Shown here: positions 1 to 64,000 of the stretch, piece after piece
How positions within the stretch are numbered: position 1 is the first letter of the stretch
Layout of the letters: every line of letters starts with the position of its first letter
DNA from: Trypanosoma brucei
Lineage: Eukaryota
Direction of reading: 5' to 3'
NCBI GenBank assembly: GCA_000002445.1
Contig: CP000066.1
Location: 1,280,001-1,344,000 of the forward strand
Length of the DNA stretch: 64,000 nt
Program-made: the position numbers and the translations under genes
Notes under the pieces: model-generated
What the model was told of the DNA's origin: nothing
The model's database searches: none
The model's input: only the letters and a program-made list of their open reading frames with translations

Positions 1-122
1 GTGGTCAACGGAGGCTTACCGCTCCGGAAAGGTGTGCCGGTTCACGACACCAGCTTCATCACCAAACGCAACGGCACACATTCCTTTCCCTCACCGTGCA
101 CTCCGCACATCCTAAATAACGC

Positions 123-2708
123 TTAGGGTACAACTTCATCTCCATCCCTTCCATCTCCTCCGTCCCCGTTACCTCTTTCTTCCATCTCCCCATGGTTCTC
201 TTCCCGCTGCTCCCCCACTTCATATTCTTCTGCCAACCCTTGTCCTTCCTCCACCTCCTCTTCCTCCCCTTCCTCCACCTTCTCAGCCTCTTGCCCTTCC
301 TCCACTTCCTCTTCCTCCGCTATTCCCCCGTTTTCTTCACAGACATCCTCCTGTGCGTCCACAACTTCGTCATCTTCGAGACACTGCAATTGGTGCTCGG
401 CGAGGTCGACTTCCTCCTGCAACTTTTCTAATTGCTGCCGAAGTTGAGCAAGTTGTTCCCCTGCTTTTTGTGTCTCCAGCTCCAGAGGTGTGGGATCATG
501 TCCCTGCTTTGTTATAGTTTCTAATGAAACCCTCAGCTTTTGAAGTTCTTTCCGCGCGACTACCAGCTGACCACCGGCCATCTCTGGACTCTGTTGTTTA
601 CACCATTCAAGATCTTCCAACAGCTGGGCACGAACCGCTTCGGCCGCTGTGTGCTCCTTCAGTAGCTGCTCTGCGTGACTTGCAGACTGTGATTGCAAAG
701 ACTCACAAAGAGTACGGAGTGAGGGAAGCTGCCGTACCGAGCGCTTTGTGTCCACCAGGCGCAGCCGCGCTTCTTCAAGCAGAATCGTAATGTCTTCCGC
801 ATACCCACTCATCAGGGGTACACCCACCTTTCCGTGAAGAAGGCGCTCGCCCGCCACCGTGAGGCGGACGAGAAATGCAACGTCCCTTTGCAGTTGCCTC
901 TCATCCTTGTACAAGTTTGAGAGATCCCAGAGGCGTGTGTTGATTGATTTCACGAGTTCCTCTGTGCTCCTAGCGAAGACATCGACAAAGTGCCCCAATA
1001 TATCCGGTTCTTCCACTTCGATATTGTTTGCAGCACTTTCGACCTCTTCCCCCTCTTCTCTGACTGCTTCTTCATTCACACGGACGTTCCCCTCTTGGTG
1101 GGTTGTATGTTTTCCCACAACACTTGTTGTTGTTGATCGCAATTTCCCAGCTATAGAAGCAAACTTTCCATTTCCAGAAGTGGCCAAGAGCTGCACCAGA
1201 GAAACACCTTTGATGCGCTGCTGGAGGCGCGCGTTTTCAGCAATGAGGGTCACGATTGAGGCATGTTGTGTAGCGGACTTCACTTCGTATTGCAGAAGTT
1301 TCTCTTCTTGCTCTGGTGACGGTGGGCAAGCCATGGAACCCCTTAGTACTTCTGTGACAAGATGTTTGTTGAGTTCGGCGGATCTCTGACAAAGCGCAGC
1401 GCAGGAGTGTTGCAGTAGGCATCTGCGCCCCTCCTCCGCGGCTCGCGCGCCAAGAAAGAAGCATTCGCCCCCCACCACAGAGTGCGTTGAGAGGAGCAAC
1501 TTCTCCTTCAGTAGTTTTCGCAACGAGACCAACTCCCGGTACAAAGCACTTCTCAGTTTCTGCAAGTCCTCATAGCGTTGCATGGCACTCCGCAGGAAGC
1601 CTTGCGACACCTTCGGCACCTTAACATCCGAAGCGGACGCAAGTAAAGTTGCGACAGCGATCTCCGCTTGATGCAAACGTTTTTGCTGGCGTTGCTGTTG
1701 GGAAAGGAGTTGTTCCTCTGCTGCTGTAGGGTTTTGCGCGGCTAAGTGGTCAATCATCTGCTCCTCTGCGATGAGAAGAGAACGCTCCGCCCCCCAGAGG
1801 GAATATTGGTTCCATCTCGCCATGAGCTCCGGCACACACCTTTCGATTTCGTGTTGTCTACTGCACAATGCATCACTTGTTTCACACACTTGCTGCAACT
1901 TGTTACTCAGCGCTGACAGAGCCGGTGCCGCTGGGCCGATCAGCTCTGGGGGGACCTTTTGCAGTGCCTTCTCCATCTCTTCGAATCGGCGCCTCCCTTT
2001 ATCTACAAATTGTTTGGTGGGTACTGTGCCGCCTGAGGTCTCGGTTGCCAGTGGTGGGGTCCAGCTACATCCTTCCGGATTCATCGCCCTTGTCCTCGCT
2101 CCTGCACACTTCAGCCAATGAGACCGGGTTCCGAGGCGTGCAAGACGTTCCGCGTTGCCGTACAGCTCCATCATTTGGGCACACTGACTTGGCTGCAGAG
2201 GGCAGTATGGAGGATTTGTTGCTGTTGTTGTTGGTGATGAGGATGGCGCAGCTGCAGCTGCAGCTGTTGTTGGTTTTGTTCGTTTCCCCTGAAGTCCCGC
2301 CAGAAGTGCACGGAGGTGACTCATGCAACCACGGAGGGCCTCCCGTTCTGCAGTCTTCAGAGTCATTTGGAACCGTTGTGCACAAGCGGAATTCCTTCGC
2401 CCGGACTCCAGTGCCGCCACACGGTTGAGAAGTTCTCCATATGTTTCATCCGCTTCATCCACATCATCGACCGCTTCCACGGAGTAGCCGATGAACGGTT
2501 CCCCTTCTGTGCATCCCTCCGCATCTTCCTCGAGGCGCGGTTGCTTTTCTGGTGGTTCATGAGTTGCTACTTCATGCTTAGAGTCTGGTTCCTGTAAGTT
2601 GTCTTCCCGCGGGCGCTTTTTCTGAGCATTTGTCACTTCGCTACTGAGGCCTTGCAACTCGCCCTCACGCTCCTCCACTAGCGGGTTGTCATCAAATTGA
2701 GAGAGCAT
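123..2708 (-). CDS. Hypothetical coiled-coil protein, 861 aa, with a Glu-rich acidic C-terminal tail (EEEEVEEG repeats). No family recognised.
   Basis: Long uninterrupted minus-strand ORF with non-repetitive codon usage. Heptad-like Leu/Gln/Glu-rich segments run throughout. There is a poly-acidic C-terminus. A purine-rich (+ strand) tract lies immediately upstream at about 2753-2850. Confidence 0.55.
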   Translation of the reverse strand: MLSQFDDNPLVEEREGELQGLSSEVTNAQKKRPREDNLQEPDSKHEVATHEPPEKQPRLEEDAEGCTEGEPFIGYSVEAVDDVDEADETYGELLNRVAALESGRRNSACAQRFQMTLKTAEREALRGCMSHLRALLAGLQGKRTKPTTAAAAAAPSSSPTTTATNPPYCPLQPSQCAQMMELYGNAERLARLGTRSHWLKCAGARTRAMNPEGCSWTPPLATETSGGTVPTKQFVDKGRRRFEEMEKALQKVPPELIGPAAPALSALSNKLQQVCETSDALCSRQHEIERCVPELMARWNQYSLWGAERSLLIAEEQMIDHLAAQNPTAAEEQLLSQQQRQQKRLHQAEIAVATLLASASDVKVPKVSQGFLRSAMQRYEDLQKLRSALYRELVSLRKLLKEKLLLSTHSVVGGECFFLGARAAEEGRRCLLQHSCAALCQRSAELNKHLVTEVLRGSMACPPSPEQEEKLLQYEVKSATQHASIVTLIAENARLQQRIKGVSLVQLLATSGNGKFASIAGKLRSTTTSVVGKHTTHQEGNVRVNEEAVREEGEEVESAANNIEVEEPDILGHFVDVFARSTEELVKSINTRLWDLSNLYKDERQLQRDVAFLVRLTVAGERLLHGKVGVPLMSGYAEDITILLEEARLRLVDTKRSVRQLPSLRTLCESLQSQSASHAEQLLKEHTAAEAVRAQLLEDLEWCKQQSPEMAGGQLVVARKELQKLRVSLETITKQGHDPTPLELETQKAGEQLAQLRQQLEKLQEEVDLAEHQLQCLEDDEVVDAQEDVCEENGGIAEEEEVEEGQEAEKVEEGEEEEVEEGQGLAEEYEVGEQREENHGEMEERGNGDGGDGRDGDEVVP

Positions 2709-2752
2709 GGTACTGAAGTGCTCCTTCTCTCAACTAAAAGTTCTGTACCTTT

Positions 2753-2850
2753 GGAAAAAAAATTAAAATAAAATAAGAAAAAGACATCACCACGACAACA
2801 CCAGTAGCAAAAGGAAGGAAGGGGGAAAAAGGCAAAGATGAGGGGTTGTT
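2753..2850 (-). promoter_or_regulatory. Polypyrimidine tract on the coding strand (purine-rich on +) with AG dinucleotides, immediately 5' of the ORF at 123-2708. Putative spliced-leader trans-splice acceptor region.
   Basis: The + strand reads ggaaaaaaaattaaaataaaataagaaaaag...aaaaggaaggaagggggaaaaaggcaaag. This pattern is established for kinetoplastid mRNA processing. Similar tracts precede most genes here, e.g. 56480-56620 before the dynamin gene and 48780-48960 before the zinc-ribbon gene. Confidence 0.4.
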
Positions 2851-3032
2851 CCACTCCATCCTTCTCCTCCCTTCTCCCCCCCCCCACACACACACAGGAG
2901 ATATTTTTATGTGTATCTCTGTGCTGACGAGAGCAAGTGAGCAGCCGGTGGCAGCATCGGTCAAGGATCAAGGAAGAAGGATTGCGACTGGAAAAAGATG
3001 GCGGGTTTGGCTGATTGGTTGGTTGTGTGTGT

Positions 3033-3060
3033 GTGCGTGCGTGCGTGCGTGCGTGCGTTG
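3033..3060. repeat. (TGCG)n / GT-rich microsatellite
   Basis: Direct reading: gtgtgtgtgtgcgtgcgtgcgtgcgtgcgtgcgttgtgcgttgtgtgttgtg. Confidence 0.85.
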
Positions 3061-5088
3061 TGCGTTGTGTGTTGTGTATGTATTTGTGTGTAGTTGCTGC
3101 ACAAAAAGGAAGGAGGAGGGGAGGGGGAAAAGAGGTAGAAAAACACAAAACAAAACAATAAGGTAGAAGCAAGTTATGCTTCACAACACACACACCGACC
3201 CCTACCTCCCGGGAGGATTTTCTGTTTTCCTCCATTTCAACTTCCACACCCCATTGATTCAATGCTTGCAAATGCGACGACACGCACATGCACAAGTCTG
3301 CGGGTAACACAAGTGTGCGTGTGCATGTGCATGTGTGTGTATATATGGGGTTCAGATACAAACAAGGGGGGATCAAAGTAAAGTAAAGAAAATAATAATA
3401 ACAATAATAACAAAAAGAAAGAAACCGAGCGTGGGCATGTATTTTTTTTTCCCTTTGCGGAGTGTGCGCGTGCATAGGGAAGAGGGGATGGAGGTGGTAA
3501 TACATTGATGTGCTGGGTGGCACATTTACTGAATTATGCGGTTACAAATATTTTCTTCACATATATACATATTTATTTAATAGTCCACCTTCCTATTCCT
3601 TTTCTTTCTCCTCGTTTTCTTTTTTTCTTTTCTTAATTTTCGAGGAAAGAAGCCATTTGTTTCACGTTGTACACATTCTCGTCATTTAAAAACAAACACG
3701 CACGTCAATATATGTAAATATAAATGTATTTGAAGCTTGTGCGTGTGTGAGGAAGAGAGAGCAGTGGTGACACATACGTAATGGTAAAGGGCAATCACGC
3801 ACTCCATTAACATATACATTGAAGAGTAACAAAACAAAAAAAAAAGGAAAAAATGGAGTGTGGGAAAATGTTTTATTTTTATTTTTAATTTATTTTTATG
3901 TTCCTCCCCCCTAATTCATTTCGATATTTCTCCCTCTTCTTTTTCACTGGCGCTGATGGTAGTCAGGCACCTTTATCACGTACCACCCCCATAAGAGCAC
4001 ACGCGCACACACAAAAAAAAAGGGAGAAGAAAAGAAGCCGCTTCCCCCAATAACACACAACAGGAAAAAAAGAGGGGATAATTAAAGAAGAAGAAGAAAA
4101 AAAAGGAGTTGTTGAAGCGGAAACAGTAACAACCGGCAGTCAATCGTACGGAATAAAACAAGAAGGGGGGAAAAAAAACTTCAGAAGAAGTGATGTTTGC
4201 CTTTGGGTCTAAGAGCGGTAGCTATAACCCCATTTTCTAAGAGAAAATACCAACTTGCTTCCGCGGATTCTTGCAGAAGTATATGAACAACATATCAACG
4301 CAAATACATGTAAACATATAAACAAACGTGTCTGAGATGTGAAGCAACCCATCAAAATAGAGGAACAAACAAGCAGAATACCTGGAGACAACAATAACAA
4401 TAACATTAATAATAATAATAGTAGCGATGATGATGATGATGATAAAGGGGAATATAGCGTACAGCTCGAAGCATTTTTTTAAAAAAAAACCGCAAGCAAA
4501 CGAAAAAGGGTACGCAATAAACCAAACGACGACCGCGGAAGTCACAGATCAGTCAACAAGAAAATGATTAAGAAATCGGAGGAAAAAAACAAGAAGACGA
4601 AAAACAAAAACAAAAACAAAAAACAACAAACAAAAACAAGTAAGAAGTTTGAGGAATACCGGGATTCCACAGAGCCGCACTACACACAAACACAAACACG
4701 AACACACAAAATATTGACCAAACGCCTGTTGGAGGGAGACGAAGAAAAATAATAGCGGGGAAAACAGATTTCGTCGCAGTCATGTTTAGCGGCGGGTCCG
4801 GGCCCTCCATCGACCGCATTTATCTTTTTTTAATTTTTATTTTTAACTTCACTTCATTTCATCTCCGTTTTGTTTTTATCGTCTCCTTCCCTATGTACTT
4901 TCCTTTTTCCCCAACTTATTATTATTATCATCCTTTTTTTTTACTTATTATTAATATTATTCTCTATTGGCACAATTTCACAAACACATACACCAAAAAG
5001 AAAGTGAAACATTACATTTTACATCACCAAATAAAACTCGGAAAAGGGAGACGAGATGATAATAAAACAGAGTAAAAAACATAAAAAA

Positions 5089-5176
5089 CAACAACAACAA
5101 CAACAACATGGGAAGGAGGAGGAAAGGCAATCAAACACAACACAAACACAACACAACACAACACACACACACACAC
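5089..5176. repeat. (CAA)6 followed by (CACAA)n/(CA)n purine-poor microsatellite block inside the 4.6-kb intergenic region. Further (TA)n lie at about 5627-5643 and 5807-5825.
   Basis: Direct reading: caacaacaacaacaacaacatgg...cacaacacaaacacaacacaacacaacacacacacacacacgaag. Confidence 0.85.
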
Positions 5177-6071
5177 GAAGAAAAAAACAAAAAAGTGACA
5201 AGGAAAAATTATGAGTTAGGCTCCAACACCAAATCAAATAAAGTCAAAAGTCAAGTCAAAAGCATGAAAGCAACAGCGATAACTGCAATAATGCTGTGCA
5301 AGAAAAGGAAGAGAACGAAAAGAAGGGGAGCACAATCAACATACTCATAAAGGCGAAATCGCTGGTTGCTGCTTTTTGTTATTATTGCCTTTGCTTGGAT
5401 GAAAGAAAGTAAGAAAGAAAAACCAAAACAAAACCAACCACAGAAAAGAAAAAAGAAAAAAAAAAGGAAAAAAAAAGCGTACACGCAAGGGAAGGAGAAG
5501 GAAGAAAAACCCAATCCAAATTTCGAAAAAAAAAGATATCACCTGGAAAGATATAATATCGTGGCGACCACTTGCACTTACGGAACACAGGGGGAGGGTG
5601 AAGCAGATGTGATTCGATATACGTTAATATATATATATATATAAATATGCGTGTTTTCCCTCCGACCATTCTGTCTCCTCTCCCTTCGAAACCCCAATCG
5701 ATGCCAGATGCATGCATACTTATTTAAGATGAATAGTCATAATAACAATAGTAATGACAACAACAACAACAATAAATATTTAAGTATACCCTAACTATAT
5801 AGTGATTATATATATATATATATATTCAAACGTGCATACTCTCTCTCTCCCTCACACACAAACACACACACACGCACACGCATTTATAACCGTGAACAAA
5901 TAGAAGATAGAAGGGAAGGAAAGTGCTGGAAGGAATACGTGATGCGGCTGAACATAAATACTTTACTTAACTTCCCTTTCCCTTTCACCTTCCGTGCAGC
6001 GTTACATTCCATGTGCGTGATAAAGTTGAAAAATAAACCGAAAGCAAACGCAAACACACACTACAGCCACT

Positions 6072-6074
<3 letters not shown>

Positions 6075-6106
<32 letters not shown>
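6075..6106. repeat. (AT)16 microsatellite flanked by a ttgcat/atgcaa inverted context
   Basis: Direct reading: ttgc atatatatatatatatatatatatatatatat gcaa. Confidence 0.95.
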
Positions 6107-6109
<3 letters not shown>

Positions 6110-6679
6110 AGTGTGCGTATGGTTGCTTCCCATTTATTCACATTATTCATACGTATTCCCTCTTATTTTCACCTTCCCACATTGCACGGTTGGGGTTCCA
6201 ACTGAGTAACGCATGTGAAGTGACAACAGCAGTGAGAACAAATGAATATAGAGAACGAAAACGGAACCAACAACAAGAAAAAAAAAAGAAGCGAGGAAAG
6301 TGTTCGGTGGAGGAGTCTCTCACCCCAACATCATTAGTAATAATAGTAATAAAAACAATAAATGGACTAAATCTGGGGAAAGTTACAAAAAAGGACAAGT
6401 TGCCACCTGACCAATGACCGACACCACCACAGCATTTAAGAAAAAAAAAAGAAAACAACTCTACACGAGGATGAAAAGAAACACAAAACACGAAAGCAAC
6501 ACGAAAATGACTGTCAAAGATACGGGCGCACGCCTGTACACAACATAGAGCAAGGTAACGGAACGTAATGCCACTTCCACAGGGTTCAAATGTGACGACC
6601 GTTGCAACGAAAAAAAAAGCGGAAAAAGACTAAAAAGAAACAACAACTATACATTGGAAACATAACACGAATAAACCGC

Positions 6680-6682
<3 letters not shown>

Positions 6683-6710
<28 letters not shown>
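6683..6710. repeat. (AC)14 microsatellite
   Basis: Direct reading: aaacacacacacacacacacacacacacacttaaa. Confidence 0.95.
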
Positions 6711-7350
6711 TTAAAAGGGAAATATCATCTCATCTTATTTCATTTCACTCACTTACCTTTCATTTAACTTTTCACTCCGTTTTGCGACTGTATTGACGAT
6801 GATAACACGAGCCCTTCAAAGATACGGACGTAGGGGCTCACAGATAGTGTTTGAAATACATTCTTTTTATTTTAATAAGTGCCCTCTTCCCCCTTATCTC
6901 TTCGCTCCCCTTTCCCTTTTATCTTTTGTTGGTTTCCTCCATTTTATATAACGTTTCGTCCTATTTTCCCCTTTTCTAATCACTCACTCAACCACACACT
7001 CACCCTCTCCCTATCCTTCATTCTTTCATCCGCACCTTTCATCTTTCCACTCCCTTCTACCACCGGCGAGCGCCACATCATATATATATATATATAAAGT
7101 AAGAAAAGAAACAGCGGCCGCAACAGCGATTTAGACTGACCACCATTCGCTCGCTTGCTTTCAACATCAATATTTCGTTTTCCTCACTCCTCACTTATTA
7201 TTGCATTGCCATTTCGGTTCATTGTATGCATATGTATATGTATATGTAAATATAAATATAAATTTCTTCTTTTTTTTGCTTTTAGTCTGTTAAGCATACG
7301 AAACACACAGAACACACGCACACAAACACACACCTAACGCAACTGCCGTA

Positions 7351-8268
7351 TCAAAACTTTGGAAAGCGTGTGGAGGCAAAAATTGCGTTGTCTTCAAGCG
7401 CCTTCTTTGCTAATTGTTTCCGATGGGGAATCTTTCCTAAAAGGATGGGCCTATGACGCGGCCGCTCTGGCTTTTCCGCTGGTTTCGGCTCGTCTCCCTC
7501 CGTCGTACCGGCATCTGCTTCCGCCCCTACTTCCCCATCCGCATTGGCAGGTGCCACCGCCCTTGTAGCACCAGTTTCTGTCTCCCCCGTTTTATTATCC
7601 TCCTTGTCGCTTGCATCACTTATAGCAATTTCCTCTTCTTCATTCCAACTGATGCTCGGCGGCCGCTCCCGCCTCTTGACGAGCCCCCGGTTCCGGTTCG
7701 CGTTAAACCACGGGAGGCTGCGCATTCCGGGGAAGTCAATGCTATACGTGAAGGTTTCCGACCCGCTGCTCGCATCACTGGCATCCGCCGCTCCCGGTGA
7801 ATCATCGCAAGATACCCATTGCCCATTTGCCATGGCCTTCGGTGAACTCTTCCGTATGGCGTCCTCACCATCTACAGCGCCGAGACGCTTTCCACTAAGC
7901 GACTCTGCCAGTTGACCGCTGTTCTTCCTCAGAGGTTTTATATCGTCGCAACCGACACCCGCCAGATCGGCTTTCTTAGGCAGCGCCTGTGGGATATATT
8001 TGGAGGGGAGGAGACAACCAGTCTTCGGCTGGGGCAAAGGTTTAAGCACCACTGGTGCCTTTCTAACAAACATCTCAAATCCAGTCTGAAGTGTCGCGTC
8101 GTTGCCGCCATTTGATGATGTTTGGGTATTGTCCTTTACTCCCGCAGAATTTTGGACCCGCCCCGGCGTATTACCTTTGCTCGAATTCGAACTTTTGCGG
8201 GAAGGCGTCCCTTGCGATCCTCTACTATGATCCTTTTTATCATAGTTTTTGACGACAGCCCCTCCCAT
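7351..8268 (-). CDS. Hypothetical low-complexity (Ser/Gly/Pro/Ala/Asp-rich) protein, 305 aa
   Basis: Minus-strand ORF in the same orientation as all its neighbours. It begins MGGAVVK. It is compositionally biased but not a simple repeat, and no domain was recognised. Confidence 0.4.
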   Translation of the reverse strand: MGGAVVKNYDKKDHSRGSQGTPSRKSSNSSKGNTPGRVQNSAGVKDNTQTSSNGGNDATLQTGFEMFVRKAPVVLKPLPQPKTGCLLPSKYIPQALPKKADLAGVGCDDIKPLRKNSGQLAESLSGKRLGAVDGEDAIRKSSPKAMANGQWVSCDDSPGAADASDASSGSETFTYSIDFPGMRSLPWFNANRNRGLVKRRERPPSISWNEEEEIAISDASDKEDNKTGETETGATRAVAPANADGEVGAEADAGTTEGDEPKPAEKPERPRHRPILLGKIPHRKQLAKKALEDNAIFASTRFPKF

Positions 8269-9775
8269 TGTGCAGCACCCTGTAAAAGGGGATACAGTAT
8301 CCTTTTACAAATTGCAGCAGGTGCGTAACGGTCTATATCAATGCCACTACGGCGAGGCAAATAGTAATACAGTACTTGTGCTAGAAGCCCGCTCACCTAA
8401 GGGCTTTTTCTCTTTTCCCCCCTTTCTTACAGTGTACTTTCACCCACAACTTCCTTCCTTCCTTCCTTCCTTTTTTATTTTTTATTTTCTCTTTTTGCTG
8501 CGTGTGCGCGTGCTAACTGTTTTGCTCTTCTTTCCTTATCTCCCCTTTCCACTATTCCGTCGCTTACTTTGCCCAAACACGGTTAGGCAGTTACCCACAC
8601 TGGCGCAACGCCTTTTCCGTACGTGTACGCCTATGTATATATACGTATATATATATATTTATATATGTATATATGTGCGTGTGAGCCCTTCCTCAACCGA
8701 GTGAATAGTTCCCCAGGACGTTGAGGAAGGCTGGAGGTGCCACGGCGTTAACCAACCAAACAACCCCCCAAAAAAACAATAGCAAAAAGCGCCTCAAAAC
8801 GCGGAAGGAAAGAAAGTCGGCACCCCAAACCAATCGGTATGCCTCCGTTCTTCTCACCGCACACACACACACACAAACACTATTCCTTTGTTATTTCCCT
8901 CCCTTTTGTTTTCCTTATATATATATATATATTTCTTTTTGTCTTTTACGGTTACTTTAGACTCGCGAGTGAACGCCAGCTGCTGTTGTTTTTGTTTGCT
9001 TGTGACTAGAGACTGTCGATGTGCACGTTTTAAAAAATTTACCACTGGTCCTATACGGAGGGGGTTTCAACAGTCCTTCCACAATGCTCTTTTCCTATTC
9101 CCTCCCGTCGTTGCTCTTGTTACAATGGCAACAATGCTAACCAGTACTCCACAGCTGGAGGGCGTCAAACAACTGAGGATTGTGACAGAAAAGAAGGAGA
9201 GGGGGAAAACAACAAAGAAGACATAGGAACAGAAAGGTAGAGGTTAATCAGGGAGACACATACACACACAGAGATTCATACAAACTTGCGTTGGAATAAA
9301 ATTGGAAAGAGCACAGAGAGACATTCACTTAAAATGGGGCAACAACTTTAATCCCGTAGCAATGGGATGTGGATTTGCAGACGCGTAAGGGGGGGGGCAC
9401 AACAGGGAGGTTACGTGTTCAATCGCCCCCTAATTTGCGTGGAGTTAGCCGTTTAATCGGGAAAGATACACCCTCTCTGACGCACAGGAACGAGGGGAAA
9501 TCAAATTTAGAAAAACATTCAGCGTAAAACAAACAAACAGCATCTGCACATAACCTTCTTAAGTTCTTGCACCGTATTTAGACATGATCTCCGCTTACAC
9601 CACCGCTATACGAGGATACTCCACCTTGACAGTTTAGTCCACACTTGAACTCCATCTACAGGGCATGTGCCCCCAGAAGTTGGTTGTCTCTGTTGCTTAA
9701 ACGTGCCATACTCTTCAATCCTGATTCACTTCATTTCATTACATTACCTTCGTTCCTTCCGTCCCCAGATTCATG

Positions 9776-12700
9776 CTACTGAGTTTGCGCTGCAGCTGCC
9801 GAGCGAACTTTGTAGTCTTCCTCCATTGCACTATTCAGCTCACGCACAAGCTCACGGTAACGGCGGGCTGTTGCCTCAGCAGCGGTATATTCCTCCATCG
9901 TTTTCAGAGGAACGCTGCGCCCAAGCTGTTGCGTGAATTCATCTCCAAGAGCCTGCTGTGCATGAACCATCCACTGTATAAAGAGCGTAACCTCGCATAC
10001 GTCGTCGATAGGACTCATATAGTTGTCACCTTCATCTACACCTCCCTCAACATCCTCATCTTCATCATCGCTATCAAGAGTGCAGTCATCAACATTCGAA
10101 CCACCGTCACTGAAGTCATCTATTCCAAGCACATCTTCATCCTCCACATCGATTTCTTCCGCTTCCTCGGACTCAACTCCGAGGCGTATGTTTGTTATTT
10201 TCTCCTCGCTTATGCGACATCGAGGTACGAGTTGTGTGTGATTGGCGAAAATGCAGTGCTGAATCAACGCCACCGTTTGTCGAAGATATGGTTGGAACGA
10301 GGTTAAATTAATGCTACTCTGGAAGGTTACACAAGAGGTCGATGTAAGGTATTGTAGAAGGGAAATGAGCCCTAATGCAAGAACCTTGCGCGTGAGGAGC
10401 GATAGATTCTCAACAACTTCTTCATCCGCATTCTTTCCACCGCTCCCGCGTTTCTTCTTCCCCTTCGTTTTCTGAGGTGGATTTATCGCTGCGCGGAAGA
10501 AGTTGAACAAGGAGTCGAAGAACTGAGAGTAGGCACTATTCTCCATAATGATGTGAAGTGTGGCCGCGGCGTTATAGTAGAAGGCGTCCATCACTGCCAC
10601 CACGATCCAAACGCGCAGTCGCACCTCCCCCTCGTGAGCGTTTTTGTCCGCCAGGGCACGAAGTAGCAGCAAAACAAAGCGAGGCAAGTAGGCATCAAAC
10701 AAGCCGGGTACCGCCTCACAGTGTTTTGACTGATGGAGCAGCGCCTCAACAAGTTGTGGCACACCCACTTTGTCGCTCACACCACACACGGCTTGAAAAA
10801 GAATTTTTTCGCACGCCCCAAACGTTGCCTCCATCAGGGCAGTATTCTGAACGTACTCTGCTGCTTCGTTCGATATGTAGTTGTCCAATACTTCTTCAAT
10901 TAATCCAAAAAAGTCTACCCCGATGCCTGAGTCGATGGACTTGAATAGCAACGGAAGCAAGTCCCAACACTCGCGTGTGATGGGCTTCGCATTGTTGACC
11001 ACGATCAGCCATATTCCAAGTGTCTTCTCCATGAATTCATAGTTATCTGGTCTTTCCATTACTGCCCTTATCAACCGCACAACATCAGGCATTATACTCT
11101 TGAATACCTGTGAATCGTTGGCAGAAGCCTCCAACACATTTTGCAGCGCGTCGAGCAACGCGCAGGCGCTCATATCTGCGCTCCAATAGTCTTGTAGAGC
11201 ATTTTCATCCATTGCTTCTTCTTGGTGCGCCATATCGAATGCAGTTGCTAGAAAAACATTCACAAGCGCTGCGCCGAGTTTGTGAAGCACCGGTTTCAGC
11301 TCTGGTGAGAAGTTTTCAACGAGGAACAACAACATCGTGGGCACAAGGGTTGTATGGACTCGGTTAAGGAAACCCAAGCACTCTTCAACGAGCGGGACAA
11401 GGACGTTCTTTATATACGGCCAGACCCGCTTCATTTCAACCAAGGAACACATGACGTCGATTACACCCAACCGAATACGGGCATCAGGATCCTGCAGAAG
11501 GGAGGAAAGAAGTTGGAAGAATGAATCAAAATCCTCGGTTCGCATTGGCGCCCTGACGTAGCGCTGATAAGTCGTTGTGGCCTTAAACCGCAAAGGAATG
11601 CAGAAGGCGGTGGGAAGCATACGCGGTGCAACAAACGAAACAAGAAACTGAGCAACTTGCGTGTTCCACACCTCACGGTCACTTCGAAGATACTTCCGAA
11701 GCGCCGAGAAGAGATGTAGAAACCCAAAGGTCTGAGCGAACGTCTCCGATGTGTCTCCTCTGGAAAGACCAACGGTAATCACGTTCAACATTTGTGGCAG
11801 CAGGTTCTCCTGGTAGTCCTTATTCCCCTTAATGAAAGCTACTATTGTATTAGATGCTGTGACGCGCGTGGACACCTCACCGTCCTCGAAGGTCCCCTCC
11901 AACATGTACTGAGCAAAGTCAGAGATATCGTCAGCGTTTGCGAAGACAGCCTCATCCTCTTCATTGCAGCAAAGATAAGGAAATAACGAGGATTCCACCA
12001 CCTGCAATAGTCGGGGAAGGAGACACTTTCGATAGAGATTCTCATCAAATGTGCACAGCTTCAAATAACGCATGGCGGCGATGTCGGTGCTTTGGTGCTG
12101 ACTTCGCGCCTTTGACGTCGCCGAGTACTCTAACCAGCGTGGCCAAACCTCGAGAAATGCCTGTGCATGTGTTTCTAGAAAGTGCTTGGCCACAGGTTGG
12201 GGGCTCTTCTTTTTCGTTGCATCATTCATTATGGAGTAGGATATCATGGCAATTCGCTTGACGCAACGAACATAGGATTCGTAAACCTTCTGCGAGCCCC
12301 CCGCTGCGGCGTCGTTAGCAGCCGCAAAATGACGTTCAGGGTAAGTGACCATGGTGCTGAACCAATCGTCAAAAACATTGGCCGGAATGTTATGATCACG
12401 CTTCACTTGTAACACTGCCTCGACGACGCATTCCATAATTTTTAATACCATATGGTCCACTTGAAAATCCCCGTAGGACAGGAAGGGGGTCAATGCAGTG
12501 ATGAGGGCGCTGCAGACCTCCAACTTGTCCCCCATGGGCACAAGGTTGGGTGTCTTGTAGCGCTTCACAAACACATACAACAGTCTCAAGGAGGCAATTG
12601 AACGGTCTGCGGTAATCCCGTCTCTGCTGCATATAATTTCCGGCATCAGCTTATGTACGTAATTCCACTGAAATAGACTAATAAGCGTGCTGATGCACGT

Positions 12701-13015
12701 GCAAATAACCTTCTGGTGGGTTTGCGGTACTCGGAAGATGCCATCATACAACAACAGCTGTATGTCGGCAACAGCTTGAGCGACGTCACCGTCCGCTTTG
12801 TCATCAATTTTATTAACAATATAGTTCTTCGCGTAAATAAGGGCTGATAGACTTTGTTCCGCCGGTAATGCCGGGTCCGTCCCAGCGCGGATCAAAGTCA
12901 CCAAATGGAACGGAGCTTGCGGGGACTCCAAGGCTTGCTCCAACTGGTCCGTGGCCGCCGTGCGCTCCTCCTTTGCACCACCGTATGCAACCGATAAGAG
13001 TTGTAGGATATTCAT
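9776..13015 (-). CDS. Importin-beta superfamily nuclear transport receptor (importin-7/8, Nmd5/Sxm1-like), about 1079 aa
   Basis: The N-terminus MNILQLLSVAYGG...AATDQLEQA...LIRAG...ALIYAKNYI resembles an importin N-terminal (IBN_N) domain. Length and HEAT-like helical composition fit. There is an acidic DEDEDVEGG stretch near the C-terminus, as in importin-7. The ORF track extends 33 codons further upstream, but the start was chosen at the internal Met (cat at 13013-13015), where the family-typical N-terminus begins. Confidence 0.65.
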   Translation of the reverse strand: MNILQLLSVAYGGAKEERTAATDQLEQALESPQAPFHLVTLIRAGTDPALPAEQSLSALIYAKNYIVNKIDDKADGDVAQAVADIQLLLYDGIFRVPQTHQKVICTCISTLISLFQWNYVHKLMPEIICSRDGITADRSIASLRLLYVFVKRYKTPNLVPMGDKLEVCSALITALTPFLSYGDFQVDHMVLKIMECVVEAVLQVKRDHNIPANVFDDWFSTMVTYPERHFAAANDAAAGGSQKVYESYVRCVKRIAMISYSIMNDATKKKSPQPVAKHFLETHAQAFLEVWPRWLEYSATSKARSQHQSTDIAAMRYLKLCTFDENLYRKCLLPRLLQVVESSLFPYLCCNEEDEAVFANADDISDFAQYMLEGTFEDGEVSTRVTASNTIVAFIKGNKDYQENLLPQMLNVITVGLSRGDTSETFAQTFGFLHLFSALRKYLRSDREVWNTQVAQFLVSFVAPRMLPTAFCIPLRFKATTTYQRYVRAPMRTEDFDSFFQLLSSLLQDPDARIRLGVIDVMCSLVEMKRVWPYIKNVLVPLVEECLGFLNRVHTTLVPTMLLFLVENFSPELKPVLHKLGAALVNVFLATAFDMAHQEEAMDENALQDYWSADMSACALLDALQNVLEASANDSQVFKSIMPDVVRLIRAVMERPDNYEFMEKTLGIWLIVVNNAKPITRECWDLLPLLFKSIDSGIGVDFFGLIEEVLDNYISNEAAEYVQNTALMEATFGACEKILFQAVCGVSDKVGVPQLVEALLHQSKHCEAVPGLFDAYLPRFVLLLLRALADKNAHEGEVRLRVWIVVAVMDAFYYNAAATLHIIMENSAYSQFFDSLFNFFRAAINPPQKTKGKKKRGSGGKNADEEVVENLSLLTRKVLALGLISLLQYLTSTSCVTFQSSINLTSFQPYLRQTVALIQHCIFANHTQLVPRCRISEEKITNIRLGVESEEAEEIDVEDEDVLGIDDFSDGGSNVDDCTLDSDDEDEDVEGGVDEGDNYMSPIDDVCEVTLFIQWMVHAQQALGDEFTQQLGRSVPLKTMEEYTAAEATARRYRELVRELNSAMEEDYKVRSAAAAQTQ

Positions 13016-13530
13016 TTGGCGGACCTTTACAAACGCAAACACACCTACTGCTCGAAGTGGTGGGAAAAATAAATAGGAAGGAGGAGGTGAAAGGCATGTG
13101 AGGTCACGAAGCAAAAGACGAGGTAACTGCGGAGTTCTTTGGGGCGTCCGCTGCCTTACTTCTTACCATTTTTTGTTTGTTTTTGTGACTACATTACAGC
13201 CCCAGTGAAGGGTACAGATCGGTGCATTACGGCTCGTTGCCTCCTCACGCCTTTTATGTGCTAGGCAAATCAATTACGTTGCCTGTTCTTTTTTTTGTTC
13301 GTGTCTGAGACCGTGAAGACATCGCCAGTAACGAAGAGCTAAACAATCAAAAGGATAGTAATAGTAGTACAGGTAACAACAAAGAGGCGAAGGAATTGAG
13401 CGGCTGTATGCGCATACGACCTCAAACACCACCAGTGATGGGATGCAGCGAAAAAAAAAAAGGAAGCACATGCGCACCTGATAGGTAAAAAAAAAAATGA
13501 CAAGAGTCTATTTTCTGTGTTGCTTCGTGC

Positions 13531-16500
13531 CTACAGGATAACGTTTGGTGTACCGGCAGTAATGAAAGTAGCTACTTTCCCAGCGTTGATGAACGGAGAA
13601 GTTCCTTTTGGATCGGCAGGGTTGAAAGGTACAAGTGTTCGGTTCGCGTCTTTCGGAATGGCCGCAGCAAATCGGCGCCTCCCAAAACCACTAGACGCAG
13701 TCACTTGTTGTTTGCTTGCCGTGTAAGCTGTTCGTGCTGATTTCACACCCTTTTCTTCCGATTCCACGTTGGGACGCCAGCCGAGGCAGCTGTGCGAACT
13801 CTCCAACGTGGCGAAATGCCCGACGCTCGCACCGGGGCTGTTGGGTGGGCTCTGACGCGGGTAGCCGGTAGAGAGTGACGACATATTCGCACTGACAGGG
13901 TGTGGGGGGCTGCTACCCCTGGGTGTTTCTTCGATTTTCTTCACTAAGGAAGGCAGTGCTACACAGGTATTAATCCTCACGACGTTGACTTTTTCTTCCT
14001 GCTTTGGTGATGCAACTGGTGATGGTTTTACCATGCATGGGGGTAAGATGTGGGTGTTCCTCACTACTTCGATTTCTATTTTCTGGTTAGGTTTCAGGAG
14101 TGGCACAACAACTACTTGATCGGCTGTCTTGGGAAGACGGACCATTACCGTTGGGCCTCCTGCAGCTGAATTCTCACAGAAAAAGAACGGCACCGCTGAT
14201 GTTTCCTTCATGCAGTCCACTGCACGACTAAATCCTTCGCGAGTCATGAGCTTCCGTTGCCTCATGTCAGCCAGCCATCGAAGCAGTGCGATGACATCTT
14301 CAACACTTGCCTCTAGCTCACCCGCCTCACTGGAACTGCCGCACGGCTCTCCGGCTTGTGTCTCCGTGCGAGCCGTCGTTGGAGTCGCGAGAGAGAACAC
14401 CTCAGTTTCTTTGGGTCCGGTTACATCTCCCCATGGGGGGTCGAAAACATTGGCTTCACCCGCGAACACCTCGTTTTGAAGTGCTCCAAGCATCGCCCTG
14501 CCATTTTCAGAAAGCTGACCCACAGGTTTCCAAAACGTTGCGCCGCTTTCCCACCCTTGACTTTCCCCAGATCGTGAGAGAATATCCCCTGGAGGGTACA
14601 GAGGGTAGCCTTTCCCCTCTCCACAAGTTTGGTTTCTTAACTTCCCCGCCTGCTTCAGCTTTAGCGGCTCAGCAGCATCATGCGGCACATGCTCGCGGTT
14701 GGCTTTTGGATACGTAGCCGATGGGGCGTCCGCTTCACGGCGGGAAGGCGTGCTGCGTTCCTTGTCCTTTAGTACCCCAATCGAGAGCTGCGGAACAGTA
14801 ACATTCTTATTTCCACGAGCAAAGTCCTGTGACCTCTCATTCGGTGAAGCGAAGGATCCCTTCTCGCCACTGAATGGAATCGTTCGCGACTCCTTCACAA
14901 GGTGGTCTTTAGCTCTGTCAGCGGACGGTGACAGCCCACCCTTACCCTCGCCCTCTCGCGTAACTGCGCGACTTGACATTGCGTGGCCCATCCGATTCAG
15001 CAGTAATGAGCCATCAGCAGCCCCAGCACAAGTCGTATTTCCAACGGCACGCCCCGAAGCACCTGTGCGGAGTCCCTCGCGACTGCCCACCGACAGACCG
15101 CACGTATAACTCTCGGATGCGGCCGTGCTCGTCCAACCGCTAAGCCCATCATGCGGAACTTCCACGCCAGGCTCCGTTGGTCTCTTCGTGATTCCAAGCA
15201 ACGAAACCTTGCTGGGCTGTCCGCTAGCATTGGCATGCAGTTGCTTCTCACCTAATGCTGGACGACTTGTCGACGCCCGTGTTGGTGGACCCTCGGCGAT
15301 CGTCGTACTCCCGCCTTTGGGTGCTCCTCCATCACCCACAGTAGCTGAAATTTCCGCAGTTTTTTCGGATAGCATGCTTTCATTTTCTTTCCCACCCTCC
15401 CTGCGTGAAATTTTATTGAAGGTCTGTGTCTCCTCAGCGCTGTAGTTATTGTCTTTTCTACCCCGACGTGCCGTTCCGGATACGGGGTACACCTTCTTCT
15501 TGACGAACTTCTTCTCGGCTCGCCCCTTCTTTGAAATCCTCTTTGTTTGCTGTGCTGCTCCTGAATGCACCACAAACTGATCTACTGAGCACCTTGGAGC
15601 ACCTTCGCGCCCGGTTCTGCCACTTGGCGCTGTACGAGCCCCCATTGCTTCCCCTGCTGAGTCTGCAGGAAGTAACTGACGCTTGGTTTCGCTCTCTCGC
15701 ACCGCACGGGGCCTGGTTGAGTCAAGTTGTTTCTTCATATCCCCGCTCTGATCCATCATCATAGCCCTTAGCCCCACGTGTTCCTTGGGTCCCTTTTGGT
15801 AGCTGCCTGTTCCAAGGGCACCTTTGCTGTCGTTTTTCGCCAAATCAACTGGCGCGCTCCTGGCCACATTTTTGTTGGGCTTGCCGTCGAAGCGGTGATC
15901 ATCTGCGCCAAGAAATTCACCACACGGCAACGGTGAAGGATTTCTGTTGGAGTTCCGGCTAAAGGACAGCTGTCCAAGAAGGCTAAAATTCAGGGTTACA
16001 TTTTTCAGTAGGTCCCGATCCGGCCGCGATCCTGATGTTATACGCTCACCTTGGCTTTCACAGGATCCGTTGAATTCCGGCATCCCCCTTCTCGTAGACG
16101 CGCTCTCTACTCCAAATTCAGTCAGATATATATCGTTCCCCAGCGTGGTACCACTAAGTTCTTCTGCATCTCCATTATAGTGAGATAGATGTGACGGATC
16201 GAAAGAAGGCGCAGAACAGCTATCTCCTTCAATCCCCATGAATCCTCCTGAGGGTGTTGGGTATCTCGGGCGTTCGCTGCCAGCCGGCGTGGTGCCCTCT
16301 TCCTTTCCTTTCCCACCTGGCACCGGACTGCGTCCAACATTGATGGCTGCGAGACTTTTCCTACGTGTCCTCCGTCTCTTCTTTGATTGCATGGCAACAC
16401 TACTTCTTCTCCTCAAATCCGCCTCTCGATTCCTCCTCGCTACTGTGCTCAAACCCATTGTGCGAACAAACGTTTCCGGTGGGCCGCGCCTTGGGGGCCC

Positions 16501-19500
16501 GCGCTGCTGCACTTCCACATTGGTACTGTATAGCGGTGGGGAAGGACGTCTAGGTGCCCTTTCCAAACCTTTTTCTACATGCCTCGCCGATAGTTGTGGG
16601 TCCTCGGTCACGGCTTCCAAGTGCTCCTCGAGAGGTATTTGGAGCATTGTCTCATCTTCGCTCTTGGAAGCGCCCAAGTCTGCACTGGGATCGGGGCCAG
16701 GTCCCCAACCACTAGCAGTGTCCTGATGCTTATCCAATGGATCACGAACTCTTTCTGAAGAACCCACCACGCTCGTAACGTGAGAATTACTCATCCATGT
16801 GCCTTGGTCCTCTTCGCGATCACTGGTTAGCTGATGGCTCTCTTTTTTGTCAGATTGCAGTTTCTTCATTTGAGATATACCCTCATCGACACCAAGCAAC
16901 ATGTTACTGTTATACGTTTGGCTAGCTGCGCTACCGGTGGTGGGACGATTCTCCTCTTCAACTATCAGCGTGATGTTGCTCCCCTCTAACCACGACTGTA
17001 GCTCATTCACAATATCTTCCGGGGCACGGGATATATCGTTGTCGGGGGTGAACTCATAAGGTGGTATCTTCCTTCTCCTTCCGGCCCCCCTCCCGACTAC
17101 CGGGGCTCGTTTCTGCTTCACATCGGCCTGTGCCCCCTCACCTCCCGGCGTTTTTTCATCTGTACCCCTGTTGGCCCTTGACATCTGTGGCTGAACCCCG
17201 CCTTGTTCCCCGCCCTCGGCCTGATCTCCCTCTTTCTCATCGTCTTCCACTGTGTTCAAACTCTCTCGTATAACTGGGGGAAGGGTTGCTGCGCTTGGCA
17301 TCCCCCTCAAATCATTTCTTGTCCAAGCCGGTGCTGCCCGCAACCACTTCGCGAGGGTGGTTAGAAACCTTTCCTCCACAGCGGCGTGATTCCCCACCCT
17401 CTTGCCCGACTTCTCCCCGATGGAAGTAGCCTCAATATGTTTGGAATTCTCTATAACCACATTATTTGCACCGGCAAGAATACCACCATTTTCGATTGGT
17501 TGCACAAAGGCATTTTCTCTCATAACGCCACCCGCGTGGCTCATAATTTTCACAGCCGCCTTATCATGCGAGTCAAAAGTGTTTCCATCCATCGTCGGTG
17601 CACATTCAGCGAGCAGTACGACCCCATAAATACCCCGTAGGAATTTGTTCCCACTAAGTTTTGTACTGCATTCGGAACCCAGTGACACGGAGGTATTCCC
17701 CGAACTAAATAGACACTCTTCTACAACGCCGTTCCCAACGGAGCACAACAGCGGAGATGAGCTCTTATCCGTACCAATGATTTCGCAGTGCGAGAAGACT
17801 GGTTCGGCGTGCTTGTTCAGCGTTACCATCCCCGGTTGAGCACTTGAACGGGCGAAGAAGAAGCAGTCGTGAAAGGCGGTTTTTGCGTGCTGGCACGCCT
17901 CTACTGCCCTGAGGCAGCGCAAGAAGATGCAGTTCACAATACGGCCTCCAGCACGCTCACCGGCAAAGAGGCCAAGGCTTAGCCCACTAAAATACGATTC
18001 ACACACCATCGACTGGGACACGCCCTCCAAGGCCACCCCTCTTCCCTTAGATCCAATGAACAGCGACCTGTAAATAATGACAGCGGCTTGCTCACCCAAC
18101 GTGACTGCGGTACCGGCTTCCGAGCAGAAGCAGTTATACGCCAATATGCATTGACCTCGGGCTATTTGTTGGGACGCGCAGACATCAGCAGTACCACTGT
18201 TAAGGAACAGACAGGTCACGACATGCGCCGTGGTCTCTTTCCCTATCTGCACACCAACATCGTTTCCGTCAAATGTATTCTTATTAACTATAACCACACT
18301 CCCCGTGGATTCTAGGAACACACCGCACACATTCTTGATAAACCGGTTGCTCGCGAAATGTCCTATTCCACCGTCGCACACAGACACTGCTCTGCTGTTA
18401 CTGCTATCCTGTTGCTTGAAGATGTTTTCTACCACAACAGGATGTGCCCCCGTTGTTACCATTATGCCACATTTCTTGTTACCACTGAACTCATTTCGCC
18501 ACACTTTGGTTTTGGCTTCAGTCTCACAGAGGCACCCACATGTATTCTCCTCGAGGATGTTACCCGCAACGACGCCACAACACCCTGGGCTACGCATCGT
18601 AACTGCCGTTCCACATTTGCGGAAGACGTTGTTGTAAACGTAGACTCTAGGCGACTCTTCCATGACAATCCCGCTTGTAGCCTGCTCAAAAATATTATTC
18701 TGCACACAAGTGAGCACATTCTCAGTGGATATGTGAACACTTTTTTTTGAACTATCCTTGAAGCAGTTGTCGCGTATTTGAACCTCACCCCTATCTCCCC
18801 CAACCGTGATTCCACAGTTTCCATCACGAAGAAAACGGGACCTATGCACCTCCACGTATTGCGGACTTGTTATAATCACTCCTTGCAGGTTGCCTATGAA
18901 AACGCAACCCTCGGCGTCCACCCTTCCATATTCCTCCACGCAAATCGCCTTTCTTGAGGTTTCAAATGTGGTCGCCACTATGTGCACCAGCGGGCCTTGT
19001 CCCACCTCCACACTCGCCTTAGTGCTATTGTCAAACATGCAGTTTTCTACAAGTATTCTGCTTTCATCAGATGCAGGTGCATTCCAGTGACACGAGAGAC
19101 CTATTCCGTTGTCTTTAAGCACGCATCGTGAAAGATGGGAATCAATGAAGCCACTGTCACTAGGAGAAGATTCAGGATGCGTAAACATGGCAGCGACGCC
19201 CATATATCGTAGAATGCATTTCACCATACTGACAGCCGATTCCACACGCACACCAACGCCTGCACCCTCTAAAACGCAGCTGTGCAACTCAGGTATACAG
19301 CCTCCCGCAGCGATGACATTCGCCTCTTTGTTGTTTTCTAGCTGACAGAGCGAGATATGTGGACGGAGGTTCCCTTGGTAATCGTTCCCACTGCAGAGTA
19401 TTCCGCTGCACTCGTTACCGCTGATGCAACAGCTTTCCAATGTTACACTGGATTGAAGCACAATTCCGCTGCCTTTATTATCGAATATTTCGCAGTTTTT

Positions 19501-22500
19501 AACTTTCACGAGCGCCACATCATCACTATCATCGCCCGCTTCGTCTGCAGTAATCTCCACACCGTGGCTCTCCGAGTTTTGTATGGTGATGAACGTGACT
19601 TCTGCTTCCTTTGAAAGTCTTGCGGGAAGAAGAACGCCACGGCCCCTCGATCCACTTACTTGTACCGCCTGCAGGATCGTTCGGCTGCCATGCTCTGCCA
19701 CAATCCCTGTTGTGCACTCCTGAACGGTTGACTTCGTGATTTCACCAACACTCTGGGACATGTACCATACCCCTGCGTTCTCACAACGACTAATTGTGAG
19801 ATCTCTAAAAGTCGCCCACCTGAGTATGCTGCCACCGAGTTCAACATCAATAATCCTATTGCTGCCTCCACTCGTGTGAGTTTCTGTTGGACACTCTTCA
19901 ACTAACGCCTGCGCCTCACTGTCCAATTCCTGTATTGCCATTGTCTCTTCGTCAGCTGGTGACGCAAACAGCACTCCAATTGCGCACTTCTCCACGGTTA
20001 CCCGTTCCGCCAAAAGCCGTGCAGCCGTAGAAGCGAGAAATCCAGCTCTCGAACATTTTGTGATGTCACACCTATTCATGCGCACCACAGCACCGCTTTT
20101 CACGACAACACCAACACCTTTCTCCGCAATGCCCGCACCGATCCTGCACTTTTCGAAGTACAGCGTGGTATCACAATCACCGGCCACAACGCCCTCCTCG
20201 CATTCGTCTCCTCCAATGGTACAGCTGAGGAACAGCGCACTCCCTTCTCTCACCGATCTGGAGAAAGAAGTTTCCCTGATGCGTTCACCCTCCCCGGGAA
20301 TCGCCACAACACCCTGACGCTGCTGTGCAATAAAGCAGTCCTTGAAGCTAACATTGTCCGGCTGCCTGAGCAGCACGCCCTTTCCATTACGGTTAATGAC
20401 ACACTGCTCTAATGAACAAGCACCGTTTTCTAATATAGCGACTCCAGCCACGCCACACTTCTCAACAGTGGCCTGAACAACTGTAGCATTGGGAGAGGGG
20501 CCTGCAACAACAATACCGTACTTTTGGCAGGCATTAACTTTTACAGTGTCGAGTGACACCATTGTCCCCCGCGTAAATGTAATCCCTATGCTGCAATTCA
20601 ACACCTGGATATCGTTGACTTTGTCGGAAGCCCCGAACTTGGCAAGCACTCCCGTCTTGCACCCACTGATAATGAGTCGACTCAAAGTACCCTCTGCACA
20701 AAGATTCAAACCGACTGCCGAATCAGATATCGTGTTCTTTCGTACTACTACGGGTGTATGCGACTCACAAGAAACGCCAAAATCTCTACATGAGTTAATG
20801 CTATTTTCTTCGACAACGCCCTTGGCCGCTCCTGTATACTGGATGCCGTGGCCAACCCGATTCATGTGGCACTTTACAACCCTGCAATGCGTTTCGGCTC
20901 CGTCAGCATTGACAACACCACTCCTACAATCCGTAAACGTGCACCCCTCGATGAGTGCCTCAGCGCCTGTCCCTGCCTGAATACAAGTAGCGGAACAGTC
21001 GCGCATATGGTTACTGCTTATGGTAGCGGTGCCCATTTCGAAGGCGTATACTCCTGGTCCCGTCAAGCCACGGAAGTTATTACCAACAACCGTACATTCG
21101 CTTCCCGGACCCGCCACGACAACGCCGTAGCGAGAAATTGCTACATCATTTCCCCGCACATGAGCTGTACTTTGTTTCTTCACGTAAATGACCTCCCGCA
21201 TGGAACCTAAGTTGTTTTTTTCAATAGTTGCCCTCGAGCCTTCTTCTACAAGTACACCTTCCTTTTGGCTAATCAGCAGGGAGTTACCAACGAGATGGCA
21301 GTTGCTGCGGCCCGTTACCACAACGGAGGCGCCGCCGCTTCCTTTCAATGTATTTCTGCTAAGTGTTGCCTGACTTGACTCTTCAATAACAATGTGATGC
21401 ACGGACACATCCTTAATGGAACTGTTCTCCAGGACGAGCCGGCTTCCTCCCGACATTGTAATCGCTGTCGCCATCCTCGACACTTTCACCCCTCGGATGA
21501 CTACATTTGAGTTATCTTGTATAAAAATACCGTACATACTTTCATTGAACCCAGAGACAAGGTTGTCGTCGATAACCACCGAACCATGATTGCAGATAGA
21601 GAATCCGGTGACGCTATTTCTGGAGAGCACATTTTGTGTAACAACACTTCCCGTACAGTCTCCGACAAAAGCCATACCTGTTGATGACTCTGCTACATTA
21701 CATTCGTTAACCTTAACCGCTGAACGATCAATGACAAACCCATAATAAGAGTTCCACTGCAAATTACATCTACATATTGAGACACATGGACCAATGGCAT
21801 CCTCACCATCGCCACCGCTGCTCTCTTCACGTACATGGGTGGTGCGTGCGTAAATTCCAGCACCACAGCCCTGAACATCATTTCCATCGACTGTAACTGT
21901 AGAGTCCCCGCCCACAACAATACCCCAGGCACTACAGTTGCCTATGCGGTTGCCACAAAAGCACTCGGGGGAGAGTCTGCAGTCGTTAATACGGAACCCT
22001 GTTACACCATTAGACAACATATTGGACACCATAACAGGGTGGGCATTGTGAACCACACGCACCAGAGCCGCACCTTCGGGTGCGACCCTCTTCAGCAAAA
22101 CTTGAAGTGAGTGCGTGGGTACTTGATCCACCTGAGAATTACTGGCCGCCTCCCCACCGCCAGTAATAATGTTGTCATGAAATAACACCTCCGTCGTCCC
22201 AGAGAGACGCCCACTCATGTGCACAACCACGCCGCTCCGCCCTTTGGTTTCACTAATACGATTGTGGCGTACGATCGGCTTTCCTGCCGTGTCGAAATAG
22301 AGGCTCTCACCCTCGTGGTCAAAGATGTGATTATGCTCATAAATCCCGCTGCCGTTTCCAATGACAGAAATTCCAACCCCATGGCGCGAGCTGTGAATAC
22401 GGCAGTGCGATACATGCGGTTTGGAGTCATTTTTTACATACAGAGAAGTCATATCGCATTCTTCAATGCGCGGGTTGCCCCGTTTAACTACAACAGCTTG

Positions 22501-22866
22501 ATTTTCCGAAGCACGATTTCCCTTCGCTGTGATATTCAGGCCGTGCAAAATGATCGGCCCATCCACGTCAACTACCAAGCAAGGGCCCACAGAAACAATG
22601 GTGGGAGGCTCCGCATCCTTTGCACCGCACAATTCTAGTGGATGCTTTATGGTGATGTTTTCGAAGTACGTGCCACTTTCCACCACAATGCGGTCATATG
22701 GGCGGGAAGCAAGAATTGCGTCAGTGATCTGGTGGAACGCCGCCGTGACGGTTTTACCCACACGAATTTGTCGTGTCTCAAGGCCGTGAAGCGCACTTAT
22801 AACGCGTGGATAATCGGAATCTGCGACAAGAGTCATTGTGTGGTGAGCGAAGGAAGAAAAAACCAA
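13531..22866 (-). CDS. Giant (3111 aa) parallel beta-helix (PbH1/CASH-like) repeat protein. The first 1900 aa or so are beta-solenoid repeats, followed by about 1000 aa of Ser/Gly/Pro/Arg/Lys-rich disorder and a short, apparently structured C-terminal segment.
   Basis: Single 9.3-kb ORF. Dozens of 22-25 residue repeats show the N-x-I/V-x-x-N...G-I/V signature of right-handed beta-helix repeats (e.g. NNIFEQATSGIVMEE, VYNNVFRKCGTAVTM, VENIFKQQDSSNSRAV). The tail is an RS/SP/TP-rich low-complexity region. An alternative start, MTLVADS, lies at 22836. Confidence 0.75.
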   Translation of the reverse strand: MVFSSFAHHTMTLVADSDYPRVISALHGLETRQIRVGKTVTAAFHQITDAILASRPYDRIVVESGTYFENITIKHPLELCGAKDAEPPTIVSVGPCLVVDVDGPIILHGLNITAKGNRASENQAVVVKRGNPRIEECDMTSLYVKNDSKPHVSHCRIHSSRHGVGISVIGNGSGIYEHNHIFDHEGESLYFDTAGKPIVRHNRISETKGRSGVVVHMSGRLSGTTEVLFHDNIITGGGEAASNSQVDQVPTHSLQVLLKRVAPEGAALVRVVHNAHPVMVSNMLSNGVTGFRINDCRLSPECFCGNRIGNCSAWGIVVGGDSTVTVDGNDVQGCGAGIYARTTHVREESSGGDGEDAIGPCVSICRCNLQWNSYYGFVIDRSAVKVNECNVAESSTGMAFVGDCTGSVVTQNVLSRNSVTGFSICNHGSVVIDDNLVSGFNESMYGIFIQDNSNVVIRGVKVSRMATAITMSGGSRLVLENSSIKDVSVHHIVIEESSQATLSRNTLKGSGGASVVVTGRSNCHLVGNSLLISQKEGVLVEEGSRATIEKNNLGSMREVIYVKKQSTAHVRGNDVAISRYGVVVAGPGSECTVVGNNFRGLTGPGVYAFEMGTATISSNHMRDCSATCIQAGTGAEALIEGCTFTDCRSGVVNADGAETHCRVVKCHMNRVGHGIQYTGAAKGVVEENSINSCRDFGVSCESHTPVVVRKNTISDSAVGLNLCAEGTLSRLIISGCKTGVLAKFGASDKVNDIQVLNCSIGITFTRGTMVSLDTVKVNACQKYGIVVAGPSPNATVVQATVEKCGVAGVAILENGACSLEQCVINRNGKGVLLRQPDNVSFKDCFIAQQRQGVVAIPGEGERIRETSFSRSVREGSALFLSCTIGGDECEEGVVAGDCDTTLYFEKCRIGAGIAEKGVGVVVKSGAVVRMNRCDITKCSRAGFLASTAARLLAERVTVEKCAIGVLFASPADEETMAIQELDSEAQALVEECPTETHTSGGSNRIIDVELGGSILRWATFRDLTISRCENAGVWYMSQSVGEITKSTVQECTTGIVAEHGSRTILQAVQVSGSRGRGVLLPARLSKEAEVTFITIQNSESHGVEITADEAGDDSDDVALVKVKNCEIFDNKGSGIVLQSSVTLESCCISGNECSGILCSGNDYQGNLRPHISLCQLENNKEANVIAAGGCIPELHSCVLEGAGVGVRVESAVSMVKCILRYMGVAAMFTHPESSPSDSGFIDSHLSRCVLKDNGIGLSCHWNAPASDESRILVENCMFDNSTKASVEVGQGPLVHIVATTFETSRKAICVEEYGRVDAEGCVFIGNLQGVIITSPQYVEVHRSRFLRDGNCGITVGGDRGEVQIRDNCFKDSSKKSVHISTENVLTCVQNNIFEQATSGIVMEESPRVYVYNNVFRKCGTAVTMRSPGCCGVVAGNILEENTCGCLCETEAKTKVWRNEFSGNKKCGIMVTTGAHPVVVENIFKQQDSSNSRAVSVCDGGIGHFASNRFIKNVCGVFLESTGSVVIVNKNTFDGNDVGVQIGKETTAHVVTCLFLNSGTADVCASQQIARGQCILAYNCFCSEAGTAVTLGEQAAVIIYRSLFIGSKGRGVALEGVSQSMVCESYFSGLSLGLFAGERAGGRIVNCIFLRCLRAVEACQHAKTAFHDCFFFARSSAQPGMVTLNKHAEPVFSHCEIIGTDKSSSPLLCSVGNGVVEECLFSSGNTSVSLGSECSTKLSGNKFLRGIYGVVLLAECAPTMDGNTFDSHDKAAVKIMSHAGGVMRENAFVQPIENGGILAGANNVVIENSKHIEATSIGEKSGKRVGNHAAVEERFLTTLAKWLRAAPAWTRNDLRGMPSAATLPPVIRESLNTVEDDEKEGDQAEGGEQGGVQPQMSRANRGTDEKTPGGEGAQADVKQKRAPVVGRGAGRRRKIPPYEFTPDNDISRAPEDIVNELQSWLEGSNITLIVEEENRPTTGSAASQTYNSNMLLGVDEGISQMKKLQSDKKESHQLTSDREEDQGTWMSNSHVTSVVGSSERVRDPLDKHQDTASGWGPGPDPSADLGASKSEDETMLQIPLEEHLEAVTEDPQLSARHVEKGLERAPRRPSPPLYSTNVEVQQRGPPRRGPPETFVRTMGLSTVARRNREADLRRRSSVAMQSKKRRRTRRKSLAAINVGRSPVPGGKGKEEGTTPAGSERPRYPTPSGGFMGIEGDSCSAPSFDPSHLSHYNGDAEELSGTTLGNDIYLTEFGVESASTRRGMPEFNGSCESQGERITSGSRPDRDLLKNVTLNFSLLGQLSFSRNSNRNPSPLPCGEFLGADDHRFDGKPNKNVARSAPVDLAKNDSKGALGTGSYQKGPKEHVGLRAMMMDQSGDMKKQLDSTRPRAVRESETKRQLLPADSAGEAMGARTAPSGRTGREGAPRCSVDQFVVHSGAAQQTKRISKKGRAEKKFVKKKVYPVSGTARRGRKDNNYSAEETQTFNKISRREGGKENESMLSEKTAEISATVGDGGAPKGGSTTIAEGPPTRASTSRPALGEKQLHANASGQPSKVSLLGITKRPTEPGVEVPHDGLSGWTSTAASESYTCGLSVGSREGLRTGASGRAVGNTTCAGAADGSLLLNRMGHAMSSRAVTREGEGKGGLSPSADRAKDHLVKESRTIPFSGEKGSFASPNERSQDFARGNKNVTVPQLSIGVLKDKERSTPSRREADAPSATYPKANREHVPHDAAEPLKLKQAGKLRNQTCGEGKGYPLYPPGDILSRSGESQGWESGATFWKPVGQLSENGRAMLGALQNEVFAGEANVFDPPWGDVTGPKETEVFSLATPTTARTETQAGEPCGSSSEAGELEASVEDVIALLRWLADMRQRKLMTREGFSRAVDCMKETSAVPFFFCENSAAGGPTVMVRLPKTADQVVVVPLLKPNQKIEIEVVRNTHILPPCMVKPSPVASPKQEEKVNVVRINTCVALPSLVKKIEETPRGSSPPHPVSANMSSLSTGYPRQSPPNSPGASVGHFATLESSHSCLGWRPNVESEEKGVKSARTAYTASKQQVTASSGFGRRRFAAAIPKDANRTLVPFNPADPKGTSPFINAGKVATFITAGTPNVIL

Positions 22867-23394
22867 AGCAAATTACGACCGCACAGTCTTTTCCCCCCTT
22901 TTCCTTCCCCTCCGTCGTCAGGGTTAGGGGGCGCACGTGGAGGTGGAGCTCTCTTTTTTTTTCTTTCCGTGCTTCCCTTCCCGCCTGCCACGGGGACTAT
23001 CTGACAACTAGTTTAAGACTTTCCGTACTTTTAGTTAGTTGAATGAATTGAATAGCAAAAACGAAGACAAGAAACCAAATAACAAAAAAAAGGGGGGGAA
23101 CACGGTAGAAACGAAGCTGCGAAGACACGAAAAGAGGGGAAGGGAGTCACATGTACACTTTTTCTTTGTCAAAGATGAGAAAACGAATCGCATGCGCCGA
23201 TTCACGAGCCAACTGGGGACAACAACAACGGCAACTAAGATGACATAGCGGGTGGAGTTTTCGTTTGTATGAAAAGAGTGCGGAAGAAAAGAGGACGCGG
23301 CAGGGGTTCCCTTCCTGTGGTGTCACCGCGATATTTAAAGGAGTCACACCCACACGTTTTTGAGCAACGACTCCTCTCTTTCTTTTGGCTCCTA

Positions 23395-26300
23395 CTAATC
23401 TGCGCTCATCATGACCTCTTCCCCAGGGGATAAAAAGCGTGTAACTGGAAGCTTATCACCAACACACTGGTCATCTCGCAGCGTGTCAAGCACCTGCTTC
23501 CAATGTGTGGACTGCTCAAGAAGGCCGTCATTTCCAATCATCACCATTGCGAAACGGGCTCTGCTGCAGCACACGATCATGCGGTTGCGCATTTTTAAGA
23601 ACTCCGTCAACCGTTCTGTACGCACCAAAGAAAGTATCACAACATCGTTCTCATCACCCTGAAAAAGATCCACCGTGCTCACGCAGACATCACTGAAGGC
23701 GTGCAGTCGGAGGGTCGTACGTAGCAACCTCAATTGTGCTAAATAAGGCGTAATGACCGTAATGGATTTCTGGTGTACCCCCTCGGTGGTGAGGTGAGCG
23801 ACAAGTTTCAGAACCATTTCAGCCTCCAACAAATTCACCTTGCTTCGGCTTCCTGGGGCCTCCGACTCCGGCTGACTGTGACGCCAGAAAAATACACGGC
23901 GTGCCAGACCGGGGACAGCGTCAGTATGCAATACACCTTTAGTACAAACAAACGGCCGTTTGTAGAGGTCTTTGTTATCCAACAGCATATTAGGACCGTA
24001 AAACGGCCGGACCAAGCGGGAGATGAGAGGATGCATGCGGCGTTGCTCTCTCAAACAGATCGGCCGCATACGCGAAGAAAGGCGCTCAAAGAGCGACATA
24101 TTTAATCGATTAAATTTTTCGTATAAAAACGTCTCTACCTTTGGTCGAAGCTGGAAGTGGTCACCGATGAGCACCACCTGTTGGAGGGAGTCTGTCATGC
24201 ACGCAAGTAACTGTGACTCAAGCACTTCTGCTGCTTCTTCAACTATCAAAATAGTCGGCCGGAGGGATCGGAGAAGGTTTTGATTGCTGGCGCAACCAGT
24301 TGTTGTGAGGCCAACTACATCCGCCCCCTGTAGAAGCTCAAGCTTCAGCTCACTCACAACGTGATCACGTATTGTCACGACGTTACTAATTGCATCCATA
24401 ATTAATAGACAGTCCCTTGCCTTAACGGAAATACACTTCCGAATGAGGTAGGCATAGTACTCATGGCGTAGAACAGGATCAAGACTCCACAGTGACAGCA
24501 ACTCCTCTGGGACACCTTCAGGACAGGTGGGAGGATTTTTCGCAAGCTCCATGGCCTCAGATGAAAGATATGTCGTATGTAGCGAGTCGTTGAACTTTCG
24601 GTTCTCCTCCTGGCGTCGCATTTCCTGAAACACACTTAGCTGTGCTGCACCGTCTTCCTCACCCTCCTTTTCGTCTTCAGGTTTACCCTCGGTCCTCTCA
24701 CGTGGCGACCGCTGTGCTTCCTCCAAAGCTGATTCCACGCGAGTTTTGAGAAGCTGCAAGTACAGCGTTCTATTTGCTGTTCTTTCCGACTTCCCCACAT
24801 ATTGCTTTCCTTGCAACCATTCATCGCGATCCTCGTATTTAATGTGTTTCCGCTGTTCCTCCGTCAGCCAGCGCTCGAAAAGTGACTTGGGCACACGACC
24901 CGATTCCAAATAGTGAATCTCCTTGATTAGGCGCTCTAGTCTTTGATTCATTAGATATATGCGCTCCTTAAGGCTATTAAGCATTGCCTTGTCCGTTTTG
25001 GTTCGCAATAATGCGTTAAGGTTGTAAGCATCGAGTGCCGCCTCCTTGGATTGGCCACCAATGCGAACAACGCGCTTTCCACAGGGGAAGAGATCGGCCT
25101 TGGTGGCACCCATTTCGTTGACCAAATGCTGTGCAATACGAGGCCGCTCGTCATCCCATAGCCCACTCTGGAGTAGATCTATGAGAAACTCATCAAGTGC
25201 ATGATTTTTATACGTGATGACAACAACAGGACCGACTATGCTTGGAAGCATGTGCTGTGGCGAAGTGGAGTGTAGCTGTTCCACGTCGATAGTACTAAGT
25301 ATATCACCCGATGAAACAAGCTGTTTGTACCGGACATACACCTCAACCAGTCGGCAACCAATGAACGACTTGCCTGTTCCGGGTGGGCCTTGCACAAGAA
25401 GAATATCGGAGCTGGGGAACAGGCGAAGGGCTTCCTCCTGTCCCTTGTCCAACGTAAAGCGGTCGCAGACATCTGCAATCAAACTCTGGAACGCAAACTC
25501 ACAGTGGGGTGGGATGTACGCGACGAGCTCGCCAGGTTTTTTTGCTTTACAAGTTATTCCATTCGCGGAGGCATGGGCGGCCGCCTCGGGACTCACCAGA
25601 GAGGACAGCATAGGCAGTGGCATGGCAAGTGGCCCAACAAACGCATGAAGAGCCTTCATGATGCTTTTATAACCCATCATGAACACCTCTGTTACCAACA
25701 TTAATGAACAGTCCATCTTGTTCAGGGATTCGTTACGATGCAGTTTTTCAGCGAGAAGTTCAAAACTTGCACTGCTGTCACAAGGTGAGACGACGACCAT
25801 GTTTCCGCTCAGTAGTGGTTTGTTGAGGGAGGTCACGGAACACCAAAAGATCTCGTCGTCTTCCATGACGGTACGGTTGAGCCCAGTTGTGATGCAAAGA
25901 GTGGTACCCACCGGAATGTTCACCGGCGCTTGGGCTTTAGGGCTCTTCGGCTGCACCTGGAGAATGTAACTGGTACAACAGGCAATGTCCCTGTCTTTGG
26001 TGACGACGCGGCCCATAAACCTTACACTGTGGTACAAACGTGCGTGTTGGACATCGGATACCGTTTCCTCTGTAGGTTTGTAATCAGGGAAATTGAAGCA
26101 TGCTGCAGGAAGAATTCTGCTCACTGCTTCGAAAGTATCCGCTTGCAGCATTCTGCAGTGATCCGTGATGAACGACTCTGTGGTGTCGTAAACCTTGCTA
26201 CCGTTCACGGGAAGATTGCATGGAGAGAACGGAGACAACTCGTGCGGTGGGGGAATGGAGAAGTCAGACGCTGATGGAATGAGGATGTCTGTGCTTCTGC

Positions 26301-27639
26301 TACCTTCCATGTTCTGCATGCGCCCTAACGTGGCATCCACCTTTCTTTTTCTTACTGCCAAAACTGAGCCCGGTAACTCTCCAGCAGATCCTCTTGTAGC
26401 CTTCACACCCTCGTTCAGCAATGAAATGAGAGTGGTTTGCACCGATGCAACCCCGTCTCCCGCTACCGGTGCATGCTGCCGCAAAAGCACAATAAGATTC
26501 GCCACCTCAAGCCAACGTTCAACTGCTGTCGCCATGTCACCCTCATTCAAAATTTCCCGACCAATCTCAAGTGCACTTTGCACCATTGATGGGAAGAACG
26601 CCGGAATAGTTCCATCCTTCGATTCACGTTGCAATAACACGAGAAACGACTGCAGAAGTGGAATGTGGATAGGTTCACGGTTCCCAACAAAAGTGGTCAA
26701 CTCCACAAGGGTGTGCACACCATCAACGAATGCGGCGGGTGGCATATCTCTCAACAGACGCAGCATATCTGGCCATTCAAACGTATGAGTCATAACGGCC
26801 TTAATCACTGTAATTGGCTGCGTTGCGTTTTTGCATCGCCTAATAAACTTGTAAACATCCTCCGACGTTACATGTGGCGTCTCCAGCCGGATGTCTACGG
26901 CTATTGGGTAGTCCCTGCTAACGTCAATTTTAAGTGTAACAGCATCCCCAACAGCAACTTCCCTCACACCGTAATCGACGCGGTCTACAAAGAATTTAAC
27001 TTCACCCATGTCGGGCACCCGAACGAAGCCAATGTTATGCTCTGTGTCCACACGTCCAATGGTACCGCGCCGTCGTTCCTCCACGAATGGTTCCAGATCC
27101 CTTCGCTCATTATTATTTTGCACCCACACGTGTGGTCCACCAACCTTCACATCACGCGTGCCCCCTCGCCCATCCCTCACTTGAGCGCCACCTTTTTTGA
27201 TTGCGAGCAGAGTAACGGGATCATTTTCCCACTGCCTTTCTTGCATCAGTCGGTAGCGCTCAATCTCCGCACGGTGAGCCGCAAACTTTTCCAAAACACC
27301 TCCCCCTTTTGGTACCTTAGCTTCCGTGCATTGCCGTTTGGTGTGGCCCTCTTTCCTGCACTCCCTACACCACCGTTTCTCCCGAAGCGTCAGCAGGCCA
27401 TTCTGCAACCAAAACTGTAGTGCCTCCTTCTGCTCATCTGTTCGCGCCGGATTCGTAAATATTGCCTTCCAGTGCTCTTTGTCTTCCAAGTGCGTGGTGG
27501 CGTACTGAGCCAATAGTGGATGGAAATCCACAATTCTCAGGAATGTCCAGTGGTTGCACAGAACATCATCCGGATCCTTCCAATCGATGCTCGCACTCTT
27601 TTCGTCATTCCACTGCCGCTCCACCTCCATGTCGCGCAT
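23395..27639 (-). CDS. ZNFX1-like (Upf1-like superfamily 1) RNA helicase, about 1414 aa, with an N-terminal CCHC zinc knuckle and a cold-shock-domain-like segment
   Basis: Helicase motifs: LVQGPPGTGKSF (Walker A), ITYKNHALDEFL, IVEEAAEVLE (motif II, ZNFX1-type EEAAE), VLIGDHFQLRP, LREQRRMHP, CCSRARFAMVMIGN. A long coiled-coil insert lies between motifs I and II, as in ZNFX1. The N-terminal region has CRECRKEGHTKRQC (C-x2-C-x4-H-x4-C) and GTIGRVDTEHNIGFVRVPDMGEVKFFV, which is CSD-like. Start placed at MRDMEV (cat at 27637-27639). The ORF track extends 78 codons upstream through low-complexity sequence. Confidence 0.8.
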   Translation of the reverse strand: MRDMEVERQWNDEKSASIDWKDPDDVLCNHWTFLRIVDFHPLLAQYATTHLEDKEHWKAIFTNPARTDEQKEALQFWLQNGLLTLREKRWCRECRKEGHTKRQCTEAKVPKGGGVLEKFAAHRAEIERYRLMQERQWENDPVTLLAIKKGGAQVRDGRGGTRDVKVGGPHVWVQNNNERRDLEPFVEERRRGTIGRVDTEHNIGFVRVPDMGEVKFFVDRVDYGVREVAVGDAVTLKIDVSRDYPIAVDIRLETPHVTSEDVYKFIRRCKNATQPITVIKAVMTHTFEWPDMLRLLRDMPPAAFVDGVHTLVELTTFVGNREPIHIPLLQSFLVLLQRESKDGTIPAFFPSMVQSALEIGREILNEGDMATAVERWLEVANLIVLLRQHAPVAGDGVASVQTTLISLLNEGVKATRGSAGELPGSVLAVRKRKVDATLGRMQNMEGSRSTDILIPSASDFSIPPPHELSPFSPCNLPVNGSKVYDTTESFITDHCRMLQADTFEAVSRILPAACFNFPDYKPTEETVSDVQHARLYHSVRFMGRVVTKDRDIACCTSYILQVQPKSPKAQAPVNIPVGTTLCITTGLNRTVMEDDEIFWCSVTSLNKPLLSGNMVVVSPCDSSASFELLAEKLHRNESLNKMDCSLMLVTEVFMMGYKSIMKALHAFVGPLAMPLPMLSSLVSPEAAAHASANGITCKAKKPGELVAYIPPHCEFAFQSLIADVCDRFTLDKGQEEALRLFPSSDILLVQGPPGTGKSFIGCRLVEVYVRYKQLVSSGDILSTIDVEQLHSTSPQHMLPSIVGPVVVITYKNHALDEFLIDLLQSGLWDDERPRIAQHLVNEMGATKADLFPCGKRVVRIGGQSKEAALDAYNLNALLRTKTDKAMLNSLKERIYLMNQRLERLIKEIHYLESGRVPKSLFERWLTEEQRKHIKYEDRDEWLQGKQYVGKSERTANRTLYLQLLKTRVESALEEAQRSPRERTEGKPEDEKEGEEDGAAQLSVFQEMRRQEENRKFNDSLHTTYLSSEAMELAKNPPTCPEGVPEELLSLWSLDPVLRHEYYAYLIRKCISVKARDCLLIMDAISNVVTIRDHVVSELKLELLQGADVVGLTTTGCASNQNLLRSLRPTILIVEEAAEVLESQLLACMTDSLQQVVLIGDHFQLRPKVETFLYEKFNRLNMSLFERLSSRMRPICLREQRRMHPLISRLVRPFYGPNMLLDNKDLYKRPFVCTKGVLHTDAVPGLARRVFFWRHSQPESEAPGSRSKVNLLEAEMVLKLVAHLTTEGVHQKSITVITPYLAQLRLLRTTLRLHAFSDVCVSTVDLFQGDENDVVILSLVRTERLTEFLKMRNRMIVCCSRARFAMVMIGNDGLLEQSTHWKQVLDTLRDDQCVGDKLPVTRFLSPGEEVMMSAD

Positions 27640-28092
27640 AAGGACTGTCACTCCGCTAGCTCTGCGTATGTGTGCGTGTGTGCGTTTACACTCTAGGGAA
27701 CTCTTATTATTTGATTTAGTCCGCACAGCCACAGCCAACTCCACAGAAGACCTGCAATCGTGGAGTGAGCGAGATGGTGGGGCAGGGGAAATGCGATAGA
27801 TGTGTGCGCTGTGCCAGCGCCTACAGCCACTTTTGCGAAAAAAAAAGAAGAAAACATTCACCAGAAGCAACAACAGAACAACGATAAGAGATGAAGGTAA
27901 TGGCTAGAAGAACAGTAGTAAATAATGTAAAACAGAAAATCCCCCATCAGCTTGGGCACATCAGGCTGGAGATTTGTCAGTTGCCTCTCGAACACGGTTC
28001 TTGTTGGTATTGCCGCAATACTTCCCCAGCTTTCCCCCCTCGGATTCACAACATTTGAATTAATACGTTAATAATTCCCCATACTTCTGTTG

Positions 28093-28094
<2 letters not shown>

Positions 28095-28123
<29 letters not shown>
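28095..28123. repeat. (GT)14 microsatellite in the helicase/UGGT intergenic region. Nearby (GAAAAA)n at about 28311-28345 and (CGCCAA)3 at about 28348-28366.
   Basis: Direct reading: gaagtgtgtgtgtgtgtgtgtgtgtgtgtgtggttt, gaaaagaaaaaagaaaaaagaaaaaagaaaaaaaaaag, gctaacgccaacgccaacgccat. Confidence 0.9.
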
Positions 28124-28544
28124 GTTTATGTGTAGAAACTTCGTCTTAACTAGTCAAGTACGTCCAAGAAGCAAAAACTAAGCACGAATAGTGGTGCAGA
28201 ATGCCCGGCAAGCATTGCTAATTTTAAAGAAAAATCATGCCCACCACCTTATACGCGCATGCCACTGTGAATCACTTGCATGGCAGATTACATTCATGAT
28301 GGAAAAGAAAAAAGAAAAAAGAAAAAAGAAAAAAAAAAGAAAAACGCTAACGCCAACGCCAACGCCATAAAATAAACGGAGTAAGAAGGTTTATCAAGTC
28401 ACATAGCCCGTTACTACCGCAAGTGGTTGTAAGACAGGAGAAGGTGGGGGAGGGAGGAACAAATCATCCCAAAACACTCATTTGGGGCCCCAAGTGACAC
28501 ATCTCAATATATTTCACTTGCCTGCAACATTCCCCAAGCTCGCA

Positions 28545-31500
28545 TTACATCATCCCACTTGAATCCATCGGATCCATTAACTTTCCTTGTCCTTTTTTTT
28601 TTTCTGCACCATCTCTGAGCTCTGCATTACGTTTCTCAAGAAGCTGCTTAGAAAGGTCTTCCAACTCCCGATCCATCTCGTCCCAACCGTCAACGATACG
28701 CCGCACATTTTCTAGTTTGGGTATCTTTGTCAGAGGGTTGTTGCAGAGGTCTATGGTCTTGGCACGTGCCTTACTCTCTCCTGCGCACCAGGTCTCACAC
28801 CAGAGCCATTCCTCCGGCAGTGAAAATATGGGCATCTCATCCTGCATGAAGTTTGGTAAATCCTGATCCAGATTGGCGAGGCTTCCGGGATCTTCGCTAA
28901 GCCTGGCGTACGTTGCGCGGTACTTGTCGCCGCCTAGCGCAGCCCGCAGTCGCTGCACGTTGACTAAATAAAGTGCACTGATATGATATGGTTTTCCTCG
29001 TAAGTGACTCAACCAAAACCCTTGGTCCCAGAACCGAAAGTTTGTTGTGGCATCGTTAGGGTACTCTCTGCAGAAGGGCGTGTAGGCCATTGCGGCAGCG
29101 CCAATATTCATATTGTACAGTTCATGCAAGTCCGCTTGCACGATCTGATCCGCATCAACAAATATGACGCGGTCTACGTTAAGTGGGAAAAGAACGTCAA
29201 GGAAGAGAATCTTGTAGGCCCAAATGGTGCGTTGCTTCTCCGTTTGCTTGTTTAGCCACCACGGCCAGCGGTAAGTAACGAATCCTACATCGAAACCGTA
29301 GTGCTCTGCCAACAGGGGCACGAGCTCCTTGAACTGCGGTGATAAGAAGTTCTCTATGAGCCAGAACTTAATCCGCGTTGTGTTAGCTCCGTGTACATCT
29401 GAGGAGGTGCGCATTACGGTGTGCATCATGATGCGGAGGAACCTCTCATACAAATGTCCAGAGGCAACTGTAAAAATATTAAGCGTTGGAAATTTGGGAC
29501 GCTCACTCCGCGGCCCCTTTGGTGGCCACTCGGCATTACTCGCCTCGACAGCCGCGGCGGCGATGCTTTCGATGCTGGCTTCCTCAAAACCTGCCGTCCT
29601 CGATATACCGAGTCGAATGAAGGATCCCGTAAAGGAAGAAACAACAACAGGAATGCTTTGTCCAGCGGTGTAGTTGAAGTGACGCCCTACAGAACCGACT
29701 GCTACGTCAAGCACTGGGTCGTCGTTGTGATGAGAAATATAAAACGCTCGCGCGATGGCCCCCGGTTGCACGCCCAAGTACCAGAGACCTGGTGTGCTCT
29801 GAAGTTGGAAGTAGCCTTTGATCGTCATGACGATCGTGTCGCGCGTCGTATTGGTATAACTGCCGCTTGTATGGTTATACAGTGATGAGCGAATTTGCAA
29901 CGGAAGTCCGCTGGAGGGACCTCCTGTGCTGTCGTCTTCGGCACTCCCGGAAATGAGGATGGAGTTAATACGGTACGTTGCATAGAGATACTTCGATGAA
30001 GGTGGGAGCCTCGACAGAATAATATTATCGAGATCATATTCTGCCTCCATGGGGAAAACTGTCCAATACTCTGCCTCTTCTATGCCTAGCGTCAACAGAT
30101 GTTTATCCGGCAGATGACTGAACACGGCCTTAGGAGCTACCACACGTCCCTCAGCATCGAAACGCAGTTGTAGTTCGCCAACAAACTTGTAGTAATTACG
30201 TATCGTGTTCCCAACCGTTAACGAAGGGTTCAAATACACTGTGCAGACGGCTCCAATGGACAACTGAGAGATATAGTTGCATAAGGAGACAAGCTGCTGC
30301 GACGCGCGGGCCACGGGGTCTACCACAACCGTAAGCCGATGCCTTGGCACCCTCTTTTCGGTCGCGCCCACAACAAATGAGAGTGGGCCTGGGCTCACGG
30401 GAAGCCGAGTTTTTTGCTCCTCACGACGGTCATTGTTGGCCGCATCACGTCTCAACGCCGCTACAACAGCGGCAATTCTGGAGGCATAAAAATTTTGGTC
30501 ACTACCGGGTATTTCCAGACCAGGGTCCATACCGACAAAAGTGGCTTCCTCAAGCACATTCCATACTTTCTTTGGGGTATGGCCACCTTCCAGGGTTGCT
30601 ACTTCGAAGTCCTCTTCAGTAAAGTTGTCATACACAAAAAGGCGACCGTTTACGTAATAATGAACACTCCCCGGGGCTATTTCGTGCACCGCCGAAACAC
30701 TACCAGTCATCTCCCTGCAGAACTCAGATGCGAGTAAAAACAACTGATTAAGCTTCCCTGCTTGGTCCCTGGTGCTGCCTTCAGCAGATGCTCTGAAAAG
30801 TGCTTGTAGTTGGTCGGAGAACTTAACACCTTTCAACACGTGCTCGTACTTTTTCGGATCGTCCAGTTGCCATCCTGGGTGGCTGTGCTCAAAGGTTGAG
30901 AGAAGAAACTCTTGCAACAAGTTTAAACACTCCGACTTGTCCGCCACCCCACAGTGCTGCAACAGCAGGTGCAAATCGTCGACAACGGTGCGGGAGTTTG
31001 TTTTCAGTGAAGTACCGCACACAGCAAACGTCAGTCGTGTTCGGCCACACGTCTCGTCAGCACCTTTGCAAAGAAGAAGGGACCGTACGGCATTGAGGGT
31101 TGCCTGTAAACTTTGTGCAGTTACGGGCACGTGTAGGGTTAACACACCACTGACCAATGATACTTCGTTCATGCCACTTGTTGACGGGTATATAAACGGG
31201 TACTTGTGGAGGAAGCTCAACACCGAGTTGTGGCTCCAGTCGGCAAACGTTTTGTTCTCAAAAAGAGCCGCAACATAGCGAGTCCTCGCACCGCTCAACT
31301 CCAGAACGGATTCATAGAGGTTATCATCGTCGTCGCTTAAGGCGCCCATCTCCACCAGTTTCTGTAAATGTGCAAACTCCTCCCAAATACCGTGTTGAAG
31401 AACGATCGAAATATCGGTATGGACTCGGCCATTGAGAAGCACTACTGGAAACTTACTAAACCCCAACGTACGCACCATCTTTTGCGTTTTCTCATAGTGA

Positions 31501-33572
31501 GTAATGAACGCAGGGTCAAGCACCACGTCGTCGACTGCACGCTTCCTTGCTTGCATCAGGACGGACTGCGTGATCATCTTTACGCTCAGTTCTGTGATGG
31601 TTTGCTTTGCCATCATCTCCCTGGTCATGGCCATAAGAAAATCGGAAACCGCAGCAGGGTCCGCCTCTCCTTGCATTAGCTCCCAAACCGTGGCCGCGAC
31701 CAGTAGTGTAGCTTTCGATGAATCTGAGACGGCAACCTTGTCGAATTTCTTACCCACCAAGGTCACCTCCGGACTCCAATGTTTGTCAACGAATACAACG
31801 CCAAAGCGTATGGGCTGCTGAGCTCTCCGCGCCACCTCAAAGATGGTACCCATTCCTTCATACGTAGTAGGGTCCGCAATACATACAACATGGAGAACAT
31901 TCCGCCTTGGCAGCGTCGGAGCTGCCGCACCATTCCTTAGCATCGAACGGAGCGTCGTGGGAAGACGGTACAAGTAGGCATTATTTTCTACGTCGTTGAA
32001 CCAAGTTACGGCGTCTTGTGGTAGCCACACACGGGCGGTAGTATCTCCACTACCACCACTCAGCGATTCCCCTTGAAATTGGATGCGGGCCAACCCATTT
32101 ACTACATCCGTCACGTCTGTATTACCGTTCCGAGTGGCGTCGTTGGAAGAATGAAGTTCGGAACGACTAACCAAGATCGTGCTGAGGGTATCAAGTAACC
32201 TCTCATACTCTTCTATTTTTTCCATCATGTAAAAGAGGTTAATGTTTTCGGTGGTCACCGCGCATCCGTTAAGGAAAACATGCGAGGAGCTGTGATACAT
32301 GCTCCTTCCAATGGCATCCAATTCTCGAACAAATTTTGGGTCCTTTCTGGCAGCTGCAACAAAACTCATCCGAGAAAGAAGCGACGCATAATTAGGAAAA
32401 TTCGTCAATACGTCCAAGAGCGCATGGAGCGGTTCTCTGCTCGGATCCATAACATATTGCGCAGCAGCAATACCGATATGAGCCTTTTCCCACGAATGAA
32501 GGTCTACCTTAACTCCTTGCTCGATATTCTTACCTACAGCATCCTCAAAGTGACTCAGTTGCAAACTTTGGTCGGGATATCGCTTCTGTAACAAAGATAT
32601 GTTAAATCCACCTAGAAGATGTTCTTCTCCACTCCCCATGGCACCTAAAACATCCCTTCGTCCCAGTTTGTGCTGCAAGTTCGCGGTAGATTCCCCAGCT
32701 ATTCGATCATCCACCGCTCTGTACTCAGTGCTCTTTATGTCAACGGAGACACCGTACCCCTGAACTGCCAGCATGTCGTTCCACTGATTTCCTGAGACGG
32801 GCAAGTGCCGAAACACCAACTTGGTTGTTTGCTTGTGACGTTTCACAGCCTGAAGGAGTCGCATGGTTTGCCCTTCCCCAACGATACCATACATGATGAC
32901 AAGGTTGGGACCGTTTAAATGTGGATGAACGTGATCCAGATTGGCAATCACACCCATTGCGTTATCCGCGTTTAGTTCAGTCTCGCGGTCAGCATTACAT
33001 CCAGTGGCATCGCTGCCACTAGGTCCCTTCAATTCGAGCTCCTTCGCAAGTTTATGCTCGTCGCAAAACGCCTTGTTTCCAATCAGCGCAAAAGGCCTTC
33101 CCTCAGCAGCACATCCACCCGTGCGATTTATTGCCCTCCCCGCCAGCTGCCGATGCGCCTCCACCGTGGGGGAATGCATCCTGACAGCTAGTTTGGTTGT
33201 TAAGAAGGCCACGTGGTGTGGCGGGTGTTTGTTGCTCTGCATTATATCCATCAGCACGTCGTACTGTTCCTTCTGAGTCATGGTACGGGCGCCACCACTC
33301 CTATTCGTTGCTTCTGCTCGGAGCCAAACATCTTCCAAGCATTTGTAAAACCCGGAGGGCGCATCATCATGTGTTTGAGTCCCTACCGGCACGGTAAGTG
33401 AAGCTACCGCCTCACATCCCTCCTGAAGTAACGGAGTTTCGGTCCATGGTGCCACCACCTTCACATATACGCCTTTGCCTTCCACTGTTAACACGTGACA
33501 ATGTATGGATGCAACAAAAATGAAGACAATCAATTGCCTAATTTCATTGCTCCTGAGCGTGCAGCAGCTCAT
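28545..33572 (-). CDS. UGGT: UDP-glucose:glycoprotein glucosyltransferase (UGGT), 1675 aa, an ER glycoprotein folding sensor
   Basis: N-terminal hydrophobic signal-like segment (LIVFIFVASIHCHVLTV). The large N-terminal region is consistent with thioredoxin-like folding-sensor domains. The C-terminal 300 aa or so form a GT24/GT8-like catalytic domain with DADQIV and DQDLPN motifs, typical of UGGT. The size matches. Confidence 0.85.
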   Translation of the reverse strand: MSCCTLRSNEIRQLIVFIFVASIHCHVLTVEGKGVYVKVVAPWTETPLLQEGCEAVASLTVPVGTQTHDDAPSGFYKCLEDVWLRAEATNRSGGARTMTQKEQYDVLMDIMQSNKHPPHHVAFLTTKLAVRMHSPTVEAHRQLAGRAINRTGGCAAEGRPFALIGNKAFCDEHKLAKELELKGPSGSDATGCNADRETELNADNAMGVIANLDHVHPHLNGPNLVIMYGIVGEGQTMRLLQAVKRHKQTTKLVFRHLPVSGNQWNDMLAVQGYGVSVDIKSTEYRAVDDRIAGESTANLQHKLGRRDVLGAMGSGEEHLLGGFNISLLQKRYPDQSLQLSHFEDAVGKNIEQGVKVDLHSWEKAHIGIAAAQYVMDPSREPLHALLDVLTNFPNYASLLSRMSFVAAARKDPKFVRELDAIGRSMYHSSSHVFLNGCAVTTENINLFYMMEKIEEYERLLDTLSTILVSRSELHSSNDATRNGNTDVTDVVNGLARIQFQGESLSGGSGDTTARVWLPQDAVTWFNDVENNAYLYRLPTTLRSMLRNGAAAPTLPRRNVLHVVCIADPTTYEGMGTIFEVARRAQQPIRFGVVFVDKHWSPEVTLVGKKFDKVAVSDSSKATLLVAATVWELMQGEADPAAVSDFLMAMTREMMAKQTITELSVKMITQSVLMQARKRAVDDVVLDPAFITHYEKTQKMVRTLGFSKFPVVLLNGRVHTDISIVLQHGIWEEFAHLQKLVEMGALSDDDDNLYESVLELSGARTRYVAALFENKTFADWSHNSVLSFLHKYPFIYPSTSGMNEVSLVSGVLTLHVPVTAQSLQATLNAVRSLLLCKGADETCGRTRLTFAVCGTSLKTNSRTVVDDLHLLLQHCGVADKSECLNLLQEFLLSTFEHSHPGWQLDDPKKYEHVLKGVKFSDQLQALFRASAEGSTRDQAGKLNQLFLLASEFCREMTGSVSAVHEIAPGSVHYYVNGRLFVYDNFTEEDFEVATLEGGHTPKKVWNVLEEATFVGMDPGLEIPGSDQNFYASRIAAVVAALRRDAANNDRREEQKTRLPVSPGPLSFVVGATEKRVPRHRLTVVVDPVARASQQLVSLCNYISQLSIGAVCTVYLNPSLTVGNTIRNYYKFVGELQLRFDAEGRVVAPKAVFSHLPDKHLLTLGIEEAEYWTVFPMEAEYDLDNIILSRLPPSSKYLYATYRINSILISGSAEDDSTGGPSSGLPLQIRSSLYNHTSGSYTNTTRDTIVMTIKGYFQLQSTPGLWYLGVQPGAIARAFYISHHNDDPVLDVAVGSVGRHFNYTAGQSIPVVVSSFTGSFIRLGISRTAGFEEASIESIAAAAVEASNAEWPPKGPRSERPKFPTLNIFTVASGHLYERFLRIMMHTVMRTSSDVHGANTTRIKFWLIENFLSPQFKELVPLLAEHYGFDVGFVTYRWPWWLNKQTEKQRTIWAYKILFLDVLFPLNVDRVIFVDADQIVQADLHELYNMNIGAAAMAYTPFCREYPNDATTNFRFWDQGFWLSHLRGKPYHISALYLVNVQRLRAALGGDKYRATYARLSEDPGSLANLDQDLPNFMQDEMPIFSLPEEWLWCETWCAGESKARAKTIDLCNNPLTKIPKLENVRRIVDGWDEMDRELEDLSKQLLEKRNAELRDGAEKKKGQGKLMDPMDSSGMM

Positions 33573-35275
33573 TGGTTCTTTGTGTAACTTACTTAGTTCA
33601 ATTCCTTTTTATTTATTTTCCTTCTGCAGAAATGGGATTAATGGCGCCCGGCAGTGATACAGAAGAGAAGCCATACGTCAGCGCATCGTCACTCATGTGT
33701 GTACAACCCGTGTGGTACATTTATTTTGTATTTATTGGGATGGAATAGGGGGAGCAAAGCAGAATATACAACAAGCCAGTGTTCTAACGTGCGCAGTTGT
33801 GGTAAAAATAAAAGGAAAAGCAAAGAAAAAAAAACCAACTACAACACATACCCACAAATATACACACATGTAGAAGTACTTATTTGATGGTCGCGAGTGA
33901 AAGACAACCCACGCAATCGGACATGAAAGGTGTCGTCACCATCCACAAGAAAAGTAGTAAAGAGCAGGGAGAGAAACAACGAAAAGAAAAAAAAAAGAGA
34001 AAGAGAGAGATAAATAGATAGGTAGATAGAGAGCTTTGTACAACACGACGGGAGAAAAGAAAGAAAAAAGAAAGGTTGAAGGAATGGCTTATTCCGTGCT
34101 TATGTAGAGAGGAACACACTACGTTACGACATTTGAAGCAACTGTTGCAGAAGTAATGGAGGGAAAGGATGAATGGGATGAAGAAAAACAAAAACAAACA
34201 AGTGAAAGGAGTGGAAAAAGAAAGGGGAGATGCGTGGATGTGTGAGAGGGAAAATGTAAAATCAATAACAAAAAAAAACTTTTACGCACATTGAGAAGAG
34301 GAGGAGGAGAAGAGAGAGAGAGAGGGGGGATCCTCCAAATTCAAAAAGAAAAAAACAATGACGTAAAATTTTATTTTGTATTTTCTTTTTATTTTTTCCC
34401 TCTCACTGTCAAAAAATTTTTTTTTAGCTACAGAAGACGGAAGCAAAAAAAGAAAAAAAAAGAGAAAAAAGACCGATTCCTTCACTTTACCGCATTTCCT
34501 TTTTTTCTTACCCACTTCTGCCTTGGTGCTGCAATAGAGAAGATGGTTAGCATAACACATTAACCAGCAGGCCAACCGGAAGAGTAAAAAAACAAAACAA
34601 AACAAATCAAAAGAAAAGACAAAAAAGCGAGGGAAAAGGAAATCCACAACCGATCACCCACATGTCGTTTTATTTCATGTCATATAACATTTTAAAAGAT
34701 AATAATAATAATAATATTTTTAATACCTATACCCATGCCTCGTTTCGTCTCGGCATTTAAGTTACGTCTTAAGTCATTTTTTCTTTTTTTTTTTTGGTCC
34801 TTTCTTTTTTCTTTTCTTTTAGTAGTGTATGTAAGCAATCCACTCTGCTTCCCCCGCTGATAATGATATCGTAATGCAAGTGAAAAAAGGATTGGGATTG
34901 ACATAAGAGATACAGCGGTGGCTGAACGAACCCAAGTAATGAGAGGGTGACGACTGTGGAAACACACAGGTCCATAAAAAGGAATTCTCTACCCTCTTTT
35001 TGGTTCGCTTGTTTCAGCCACATTCTTCTTCCTTTCCCCTTTGCCCTCTCCGAAAAAGTAAAAAAAAAAATGAAAAAAAATTTCTGTTGTCCAGGCCAGC
35101 GTCACCACAAGTACTCAGCCTCTCACTTCTCCACACGATCGGTATCTTCTTTGTTACCACTCGTCTTTACTAACTTGAAAATGATTATTCCTCCTGACTT
35201 CTTTTTTATCATATTTATTGCCTCCTTCCCCTCAATAATTTTTTTTTTTGCCCCCACCTTCCCCCTCGTGTTTCT

Positions 35276-36136
35276 TCACACACCGCTACGACAAGCCATG
35301 AAACGCGTGGCACCGTATGTGAGACCCGCAGCTGATAAATTCCATACGGTCGCTCCCACCGCCTTCCACACGTTGGCATAACTCCCAAAGAAGACCTCCG
35401 ACTGCCCGACGCTTACAACAAAAATCCCCGCCGCTAAAGTGCACAGGGCAACGAGTTCACTGCGCGCTGAACTAAGTTCAGAACCCATAAAAGGCAAAAG
35501 TGGAAGAACCCACCCCAACGTATATCCAATAGAGGAGGGAATAGCAGCATCCACTACCGCTTCCCACCCCGCTGGTGGCTCGAGGCGGGAATACCCAAGT
35601 TCTTCAACCATCATTAGATTTGCAAAGGCTTCTCGATGCTTCGCGAAAATGCGCGTGATCATATGCGCTTCCTCCTCCAGGAGCCCTTGCGCTCTGTAAA
35701 TTGCAACCATCTCTTGTATTTCTCCAGCGATATGGTTGTCAATTTCCCAAAGTTCACGCTGAAGTTCCACTTCGTACACCGCTCTTTCAAATAGCAGGGA
35801 GCGGCATACCGTAAAGGCGATACCCACGCCGCCCGAAAAGGCATGTGCAATTAGCAGCGGAGCGAAACGCTTATCCTGTGAAGTGGATCCCAAACTTGAG
35901 CGGTACATGCCAGCCAAAGCACCGATGGCACCGGCCGCGCACGTGAATCCCGTAAGACAGCCACAAACAAGCGACCGATTCCTAAGGGCACTGTTCTTTC
36001 GTATATCAACGTTAAAATGTTCCATTCTATTATCGTGGGCATCTCGGGAACGTTTGGGGTCACCAAAGGAACATCGCGCCTCGTCTTTTTCCGTGAGGCG
36101 AAAGCTGTCCATCTCAAGACACCTGCTATAAACCAA
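35276..36136 (-). CDS. VIT1/CCC1 family membrane protein (putative vacuolar iron/manganese transporter), 286 aa
   Basis: Gly-rich N-terminal transmembrane segment. Central cytoplasmic helix with Glu-rich metal-binding-like motifs (ELQRELWEIDNHIAGEIQEMVAIYRAQGLLEEEAHMITRIF...EELGY), resembling the VIT1 E-x-x-E region. C-terminal hydrophobic Gly/Ala-rich TM segments. An alternative start lies at 36112. Confidence 0.55.
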   Translation of the reverse strand: MVYSRCLEMDSFRLTEKDEARCSFGDPKRSRDAHDNRMEHFNVDIRKNSALRNRSLVCGCLTGFTCAAGAIGALAGMYRSSLGSTSQDKRFAPLLIAHAFSGGVGIAFTVCRSLLFERAVYEVELQRELWEIDNHIAGEIQEMVAIYRAQGLLEEEAHMITRIFAKHREAFANLMMVEELGYSRLEPPAGWEAVVDAAIPSSIGYTLGWVLPLLPFMGSELSSARSELVALCTLAAGIFVVSVGQSEVFFGSYANVWKAVGATVWNLSAAGLTYGATRFMACRSGV

Positions 36137-36270
36137 AGCAACGGAGAGATAAAATGCCTAATGTTTTTGAATGCTTTCCGAAGCAAACAGAAGGCCAAGT
36201 TTCAACTCTTGAAATATGCTCCGTGTCCGTTCGAGTTCCAACTGGAGGATGGATGCAGCCGGTAAAACAA

Positions 36271-36291
36271 TATATATATATATATATATAT
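36271..36291. repeat. (TA)n microsatellite
   Basis: Direct reading: aacaatatatatatatatatatatatatgtatg. Confidence 0.9.
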
Positions 36292-37238
36292 GTATGTGTA
36301 TAACTTAATTAGAAACTAAATAGAACAGAAACAATCCAACAACCCACACAAATTCCGATAATCTAGGTCATGTGTGCAGGTTAGAGGGGCCAATAAAAAA
36401 GGAACAAGAAGAAAATTAATGATTTAAAGGGGAGTGCACAAACGTCCAACCATAAATAGAACAATGAGGGATACAATGAGAATACACATGCCGATGCATG
36501 CATAGTTAATGTCGTGCGCGGAAGATTACTGAACATAAACACATATTTATATATCAGTGCAGTTGGTTCTTTTGCACCACCATTATGCGCAGCAGGAGCG
36601 TGTTAGAACGATTAAGTCCGTTGGAGCGAAGACACCACCCTCCACAGGCAACACCAACGACAACTGCGCATAGTGACGGTGAATGGGGAAAGAGAAGTGT
36701 TATAAACATCTGAAACAAGTAAACATTCAGAAAGGTGAGGCGGCTGCCTTCCTGCATTCTCACTTCTCTACCACCAAAAGCGTGTGATCAACTAAAAAAT
36801 TAAATAAATAAAAGACGTCCGTGAGGGTGTTGACATGTGTGCAGATAAGTTGGTGTATCTGAGCGCCGCAACTTTAACGCCTAAACGAGTCCGTAATTCA
36901 CCTTCCCTTCCCTCACCCATCATCACACCATGTATAGGGAGTATTCTTCTTTTTGGCCCGCCATACGCACCTACAGAAAAGCTAAAAGTGCCAACCGCTG
37001 ATGTTGCCCCACACCCTTTGAATTTTTGATTAAAACAAACTTATTTATTGGTCACGATAAGTACGTGTGTCTTTAAATGTTCATCGAAGCCACGGGATTT
37101 AACTGACTACACCTCATCCACACAACAAATACATACACGCACATATATGTATACGCATATTATTAAGTGAATGGGTAAGTTCGATTCATTGTAGTGTTGA
37201 CACATTCACCCTCCAAACGCACTACCAATTTCTTGTGC

Positions 37239-37904
37239 TTATATCTTTCCTCGAAGGGCATTAGGTATCATTTGCTTTGTGGACTCCACAACCGTGTGAT
37301 ACAAGGTTACCATGTCCAACGTTGATGAAAACATGTCTGCGAAGCCAAAGAAGAACATGGAAGGAATGACACCGCGGGCGTACTCCAATGCAAAGCATGG
37401 ACCAGGCATTTTATACTGCTTTGCCGTGTGCTTTGGAAGGTAATGCTGGTCGCCAGGTTTGTATACTTCCGGCACTGTGGAATTCGGTAGCGCCGCCCAT
37501 TGTTCCCCATGAATAATAGTGAAGAAGTCTTCTGCCAAGTGGTAACGACCGGTGTGGCCTTCCGTCCCCACAGCAGTGCCAAATATAATGATGTACTCGG
37601 AAAAGGACGCGTGAAGAAGCTTCATGGAACCCATTGCCCCGCCTGCATTGTTCCACATCCATCGACTACTATTTGTTGTGTGTGCGGGGTACGTTGCAAG
37701 AACTCCTTCGATCACCTCGGCAATGACCGCGTCGGCGGAGGGATTATCCCCATATTTACTTCGAGCGTTTGAAATGCTCTGTTTGACGATGGTCTGAAGT
37801 TCCTTGGGATCAAACACCCAATTCTCTGGGCGGTTTACCAGGTGGACAAAACCCGCTAGGGTGACCGTGAGCAGGAAAACAAAAAGTGTTTTGCAGAGAC
37901 CCAT
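37239..37904 (-). CDS. ERG2: ERG2 / sigma-1 receptor family protein (sterol C-8 isomerase), 221 aa
   Basis: N-terminal TM anchor. WMWNNAGGAMGSMKLLHASFSEYIIIFGTAVGTEGHTGRYHLAEDFFTIIHGE aligns closely with the sigma-1R/ERG2 core ([43 protein letters not shown]...). The C-terminal YARGVIPSMFFFGFADMFSSTLD matches [23 protein letters not shown]. Confidence 0.85.
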   Translation of the reverse strand: MGLCKTLFVFLLTVTLAGFVHLVNRPENWVFDPKELQTIVKQSISNARSKYGDNPSADAVIAEVIEGVLATYPAHTTNSSRWMWNNAGGAMGSMKLLHASFSEYIIIFGTAVGTEGHTGRYHLAEDFFTIIHGEQWAALPNSTVPEVYKPGDQHYLPKHTAKQYKMPGPCFALEYARGVIPSMFFFGFADMFSSTLDMVTLYHTVVESTKQMIPNALRGKI

Positions 37905-38470
37905 TGTTGTCCCGCTGACCGCTTTAAGTCAATTTTCTCTTATGAGCCTACCAATTTGGGGTTCCTAATGGAATAAAAAAGTTTCCGCTCTTCCTGTCAC
38001 TTCCCTTTTCGACTATATATATATATATATAGGCTTATACACTATTTAAAATGAAGTAGGAACACACATGCCGAGGTGTCATACAGAGTTATGCATCAAC
38101 CCCCGACAACGGAAAAGAGTCGAAACAACGTCGGTTCGACAAGGCAAAAAAAAAAAAAAACGCTCTGGAGTGTCGAGCGGACACCAAGCGGATAAAGAAG
38201 CAAAACATTACTCTCTCCACTTCCCATTGTTATTACATCCAGGCTCTCGCATCGATACAGTGGCAGCTACCCAGATGCAACGTTACGCAGCGTAGTGGCC
38301 AAAGTTAGGAGGAAGACAATGTTGGAAACAAGGCGTCTTTCACAGAATTAAGAGAAAGAGAAAAAAAAAGCAAGAAATACTACGGTTGTGTAAAGGCTAT
38401 CTTGCGCAGCAAGGATACGTAGCGTACAGGTGTGTGGAAAGCCAAAAAAAAAAGCAAGAAACAGTTATAC

Positions 38471-38493
38471 ATATATATATATATATATATATA
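38471..38493. repeat. (AT)n microsatellite between the ERG2-like and AIP1-like genes. A second (TA)n lies at about 38014-38031.
   Basis: Direct reading: tatacatatatatatatatatatatataatatg, and gactatatatatatatatatatagg. Confidence 0.9.
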
Positions 38494-38524
38494 ATATGTA
38501 TGTATATACGTGCTTTCCCCCTCT

Positions 38525-40330
38525 CTAGTTGTTTGACTTCCATAACCGTATGCATCCATCGCTACCACCCGATATCAAAGTTCCATCCGCGGCGCCGAAG
38601 ACGGCCGACACACCGCCTCGGTGGGCTGCATCCTCCATTCTCCGCGTTTTTGCCTCAAGATCCCACAAAATGAGCGAGGCATCCATGCTTCCAGAGAACA
38701 GACGGGTGTTACTGTTGTAAGCAAAGGACAGCGAAGTCACCCGGAGTGTATGGAAAACCAAGTCTTTGTGAAGTACGCTACCATCTGCCCACGACCACAC
38801 AAATATATTCCTGTTTGCGTCACCTGAGGCAACCACTTGACCATCGTGAGAGAAGGCGAGGCACGCCACTGCACCCGTGTGGTGACCCGCGAACTGCACT
38901 TTCGCCTCCGGTGGAGCGCTCTCAGTTATTTGATAACCTTTTACCAGTTTTTCTCCACCCACAATAATCATTTGACCTCGGGCAGCGGCGCTGCAGCCGT
39001 CAAACCTATCGAGCTTTTCTTCAGCAATCTTAGAGCCTGCAGAGTTAATAACGATGAAGCTGTTCCGTAACAGCAGTACTGCAGTGCCATCCTCGGTTAC
39101 AGTTAACGCCGTAACAGCAGTGACATCTTGCGAAACAACGGCCGGGGTACTGTCATTGGGGTCATAGCGGAGTAACTCACTCCCAGCTACAATGTACAAC
39201 TTACCACCGCTAAATGCCGCTGCGGTAATGAGATCGGCTGACAGGGGCACCTCACTTGCCTCACCGGCTGCGGCTGCCGCCGTGTCACGCCAAATAAGTG
39301 CGCGGTCAACACTGACTGATACCATCAGCTCATCCGATTCCTTGTGTAGCAGGAAAATCCGTCCTTGATGCCCCAAGAAAGTTCGTGTCATTTCACCCTT
39401 CTCATTTATTAATGTGAGCTTACCACCGAATGAAACCGAAACCACACCCCGCGCTGTATATGCAACCCCCTGCTGCATATCTAGAACCCGATTCCCAGTA
39501 GAGCATGTTGCGATGTTCGACGCTGAGGTTACATCGAAAACCTTCACGGTCTTATCAGCGCTAGCTGTCGCAATTAGTTTACCGTCTGGGCTCCATGCAA
39601 GGGAGAAGATGCTACCCTTGTGGTCTACGCTAATGCTTCCCTTCTTATCGCCCGTCCTTCCATCAAGTAGAATGATATTACCTGTGCGGGCAACCGTTGC
39701 GATAGTTTCCATATCCGGACTGTAACGCACACACATAACCTTCTCGTTGTGTTCTTTTACGTTGCAGGTGAACTTAAAGGGAACACCCTCATAGAAACCC
39801 ACCATATTATCCGCACTTCCGGTTACCGCGCGAAATGGTCGATCCCCCCGCACATCACACGAAAGGATACTCTGTGTGTGGCCATTAATGCTTCCGATTG
39901 TATTTCCTGACACGGTTACCGCGGCCGCGAAGTTGTTCCGTCCGTCACCCACCACCACAAGCCGTTCCTCATCTCGTGTCCACGCCACGTCCCGGACTGG
40001 TCCTTCCAGTAGCTGCCCGTTGTATTTCTCTTGTGTGCCGTTACGCCGCTCCCACAAGCGCACATTTCCCTTTTGATCTCCGGATGCCACGAATTTGCTG
40101 GAAGGACTTATGCGCACTGCAGTTACTGGCGACGTGTGGTGCCAACAACAGAGGATGGAATCCGCCCCTGTGGTTGAGATGTCACGCACCACCACATTGT
40201 TACCACTACCGTATGCCACAAGCGTGTCATGAGCCGAAATTGACGTCGGTGTTGCTCGTGTTGTGGAGGGCGCACTAGGAATAATACCCTCAAGTTGCAG
40301 TTGATGAACTGACATGAACAAAGGGTGCAA
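38525..40330 (-). CDS. WD40 repeat protein, actin-interacting protein 1 (AIP1/WDR1)-like, 601 aa
   Basis: About 14 WD-like repeats across 600 aa. The N-terminus (...IIPSAPSTTRATP...VAYGSGNNVVVRDI...SPSSKFVASGDQKGNVRLWE) matches the start of AIP1 (PaqPsteRG.P..l....k...l.YtnGrsVviRni...SPsGfYiASGDvsGkvRIWD). An alternative start, MSVHQL, lies at 40315. Confidence 0.7.
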   Translation of the reverse strand: MHPLFMSVHQLQLEGIIPSAPSTTRATPTSISAHDTLVAYGSGNNVVVRDISTTGADSILCCWHHTSPVTAVRISPSSKFVASGDQKGNVRLWERRNGTQEKYNGQLLEGPVRDVAWTRDEERLVVVGDGRNNFAAAVTVSGNTIGSINGHTQSILSCDVRGDRPFRAVTGSADNMVGFYEGVPFKFTCNVKEHNEKVMCVRYSPDMETIATVARTGNIILLDGRTGDKKGSISVDHKGSIFSLAWSPDGKLIATASADKTVKVFDVTSASNIATCSTGNRVLDMQQGVAYTARGVVSVSFGGKLTLINEKGEMTRTFLGHQGRIFLLHKESDELMVSVSVDRALIWRDTAAAAAGEASEVPLSADLITAAAFSGGKLYIVAGSELLRYDPNDSTPAVVSQDVTAVTALTVTEDGTAVLLLRNSFIVINSAGSKIAEEKLDRFDGCSAAARGQMIIVGGEKLVKGYQITESAPPEAKVQFAGHHTGAVACLAFSHDGQVVASGDANRNIFVWSWADGSVLHKDLVFHTLRVTSLSFAYNSNTRLFSGSMDASLILWDLEAKTRRMEDAAHRGGVSAVFGAADGTLISGGSDGCIRLWKSNN

Positions 40331-41452
40331 CCCCTAAAGGTTTTTTTGTCTTCCCTTTAGTTGTTTCGGTTTGAGGTATCGTGCTTTCTCTCTAACGTTG
40401 TTATCCCTCCAGTTCCCTTCCAAATTCTTGTTTATTGTTTACAAATGGTACCCCCTTTCCGCTTTTCTTTTTTTTTTTAAACAAAAAATATGACTTCACT
40501 CCCCGTGTCCACGGCAGAAAACATGGAGGACAGATGATCGACACATCGATACTGCACGTACGCGTGTGAGTGTGAGTTCACATGCAAATGCAAGTGTAAG
40601 AGAAAGTACTGGGGGCGCCTCATTGGAATATATAACTGCGCTTTTCCTTTTTTTTTTTTGCAAACTATGAGTAGGAAAGTATTTTTTTATATTTGTCGCG
40701 AAAGCCCGCCAATAACATTTATTCTTTCCGTTTTCCCTCTCTTACGGTATCCCACCAGGATGTCCTTAAGGGGACATTTCGCCAAACAGTTCGGTAGTTG
40801 GTGCCGAGTAAAGAAAAAAAGGAAAGAGTTAGGGGTGATGCCAAAGCCGCGGGGATGAAAAAAGGCAGCAAAAATTAAAAAAAAACATCAAAATGTTCTA
40901 AACAAAACTGCCTGCAATGGAATAAAAAGAAAAGAAAGATGGAAAACTGTAAAGTAAAACGCAACGCAACTTCTGCTTAAAAGTTTTGAACCAATTCAAC
41001 AATGTTTCCGGTTCCTTCCCTTAGTGGTTGAGGGAGAACAGGGAACAAAAATACAAAAATAACGAGGAAATAAAGAGACTGCACGAAAAATATATGGCAG
41101 AGTTAGTGTGTTCTTTTTCTTTTTGTGTTTTCCATGGGGCATCCCGAAAGTAGACGCGATAAAAAGAGGAATCGGAGTGCGAAGTAGCAATAGCGGAGGC
41201 TCGCTTCATAGGTGCCAGTAGTTCTCCTTGGTGAATATAAGTTAAATGAAAGCAATGTTATAAAATTAACCCCTCTTCCCTTCTTGGGCCCTTTCCACCA
41301 AACCTCTCTCTTGCCTGTTTGGTAATACGCATATATACATACTTATGTATACATTTAATAATATATATATATATATATATTCACGTTTTCATACCTCTGT
41401 GCAGAGATTTGGACATGTGTTCATGCCAATCTGTTTCTTTACATGAAGACGT

Positions 41453-41472
41453 GGGGGGGGGGGGAGGGGAGG
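41453..41472. repeat. G12 homopolymer followed by aggggagg. A G-quadruplex-capable tract on the + strand.
   Basis: Direct reading: gacgtggggggggggggaggggaggaaaagc. Confidence 0.85.
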
Positions 41473-41694
41473 AAAAGCATTCCCGGGCTCATGGTTAACC
41501 ATCTCCCTTTTCCCCCCTATTCATTGCGATTGTCTTCCCTCTGTTAATTAACACGTAGGTGCTGCTCCCCCTTCCCTCCATAGCTAGCTAGCGTCAAAAA
41601 CTCAATACAACCGTAGTGGTATACCATCAAACTTCAAGCTTTTTCATTACATTTAGAGATCCGTCGTCGCCCGCTCCGATAAGTTTTGCAGAAG

Positions 41695-42993
41695 CTACGA
41701 ATCTTTTGTGTCTTTCTCAGCTTCTTCTGTGGTCCCTTCCGCGTCAATGCTGTTGGCATGCGGTACGTGTGAGGGGATGAATGTGAAAAATGGGTGCTGC
41801 AGCGCCTCCTCTGCTGTAAGCCGATGTTGCGGTTCGTAGGCCAGGAGACGGACAAGGAGATCTACGCCATTCTCACCAATGATATCCAACGCCTTATGCC
41901 TAATGAAGTACCTGGTTAAGTTTATCCTTGCCAAGTCGCTTGTATTGCCACATTGTACCCGACTATATTTCTTTTGCAGATCCTCAAGAAAACTACTCAG
42001 CGCAGGCGCGTGCTTTCCATAGTGTGCGTATAGATTCATGCTGGGAAAGGTAGAAGATGTGGGTGGGCCTAAGCGGCTAAATATGCACATCAGCTGTTCC
42101 ACCTCACTACGCCCACGAAAGAGCGTGCTGCCGCTTGCAGCTTCAGCAACGATGCAAGCCACACTCCACATATCCGCAGTGAAGCGGTAATTTATGTTTC
42201 CCAGAATAACATCGGGGCTGCGATACCATAACGTAATAGCTTCATGTTGGTATTTTTTAACGGGAATTCCATCCATACGGCTAAGACCAAAGTCTGTTAC
42301 CTTTAGGATGTACGATGGTGTTGGGGTTTCCTCTTTCCCATCGCTACTAGGCCCCTCATTACCTTGTTGTCTCGACCCTTTTCGTACACTCTTTAGTAGA
42401 ATATTCTGCGGTTTCAGATCCCTATGAGAAATTTCTTTTCGGTGAAGATAGCACACACCCCGCAGTAAATCCCTCATCATTTGGCGATATATTTTTGGAT
42501 CAGTGAAGTGGCGACCCGGTTGGCGCTTCAAATATGACGCTAAATCTCCCCCATCACAGAATTCGGTGATTATATATACACAATTCCTATCGACAACAAC
42601 ATCGTACAACTTGACGAGGTTACTTCCACCGACCAGAGCGACCTCATCATCACCAGGTGGATCCTCGAGTGACCGACTAATCTCTTTGAGAACCATCACC
42701 TCCCGGAGCGCAGATGCGGGCAACCCTTCCTTGTCATCACCACAACGTGTCCGCTTTAAAGCAACCACATCTCCACCACCGTCTTCCTCTTCCTTCTCAT
42801 GCCGCGTTGAATCGTTCCCGTTGGGCTTTACTTCTCGATCCTTATTTGCTTGTGTGCTACGTGTTGCTTTAAACACGTCACCGTACATCCCACTACCAAG
42901 AAAGTCTGTTCCCGTATGGAACGTGTAGTCGTGAACTCTTCTGAGTTTGCCACCAGCTACCGAACGATCAGCGTCTGTCATTTTATGTATCAA
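41695..42993 (-). CDS. CMGC protein kinase, cdc2-related (CRK/CDK-like), 432 aa with two large insertions
   Basis: GSGMYGDVFKA Gly-loop, VVALKR catalytic Lys region, ALREVMVLKEI (PSTAIRE-like helix), HRDLKPQNILL, KVTDFGLSR, EAITLWYRSPDVILG (CDK-like T-loop/APE), and a CMGC-type C-lobe. Acidic/polar inserts lie between the Gly-loop and the VAIK Lys, and between HRD and DFG. Confidence 0.75.
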   Translation of the reverse strand: MIHKMTDADRSVAGGKLRRVHDYTFHTGTDFLGSGMYGDVFKATRSTQANKDREVKPNGNDSTRHEKEEEDGGGDVVALKRTRCGDDKEGLPASALREVMVLKEISRSLEDPPGDDEVALVGGSNLVKLYDVVVDRNCVYIITEFCDGGDLASYLKRQPGRHFTDPKIYRQMMRDLLRGVCYLHRKEISHRDLKPQNILLKSVRKGSRQQGNEGPSSDGKEETPTPSYILKVTDFGLSRMDGIPVKKYQHEAITLWYRSPDVILGNINYRFTADMWSVACIVAEAASGSTLFRGRSEVEQLMCIFSRLGPPTSSTFPSMNLYAHYGKHAPALSSFLEDLQKKYSRVQCGNTSDLARINLTRYFIRHKALDIIGENGVDLLVRLLAYEPQHRLTAEEALQHPFFTFIPSHVPHANSIDAEGTTEEAEKDTKDS

Positions 42994-43891
42994 GTGAAGC
43001 CACGAAACAAAGTGGGAATACCTGTGGTAAAAAACTGCAGTGAAGTGAAATGTTTAATAGATATATATTGTGCGTGTACGGAAGGAAGTGCCCGTTGTTG
43101 AAACCTGCTTGCACTACCTTTATATAGAGAAGATATGCATACGCATAAGAAGAGCAATAACACGAAGCCGTCTACCAATGCACAGATGTGAAGAAAAGAG
43201 GAAGAGCTGCAGAAGAGGGGGAAATGGATAAAGGCGATGGTCGGAGTAATGAGAACCACCGTCGTAGCCGTCCTGGTCCACCGTGGAAGGCGGTTGAGCC
43301 AACAGCAGGAATGCCATCCTTTGTTAACACTATTTTAGCGCCAATAACCACGCAAGGGGCGATATAAAAGCAAGGTAGTGGAAATGACTACTAAAGCACG
43401 ACGAGAATAAATCGAAAAAAAATATTCCCGTACGGCTTCAAAAATAAAAAAAGATGCTACCACGACTCTTCAACACAGAAACCTTGCGTAAAACCCTTCC
43501 ACTTCTCTCATACTCTTCATAAGCAGTTCAACTCTTTTGCACATTTCTTCAGTGTTTATCTCATTTTATTTATTTTTCCACAAATTCTTCTCCTTCCCTC
43601 ACTTTTCCCCCTTTTTCTTCGGTTTATTTCCCACACACACACAGACTTCTACTTTTTGTTTACTCGCGGGTGTATTCTCCTCCCCTCCATTGCATTCCTT
43701 CACGGGCGCAAAATGCGCTGCATCATTAAACCACAACGACCAAGATGTGCAACGGATGGGGAAGCTAAGTGCAAGCGCAAGTAAACAAACGTATGCGGAC
43801 TGACGAAGAGGATAGCAGGCAAGGAAGGCAAGTCCAAAACAAAAGAATTGCAATAGCAAAACAAACGTACAAAATGAAGCAGTTGCATATA

Positions 43892-43912
43892 CATATATAT
43901 ATATATATATAT
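43892..43912. repeat. (AT)n microsatellite 3' of the kinase gene. A similar (TA)n lies at about 41359-41380.
   Basis: Direct reading: gcatatacatatatatatatatatatatacg, and aataatatatatatatatatatattc. Confidence 0.9.
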
Positions 43913-43975
43913 ACGTATATGAGTGTATACATAACCTTGTATATACGTACGCGTCTCCTCTTTGAAACCTTTCAA

Positions 43976-45313
43976 CTACCTATCCTCGTTGGAAGCAGTG
44001 CTTTTCATACACTCAAAGTCAAACGGCTTCCCATGGATGCGTTTGAAGAGGTCGAGAATGTTACCGGCGGCGCTCTCAAAGTGTGTTGCAGGATCAAAAC
44101 TGTTGCTGATGAAACACTTGCTCGCCGTACCGTCATCGAGGGGTTCATAGAGGTCTGACACTGAAACAAATGTCTCGATGGTGCTACCAATGACCTTTAA
44201 GCCAGGTTGAATGTCCATCATGGGGTCCGCCACATTCTCCACAGTTGTGCCGATGATGGCTATATAGTAACCTGGGGGGCACACCTTGTTGTTAGCACCA
44301 AGTTGCAGTATGTACACGTCATTCTTGCGCTTCAGCTCCTTTTGTGGAATGATAATTTGGCACGAAGCGCACTCTGGTTTCAGGTTTGGGATCGGGTGAT
44401 TCATAATGGCTATGCACCGAACTACTTTGCCCGACACCTTCACTCGATCAGGGAAGTAGGAGGGATCACCAACCACAAGCTTGGCGAATGCCTTTTTCCC
44501 CTCGCTTTCAATGGACTCAAAGACGCCCGCCTCGTTAAAGTTCACCTTTGTGACGGGTGTTTGAAGCATGTAGGTCCCACCGTAAACAGCGCAAAGACGA
44601 GAGAATGCCTGAGGCAACTCACCGTTCCCATACAGGGGGTAAACATATGGCGACTGGTTATACATGTTGAAGGACTCTTCGTACAGCTTGCAGCGCATGA
44701 CAGTTTCGATTGCTGGACGCTGAAGGTAGTCATCGTTCGTGTGCAGGGCAACGGCGTGGCCAACGAAGTCAATAGTATCGTTTCCAATACCGAATTCTTT
44801 GTATAGATCCGCCATGGTCATTGTGCGAAGGTTATGTCCCTTGTGTGTTTTTGGAACATTCGGGTCGTAGGCACCAATAAACTCAAACAACTTCGCCCCT
44901 CTCCGCTTTTCGAAGAACCCCATCAAAGGAGAGACTAGCGCCTCCGCCTCCGTTGCCGGAACCTTTGATATCTTCCCGTTTTTCATAACGAAGGAGTTGT
45001 CAATGAGCATAAACTCCATATTATACCTCTCAATTACGGTAGCCCGGAGGATCTTCACGAGTTCGCCAGCGCACATGAGCACCTTTGGAATGAGGTCCAC
45101 ACTGTACAGGTGACTGCGGCCTAATGCCTCAGGGGGCGTGCCCTTGCCAAACTTTTTATACAACTGCTCAAGGTTGAGGCTAGCAGCCTCGCCACCATAG
45201 TATGAGTTACGGTCGACGTGCAGCACCTTGTAGCCATTTACCGACAAGAGGCCGCTGAGAACACACTCCGTCAACCCTGTGCCGCACACAATTGCATCGT
45301 ACGTTTCCTCCAT
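43976..45313 (-). CDS. GDI: Rab GDP-dissociation inhibitor (Rab GDI), 445 aa
   Basis: MEETYDAIVCGTGLTECVLSGLLSVNGYKVLHVDRNSYYGGEAASL matches the GDI N-terminus ([45 protein letters not shown]) almost position for position. The full length is GDI-sized, with the sequence-conserved regions of the family. Confidence 0.9.
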   Translation of the reverse strand: MEETYDAIVCGTGLTECVLSGLLSVNGYKVLHVDRNSYYGGEAASLNLEQLYKKFGKGTPPEALGRSHLYSVDLIPKVLMCAGELVKILRATVIERYNMEFMLIDNSFVMKNGKISKVPATEAEALVSPLMGFFEKRRGAKLFEFIGAYDPNVPKTHKGHNLRTMTMADLYKEFGIGNDTIDFVGHAVALHTNDDYLQRPAIETVMRCKLYEESFNMYNQSPYVYPLYGNGELPQAFSRLCAVYGGTYMLQTPVTKVNFNEAGVFESIESEGKKAFAKLVVGDPSYFPDRVKVSGKVVRCIAIMNHPIPNLKPECASCQIIIPQKELKRKNDVYILQLGANNKVCPPGYYIAIIGTTVENVADPMMDIQPGLKVIGSTIETFVSVSDLYEPLDDGTASKCFISNSFDPATHFESAAGNILDLFKRIHGKPFDFECMKSTASNEDR

Positions 45314-45945
45314 ATTTTTTTTCTCTGGATTCGCAGATTTCCCTCTTCACAACGCCAATACTAACAGAAATAATAATCACTGTGATTCCCCTTTCAACCC
45401 CGACACTCGCCTATTCTTTTTCTTTCTTTCTCTTCTTGGTGATGTAAACACAAGTTAGATGTGTTAAACTGCTTGTTTTGTTCATAAATTATAAAGATGA
45501 GTGAGGGAGGCATTTAGGTACCGAAAGGAAGACAGAGGGCCAACGGCATTCAGCCCATTATTTGGGGAAGATGGGTTCAAGTTATCAGAAGCCTGTGAAG
45601 ATTAGTGAGCTGGTGCATGGCGACTTTTATCAGCCGCATGATGCAACACAACAGAAAACAAAAATACACGGTAACTGAAGAACAACCACATCCTCAACAG
45701 CCCAACTTGGATACAGGCACACAACTTTGTCATGCACACCAACCGCATGCACCCACCAATGAAATAAAGCAAACTGCGAAGTCGCTTGGAATGGATCCAT
45801 CCGCTTGTATCAAATTCTCTGTAGTGCCACCAGCGCGCTCCGTGAGGGATCCACCGCAGCGACGACCTCAGCAAGTTAAAAAAAAAAAAGAGGATAATTC
45901 AGGAGGATACACGAGGAGGGGGGGGGCGGCGGACACCAGCACCCC

Positions 45946-47445
45946 CTAATGTTCCCCTGATTCCTTGTAGTGTCCACGCAAACTTCCTTTCACATTCCGC
46001 GAGGTTTCACTTGGAGTACAGAGCGGATTCATCCCTAACGCTTGCATATGAGCCCGCCCCATGACATGTTCCGTCATGCGAGACCACCCCACAAACACGT
46101 CGCAGGCATAGCAGTAGTTGAGCACGGGTGGGTTCAAAAGATCCTGTGCCTCGACATCATTCATGACTCTCTGCTTTACCAGTCGAAGGCGGTTAATTGC
46201 CTCGTCGCGGCGGTTGGCATTACGTCGTTCAATAATGTCTGCCACAACCTCCGATTCCTTGACGAAGCACGCGCCCCGATGGCTTAACAAACATTTAACG
46301 TCCACAAATTCCTTCATGGCCGATGTCATTATATCACCTGCGACCACAGGGTCGTCCCCACCCGGACAGAGGGCACCATAGCACTGTTGTAAAGCCATGG
46401 TGGTTGCCTCAAACGTCGAGACACCACTTTGCCTAGTCCTCTTACGCAGCGCTTTAAAGAGGGAAGCGTAGGATTCGTCGATACGCAGCGCTACGCGGGG
46501 GATATGACGTGGAATGTGGCGGTTGAGTGCGTTTGCCTGGCTCCACGTCGCGTCCATAAGTAATAAATGAACTCTGTGAGTGCTACCTATGTTCTTAACG
46601 AAATCTTCCAGAAGGAATGCATCCTTCTCGGGGTAGAGTGAAACAGTGTGGATGGCATCGTCGGAGGGGAAATCGTAGTTTCCTTCTTCCGTGCGTACGG
46701 CAGGCAAGTCATTCAGATAGGCATCATCCTCCGGAACACCCCAAATGCGTATCGGTGCACCTAAAATAAATGCGGCTATATGACCAGAGTTTGTCCCTCG
46801 CATAAACTCCTCCGGATGCAACACAATTGTGACTTCGACAGCGGAGTGCTGTCCGATTTCAAGCATCCGCTGTCTATATTGTTCCAGTCTGTTACAAAAA
46901 CATAGACTCTTTGAGAACCAACACCATAGGCAAACGTCTTTCCTCATCGCAGCCAACATTTGAGTTGATAAACGTCGCTTCACGGAGGCCTCATGGCGTT
47001 TCTCCAGCGGGAGGGATGCCACATACGCCCGCCACTCAGGACTTTCAGTTTCGTGGAAGAAAAGAGCCCCCGTCCCACTTCTCGGCGGAGAAACCGTAGC
47101 TCCCTCGCTATCATCATCACTCTGAAGGCCAACGTACTCAACTAGCCGGAGTAAACTCTCCTTGTACGGGTTAACCGCAATTTTCATCCCTGTAGACTCG
47201 TCGGTAGCCAAATGACAGCGCAGCGTCCAGCTTTTACGTGCCCTTTTTTGTTCCTTAATCGTTGCCCCAGTTACCGCACCTGCACTGAAGCACACTCGCA
47301 ATGCGGCGACAACACAGAGGCGAATCAAGAAGTAGTGGTAAGGAGATATAATGTATGGCACAAAAACTCTTTTGCCTTGATTGGTCTGGCAGATTTGACG
47401 TAGTAAACTGACCTCATGCGATGAATGCAAAACACCCATATTCAC
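45946..47445 (-). CDS. DTW-domain protein (tRNA-uridine aminocarboxypropyltransferase, DTWD/TapT-like) with a C-terminal U1/matrin-type C2H2 zinc finger. 499 aa as drawn; the true start may be internal at about 47187.
   Basis: The CLWCWFSKSLCFCNRLEQ Cys cluster is followed by HRVHLLLMDATWSQANAL (the DTW motif), as in DTW-domain proteins. C-terminal YCYACDVFVGWSRMTEHVMGRAH is a C2H2 U1-like finger. The first 86 codons are hydrophobic and junk-like, and the upstream gene ends only 140 bp away. Confidence 0.6.
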   Translation of the reverse strand: MNMGVLHSSHEVSLLRQICQTNQGKRVFVPYIISPYHYFLIRLCVVAALRVCFSAGAVTGATIKEQKRARKSWTLRCHLATDESTGMKIAVNPYKESLLRLVEYVGLQSDDDSEGATVSPPRSGTGALFFHETESPEWRAYVASLPLEKRHEASVKRRLSTQMLAAMRKDVCLWCWFSKSLCFCNRLEQYRQRMLEIGQHSAVEVTIVLHPEEFMRGTNSGHIAAFILGAPIRIWGVPEDDAYLNDLPAVRTEEGNYDFPSDDAIHTVSLYPEKDAFLLEDFVKNIGSTHRVHLLLMDATWSQANALNRHIPRHIPRVALRIDESYASLFKALRKRTRQSGVSTFEATTMALQQCYGALCPGGDDPVVAGDIMTSAMKEFVDVKCLLSHRGACFVKESEVVADIIERRNANRRDEAINRLRLVKQRVMNDVEAQDLLNPPVLNYCYACDVFVGWSRMTEHVMGRAHMQALGMNPLCTPSETSRNVKGSLRGHYKESGEH

Positions 47446-47585
47446 ACTCTATGAGTCTTAAACCACCGAGAAAGTCGACAGCACAATGTAACCTAATCAA
47501 CATTGTAACGAGTAGTGCAAATCTGTGAAGAGAAAGTAAAACTGCAAGCGAATAGCAGTAACCTTTACCGAAAACAAAAAATAAC

Positions 47586-48773
47586 TCAGGACTTCCCTTT
47601 TCCGTGGCATACGGGGCAGTCCTTTCCTTTTGTCCGCCTAGACTTGCTTAGTCGCGCAGCAAGTGTTGCCTCCCATTCATGACCACATGCCATGCATAGC
47701 CACCACAACTTTGTTTGATCCGTTGGCTCCACCTGACCGGGTTGCAAGTCACCATTTTTAAGGGGATGCCACTCCTGCAACAGCCCATTCTCATACTTGC
47801 TAAAGTCAGCATCGAGGTTCAACATCGAGCATGACGGACACTTCGCCTTGTCGGAGACCATGTCCTTGATTCGTGCCTTAAAGCTTGTGTTGCAGTTGGA
47901 GCAGCGCCAATAGGCGGATTTGTTGCTGCTCGCCGCAACTGTCTTTGGGTCCACACACGGATCATTGAGGGATTGATCCCAGAGCTGAACAAAACGTGCG
48001 GTCAGACGAGGATTTCGGATCTGCTCGCACTGAGGACACTTCGTTCGAAGACATGTACGCACAAATACGCCACTCTTCCACTTGAACCCACATTCCACGC
48101 ACTTCCACGACACCACTCGGGCGCTGTCTACTAAAACCTCACCAGCAGGCTCCTCATTCGTATCTTCATCGTATTCCGCCACCAAATCTGGAAAGCGGTC
48201 TTTTAAATATCTACTTTCCCCATCAGTGGGTGCAATCTCATCTACTCCGTCGGCGGCGGTTTCCCCTGCAGATGCGGCTACTTCATCATCTTCAGGTTCC
48301 TCAGCGGCATCATATTCATCTGCTACAACCGATTCAACCACCCGCCGGCGGCCTCGTGGTGAAATGCCATCCGCCCCGTTGAGGACATCGTCGGCTTCCA
48401 CCAATGGGAAACCTTCCTCCTCCTCTTCTTCCCATGGTTTTGCGCTGTCCCCTCTAATATCATCTGCATCGAACCCATCCCCTTTGTTCTCATCATTTCC
48501 CACTGCTTTCGATGCCGCCCCGCCTCGGCGGGTTTTGCGCTTACCTTCGACGGAGGTATTCCTCGTGCTTTCAGATCCCACCGCATCGGATTTCTTCTTC
48601 CGACGCTGCTGCTTAACCTCAGCTGCTCCCGCACCTGTTGTAGCGAAGCGTACAGATGTGAAAAGAACTATAGTTGCATGGGGACGAGTAACTACGCCTA
48701 CATTCATGACGCATCTTAGCGCTAAAGCGGGCCACATCACAAAACGCGGTTGGTGGAGGAGTTGTCTCAACAT
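47586..48773 (-). CDS. Hypothetical protein with three tandem zinc-ribbon (CxxC...CxxC) modules and an N-terminal mitochondrial-presequence-like segment, 395 aa
   Basis: N-terminus MLRQLLHQPRFVMWPALALRCVMNVGVVTRPHATIV is Arg-rich and amphipathic. The central region is acidic and low-complexity. The C-terminus has WKCVECGFKWKSG...CPQCEQ, WRCSNCNTSFKAR...CPSCS and WWLCMACGHEWEA...CPVCHG repeats, resembling the probable-zinc-ribbon (DUF4379-like) domain. Confidence 0.5.
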   Translation of the reverse strand: MLRQLLHQPRFVMWPALALRCVMNVGVVTRPHATIVLFTSVRFATTGAGAAEVKQQRRKKKSDAVGSESTRNTSVEGKRKTRRGGAASKAVGNDENKGDGFDADDIRGDSAKPWEEEEEEGFPLVEADDVLNGADGISPRGRRRVVESVVADEYDAAEEPEDDEVAASAGETAADGVDEIAPTDGESRYLKDRFPDLVAEYDEDTNEEPAGEVLVDSARVVSWKCVECGFKWKSGVFVRTCLRTKCPQCEQIRNPRLTARFVQLWDQSLNDPCVDPKTVAASSNKSAYWRCSNCNTSFKARIKDMVSDKAKCPSCSMLNLDADFSKYENGLLQEWHPLKNGDLQPGQVEPTDQTKLWWLCMACGHEWEATLAARLSKSRRTKGKDCPVCHGKGKS

Positions 48774-49018
48774 GTTGGGGGTAAACTAACTGCAATATGG
48801 CAGGCTTAACTGTTTAATGCAACCCCACTCATTTATTGAAACACCGGGGAACATCATGTGAGATCGCCACAAAACCCAGCCGTTGCACATATGTTACACA
48901 GTAAAAAGAAGGAAAAAAAAGGGTGAGGGAGGGAGAAAGTGGAGATATATGTGTCTTACTGTATGCAGAACCACGTGTGGAACTACTCGCCAACGCACAA
49001 TAGCAGTTCCGAGACGGC

Positions 49019-49023
<5 letters not shown>

Positions 49024-49049
<26 letters not shown>
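49024..49049. repeat. (TA)13 microsatellite
   Basis: Direct reading: catatgtatatatatatatatatatatatatataagg. Confidence 0.9.
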
Positions 49050-50990
49050 AGGTTCACAGGTAGTGAAATCGATCTATCCCTCGTATCCTTCAGTGTGTTT
49101 GCGCACCTGATTCAAGAAAGGGAAGACAACAAATGAATACAAAAAAAAAAACAACACTCACTGCAGCGCTCATTATTGATATCAGGGTTGCTGTTGTTGT
49201 TGTTGTGTGTGCGTGTGTGTTTGAGTTTGTTAGGTTTCAACTGTTTCGCAGAAATATCATGACCATCCCATTACCTCACTTCTTATCTTTGGCTTTTTAT
49301 TTTCCTCCCTTCCCATTCGTTGAAAATAACCGCCATCCCTATTCTTTTTTCTTTTTTTTTTTTCCATTATGGTGTCACAACCCCCCTCCTCTTTTTTTCT
49401 CTCTACCATCCTCACGTACCTTTTTTACTCACCAAGACGCATAAACAAGAGCGGTAAAAGTAAGGTATTCACACATACGTTCCCCCCTTCTCTGTTCCCT
49501 CCTTCCTCATACACGCTAAGAAGTTTCTTGTGATAAATGTTATCACAACTTCAAAAGCAGAGCAATCAAAGATAATTAAAAAAAAAATGAGGATAAAGCC
49601 AAAAGAGGTAAAAAAAAAGTAATCACATCTCCAGGCTGTTCACGGTGGAAGCAGCCGAATCAACCACAACCACCATCCATATACATTTTTTTTTTTTACA
49701 GAAAAAAGAGGGGGAACTTGAAAATAGCAATAAACGTAGCGAAGTGAGACGAAATAAGAAAAAGGAAGAGTAACACGCAAAAAAGGCATTTAGAAAAAAA
49801 CAACAACAACAACAACAACGAAACAACAAAAAAGGGGAGGGGTGACCGGGTACAAACAGAAGCACATCACACATCAACACACATTTAAATATATAAACAT
49901 TTTTGAGACCGCACGCAGAAAGTTGGATAAAAAGAAGAAAAGGCTACAGTGGCAAGAAAAAGTAGGAAAATAATAAAGACGAAAATAGGGTGAGGGGGAG
50001 AAAACAATAATATAAACAATAATAACAATAATTATGATGATGATTGGTGCCATTTTTCTTTTTCACTGCTTTTTTCTTTTTTTTTTTTAAGTTTTTATTG
50101 TCTTTTCCTTGATCTACTGCCTCAAAATGCGCAACAAAAATTAAACTCTATGGATTTTTTTATATAATTTTATTCTCCTTTCTCCTTACGGAAAAATGCA
50201 TCACTTCATAAATGACAAATAGCAAAAAACAGAAATGCGAAAAAACAAAAAAAAAAACATGTCCAGCACATTCCCCTCCAAGTATTGCTTCTTTTTTTTT
50301 TTTTGTCCATCTGTTTGTATCCAGCATAATAATAGTAATAGTGGTAATAACAAAAATAATAATAACAAAACAATGAAGAAAATTTCTTTTTCACGCCCCG
50401 TTATTTTTGGTAAGCATTCACCTCTTCTTTTTTTTTTTTGGTCCTCCTGCACCCTTCATTCTTCATTTCTATCCCAAAATTTCTCAACATATAATTAGAA
50501 GCGGTCATTAAACTACCCATTCGCTCATTCATTCATTAAGGAAAAGGAAAAAAAAAAACAACATCAAAAATACCAAAAAGAGAAGGAGACGCACACCCGC
50601 GGAAACGCGTATATGAATATATAAATATATATTTATATACGGAAGGTAAAACAAAAACGAAGAAAGAAAAAAAAGAAAAAAAGAGAGATGAAGCGTTAGA
50701 AGGGGTTCAAGGAATAAAATAAGGTAGCAAAAAAGAAAAAAAAAGAAATCAAAACATATATTGGAAAAAAAAACAAGCAGAAAAGAAAACTTAGCCGTAT
50801 CAATCAAGTAACGCCCCCTAAGTGCACTTTGAAGAAAAAATTTCAGGAACATGGACAGGTACTTAGCTTTAAAGGAAGCAAAAAGAAAAAAAAAGGAAAT
50901 ATTGAAAGGTAAAATGCACATCACGACTTGTGTTGGTTCATGCGGGTGGAGTGGAACCTTGCAAACCGCGATAGATTTTCTTTTTTGTTT

Positions 50991-52631
50991 TTAGATCCTG
51001 GCGGTATCGCAGAGAGTAACCCTCACCTCGTTCCAGTGCCGGTCAAGACTCCTCCATGAATGCAGTACATTCAGGAATAGGTCAGGAGCTAAACTGGTCT
51101 TCCCCATCAGTTGTTTACAATCATTATGAATGCTTCTGTTCTTTCCATCAAACGCAGTGACCACATTCCGCACGGCATCCATGATCTCGTCCCTTTGCTT
51201 TACATCTTCCACATTAGATAAGTCATACGCTCCGCGTTGTTCCCTCAACTTCTCCACTTCTTCATGCTGAAGGTTGATACGGATCAAAAGCTCTTTGAGT
51301 GCTTGTCCATTCTCTGACGAACCTTTGCTCACTGGCGCCTCAGGCCGGAACCCTTTACAGTTTGCCATGCCGAAGCCACCACTTCTTGACGTGCAACCAC
51401 TCTCAACGTTGGAGCTGTGGGACCGCTTCCTTGGAACCCGCGAATTATACAGTTCCGATGTTGTCCGCGCGGCATCCGGTTCTTCCGCAGAAACCGCAGC
51501 ACTTGCCTTCCCGAATGTGCTGGTGTTGTTGTCATTGGCATCGGTAGCAACGACAGAATTATCGTTTCCAGACGTAAGCTCACTTTCTATGGTGTAGGTG
51601 ATATCTCTTTCCTGTGAGATGGTGGGGGGACTGCGTGCTTGCGGCTCTGGGAGTCCGGTAGACGATTGTGTCAAGGGAACATCTGCGCTGGTTTGTATTT
51701 TTGGGGGTGTCACTGCGTCTGACTCAGGTTTCTTTTCACACAGTGTAGAATTGAGGGAAAGGCGACGAGATGCCGCCACGGAACTGCTTGATGTTTCTGA
51801 CAGCCGAATTCTCCGTGGGGGGAGGTCCAGTGAGAACTGCTCGTCAGCCCTTTTATCGCCACTATTTTTTTCCAAGAACATGTTCATAACAACTGCCAGT
51901 ACATGCGCGGGGTGCTCTTCCGGATAGTCAGGACCACTTGGTAGTGGTAGCGGGTTATGCTCCAGAGCCGTTTCCCTCACGTGGCGCGTAATGTCCCCAC
52001 GGCGAAGTAGCTTCCCGCAAAGAAGGGGGCAGAACAATTTCTTTTCTTGACACATCCTCTTATGCTGCACGGGGTCATCAGGATCGGTGAGGTATCTTCT
52101 GCACAGTGAACACTGTCGTGGTCCTGATGAGGGGGCTGGAGTTGACTCCACTTCCAGACAACCGGTCATCGCCACGGATGTGTTCCAATCATTTGTTTTT
52201 TGTGCATTGTCGTTTTCAATTAGCAGCGGTTGTGCCGCACAGTGCTCTTTCGGGGTATCCTTGACAATTAGACGTTTACACACAGTGCTTCCGTTGGTGG
52301 CAACGGCACTGAGTTCCGCCACACTCAGAGAGGGTGCGGCACATCCCTCTTTGGTAGCATACGAGGGTCGTTGATTCTGATATCCAATTGCCCCATTTGA
52401 AAGAGTTGTTACTTCGTTGGAATTATCAGTCAGCAGACCTTGGGCTTGATTCACCATTGCTTGTCTTACACATACTGTAGTAAGCTGGCTGGCACTTAGC
52501 TGAACGGAGCGGCTTGACGACACGCCATAGCTTTGTTTGGAGGAAACACTAGACGAGTGCGTTTTGAGTGCTAATTCGTTTACACCACGCCGTTGGGGTT
52601 CACACTCCGAGAGGGTGTGTTGCATGCTCAT
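50991..52631 (-). CDS. Hypothetical protein, 546 aa, with a single TRAF-like/C2HC-type zinc finger in the middle and a helical C-terminal domain
   Basis: Long non-repetitive minus-strand ORF. It contains QCSLCRRYLTDPDDPVQHKRMCQEKKLFCPLLCGKLLRRGDITRHV (CxxC-x11-H-x3-C-x6-CxxxC-x11-H). No further family was recognised. Confidence 0.5.
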   Translation of the reverse strand: MSMQHTLSECEPQRRGVNELALKTHSSSVSSKQSYGVSSSRSVQLSASQLTTVCVRQAMVNQAQGLLTDNSNEVTTLSNGAIGYQNQRPSYATKEGCAAPSLSVAELSAVATNGSTVCKRLIVKDTPKEHCAAQPLLIENDNAQKTNDWNTSVAMTGCLEVESTPAPSSGPRQCSLCRRYLTDPDDPVQHKRMCQEKKLFCPLLCGKLLRRGDITRHVRETALEHNPLPLPSGPDYPEEHPAHVLAVVMNMFLEKNSGDKRADEQFSLDLPPRRIRLSETSSSSVAASRRLSLNSTLCEKKPESDAVTPPKIQTSADVPLTQSSTGLPEPQARSPPTISQERDITYTIESELTSGNDNSVVATDANDNNTSTFGKASAAVSAEEPDAARTTSELYNSRVPRKRSHSSNVESGCTSRSGGFGMANCKGFRPEAPVSKGSSENGQALKELLIRINLQHEEVEKLREQRGAYDLSNVEDVKQRDEIMDAVRNVVTAFDGKNRSIHNDCKQLMGKTSLAPDLFLNVLHSWRSLDRHWNEVRVTLCDTARI

Positions 52632-54485
52632 TCAAAAAAAAAAAAATTGCGACAATAATAACAACTATTATTATTACTACCACTACTAAAACCTCGTTGA
52701 CACTGCTTTCAGCGCGGCTCGCCAACTGACGAAATGCTCTTGTCCCAAGACTGCGGTTATGCGGCGACCAAACAACAAAAAAGGAAAAAGAAAAAAATTC
52801 TCTACTAATAACAAAGTAAGCCGCCGGTGTCTCTAATGGAAAAAGAAGGATATGAGGACCATGGGAAAGGGAGAGCGAATAGGCTTCTACAGAGCAAATA
52901 CAAAGGCAGTAATGATCACACCAACCCGATAAATGCACACACACACACACATATATATATATATAATCGCAAAACGGATGACCAACAGCACGTCAAAATG
53001 ACACTTGATCATTACCTCTTCCGAATCCGATTCCTGTGCGCACCGTCCAGCACCCGAACTAACGAAGACACCATTCATCTGCGTGTGTTCTTACAAGTGA
53101 ATGGGGCCTTCGTTTGGAATTTCCGCATAAACGCGGCACATTTGGCGGTTTCTCACAAAAAACCACATCGTCCCCAAAATATCCCCGCTATCATGTTAAC
53201 GGACAATCAAATTAACTTTTCCACATTGTCAACAATGGTGAAACAAAATCAAAGGAGTTCGACGGGGGGATACATGGTTCGTCCGGTACTCATTTCCTTC
53301 TTTGGGATTCCAACTTAATGCATAAAATATAATCACGACACAAGGTCGAAACAAATTCAGTCCTGCCTCACAAGATGTCTCTCTCATAGAGGTTTGGTTA
53401 TGACATTGGATTGAGGTTACGAAATAGTGAATGGGGAAACGCAAAAGTAATGAGCAAACGGTCAACCACAAGATTTTATCACGTTCTGTTCATTTCGTAA
53501 TAACCGACAGCAAATACGGTGGACATTATCCTAAACATTTTTTTCTTATCTGGCTGAAAATACTCACAAGACCAGAGACATTGAGACAAGGCAACAGAAA
53601 ATATGGAAGAGAGGGAAAATACAAACACGAAGTGAGTAAACGGAAGAACGTCACCGCACCACAGATATGTGGTTATGGCAAAAGTACACACAGCGGCAGA
53701 TTGCAACAGATACATTACTCACAATCAGGTAATTAAAAAAACATAAGGTTTGCACAGTAAAAGTAGTGAAGAAGAAGCAAAAGGCAAAAAGTATTTTTAA
53801 AAAAAAAGCATTGAGAAATGCGCGCTTGACACGCGGCCATTCGGAGTCGCACGAGGTAGAGCCAGAAAAAAAAAAGGACGAAAACGCCCGTCCACGTAAG
53901 GAGTAGTGTACCAGCACGCTCCTTCAACTTTGTTTTTTTTTTCCTCTCCAACCACACCAAGCCGCAAACAGATACAAAGACACAATAATTCCCGTCTCCG
54001 AGTTAACCCACATGCGACCTACCTGATCAAAGAGTGGAAGGTGAAGGCAAACAAAAAAAAGCAAAGACCAAAGCAAAACAGGTTACAACGAAGAGTTGTA
54101 AGGATATAAACACCCGAAAATCCCATTATTCAAAGATTCCGTTCTTACAAAGAAGGGTCAATACGAAAAACATGTCAGGATTCGTAGCAACAAAGTGATG
54201 TCAGAGAATAGACATCAAGGAAAATCATGTTTGAGTAACCAAACAAGGTACCTACATTTTTTAGAGTGTATTCCCATCTTTTCTTCATTACACACTTCGT
54301 TACATACAAGTACTTCCTTCATACACAAAAGATCTGTCCGCAAACATTCCCGCATATTCCATCACAATGTAAAGACCCATTCGTACAATCCAATTTTTTC
54401 GTGTTGCAGTCTCGCACGTCTCAGCAACACTGCATATCCCTTCAGCTCATAATCCCAACAGACACACGCATATAAACCGCAAAGC

Positions 54486-56468
54486 CTAAATAAGAGCAAA
54501 CTCTCGAACACTGTCAAGGGCGGTACGCGCCTTCGTTAAAGCAGTCATCATCGCCGTGGTGGCGCTTCGTTGCTGAGCAATTTGTGGTGGCTCCGCAAGC
54601 AATTCCTCAACGGACCTTTCAGAATACAGTTTTCGCACCAACCTGGCATACACATCCTCACGCAACTTAGTTATCATGAGAAGAGTGATCGCTTTCGGTA
54701 CCTGATCAGCAACATTACTCTTCACAACAGCAAAGTAGCCCTCCACCATCTCACGAACCGCATCGTTGATATACTGTTCATGCGTTGACATTTTTTCATT
54801 TAGTTTGATGGAAGATGGTACAGCACCCATGTTGGATTTCTCCCCTTGAGAGACAATTGATTCTATCAGTCCCTTTCCACTTTTATCCTTGCTCACCTTC
54901 GCCTTACCCTTATCTTTATCATTTTCATTACCACCTTCCTCCTTTGACTCTTGGGCATTGCCACCAAATATTTTGATGAACGATCGCTGCACAAGATCCT
55001 CCATCAGTGGATGTTTCACATTGATGAAACCACGTTCAGCAGCAATGATTGTTTTGACATGCTCTACCGTGGGCGCACGGAATTCATTCAGCGCCTCACG
55101 GCATATATCCACAACAGCCTGCTTCAGTTTGGGGAAGCGCTCCAACTTGATTGAGCAGGCGTCGACGATCTTTATGAGTTCCTCGTACGTAAACTGCACG
55201 CACTTGAGTGACGGATCCTCCAAGCGCCCGATCTGCTGTTTTGCAAGTGCAACAAACACGTGATCTGATGGAAACAGGGACGCGTGCATACCAGCCATGT
55301 TCCGCGCATTAATGCGAATATACTCGTCGGTAAGGTCATTCTTCGCACTGATGCCGTTAACATATGTAGAGAAACATTCATGGAATATATAGTCAAGGCG
55401 GGCGCCACCAAGCAGTTCCTTAGAAGCATCCGATGCACCGCCATCAATTGTGTGGTTGATTGCGTCGCAAAACACTTTGATTAATGCCAGCATGCTAGCA
55501 CCAGGATCCACTCTGTCATGCTCACGCATACCAAGCCTTTCCATCTGTTTCCTTGTATCATCCAAGAGCTTGTCTACATGACTCTTTAACTCTGGAATAA
55601 CCATCTTGATGTGCTCGAGCAAGAGACCATTTAACTTCTGTGTCAGGTACTCTGTGCCCTGTGTGTCAGCAATGGACGCATATGCCGGGTGGTTGCGAAA
55701 AAATTCCTTTTCATCGTCACGAGCCGCTTGCATCCCCTTTGATGTATTTATATCATGTTGGCTGCGGTTAACGACACCAACGAAGCCGTGTCGAAGAGAC
55801 AAAACCTTCCCAGTAAGGATGTCGTACGCATCAGTGCCGCGATCCATAAGGTCCAGTTTCGTTAACACGGCAATTGTTCTCTCCCCCTCGGGATCCAACT
55901 GCTTGGCTATCTGGAGCGAAGAGCTCGTGGCCAAGTCAGCGTTTGCAGGAGATATCGCAAGAATAATTGTGTTTGAAGGAGAGATGTAACGCGTTACCAT
56001 ACTCTTGATCTGCCGATCGATATCTTTTGGTTGGTCACCAACGGCGTTCATCACGAGCCCGGGAAGATCGACAAGTGTCAGGTTAAGCACATGGGATGAG
56101 TAAATCTTGAGATTAATAGGCTTATCCGTAATAGCGGAGTGCCCAGCAACTTCCGTTGTACGGTTCTGAATCTCCTCATTGATCTCAGAAAAATCAAAAA
56201 ACTTCTTATTGGGTCTGTGGAGAAACTCACCCCATTCATCCTTGTTTGACCTTGGTAACTGTACCAGCTGCAAAACCAGTGGGCACCGTGTCACAATGCC
56301 TGAACCACGAGGAAGGAAATCCTTACCGACAATAGCCTCCAGCACACTGCTTTTGCCGGCACTCTGACTTCCCACAACAGCAATCTGTGGGAGGTTAAGC
56401 TTGATGTTCATCTTGACATTTGCAAAGGCATCGTGTAGGTCATTGACGACCGAGATGAGTCGCTCCAT
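54486..56468 (-). CDS. DLP: Dynamin-like protein (DLP), 660 aa, with GTPase, middle and GED domains
   Basis: MERLISVVNDLHDAFANV...LPQIAVVGSQSAGKSSVLEAIVGKDFLPRGSGIVTRCPLVLQL is the canonical dynamin G1/P-loop N-terminus. DLPG (LVDLPGL) and TKLD (VLTKLDLMD) GTPase motifs are present. The C-terminal GED-like helix follows a basic insert. Confidence 0.95.
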   Translation of the reverse strand: MERLISVVNDLHDAFANVKMNIKLNLPQIAVVGSQSAGKSSVLEAIVGKDFLPRGSGIVTRCPLVLQLVQLPRSNKDEWGEFLHRPNKKFFDFSEINEEIQNRTTEVAGHSAITDKPINLKIYSSHVLNLTLVDLPGLVMNAVGDQPKDIDRQIKSMVTRYISPSNTIILAISPANADLATSSSLQIAKQLDPEGERTIAVLTKLDLMDRGTDAYDILTGKVLSLRHGFVGVVNRSQHDINTSKGMQAARDDEKEFFRNHPAYASIADTQGTEYLTQKLNGLLLEHIKMVIPELKSHVDKLLDDTRKQMERLGMREHDRVDPGASMLALIKVFCDAINHTIDGGASDASKELLGGARLDYIFHECFSTYVNGISAKNDLTDEYIRINARNMAGMHASLFPSDHVFVALAKQQIGRLEDPSLKCVQFTYEELIKIVDACSIKLERFPKLKQAVVDICREALNEFRAPTVEHVKTIIAAERGFINVKHPLMEDLVQRSFIKIFGGNAQESKEEGGNENDKDKGKAKVSKDKSGKGLIESIVSQGEKSNMGAVPSSIKLNEKMSTHEQYINDAVREMVEGYFAVVKSNVADQVPKAITLLMITKLREDVYARLVRKLYSERSVEELLAEPPQIAQQRSATTAMMTALTKARTALDSVREFALI

Positions 56469-56479
56469 AGGATCAAAAG

Positions 56480-56620
56480 TATCTAATAAAGGTGTAAGAT
56501 ATTAGTGTGCATGTGTGTGTGAAGAGGGGGAGATATAAACATCAACAAGGAAAGAACCACATGCAAGAACAATGATAACGAACATAAGGTGGGAATTCGG
56601 AAGACACTGTCACACATTTA
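56480..56620 (-). promoter_or_regulatory. Purine-rich (+) / polypyrimidine (coding-strand) tract upstream of the dynamin-like gene. Putative trans-splicing signal.
   Basis: aaaggtgtaagat...gaagagggggagatataaacatcaacaaggaaagaaccacatgcaagaacaatgataacgaacataagg lies directly 5' of the ATG at 56468. Confidence 0.35.
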
Positions 56621-56736
56621 TCGTCACAGAGGTAGATTTTGCCTCATAGAAGAAGAGGGAAATATGATCTATTTTACAGGGTATGAGGTTGTGCGGCCCC
56701 CCTTACCTAGTCACAGCAGTATGGATCAGTAATCTT

Positions 56737-57888
56737 TCACCCGGTTCCATCCTCATTTTTATCGTCACTCAGAAGACCAAGCAACCGCTGTCGCCGCCGC
56801 CTCGCCTCAGAAACCTCCTGCAAAACGTGTGGTGCGTACGGTATCCTAATTCGCAGTTCACCATTCACCGAGCTGCGTTGTACATTAACACCCGAGGGAG
56901 CAACCTCTTGGCTTAACGGAACCTGGATGAGTTTCTCCTTAACAAACACTCGTATGTAGTTCACTTCCACTTGTACGTCAATTAGCGTTGTGGAGAGGAA
57001 TCTCGGTACCTTCACTGTCAACACAACTGCTTCACCATCATCCGCTTCCTCGTCAAGAGTGAAGGGGAGTTTGGGTTCGTTTCTCAGCAGAAGCCGCCCG
57101 TGCTTCGCTATCTCCTCCTCCGCAGTGAGACGCTGCGGCTTCCTTTCCAACTCTTCACGTATCGCGCCGAACTGACTAGACCGCTCACGTTCCCGTTGCT
57201 CTTCCCTTTTGCGCCTCTCCTCCTCCTCCTTCTCGCGCAGCATCTGGAGCCGCTCCTCTGGAGTATGGCCATATAAACGCTCACCCTTCTCGTTGTATCG
57301 TGGCGGAAAGGGGTCAACGCCTCGTGCAACCATCTCTGACTTGATACGCTCCGCTTCCTGCAGTCGCAGTGCCTCCTCATTCACAGCGACTGAAATGTCG
57401 TCTTTGCTTTGACGCGCCTCCAGCCGCTCTGTCTTAATTACCTCTTCTCCATCGAGCTCACGCAGCTGCGGCAGCGCGTGCACAACGTAGGCACGGTACC
57501 CGGCCACCTTCGTGCATGGGTTTCCAGTAAGATGCAACTGGTCCAGGAAAGCGTTCGCCCGCAGGCGCTCCACGCATGTCACGTCCGCCACAAAGTTCAG
57601 CGTCAGATCCAGACGCTCCAGGGCCTCACATCCCTCGAGACCTTCGATGTAAGTAATATTGTTCACAGCAAGGTTCAAATATTTGAGATACTTGAGATGC
57701 TGTAGGCCCTCGATGCGGGAAATGTAGTTGTTGCACAAGTATAGGATCTCCAGCTCACGACACGCGTCCCCAATGAGCTCGATCCTTTCAATGTCCTGCT
57801 GATGCAGTGCCACCTCCTTCAGGTTGCTTAGGCAACCTTCATTGTGCTCCGCGCGACGCCGAAGAAGGTCGGTAGTGATGCGGCCCAT
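56737..57888 (-). CDS. LRTP: LRRC6/TilB/Seahorse (LRTP) homologue: leucine-rich repeats plus LRRcap, a coiled-coil and a C-terminal CS-like domain. An axonemal dynein-arm assembly / basal-body protein, about 383 aa.
   Basis: MGRITTDLLRRRAEHNEGCLSNLKEVALHQQDIERIELIGDACRELEILYLCNNYISRIEGLQ...YLNLAVNNITYIEGLEGCEALERLDLTLNFV...LHLTGNPC closely parallels the human LRRC6 N-terminus (MGWITEDLIRRNAEHNDC...LSLHQQEIERLE...LYLQNN.I.KIEN...[31 protein letters not shown]...LFLMGNPC). The ERLQMLREKEEEERRKREE coiled-coil and a C-terminal beta-rich p23/CS-like segment follow. Start placed at MGRIT (57888). Confidence 0.8.
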   Translation of the reverse strand: MGRITTDLLRRRAEHNEGCLSNLKEVALHQQDIERIELIGDACRELEILYLCNNYISRIEGLQHLKYLKYLNLAVNNITYIEGLEGCEALERLDLTLNFVADVTCVERLRANAFLDQLHLTGNPCTKVAGYRAYVVHALPQLRELDGEEVIKTERLEARQSKDDISVAVNEEALRLQEAERIKSEMVARGVDPFPPRYNEKGERLYGHTPEERLQMLREKEEEERRKREEQRERERSSQFGAIREELERKPQRLTAEEEIAKHGRLLLRNEPKLPFTLDEEADDGEAVVLTVKVPRFLSTTLIDVQVEVNYIRVFVKEKLIQVPLSQEVAPSGVNVQRSSVNGELRIRIPYAPHVLQEVSEARRRRQRLLGLLSDDKNEDGTG

Positions 57889-58095
57889 TGCTTGTATGAA
57901 CAATTAAAACAAAGGTCCGCTGCTTATGCCGCCCGCCCTATAAGCAACAGGATACTCTATACCTTGAAGAAGGAACGGAAAGAAGTGATGAAATAGGGAG
58001 AACGCGGCAATACCGGAATGCTGATGCACTAATGGGACCGCATAGCACCGCTACGGAATTCTCGATAGAAACTACACCCGAGACCATTACGTACC

Positions 58096-59370
58096 TCAGA
58101 GTGGCGGCATGGTGGGGGCTCCACAGCTACTATCCCCAAATGCCATCTGCAGTGCCCGCCGCGCGTCGTCAAAACGCTGGTGATCCCCAGACAACATCGC
58201 CTCGTCCACCACCTCAGTGTGGCGCAGCAGCACCGTGTCTTCGTCGCGCAGTTTGTGTCTGTACTCATAGTGTCCCAGCCGCACCAACTCACGCCCCGCA
58301 ACGGACGCGCGCATAAGCGTCAGGAAGGTGTCCATCAACACCTCGTAGAACGGTGACGACATGGCATGCCGCCGCAGCAGCATGTGCAAGCCTGACACCG
58401 TTGAGTCCAGCGCCTCGTGCGAGCCTGCGGGAAAGACGGCGCGGATAGCATCACGGTGGCGGAAGTGGTAGTCAAGGCGGCGTCCGAACACGAACTCACG
58501 CGCCGCATGATTTGTGCATGCCATCGCTATGGTTGCTACAGCGCATGAGGGCAACGGAGATCCCAGTGGAAGTCCCAGCACACCATTCACCAGCTGCTCT
58601 GTTGCACTAGTCGCGTGCTGCAGATAAGACATCGTCGCTGACACGGACCCAGGGTACTCACTACTTACCAACCCGGCACCCATGCTACACAGTGGTACAC
58701 ACCCGTTCACGAGCGAAAGAATTTCCGCTGCCAATGGTCCATCTAACCACGTAACACTCTCTCGTCGCCAGAGCCGCTCCGTCAGCGACTGCAATGAACG
58801 GGAAAGCTCAACGTCAGCCTTACCACCCAAAGCGAACGAAAGCGTGACACCGCTATTCCTATTGGCATCACCTCCATCACACGCAGCCGCAGACGTCACG
58901 GCCCATTCCCTTGCAAAAAGAGGCCCGGACACAACAACTAACTTCGATGGCAGATCCTGAGACACCCGCCCAAGCTGCTCCAGTGGCGTCAAGCCTTCTC
59001 TAGTAAAACCACGTGTGAACAGGAGCATCGGCGCGTCAGCGTGATTCTGCGCGCACCTAACCATCGGGGGCGTATGAGCGCCGTCATTTTCCAGGCACGT
59101 CGCTGGGACGCATGAAAGTACAGCATCCACACCTACGTCATCCTTTATGGGCTCCGCATCTACAGCGCGCACTGTCAACCCCGATGGCGCTCGTATGCGT
59201 CGGTCAGCCAGGCGGAAAGTGCGTGAGCCATACTGCACATCATGAAGGTAGTCACGGTCACGCCCTACCATCGTCACCTCACAAGACGCGGCCGCCCCAT
59301 TCGCTAGCAGAGAGAGGGCACATGCAGTCCCCAGCTCCCCACTACCAAGCACAAGTAGTCGGGTGCGCAT
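58096..59370 (-). CDS. Divergent NAD-dependent glycerol-3-phosphate dehydrogenase-like Rossmann-fold protein, 424 aa. Assignment is weak and the protein is possibly non-catalytic.
   Basis: N-terminal LLVLGSGELGTACA resembles the GPDH dinucleotide-binding GSGNWGTA motif. KLVVVSGPLFAREWA resembles the GPDH 'SGPNxAxEVA' segment. Overall order and length fit the GPDH N and C domains, but a canonical GALKNV catalytic-Lys motif is not evident. Confidence 0.4.
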   Translation of the reverse strand: MRTRLLVLGSGELGTACALSLLANGAAASCEVTMVGRDRDYLHDVQYGSRTFRLADRRIRAPSGLTVRAVDAEPIKDDVGVDAVLSCVPATCLENDGAHTPPMVRCAQNHADAPMLLFTRGFTREGLTPLEQLGRVSQDLPSKLVVVSGPLFAREWAVTSAAACDGGDANRNSGVTLSFALGGKADVELSRSLQSLTERLWRRESVTWLDGPLAAEILSLVNGCVPLCSMGAGLVSSEYPGSVSATMSYLQHATSATEQLVNGVLGLPLGSPLPSCAVATIAMACTNHAAREFVFGRRLDYHFRHRDAIRAVFPAGSHEALDSTVSGLHMLLRRHAMSSPFYEVLMDTFLTLMRASVAGRELVRLGHYEYRHKLRDEDTVLLRHTEVVDEAMLSGDHQRFDDARRALQMAFGDSSCGAPTMPPL

Positions 59371-59740
59371 GACAAATTCACAGATCTGCCCCGTACCTCA
59401 CCGCTCCAAACATCAAACCTTGGAGAGGCAACATCAAAGGAGGATAGGGAACAACAAAGACATATGGAGGAGTAGCAACCGCAGGCTGCAACACTGTAGT
59501 GACGGGGAACCAACAAAAAATATGCAAACGCCATGTCCACCACTCACAAGCAAGCTGGTGGGAAGTCTCCCGATGAATGGTAAAATAAATGTTACCCACT
59601 CATGCGCTAGCAATAAACTTTACCAATACTACCTCCTTCATGTTTCTCATTTCTCCCTCCCCAACCCTAAAAATAAAATTCACCTGTGTTTCCTGCACAC
59701 ACAGTCATGCGTAGTGGAGCCATGCACAAAATATACTGGC

Positions 59741-62356
59741 TCACCGCGGAAAGAACAGGTAGGAGAGCTTTTGTCCACATCCCCACCGGCTCTGTAACCA
59801 GCCGCTCATCCTTATGCGCTCCACAGCTCGGTGCACGGCCAGTCGCGCATGAGGAAGCGGATTCAATCGGAAGAATTCGTCGAACTCCTTAGCATATGCT
59901 TCACCCGTGAGTGAAGAGCCAACAGCTTCCACGATGGCCTGAATCCGAAACGTTCCGCTTCCCCACTGCTTCTCGATTCCCTGGAAGTGCTTCTTGAACA
60001 GCGACCAGACATAGCCATTTGGAAGAGAGGGGCTTCCCGCCATCGCAGAAAATATCACACCACCATACTGTGACCGGATACCGTCGTTATAGATACAGCG
60101 CTTCGCAATACCCTCGACAAATTCGGCATCCTCGGCATAGCAGACGGCTCGCAGCAACGAGCGGCATAACTCTACGTTGTCATGAGCCTCCGCAAACCGA
60201 TTCCACACAGTCTGCGCACGTGCCGAAGTTTCCCCGGGTCCTAAGCGTATATACGCTGCCAGGGACATGGTAAGCGTGTCGGCGGTATACGTTGACCCTC
60301 CCAGATAAGCATCTGCTTCCTTCAGTGCCCACTCAACTGCTGGCAGCGCGAGTGCCTCCTTTGCAGACAGGCAATGAAGTGCCGTGGAAATGCATGCGTT
60401 GATAAAGAAGGCACGCTGCAGGCGCTCCTCTGCCGTACACGGTTCTGTCGAAACAAGCTTCGTCGCCACAACCATAATCTGGTACATTAGATTGTGTCGC
60501 AGCTCCCGCCGCACGTTGCCATCTTCCACGAATCCAAGGAAGTCATTCATATCGTGGTAGTACTCCTGCCACACTCCCGCATTCAACTCTCGCTCTGTGA
60601 GGACGCACCGGAGGATAGACAAACGCTCCACGTCATTATTTCCCATGTACACGGACGCCAGTGTGTCTGCAATCAAACCACAACGGTCAGGGATGGTAAG
60701 AGACTTGTATGCCCCCAACAATGACGAGAAGCTTGCTTCATCGTATCTGCAACGAAAGAAGCCTCGCCTCCGCGGGTTTGCGTTAATCCAGGGCGACTGA
60801 GCGAGCTCTTTAGGGAGATCCACACGCTGTTCCCCGCTCCCCCGCAAGGCGACACGGTGGCTGGTCCCATTGGCGCCTTCCAACACCACAGGCACACACC
60901 ATAGAGTACTCCTCCGCTCAGTCGCAGAGGCAAATTGACAAGGCTCTTGGCGCAGTATAACTACGCCAGACGATGGGCGGCTGACGTGGACAAGAGGGAA
61001 ACCCATCTGTGTTGTGAAAGAATCCATCGCCTCCGTCAGTGGGACCCCAGAGGACTCTTCCAGTGCCTCCCACAGTTGTTTCGTCGTTGTTGCGCCATAG
61101 CGATGCTTTTTGATGTAATGGGCCACCGAAGATGCCCACTTCTCGCCTAGGAACGCCTCTAGCATGTGCACCAGACCCATCCCCTTGTCGTAGCTAATCG
61201 CGTCGAATATCTGAGTAATCTCCGCGGGATCGCGGATGGGAACTTCCACAGGATGACTGTGCTCGTACATGTCACTTATCAGTGCGCTCGCCACACTTGC
61301 GTTGGCGTCCTCGTTGGCCCTCCATGCCGGCTGTAATTGGTGGGCAGCGTCATAGCCACACCACGAGGCAAATCCCTCCTTCAGCCATAGTCCTTCCCAC
61401 CAGTTGACGGTCACCAGGTTGCCAAACCAGTTGTGCGACACCTCGTGGCAGATCAACTCCGCGGCACCCTTCAGTGCTGCAACACTGGACGTTTCTTCAT
61501 CCACCAAAATGGCCTCCACGCAGGCAATGCAACCCCAGTTTTCCATCCCCCCGATTGGAAAGTCCGGTACGGCGACGACATCTAACTTGGGTAGGGGGTA
61601 CTTGCAATCAAAGAACTTCTCGAAGTACTCCAATGCAAAGGCGGTAGTGCGGAGTGCGAATGCTGCGCGCTGCAGCTTTCCAGGTACTGTGTAGACCCTT
61701 ATCGGTATGCCACAGGTTGTGGTACCAATGTGTTCCAGTTCCCCCACGAAACACGCGGTGAGATATGGAGGCACTGCGGGCACCATCTCAAAATCATAGG
61801 TCACGACATTGGACTCCACCTTCTTCGCACGGAGCGGACCGTTCGACAGCACCGTGTAGTTTTCCATGTCGCACGGAAGGGACACACGGAGCTTGAAGTC
61901 TGCACGGGCTGCCGGCTCGTCCTGACAGATGTAAAAGCAGCGCGCTGCTGTCGGCTCAAAATGCGTAGCAGCCATGCGGTGCTCCGTGCCGTCACCAGTT
62001 TTGAAGCACACACGGTAAAAGCCCCTCATTTCCTCTCGAATTTCTTGCGTGTAGCTGAACGTCACCGTGTGCTCCTCCGCAGTTTCACCACTCAGCTGCA
62101 ACTGCAAGGTGCTGGCCTCTTGGTTGTGCCCCACAATTGTCGCCCCACACACCTCGTGAATAGCCATCGTTGAGTTGTAATGCAACTGCAGCTCCTTTGA
62201 TCCTTCCACATCAGCCGCCCTTCGCAGTACAATTGTTTCCTTCCCATCGTACTTCCAACCTGCGAGGTCTACGCTGACGTGCAAGTCGTAGGACACAGGG
62301 ACGAAGGGGTTGCGTAACTTCACCGTATTCGCGGCATCTGAGGGGAGAGTTGGCAT
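59741..62356 (-). CDS. M1 family zinc aminopeptidase (aminopeptidase N / puromycin-sensitive-like), 871 aa
   Basis: GGMENWG (GAMEN exopeptidase motif). HEVSHNWFGNLVT...WLKEGFASW (HEXXH-x18-E zinc-binding motif). Length and N-terminal beta-domain plus C-terminal helical ERAP-like domain organisation fit. Confidence 0.95.
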   Translation of the reverse strand: MPTLPSDAANTVKLRNPFVPVSYDLHVSVDLAGWKYDGKETIVLRRAADVEGSKELQLHYNSTMAIHEVCGATIVGHNQEASTLQLQLSGETAEEHTVTFSYTQEIREEMRGFYRVCFKTGDGTEHRMAATHFEPTAARCFYICQDEPAARADFKLRVSLPCDMENYTVLSNGPLRAKKVESNVVTYDFEMVPAVPPYLTACFVGELEHIGTTTCGIPIRVYTVPGKLQRAAFALRTTAFALEYFEKFFDCKYPLPKLDVVAVPDFPIGGMENWGCIACVEAILVDEETSSVAALKGAAELICHEVSHNWFGNLVTVNWWEGLWLKEGFASWCGYDAAHQLQPAWRANEDANASVASALISDMYEHSHPVEVPIRDPAEITQIFDAISYDKGMGLVHMLEAFLGEKWASSVAHYIKKHRYGATTTKQLWEALEESSGVPLTEAMDSFTTQMGFPLVHVSRPSSGVVILRQEPCQFASATERRSTLWCVPVVLEGANGTSHRVALRGSGEQRVDLPKELAQSPWINANPRRRGFFRCRYDEASFSSLLGAYKSLTIPDRCGLIADTLASVYMGNNDVERLSILRCVLTERELNAGVWQEYYHDMNDFLGFVEDGNVRRELRHNLMYQIMVVATKLVSTEPCTAEERLQRAFFINACISTALHCLSAKEALALPAVEWALKEADAYLGGSTYTADTLTMSLAAYIRLGPGETSARAQTVWNRFAEAHDNVELCRSLLRAVCYAEDAEFVEGIAKRCIYNDGIRSQYGGVIFSAMAGSPSLPNGYVWSLFKKHFQGIEKQWGSGTFRIQAIVEAVGSSLTGEAYAKEFDEFFRLNPLPHARLAVHRAVERIRMSGWLQSRWGCGQKLSYLFFPR

Positions 62357-64000
62357 GTTAAACCCTTGATTGATAACTTGTTAACTTGTCTGAAAAGTGA
62401 GAAAGCGCAAGGTTGCAATCAGTGAGGACAACACGCGGCAGGAGGGGGGAGGGTTCGAGTTGCGAAAGAGGTGTGACAGGGCACAGAACGACCTCCTACA
62501 GCACGCAGTACAATCAAAGCGAAAAGGGATTTACACGGTGTAGAGCAATAGAGTTGAACTCGTTTTGGAGTGGTGCTTGGGTTTATTAATACTTTTTTTT
62601 TTTTTTGATTAACTGCCGATGTAAATAATTTTTTATTTGATGTTCATAGGTTGATTGTATTTCTTGACGGTTTGACTGCTCTGATTTGCACTTTAGTTAT
62701 CTGTTGAAGCTGCATTATTGTTAACGCACGGTTTTGATTCCGTTGTTTTCCCACACCATGAAGGAGAAATATCTTTGAAGTTTGCTGTTGTGTTTTTGTC
62801 CTCATCATTTCTTTTCTGAGAAAATCTGAAAATAGATGGCCGTTCATTTATACCAGGTTGGTATATGGACCACTGTCATTTTTCTTCAAACCTTTGTTGC
62901 CATATCCCACAGATTTATCAAAACGGTATGCACACTGCAACAGAACAAACACTGTTCCCTTTTTTCCAGCACATTCGTCTGGCTGAGATGCCTGGTCACG
63001 TTGTTACCCTTTCAAACAGAGCGGTTAACTTTTCTTCGCCTAACAGAAAAAAATGCCTCACTCCATAGTTTAAAAGCTTCCGTTGGTCACATAATCGAAT
63101 GTTTTGTCCCTCCGCAGGACAACGCTGTCTCTACCTTCAGTGTCAGCGTTAACCGTTCGTTTTCCCCCATTAAACATGAATTGCGAGTGGTCTGGCTTGG
63201 CTCCGTGCGAACACGCATACTTTAAAGAACACGTCCCCGTAACCTCACGTTTCTAACGGAGTGAAAAGGTCCGACAGTATTCGAAACACGTGCAATTCAA
63301 CACAACGTGTGTGAAGGAAGAAAGAGCGGAAAAACAACACAAGTTATTGCGAAGGCAAGCAAGGAGTCAAACGCCACATACTCTTTCATTGCAAACTTTC
63401 ACTTGCATAGCGGGGCAGCAGACTCTAAGGCGCGCGGCGGTTAATAACATTGCGCTCCTACGGCTCAAAACCGGCGCTAACTTTGTTCCGTGCAAGCAGG
63501 ACTATGATGCAAGCAAAACCACACAGCAAAGAGACCTAGCCTACAATCGAGCCTTGACTCCAAGCAAACAGAAGGAGAAAGATTCGAATATATAAATCAG
63601 GAATAGAGAACAACAGCGCCGCCGGCTTGCAAACGAAAAACAGCAGATGACAAAAGGAATACAAATTTTCTCCGCTGCTCTCTCGGCGTATTTCTTTATG
63701 GGCAGAAGTTACAACACAACTCACTACAGTCAAAAATTGGAATTCTCTTCTGTATTTAGCACCTTTCTCAGTGATGGTGGCCTCTGATCTTGCTAACACC
63801 TCTCCGCACATCCCGGATACGGTGGCGACTTTCACAGGCCAGAGGAAAAGAAAAAAGAAACGGGGGAAAAACACTACCACCAATACTGAAAGAGAAGGTC
63901 CCTTTATATATTTTTGCTTCTTCGCACCATATTTCTTGCCCCTCTATCAGCAGCGACATGCAGGAGCAGCGTGACAAGAAGGCGATAGGAAACCAGAAGG

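What the first reader, a model, noticed from the sequence alone, without database searches (positions are those of the whole stretch)
23395..27639. ZNFX1-type SF1 helicase with an N-terminal zinc knuckle and cold-shock-like domain but no NFX1 zinc fingers
The helicase core carries the ZNFX1/Aquarius-like signatures ITYKNHALDEFL and IVEEAAEVLE, plus the long coiled-coil insertion between motifs I and II. It is not the UPF1 type (DESTQ). Upstream of the core are a canonical CCHC knuckle (CRECRKEGHTKRQC) and a CSD-like beta-barrel (GTIGRVDTEHNIGFVRVPDMGEVKFFV). Both are nucleic-acid-binding modules that classical ZNFX1 does not have, and the C-terminal NFX1-type fingers of ZNFX1 are missing. In metazoans ZNFX1 is an antiviral / small-RNA-pathway helicase. 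A CSD–knuckle–ZNFX1-helicase chimera in a trypanosome suggests a dedicated RNA surveillance or RNA-granule factor that deserves experimental attention.
Basis: partly seen in the sequence, partly recalled or inferred. Interest (0 to 1): 0.6.

Follow-up and report, generated by a model that had tools for sequence, protein, structure and literature searches.

The report
Trypanosome ZNFX1-type helicase with knuckle and CSD
This is a real, uncharacterised Trypanosoma brucei gene (most likely Tb927.3.4620) for an RNA-helicase relative of the animal antiviral protein ZNFX1, which has lost ZNFX1's zinc-finger/ubiquitin-ligase half and instead carries a zinc knuckle and a divergent cold-shock domain at its front end.

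Summary
Window 23395..27639 (minus strand) is a 1414-aa ORF, 100% identical to a T. brucei TREU927 chromosome-3 protein.

- **Helicase core:** it is closest to human ZNFX1 (252 bits against 138 for UPF1, 98 SMUBP2, 92 AQR). Foldseek's top hit is the ZNFX1 helicase core. It shares ZNFX1's deviant EEAA Walker B motif. Its stalk/1B region and its 250-aa 1C insertion are homologous to ZNFX1's.
- **Phylogeny:** an NJ tree places it with ZNFX1 and Hrr1-labelled proteins (82%), never with UPF1 or IGHMBP2.
- **CCHC knuckle:** conserved in all Kinetoplastea sampled.
- **CSD-like segment:** Pfam misses it in T. brucei alone, but a family profile matches cold-shock domains (hhalign 95.9%, E 6e-9). Only two of six canonical aromatic residues survive.
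- **C-terminus:** no NFX1 fingers or E3 module. Two deep-branching relatives (Papus, P0132) keep a Cys/His-rich tail with NFX1-type spacing, which suggests secondary loss.
- **Distribution:** the N-terminal architecture has only 27 matches among 1.84 billion representatives; every named one is kinetoplastid or diplonemid.

Function is inferred, not shown. I found no published functional study. This is a new variant of a known kind, of moderate interest.

The parts
23395..27639 (-). Complete CDS (1414 codons plus stop), most likely Tb927.3.4620
   Evidence: ORF list and translation. 100% identity to the TREU927 protein P0001. Gene ID inferred from gene order next to UGGT Tb927.3.4630 and VIT Tb927.3.4640 and the name 'AAA domain containing protein'.
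27821..27940 (-). Polypyrimidine tract with candidate trans-splice acceptor AGs (27831-27830 and 27822-27821). Predicted 5' UTR of about 190 nt with no ATG seen.
   Evidence: Read directly from the sequence. This is a prediction; no mapped spliced-leader site was available.
27376..27618 (-). N-terminal helical domain (residues 8-88), found only in the euglenozoan relatives, no known relative
   Evidence: AF2 pLDDT 86-96. Invariant W10, K14, W20, H40, W77, R86. Present in kinetoplastids and diplonemids. No Pfam or PDB sequence match outside the knuckle.
27328..27369 (-). CCHC zinc knuckle (residues 91-104, C-x2-C-x4-H-x4-C)
   Evidence: Present in 14 of the 18 proteins scanned and missing from the diplonemid-type sequences and P0124. 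The family profile hits TUT7, TUT4, HIV NC, XRN and AIR2 knuckles, best E 9e-4. Pfam zf-CCHC scores 12.4-15.5 bits, below the 20.8 cutoff.
26881..27075 (-). Divergent cold-shock domain (residues 189-253)
   Evidence: hhalign of the family profile against a CSD alignment: 95.9%, E 6.4e-9. In the hmmsearch against PDB, the top 31 hits are all cold-shock proteins or domains, best E 1.2e-7. 11 of 14 orthologue segments hit PF00313 at E<=10. AF2 predicts five strands but at pLDDT 50-62.
26290..26868 (-). Helical, possibly ARM-like domain (residues 258-450)
25459..26277 (-). Stalk helices and 1B beta-barrel upstream of the P-loop (residues 455-727)
   Evidence: hhalign against metazoan ZNFX1: 99.6%, E 7e-24 over 257 columns. 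AF2 strands at 535-619. Pfam PF25396 'ZNFX1 domain' is not detected at E<=1.
25066..25458 (-). RecA1, N-terminal part: Walker A GPPGTGKS (751-758), motif Ia ITYKNHALDEFL (808-819), VRIGGQS (858-864; its last six residues fall in the next part)
   Evidence: Pfam AAA_11. Alignment to ZNFX1's GPPGTGKT, CYTNHALDQFL and VRVGGRS.
24325..25065 (-). 1C insertion (residues 859-1105): two long helices, an acidic run (985-997) and an invariant short helix SVFQEM (1002-1007)
   Evidence: hhalign against the vertebrate ZNFX1 1C: 98.5%, E 1.4e-15, collinear end to end. AF2 places helix 1003-1012 between loops of pLDDT below 50. The ZNFX1 1C and its plug helix are described in bioRxiv 10.1101/2025.10.14.682297.
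23455..24324 (-). RecA1 C-terminal part and RecA2 (residues 1106-1395): deviant Walker B VEEAAE (1133-1138), GDHFQLRP, QGDENDVVILSLVR, NRMIVCCSRAR
   Evidence: Pfam AAA_12, E 1e-36. 171 bits to ZNFX1 over this stretch. F1171 aligns with ZNFX1's RNA-stacking residue Y1043.
23398..23454 (-). Short C-terminal tail (residues 1396-1414) in place of the ZNFX1 zinc-finger stalk
   Evidence: The 52 residues after motif VI, which include this tail, hold only one Cys, at 1392. This position aligns with the start of the first ZNFX1 finger region.

Best explanation
The locus encodes a catalytically intact SF1B (Upf1-like) helicase of the ZNFX1/Hrr1 clade. It is conserved across Kinetoplastea and Diplonemea.

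**Architecture, N to C**
- a helical domain found only in the euglenozoan relatives
- one CCHC zinc knuckle (present in the kinetoplastid sequences, absent from the diplonemid-type ones)
- a divergent cold-shock domain
- a helical, possibly ARM-like domain
- stalk plus 1B barrel
- RecA1 interrupted by a ZNFX1-type 1C insertion
- RecA2

The ZNFX1 zinc-finger stalk and the RZ/Miz ubiquitin-ligase module are absent. They were probably lost, because two deep-branching relatives keep a finger-like Cys/His tail.

**Inferred mechanism**
- Like ZNFX1, the protein is an RNA-stimulated ATPase that moves 5'->3' along single-stranded RNA.
- The knuckle and CSD add single-strand nucleic-acid affinity or target selection, in the manner of Lin28.
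- The 1C insertion is regulatory. It may auto-inhibit through the conserved short helix that follows its acidic run.
- With no E3 module, its output must be RNP remodelling or translocation, not ubiquitin signalling.

**Shown versus inferred**
- Shown: homology, architecture, conservation, intact motifs.
- Inferred: substrate, polarity, auto-inhibition, cellular role.
For: **Identity and conservation.** 100% match to the TREU927 protein. Orthologues at 46-73% identity and about 99% coverage occur in all trypanosomatids sampled.

**ZNFX1-type core.**
- phmmer against PDB: ZNFX1 188 bits, UPF1/NAM7 about 98.
- Family profile against PDB: ZNFX1 252, UPF1 138, SMUBP2 98, AQR 92, SEN1 91.
- Foldseek of the AF2 model (pLDDT 73.6): top hit 9q9z, the ZNFX1 helicase core, E 8.7e-26, TM 0.63.
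- NJ tree: euglenozoan clade 100%; with ZNFX1 and Hrr1-labelled proteins 82%; that group plus AQR 100%; never sister to UPF1 or IGHMBP2 alone in 200 replicates.
- Shared deviant EEAA Walker B.
- Stalk/1B homology: 99.6%, E 7e-24.
- 1C homology: 98.5%, E 1.4e-15.

**Intact motifs.** Motifs I, Ia, II, III, V and VI are intact, and the aromatic RNA-stacking position is conserved as F1171.

**Accessory modules.** Knuckle. CSD.

**Restricted distribution.** Only 27 matches to the N-terminal 720 aa among 1.84e9 representatives. The named ones are Papus, Diplonema and Lacrimia.

**Finger-like tail in deep-branching members.** The Papus tail contains CKRGHHCRRQCHDDSH. Its only PDB hit is ZNFX1 at the homologous position.
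Against: - No experimental data on activity, localisation, partners or phenotype were found.
- The CSD keeps only F205 and F217 of the six canonical contact residues. W11->R, F18->I, H33->D and F34->R are changed, so RNA binding by it is uncertain.
- The AF2 model of the CSD is low confidence, and Foldseek found nothing significant for the N-terminal model.
- The candidate 'plug' helix cannot be aligned with confidence to ZNFX1's EEADLIQAD helix, and it is less acidic.
- Pfam PF25396 is not detected.
- The NJ tree uses a simple distance, few labelled references, and no HELZ, MOV10 or SETX.
- The match of the Papus tail to ZNFX1 has E 5.9.
Confidence: 0.7

Rival explanations
1. Hrr1-like small-RNA cofactor: the helicase works in the T. 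brucei RNAi pathway, as Hrr1 does in the fission-yeast RDRC and ZNFX-1 does in C. elegans germ granules.
For: - In 43% of bootstrap replicates the nearest labelled neighbours are Hrr1-labelled fungal proteins.
- The Diplonema orthologue is auto-annotated as Hrr1.
- As described for Hrr1, it lacks NFX1 fingers.
- ZNFX1-family helicases are linked to RNAi (papers).
Against: - The gene is equally conserved in T. cruzi and Leishmania donovani. From established knowledge, those species lack RNAi.
- Also from established knowledge, trypanosomes have no RNA-dependent RNA polymerase for an RDRC-like complex.
- The 'Hrr1' labels are automated annotations.
Confidence: 0.1
2. Functional stand-in for Aquarius: kinetoplastids are reported to lack an AQR homologue, and this ARM-stalk-barrel-helicase protein supplies the missing spliceosomal SF1 ATPase.
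For: - Foldseek aligns the model to Aquarius over about 1400 columns, E 3e-22.
- AQR is the sister clade of ZNFX1/Hrr1/Euglenozoa, with 100% support for the joint clade.
- PMC8682746 states that there seems to be no AQR homologue in kinetoplastids and that the PRC complex lacks a helicase.
Against: - The sequence score to AQR (92 bits) is far below the score to ZNFX1 (252 bits).
- No Aquarius N-terminal Pfam domains were detected.
- The gene ID is absent from the main text and the held supplements of the PRC5 spliceosome purification.
- The 1C insertion and EEAA motif are ZNFX1 traits.
Confidence: 0.05
3. DNA-directed helicase: the knuckle and CSD bind single-stranded DNA, as CNBP, UMSBP and Y-box proteins do, and the enzyme acts on R-loops, replication intermediates or telomeres.
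For: - From established knowledge, CSDs and CCHC knuckles bind ssDNA as well as ssRNA.
- SF1B relatives DNA2 and ZGRF1 are DNA enzymes, and both appear among the distant hits.
Against: - The closest relative, ZNFX1, is an RNA helicase with a solved RNA complex.
- DNA2 and ZGRF1 are much more distant.
- On inspection only, the acidic N-terminus (MRDMEVERQWNDEK...) does not look like a mitochondrial presequence, which argues against a kDNA role.
Confidence: 0.1
4. The knuckle/CSD region is not part of the protein: the true start is downstream and the N-terminal ORF is a read-through artefact.
For: Two database orthologue models (T. congolense P0002, T. rangeli P0008) lack the N-terminus.
Against: - 16 of 18 orthologues, plus relatives as distant as Papus and the diplonemids, conserve the region at the amino-acid level with invariant residues.
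- The polypyrimidine tract and AG lie upstream of ATG 27639, with no ATG seen between them.
- The two short models are truncated predictions.
Confidence: 0.03

Closest known systems
ZNFX1 (NFX1-type zinc finger-containing protein 1; human structure 9q9z; C. elegans ZNFX-1)
   Same: - Best sequence and fold match.
- Deviant EEAA Walker B.
- Motif Ia (Y-x-NHALD-x-FL) and the VR(I/V)GG(R/Q)S motif.
- Homologous stalk/1B region and homologous long 1C insertion with a mid-insertion acidic run.
- Aromatic RNA-stacking position conserved (Y1043 aligns with F1171).
- A helical domain ahead of the stalk.

   Different: - No NFX1 zinc-finger stalk and no RZ or Miz E3 ligase module. The protein ends 52 residues after motif VI.
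- It has an extra N-terminal helical domain, a CCHC knuckle and a CSD, none of which is listed for the 53 ZNFX1-family proteins retrieved.
- Pfam PF25396 is not detected.
- The plug helix is not demonstrably conserved.
Hrr1 (S. pombe) / SAD-3 (Neurospora): ZNFX1-type helicases of fungal RNAi
   Same: - A ZNFX1-type helicase without the zinc-finger/E3 half.
- Hrr1-labelled proteins group with the euglenozoan clade in many bootstrap replicates.
- The ZNFX1 paper names Hrr1 as the closest sequence relative of the 1C insertion.
   Different: - Hrr1 works with an RdRP in RNAi. From established knowledge, trypanosomes have no RdRP, and the gene persists in RNAi-negative species.
- Hrr1 is not described as having a knuckle or CSD (recalled from memory, not tested here).
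- The reference proteins used here are only auto-labelled fragments.
Lin28-type RNA-binding module (CSD plus CCHC knuckles)
   Same: It combines a cold-shock domain and a retroviral-type CCHC knuckle in one polypeptide. The knuckle profile matches the TUT4/TUT7 and HIV NC knuckles.
   Different: - One knuckle rather than two.
- The order is reversed (knuckle first), with a linker of about 85 residues.
- The CSD lacks most canonical aromatic contact residues.
- The module is fused to a helicase.
Aquarius (AQR/IBP160), spliceosomal SF1B helicase
   Same: - Overall ARM-stalk-barrel-helicase layout, aligned full length by Foldseek.
- Sister clade in the NJ tree.
   Different: - Much lower sequence score.
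- No AQR-specific Pfam domains.
- Not found in the trypanosome spliceosome purification.

Membership tests
SF1B / Upf1-like helicases | Two RecA lobes with motifs I, Ia, II, III, V and VI (Pfam AAA_11 plus AAA_12) | tested here: met
   AAA_11 E 3e-19 and AAA_12 E 1e-36, both above the curated cutoffs. All motifs are intact and invariant across orthologues.
ZNFX1 family | Helicase core closer to ZNFX1 than to UPF1, SMUBP2, AQR or SEN1 | tested here: met
   252 bits against 138, 98, 92 and 91. Foldseek top hit is 9q9z. NJ clade with ZNFX1 and Hrr1-labelled proteins at 82%.
ZNFX1 family | Deviant Walker B EEAA instead of DExx | tested here: met
   VEEAAE at residues 1133-1138, invariant. ZNFX1's EE1007AA is described in bioRxiv 10.1101/2025.10.14.682297.
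ZNFX1 family | Unusually large 1C insertion in RecA1, homologous to that of ZNFX1 | tested here: met
   Residues 859-1105. hhalign against the vertebrate ZNFX1 1C: 98.5%, E 1.4e-15.
ZNFX1 family | Acidic 'plug' helix in 1C that occludes the RNA groove | tested here: inconclusive
   An acidic run (985-997) is followed by an invariant short helix, SVFQEM, flanked by low-confidence loops. It could not be aligned with confidence to the ZNFX1 helix EEADLIQAD.
ZNFX1 family | Stalk/1B region upstream of the P-loop (Pfam PF25396 'ZNFX1 domain') | tested here: met
   Pfam gives no hit at E<=1. Profile-profile comparison gives 99.6%, E 7e-24 over 257 columns, including the YLDTHFRLLRED-type motif.
ZNFX1 family | N-terminal armadillo-type domain | tested here: inconclusive
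ZNFX1 family | NFX1-type zinc-finger stalk after the helicase | tested here: not met
   52 residues after motif VI with one Cys, against about 600-700 residues with 62-70 Cys in ZNFX1. A finger-like remnant exists only in Papus and P0132.
ZNFX1 family | C-terminal RZ finger and Miz-like E3 ligase module | tested here: not met
   No sequence remains after the helicase. PF20173, which is listed for many of the ZNFX1 proteins retrieved, is not detected here.
Hrr1/SAD-3 (RNAi helicases) | Physical and functional coupling to an RdRP and small-RNA production | not testable with these tools
   Only sequence grouping with auto-labelled Hrr1 fragments is available. The gene is conserved in T. cruzi and Leishmania, which established knowledge holds to be RNAi-negative; this argues against an RNAi-only role.
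Cold-shock domain (PF00313) | Sequence homology to the five-stranded CSD beta-barrel | tested here: met
   hhalign 95.9%, E 6.4e-9. The top 31 PDB hits are all cold-shock proteins or domains, best E 1.2e-7. 11 of 14 orthologue segments hit PF00313. T. brucei alone gives no Pfam hit.
Cold-shock domain (PF00313) | RNP1/RNP2 aromatic and His nucleic-acid contact residues | tested here: not met
   Only F205 (= CspA F20) and F217 (= F31) are kept. W11->R196, F18->I203, H33->D219 and F34->R220 are changed (alignment).
zf-CCHC zinc knuckle (PF00098) | C-x2-C-x4-H-x4-C with a Gly before the His, conserved ligands | tested here: met
   CRECRKEGHTKRQC. The ligands are present in 14 of the 18 proteins scanned. 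The profile hits known knuckles, best E 9e-4. The Pfam score of 12.4-15.5 bits is below the 20.8 cutoff.
UPF1 | DESTQ motif II and an N-terminal CH zinc domain | tested here: not met
   Motif II is VEEAAE. No UPF1 zinc-binding domain is found in Pfam. The UPF1 score is about half the ZNFX1 score.
Aquarius | AQR-specific N-terminal domains and best sequence match to AQR | tested here: not met
   No AQR Pfam domains. 92 bits against 252 for ZNFX1. It forms a separate clade in the tree.

The most novel reading that the evidence does not exclude
The family is the euglenozoan descendant of an ancestral ZNFX1. It swapped the zinc-finger/E3 signalling half for a front-end knuckle-plus-CSD RNA-recognition module.

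On this reading it acts as an auto-inhibited 5'->3' RNA translocase that marks, sequesters or clears particular transcripts. Targets could include aberrant, unprocessed or viral RNAs such as Leishmania RNA virus. It would be a kinetoplastid counterpart of ZNFX-1/ZNFX1 RNA surveillance that works without RNAi or ubiquitin.

A still more radical variant, not excluded, is that it supplies the spliceosomal SF1 ATPase role of the Aquarius that kinetoplastids are reported to lack.
Probability: 0.15. Interest if true: 0.7.

Novelty: new variant of a known kind. Interest (0 to 1): 0.42.

Why it matters
Kinetoplastids control gene expression almost entirely after transcription, yet many of their large conserved RNA enzymes remain uncharacterised.

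- **A natural separation of functions.** This protein shows that the ZNFX1/Hrr1 helicase lineage reaches into Euglenozoa, including species generally regarded as lacking RNAi. Elsewhere the lineage is tied to antiviral immunity and small-RNA inheritance. Here it exists without the ubiquitin-ligase half, so it can be used to ask what the ZNFX1 helicase and its 1C insertion do on their own.
- **A testable module.** The knuckle-plus-CSD front end was found only in the euglenozoan relatives, and its RNA-binding role can be tested directly.
- **Limits.** The gene is already in the databases and its ZNFX1-like nature is hinted at by automated names. The advance is a sharper domain map and evolutionary placement, not a new kind of system.

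Tried and rejected
- **Pfam on the T. brucei protein alone** gave no CSD hit and a sub-threshold knuckle. A trypanosomatid-only CSD profile gave only 57% hhalign probability. The broader profile with deep kinetoplastids and diplonemids was needed.
- **Foldseek of the N-terminal AF2 model against PDB** gave nothing at E<=0.001. The CSD part of the model is low confidence.
- **The second homologue search, with the 370-aa core,** returned mostly unnamed fragments under 650 aa. Labelled references for the tree had to be pieced together from PDB alignment text and a few named hits. HELZ, MOV10 and SETX could not be included.
- **phmmer of the mollusc ZNFX1 1C insertion against PDB** did not find human ZNFX1, so the human plug-helix sequence could not be read directly. 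Vertebrate orthologues were used instead.
- **A regular expression for NFX1 fingers** failed on the positive control. Pfam zf-NF-X1 scores only 12.7 bits on a genuine ZNFX1 tail. Neither is a valid test, so absence of fingers rests on tail length and Cys/His content.
- **hhalign of the 258-450 helical region against the ZNFX1 ARM region** was not significant.
- **Literature.** No paper links ZNFX1 with this trypanosome gene. The gene ID is absent from all main texts searched. It is also absent from the held supplements of the tethering screen, TrypTag, the PRC5 purification and the stress-granule proteome. One paper had no held supplements.
- **Other features in or around the locus.** Rfam, tRNA and tandem-repeat scans of 22000-29000 found no other functional element. 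The plus-strand ORFs inside the CDS (up to 251 aa) are mechanical; I found no evidence that they are genes.

Full report
**What is there**

Window 23395..27639 on the minus strand is a single ORF of 1414 codons, counted from the first ATG. Its product is 100% identical over its full length to a 1414-aa "hypothetical protein, conserved" of Trypanosoma brucei brucei TREU927. UniRef names it a CCHC-type domain-containing protein, and it lies on a 1,653,225-bp contig, the size of chromosome 3.

The neighbouring genes on the same strand are:
- UGGT at 28545..33572. Pfam Glyco_transf_24, E 1e-122. A paper names it Tb927.3.4630.
- A VIT1-family gene at 35276..36136. A paper names it Tb927.3.4640.

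By gene order the helicase is therefore most likely Tb927.3.4620. A Clayton-lab supplementary table lists that ID as "AAA domain containing protein, putative", functional class "ZUnknown". All genes in this stretch lie on the minus strand, as expected for a polycistronic unit, so the neighbours say nothing about function.

**Checking the observation**

- ITYKNHALDEFL: residues 808-819
- IVEEAAEVLE: 1132-1141
- CRECRKEGHTKRQC: 91-104
- GTIGRVDTEHNIGFVRVPDMGEVKFFV: 192-218

The start codon is sound.
- A polypyrimidine tract (about 27940-27832) followed by AG (27831-27830) lies about 190 nt upstream. I saw no ATG in between.
- The N-terminal 260 residues are conserved at the protein level in 16 of 18 aligned orthologues, with many invariant positions. 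The other two are truncated gene models.
- The region is also conserved in much more distant relatives.

A mapped spliced-leader site was not available to me.

**The helicase core**

Pfam finds AAA_11 and AAA_12, the Upf1-like SF1B pair. The evidence that the core is ZNFX1-type is as follows.

| Comparison | ZNFX1 | UPF1/NAM7 | SMUBP2 | AQR | SEN1 | DNA2 |
|---|---|---|---|---|---|---|
| Single protein against PDB sequences (bits) | 188 | about 98 | 68 | 66 | 82 | 53 |
| Profile of 18 orthologues against PDB (bits) | 252 | 138 | 98 | 92 | 91 | 70 |

- An AlphaFold2 model of residues 255-1414 (mean pLDDT 73.6, pTM 0.66) has the ZNFX1 helicase core 9q9z as its top Foldseek hit (E 8.7e-26, TM 0.63). 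Aquarius follows, aligned over its whole length (E 3e-22), then SETX, UPF1, DNA2 and IGHMBP2.
- I built a neighbour-joining tree on 291 columns (motif II to the end of RecA2) with 200 bootstraps. The euglenozoan proteins form one clade (100%). That clade groups with ZNFX1 (human and mollusc) and Hrr1-labelled fungal proteins at 82%. The group plus Aquarius has 100% support. In no replicate was UPF1, IGHMBP2 or ZGRF1 the nearest labelled neighbour on its own.
- The tree is crude: it uses a simple distance and few labelled references, and it lacks HELZ, MOV10 and SETX. It agrees with every other line of evidence.

Specific ZNFX1 traits are also present.
- The deviant Walker B EEAA (VEEAAE, residues 1133-1138). 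The ZNFX1 cryo-EM preprint singles this out (bioRxiv 10.1101/2025.10.14.682297).
- Motif Ia (Y-x-NHALD-x-FL) and the VR(I/V)GG(R/Q)S motif.
- An aromatic residue, invariant F1171, at the position of ZNFX1's RNA-stacking Y1043. I verified the 87-residue offset between PDB chain numbering and the paper's numbering from the EEAA and Y1043 positions.
- The stalk/1B region upstream of the P-loop aligns profile-to-profile with metazoan ZNFX1 at 99.6%, E 7e-24. Pfam's PF25396 "ZNFX1 domain" is nonetheless not detected.
[quoted passage not shown] It is collinear from VRIGGxS to GLTTTG.

In the middle of 1C there is an acidic run (985-997), followed by a short helix with invariant residues S1002, V1003, F1004, E1006 and M1007. 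AF2 places this helix between loops of pLDDT below 50. The layout resembles ZNFX1's acidic run followed by the "plug" helix. In vertebrates that helix reads EEADLIQAD by my reconstruction from orthologues. The two helices cannot be aligned with confidence, and the trypanosome helix is less acidic. Auto-inhibition is a hypothesis only.

**The N-terminal modules**

*Knuckle.* The spacing is canonical (C-x2-C-x4-H-x4-C).
- The motif is present in 14 of the 18 proteins scanned, including the prokinetoplastid Papus ankaliazontas. It is absent from the diplonemid-type sequences (Diplonema, Lacrimia, P0136) and from P0124.
- A family profile of residues 6-108 hits almost only known CCHC knuckles in the PDB: TUT7, TUT4, HIV NC, XRN, AIR2, SF1 and SLU7. 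The best E-value is 9e-4.
- Pfam scores stay below the gathering threshold.

*CSD.*
- T. brucei alone gives no Pfam hit, and a trypanosomatid-only profile gives 57% hhalign probability.
- 11 of 14 orthologue segments hit PF00313 at E<=10, best 3.9e-4.
- A profile that includes deep kinetoplastids and diplonemids matches a CSD alignment at 95.9%, E 6.4e-9.
- The same profile retrieves only cold-shock proteins or domains as its first 31 PDB hits, best 1.2e-7.
- Homology to the CSD is therefore established at family level.

The binding surface, however, is remodelled. Of CspA's W11, F18, F20, F31, H33 and F34, only F20 and F31 are kept, as F205 and F217. The other four are R196, I203, D219 and R220, and D219 and R220 are invariant. 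AF2 predicts five strands, but at pLDDT 50-62. Foldseek found nothing significant for this model.

*Other N-terminal parts.*
- Residues 8-88 form a confidently predicted helical domain (pLDDT 86-96) with no detectable relative.

**Distribution and origin**

The N-terminal 720 residues match only 27 proteins among 1.84 billion representatives. The named ones are Papus (Kinetoplastea, Prokinetoplastina), Diplonema papillatum and Lacrimia lanifica (Diplonemea). None of the 53 ZNFX1-family proteins retrieved (mostly metazoan, three fungal) lists a CSD or CCHC Pfam domain. The knuckle-CSD-helicase architecture is thus known only from the euglenozoan relatives.

The trypanosomatid proteins end 51-128 residues after motif VI, with one or two Cys in that tail. 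ZNFX1 continues for about 600-700 residues with 62-70 Cys.

Two proteins form the deepest branch of the family (96% bootstrap): Papus P0126 and the unnamed P0132. They carry Cys/His-rich tails directly after the helicase, with 8 Cys plus 9 His in Papus and 7 plus 7 in P0132.
- Both have a C-x2-HP(E/K) motif.
- Papus has CKRGHHCRRQCHDDSH, which fits NFX1-type finger spacing.
- The only PDB hit of the Papus tail is human ZNFX1, at the homologous position (chain 1330-1400) and collinear. Its E-value is 5.9, so it is not significant on its own.

I read this as a vestige of the ZNFX1 finger stalk. On that reading the family descends from a ZNFX1-like ancestor, and trypanosomatids and diplonemids lost the fingers. 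This step is inferred.

**Mechanism**

*Shown:* an intact SF1B ATPase core of ZNFX1 type, with ZNFX1-type stalk/1B and 1C elements and two small nucleic-acid-binding-type modules at the N-terminus.

*Inferred from the ZNFX1 structures:*
- RNA-stimulated ATP hydrolysis
- 5'->3' translocation on ssRNA, clamped by 1B
- possible auto-inhibition through 1C

*Inferred from general knowledge of CSDs and knuckles:* extra single-strand affinity or target selection.

Because the E3 module is missing, the output cannot be ubiquitylation. RNP remodelling is the likeliest activity.

The gene persists in T. cruzi and Leishmania. From established knowledge these lack RNAi, which argues against an RNAi-only, Hrr1-like role.

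A role as the missing kinetoplastid Aquarius deserves mention. Guenzl and colleagues state that no AQR homologue is apparent in kinetoplastids and that the PRC complex lacks a helicase (PMC8682746). However, the gene ID is absent from that paper's text and its held supplements, and the sequence is clearly closer to ZNFX1.

**What is known**

I found no functional study.
- The gene ID occurs in no main text searched.
- It appears once, in an RNA-seq supplement, as function unknown.
- It is absent from the held supplements of the tethering screen, the TrypTag paper and the starvation stress-granule proteome. Stored supplements can be truncated, so these absences are weak evidence.

Automated names on orthologues already hint at the family: "putative NFX1-type zinc finger-containing protein 1-like" in T. 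theileri, and [quoted passage not shown] in Diplonema. I found the CSD annotated nowhere.

**Verdict**

The proposed role in RNA surveillance or RNA granules remains a reasonable but untested guess.

This is a new domain-architecture variant of a known helicase family, found only in the euglenozoan relatives, universally conserved in the kinetoplastids sampled, and uncharacterised. Interest is moderate. It is worth a tagging/CLIP/knockout study, and it is useful as a natural "helicase-only" ZNFX1. It is not a new kind of system.

Noticed in passing
window 13531..22866 (-): A 3111-aa ORF. Its N-terminal roughly 1900 residues carry 13 right-handed beta-helix repeats (PF13229, E 4e-112; NosD-like), followed by a long low-complexity tail. 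The listed TTG start is mechanical; the true start is probably the ATG a few codons in. It is an unusually large parallel beta-helix protein for a trypanosome.
   Followed up: partly
P0126 (Papus ankaliazontas) residues about 1349-1457; P0132 residues about 1510-1608: The deep-branching relatives of the helicase keep a Cys/His-rich tail directly after the helicase. It contains a C-x2-HP(E/K) motif and, in Papus, NFX1-type finger spacing (CKRGHHCRRQCHDDSH). This is a likely vestige of the ZNFX1 zinc-finger stalk that trypanosomatids lost. The Papus transcript may be C-terminally incomplete.
   Followed up: partly
P0023 (EukProt gene model, 1607 aa): It carries a VIT1 domain (PF01988) fused to the helicase family's middle region. 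In the window, the VIT gene lies two genes upstream of the helicase. This looks like a read-through or fused gene model from a related kinetoplastid, not a real fusion.
   Followed up: no
P0190 (Blastocladiella emersonii, 2173 aa): A ZNFX1-related helicase (329 bits to mollusc ZNFX1) whose precomputed Pfam list holds CCCH zinc fingers (PF00642, PF18345, PF18044) rather than the ZNFX1 domain. It is another lineage that pairs this helicase core with different RNA-binding fingers.
   Followed up: no
window 27640..28544 (intergenic, read on the minus strand): A (CA)14.5 microsatellite at 28095..28123 and a T-rich heptad repeat (AAAAGAA on the plus strand, five copies) at 28303..28338. They lie between the UGGT stop and the helicase polypyrimidine tract. 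This is typical trypanosome intergenic composition.
   Followed up: no
window 35276..40330 (-): Further genes of the same polycistron: VIT1-family (Tb927.3.4640), an ERG2/sigma-1-receptor-like protein at 37239..37904 (E 2e-80), and a 601-aa WD40 double-propeller protein at 38525..40330. All are unrelated to the helicase.
   Followed up: partly
Pfam zf-NF-X1 (PF01422) against a genuine ZNFX1 tail: The Pfam NF-X1 finger model scores only 12.7 bits (E 0.14) on a 120-residue Xenopus ZNFX1 finger region. It is also missing from the precomputed Pfam lists of all 53 ZNFX1-family proteins retrieved. A Pfam negative is therefore not evidence that these fingers are absent.
   Followed up: yes
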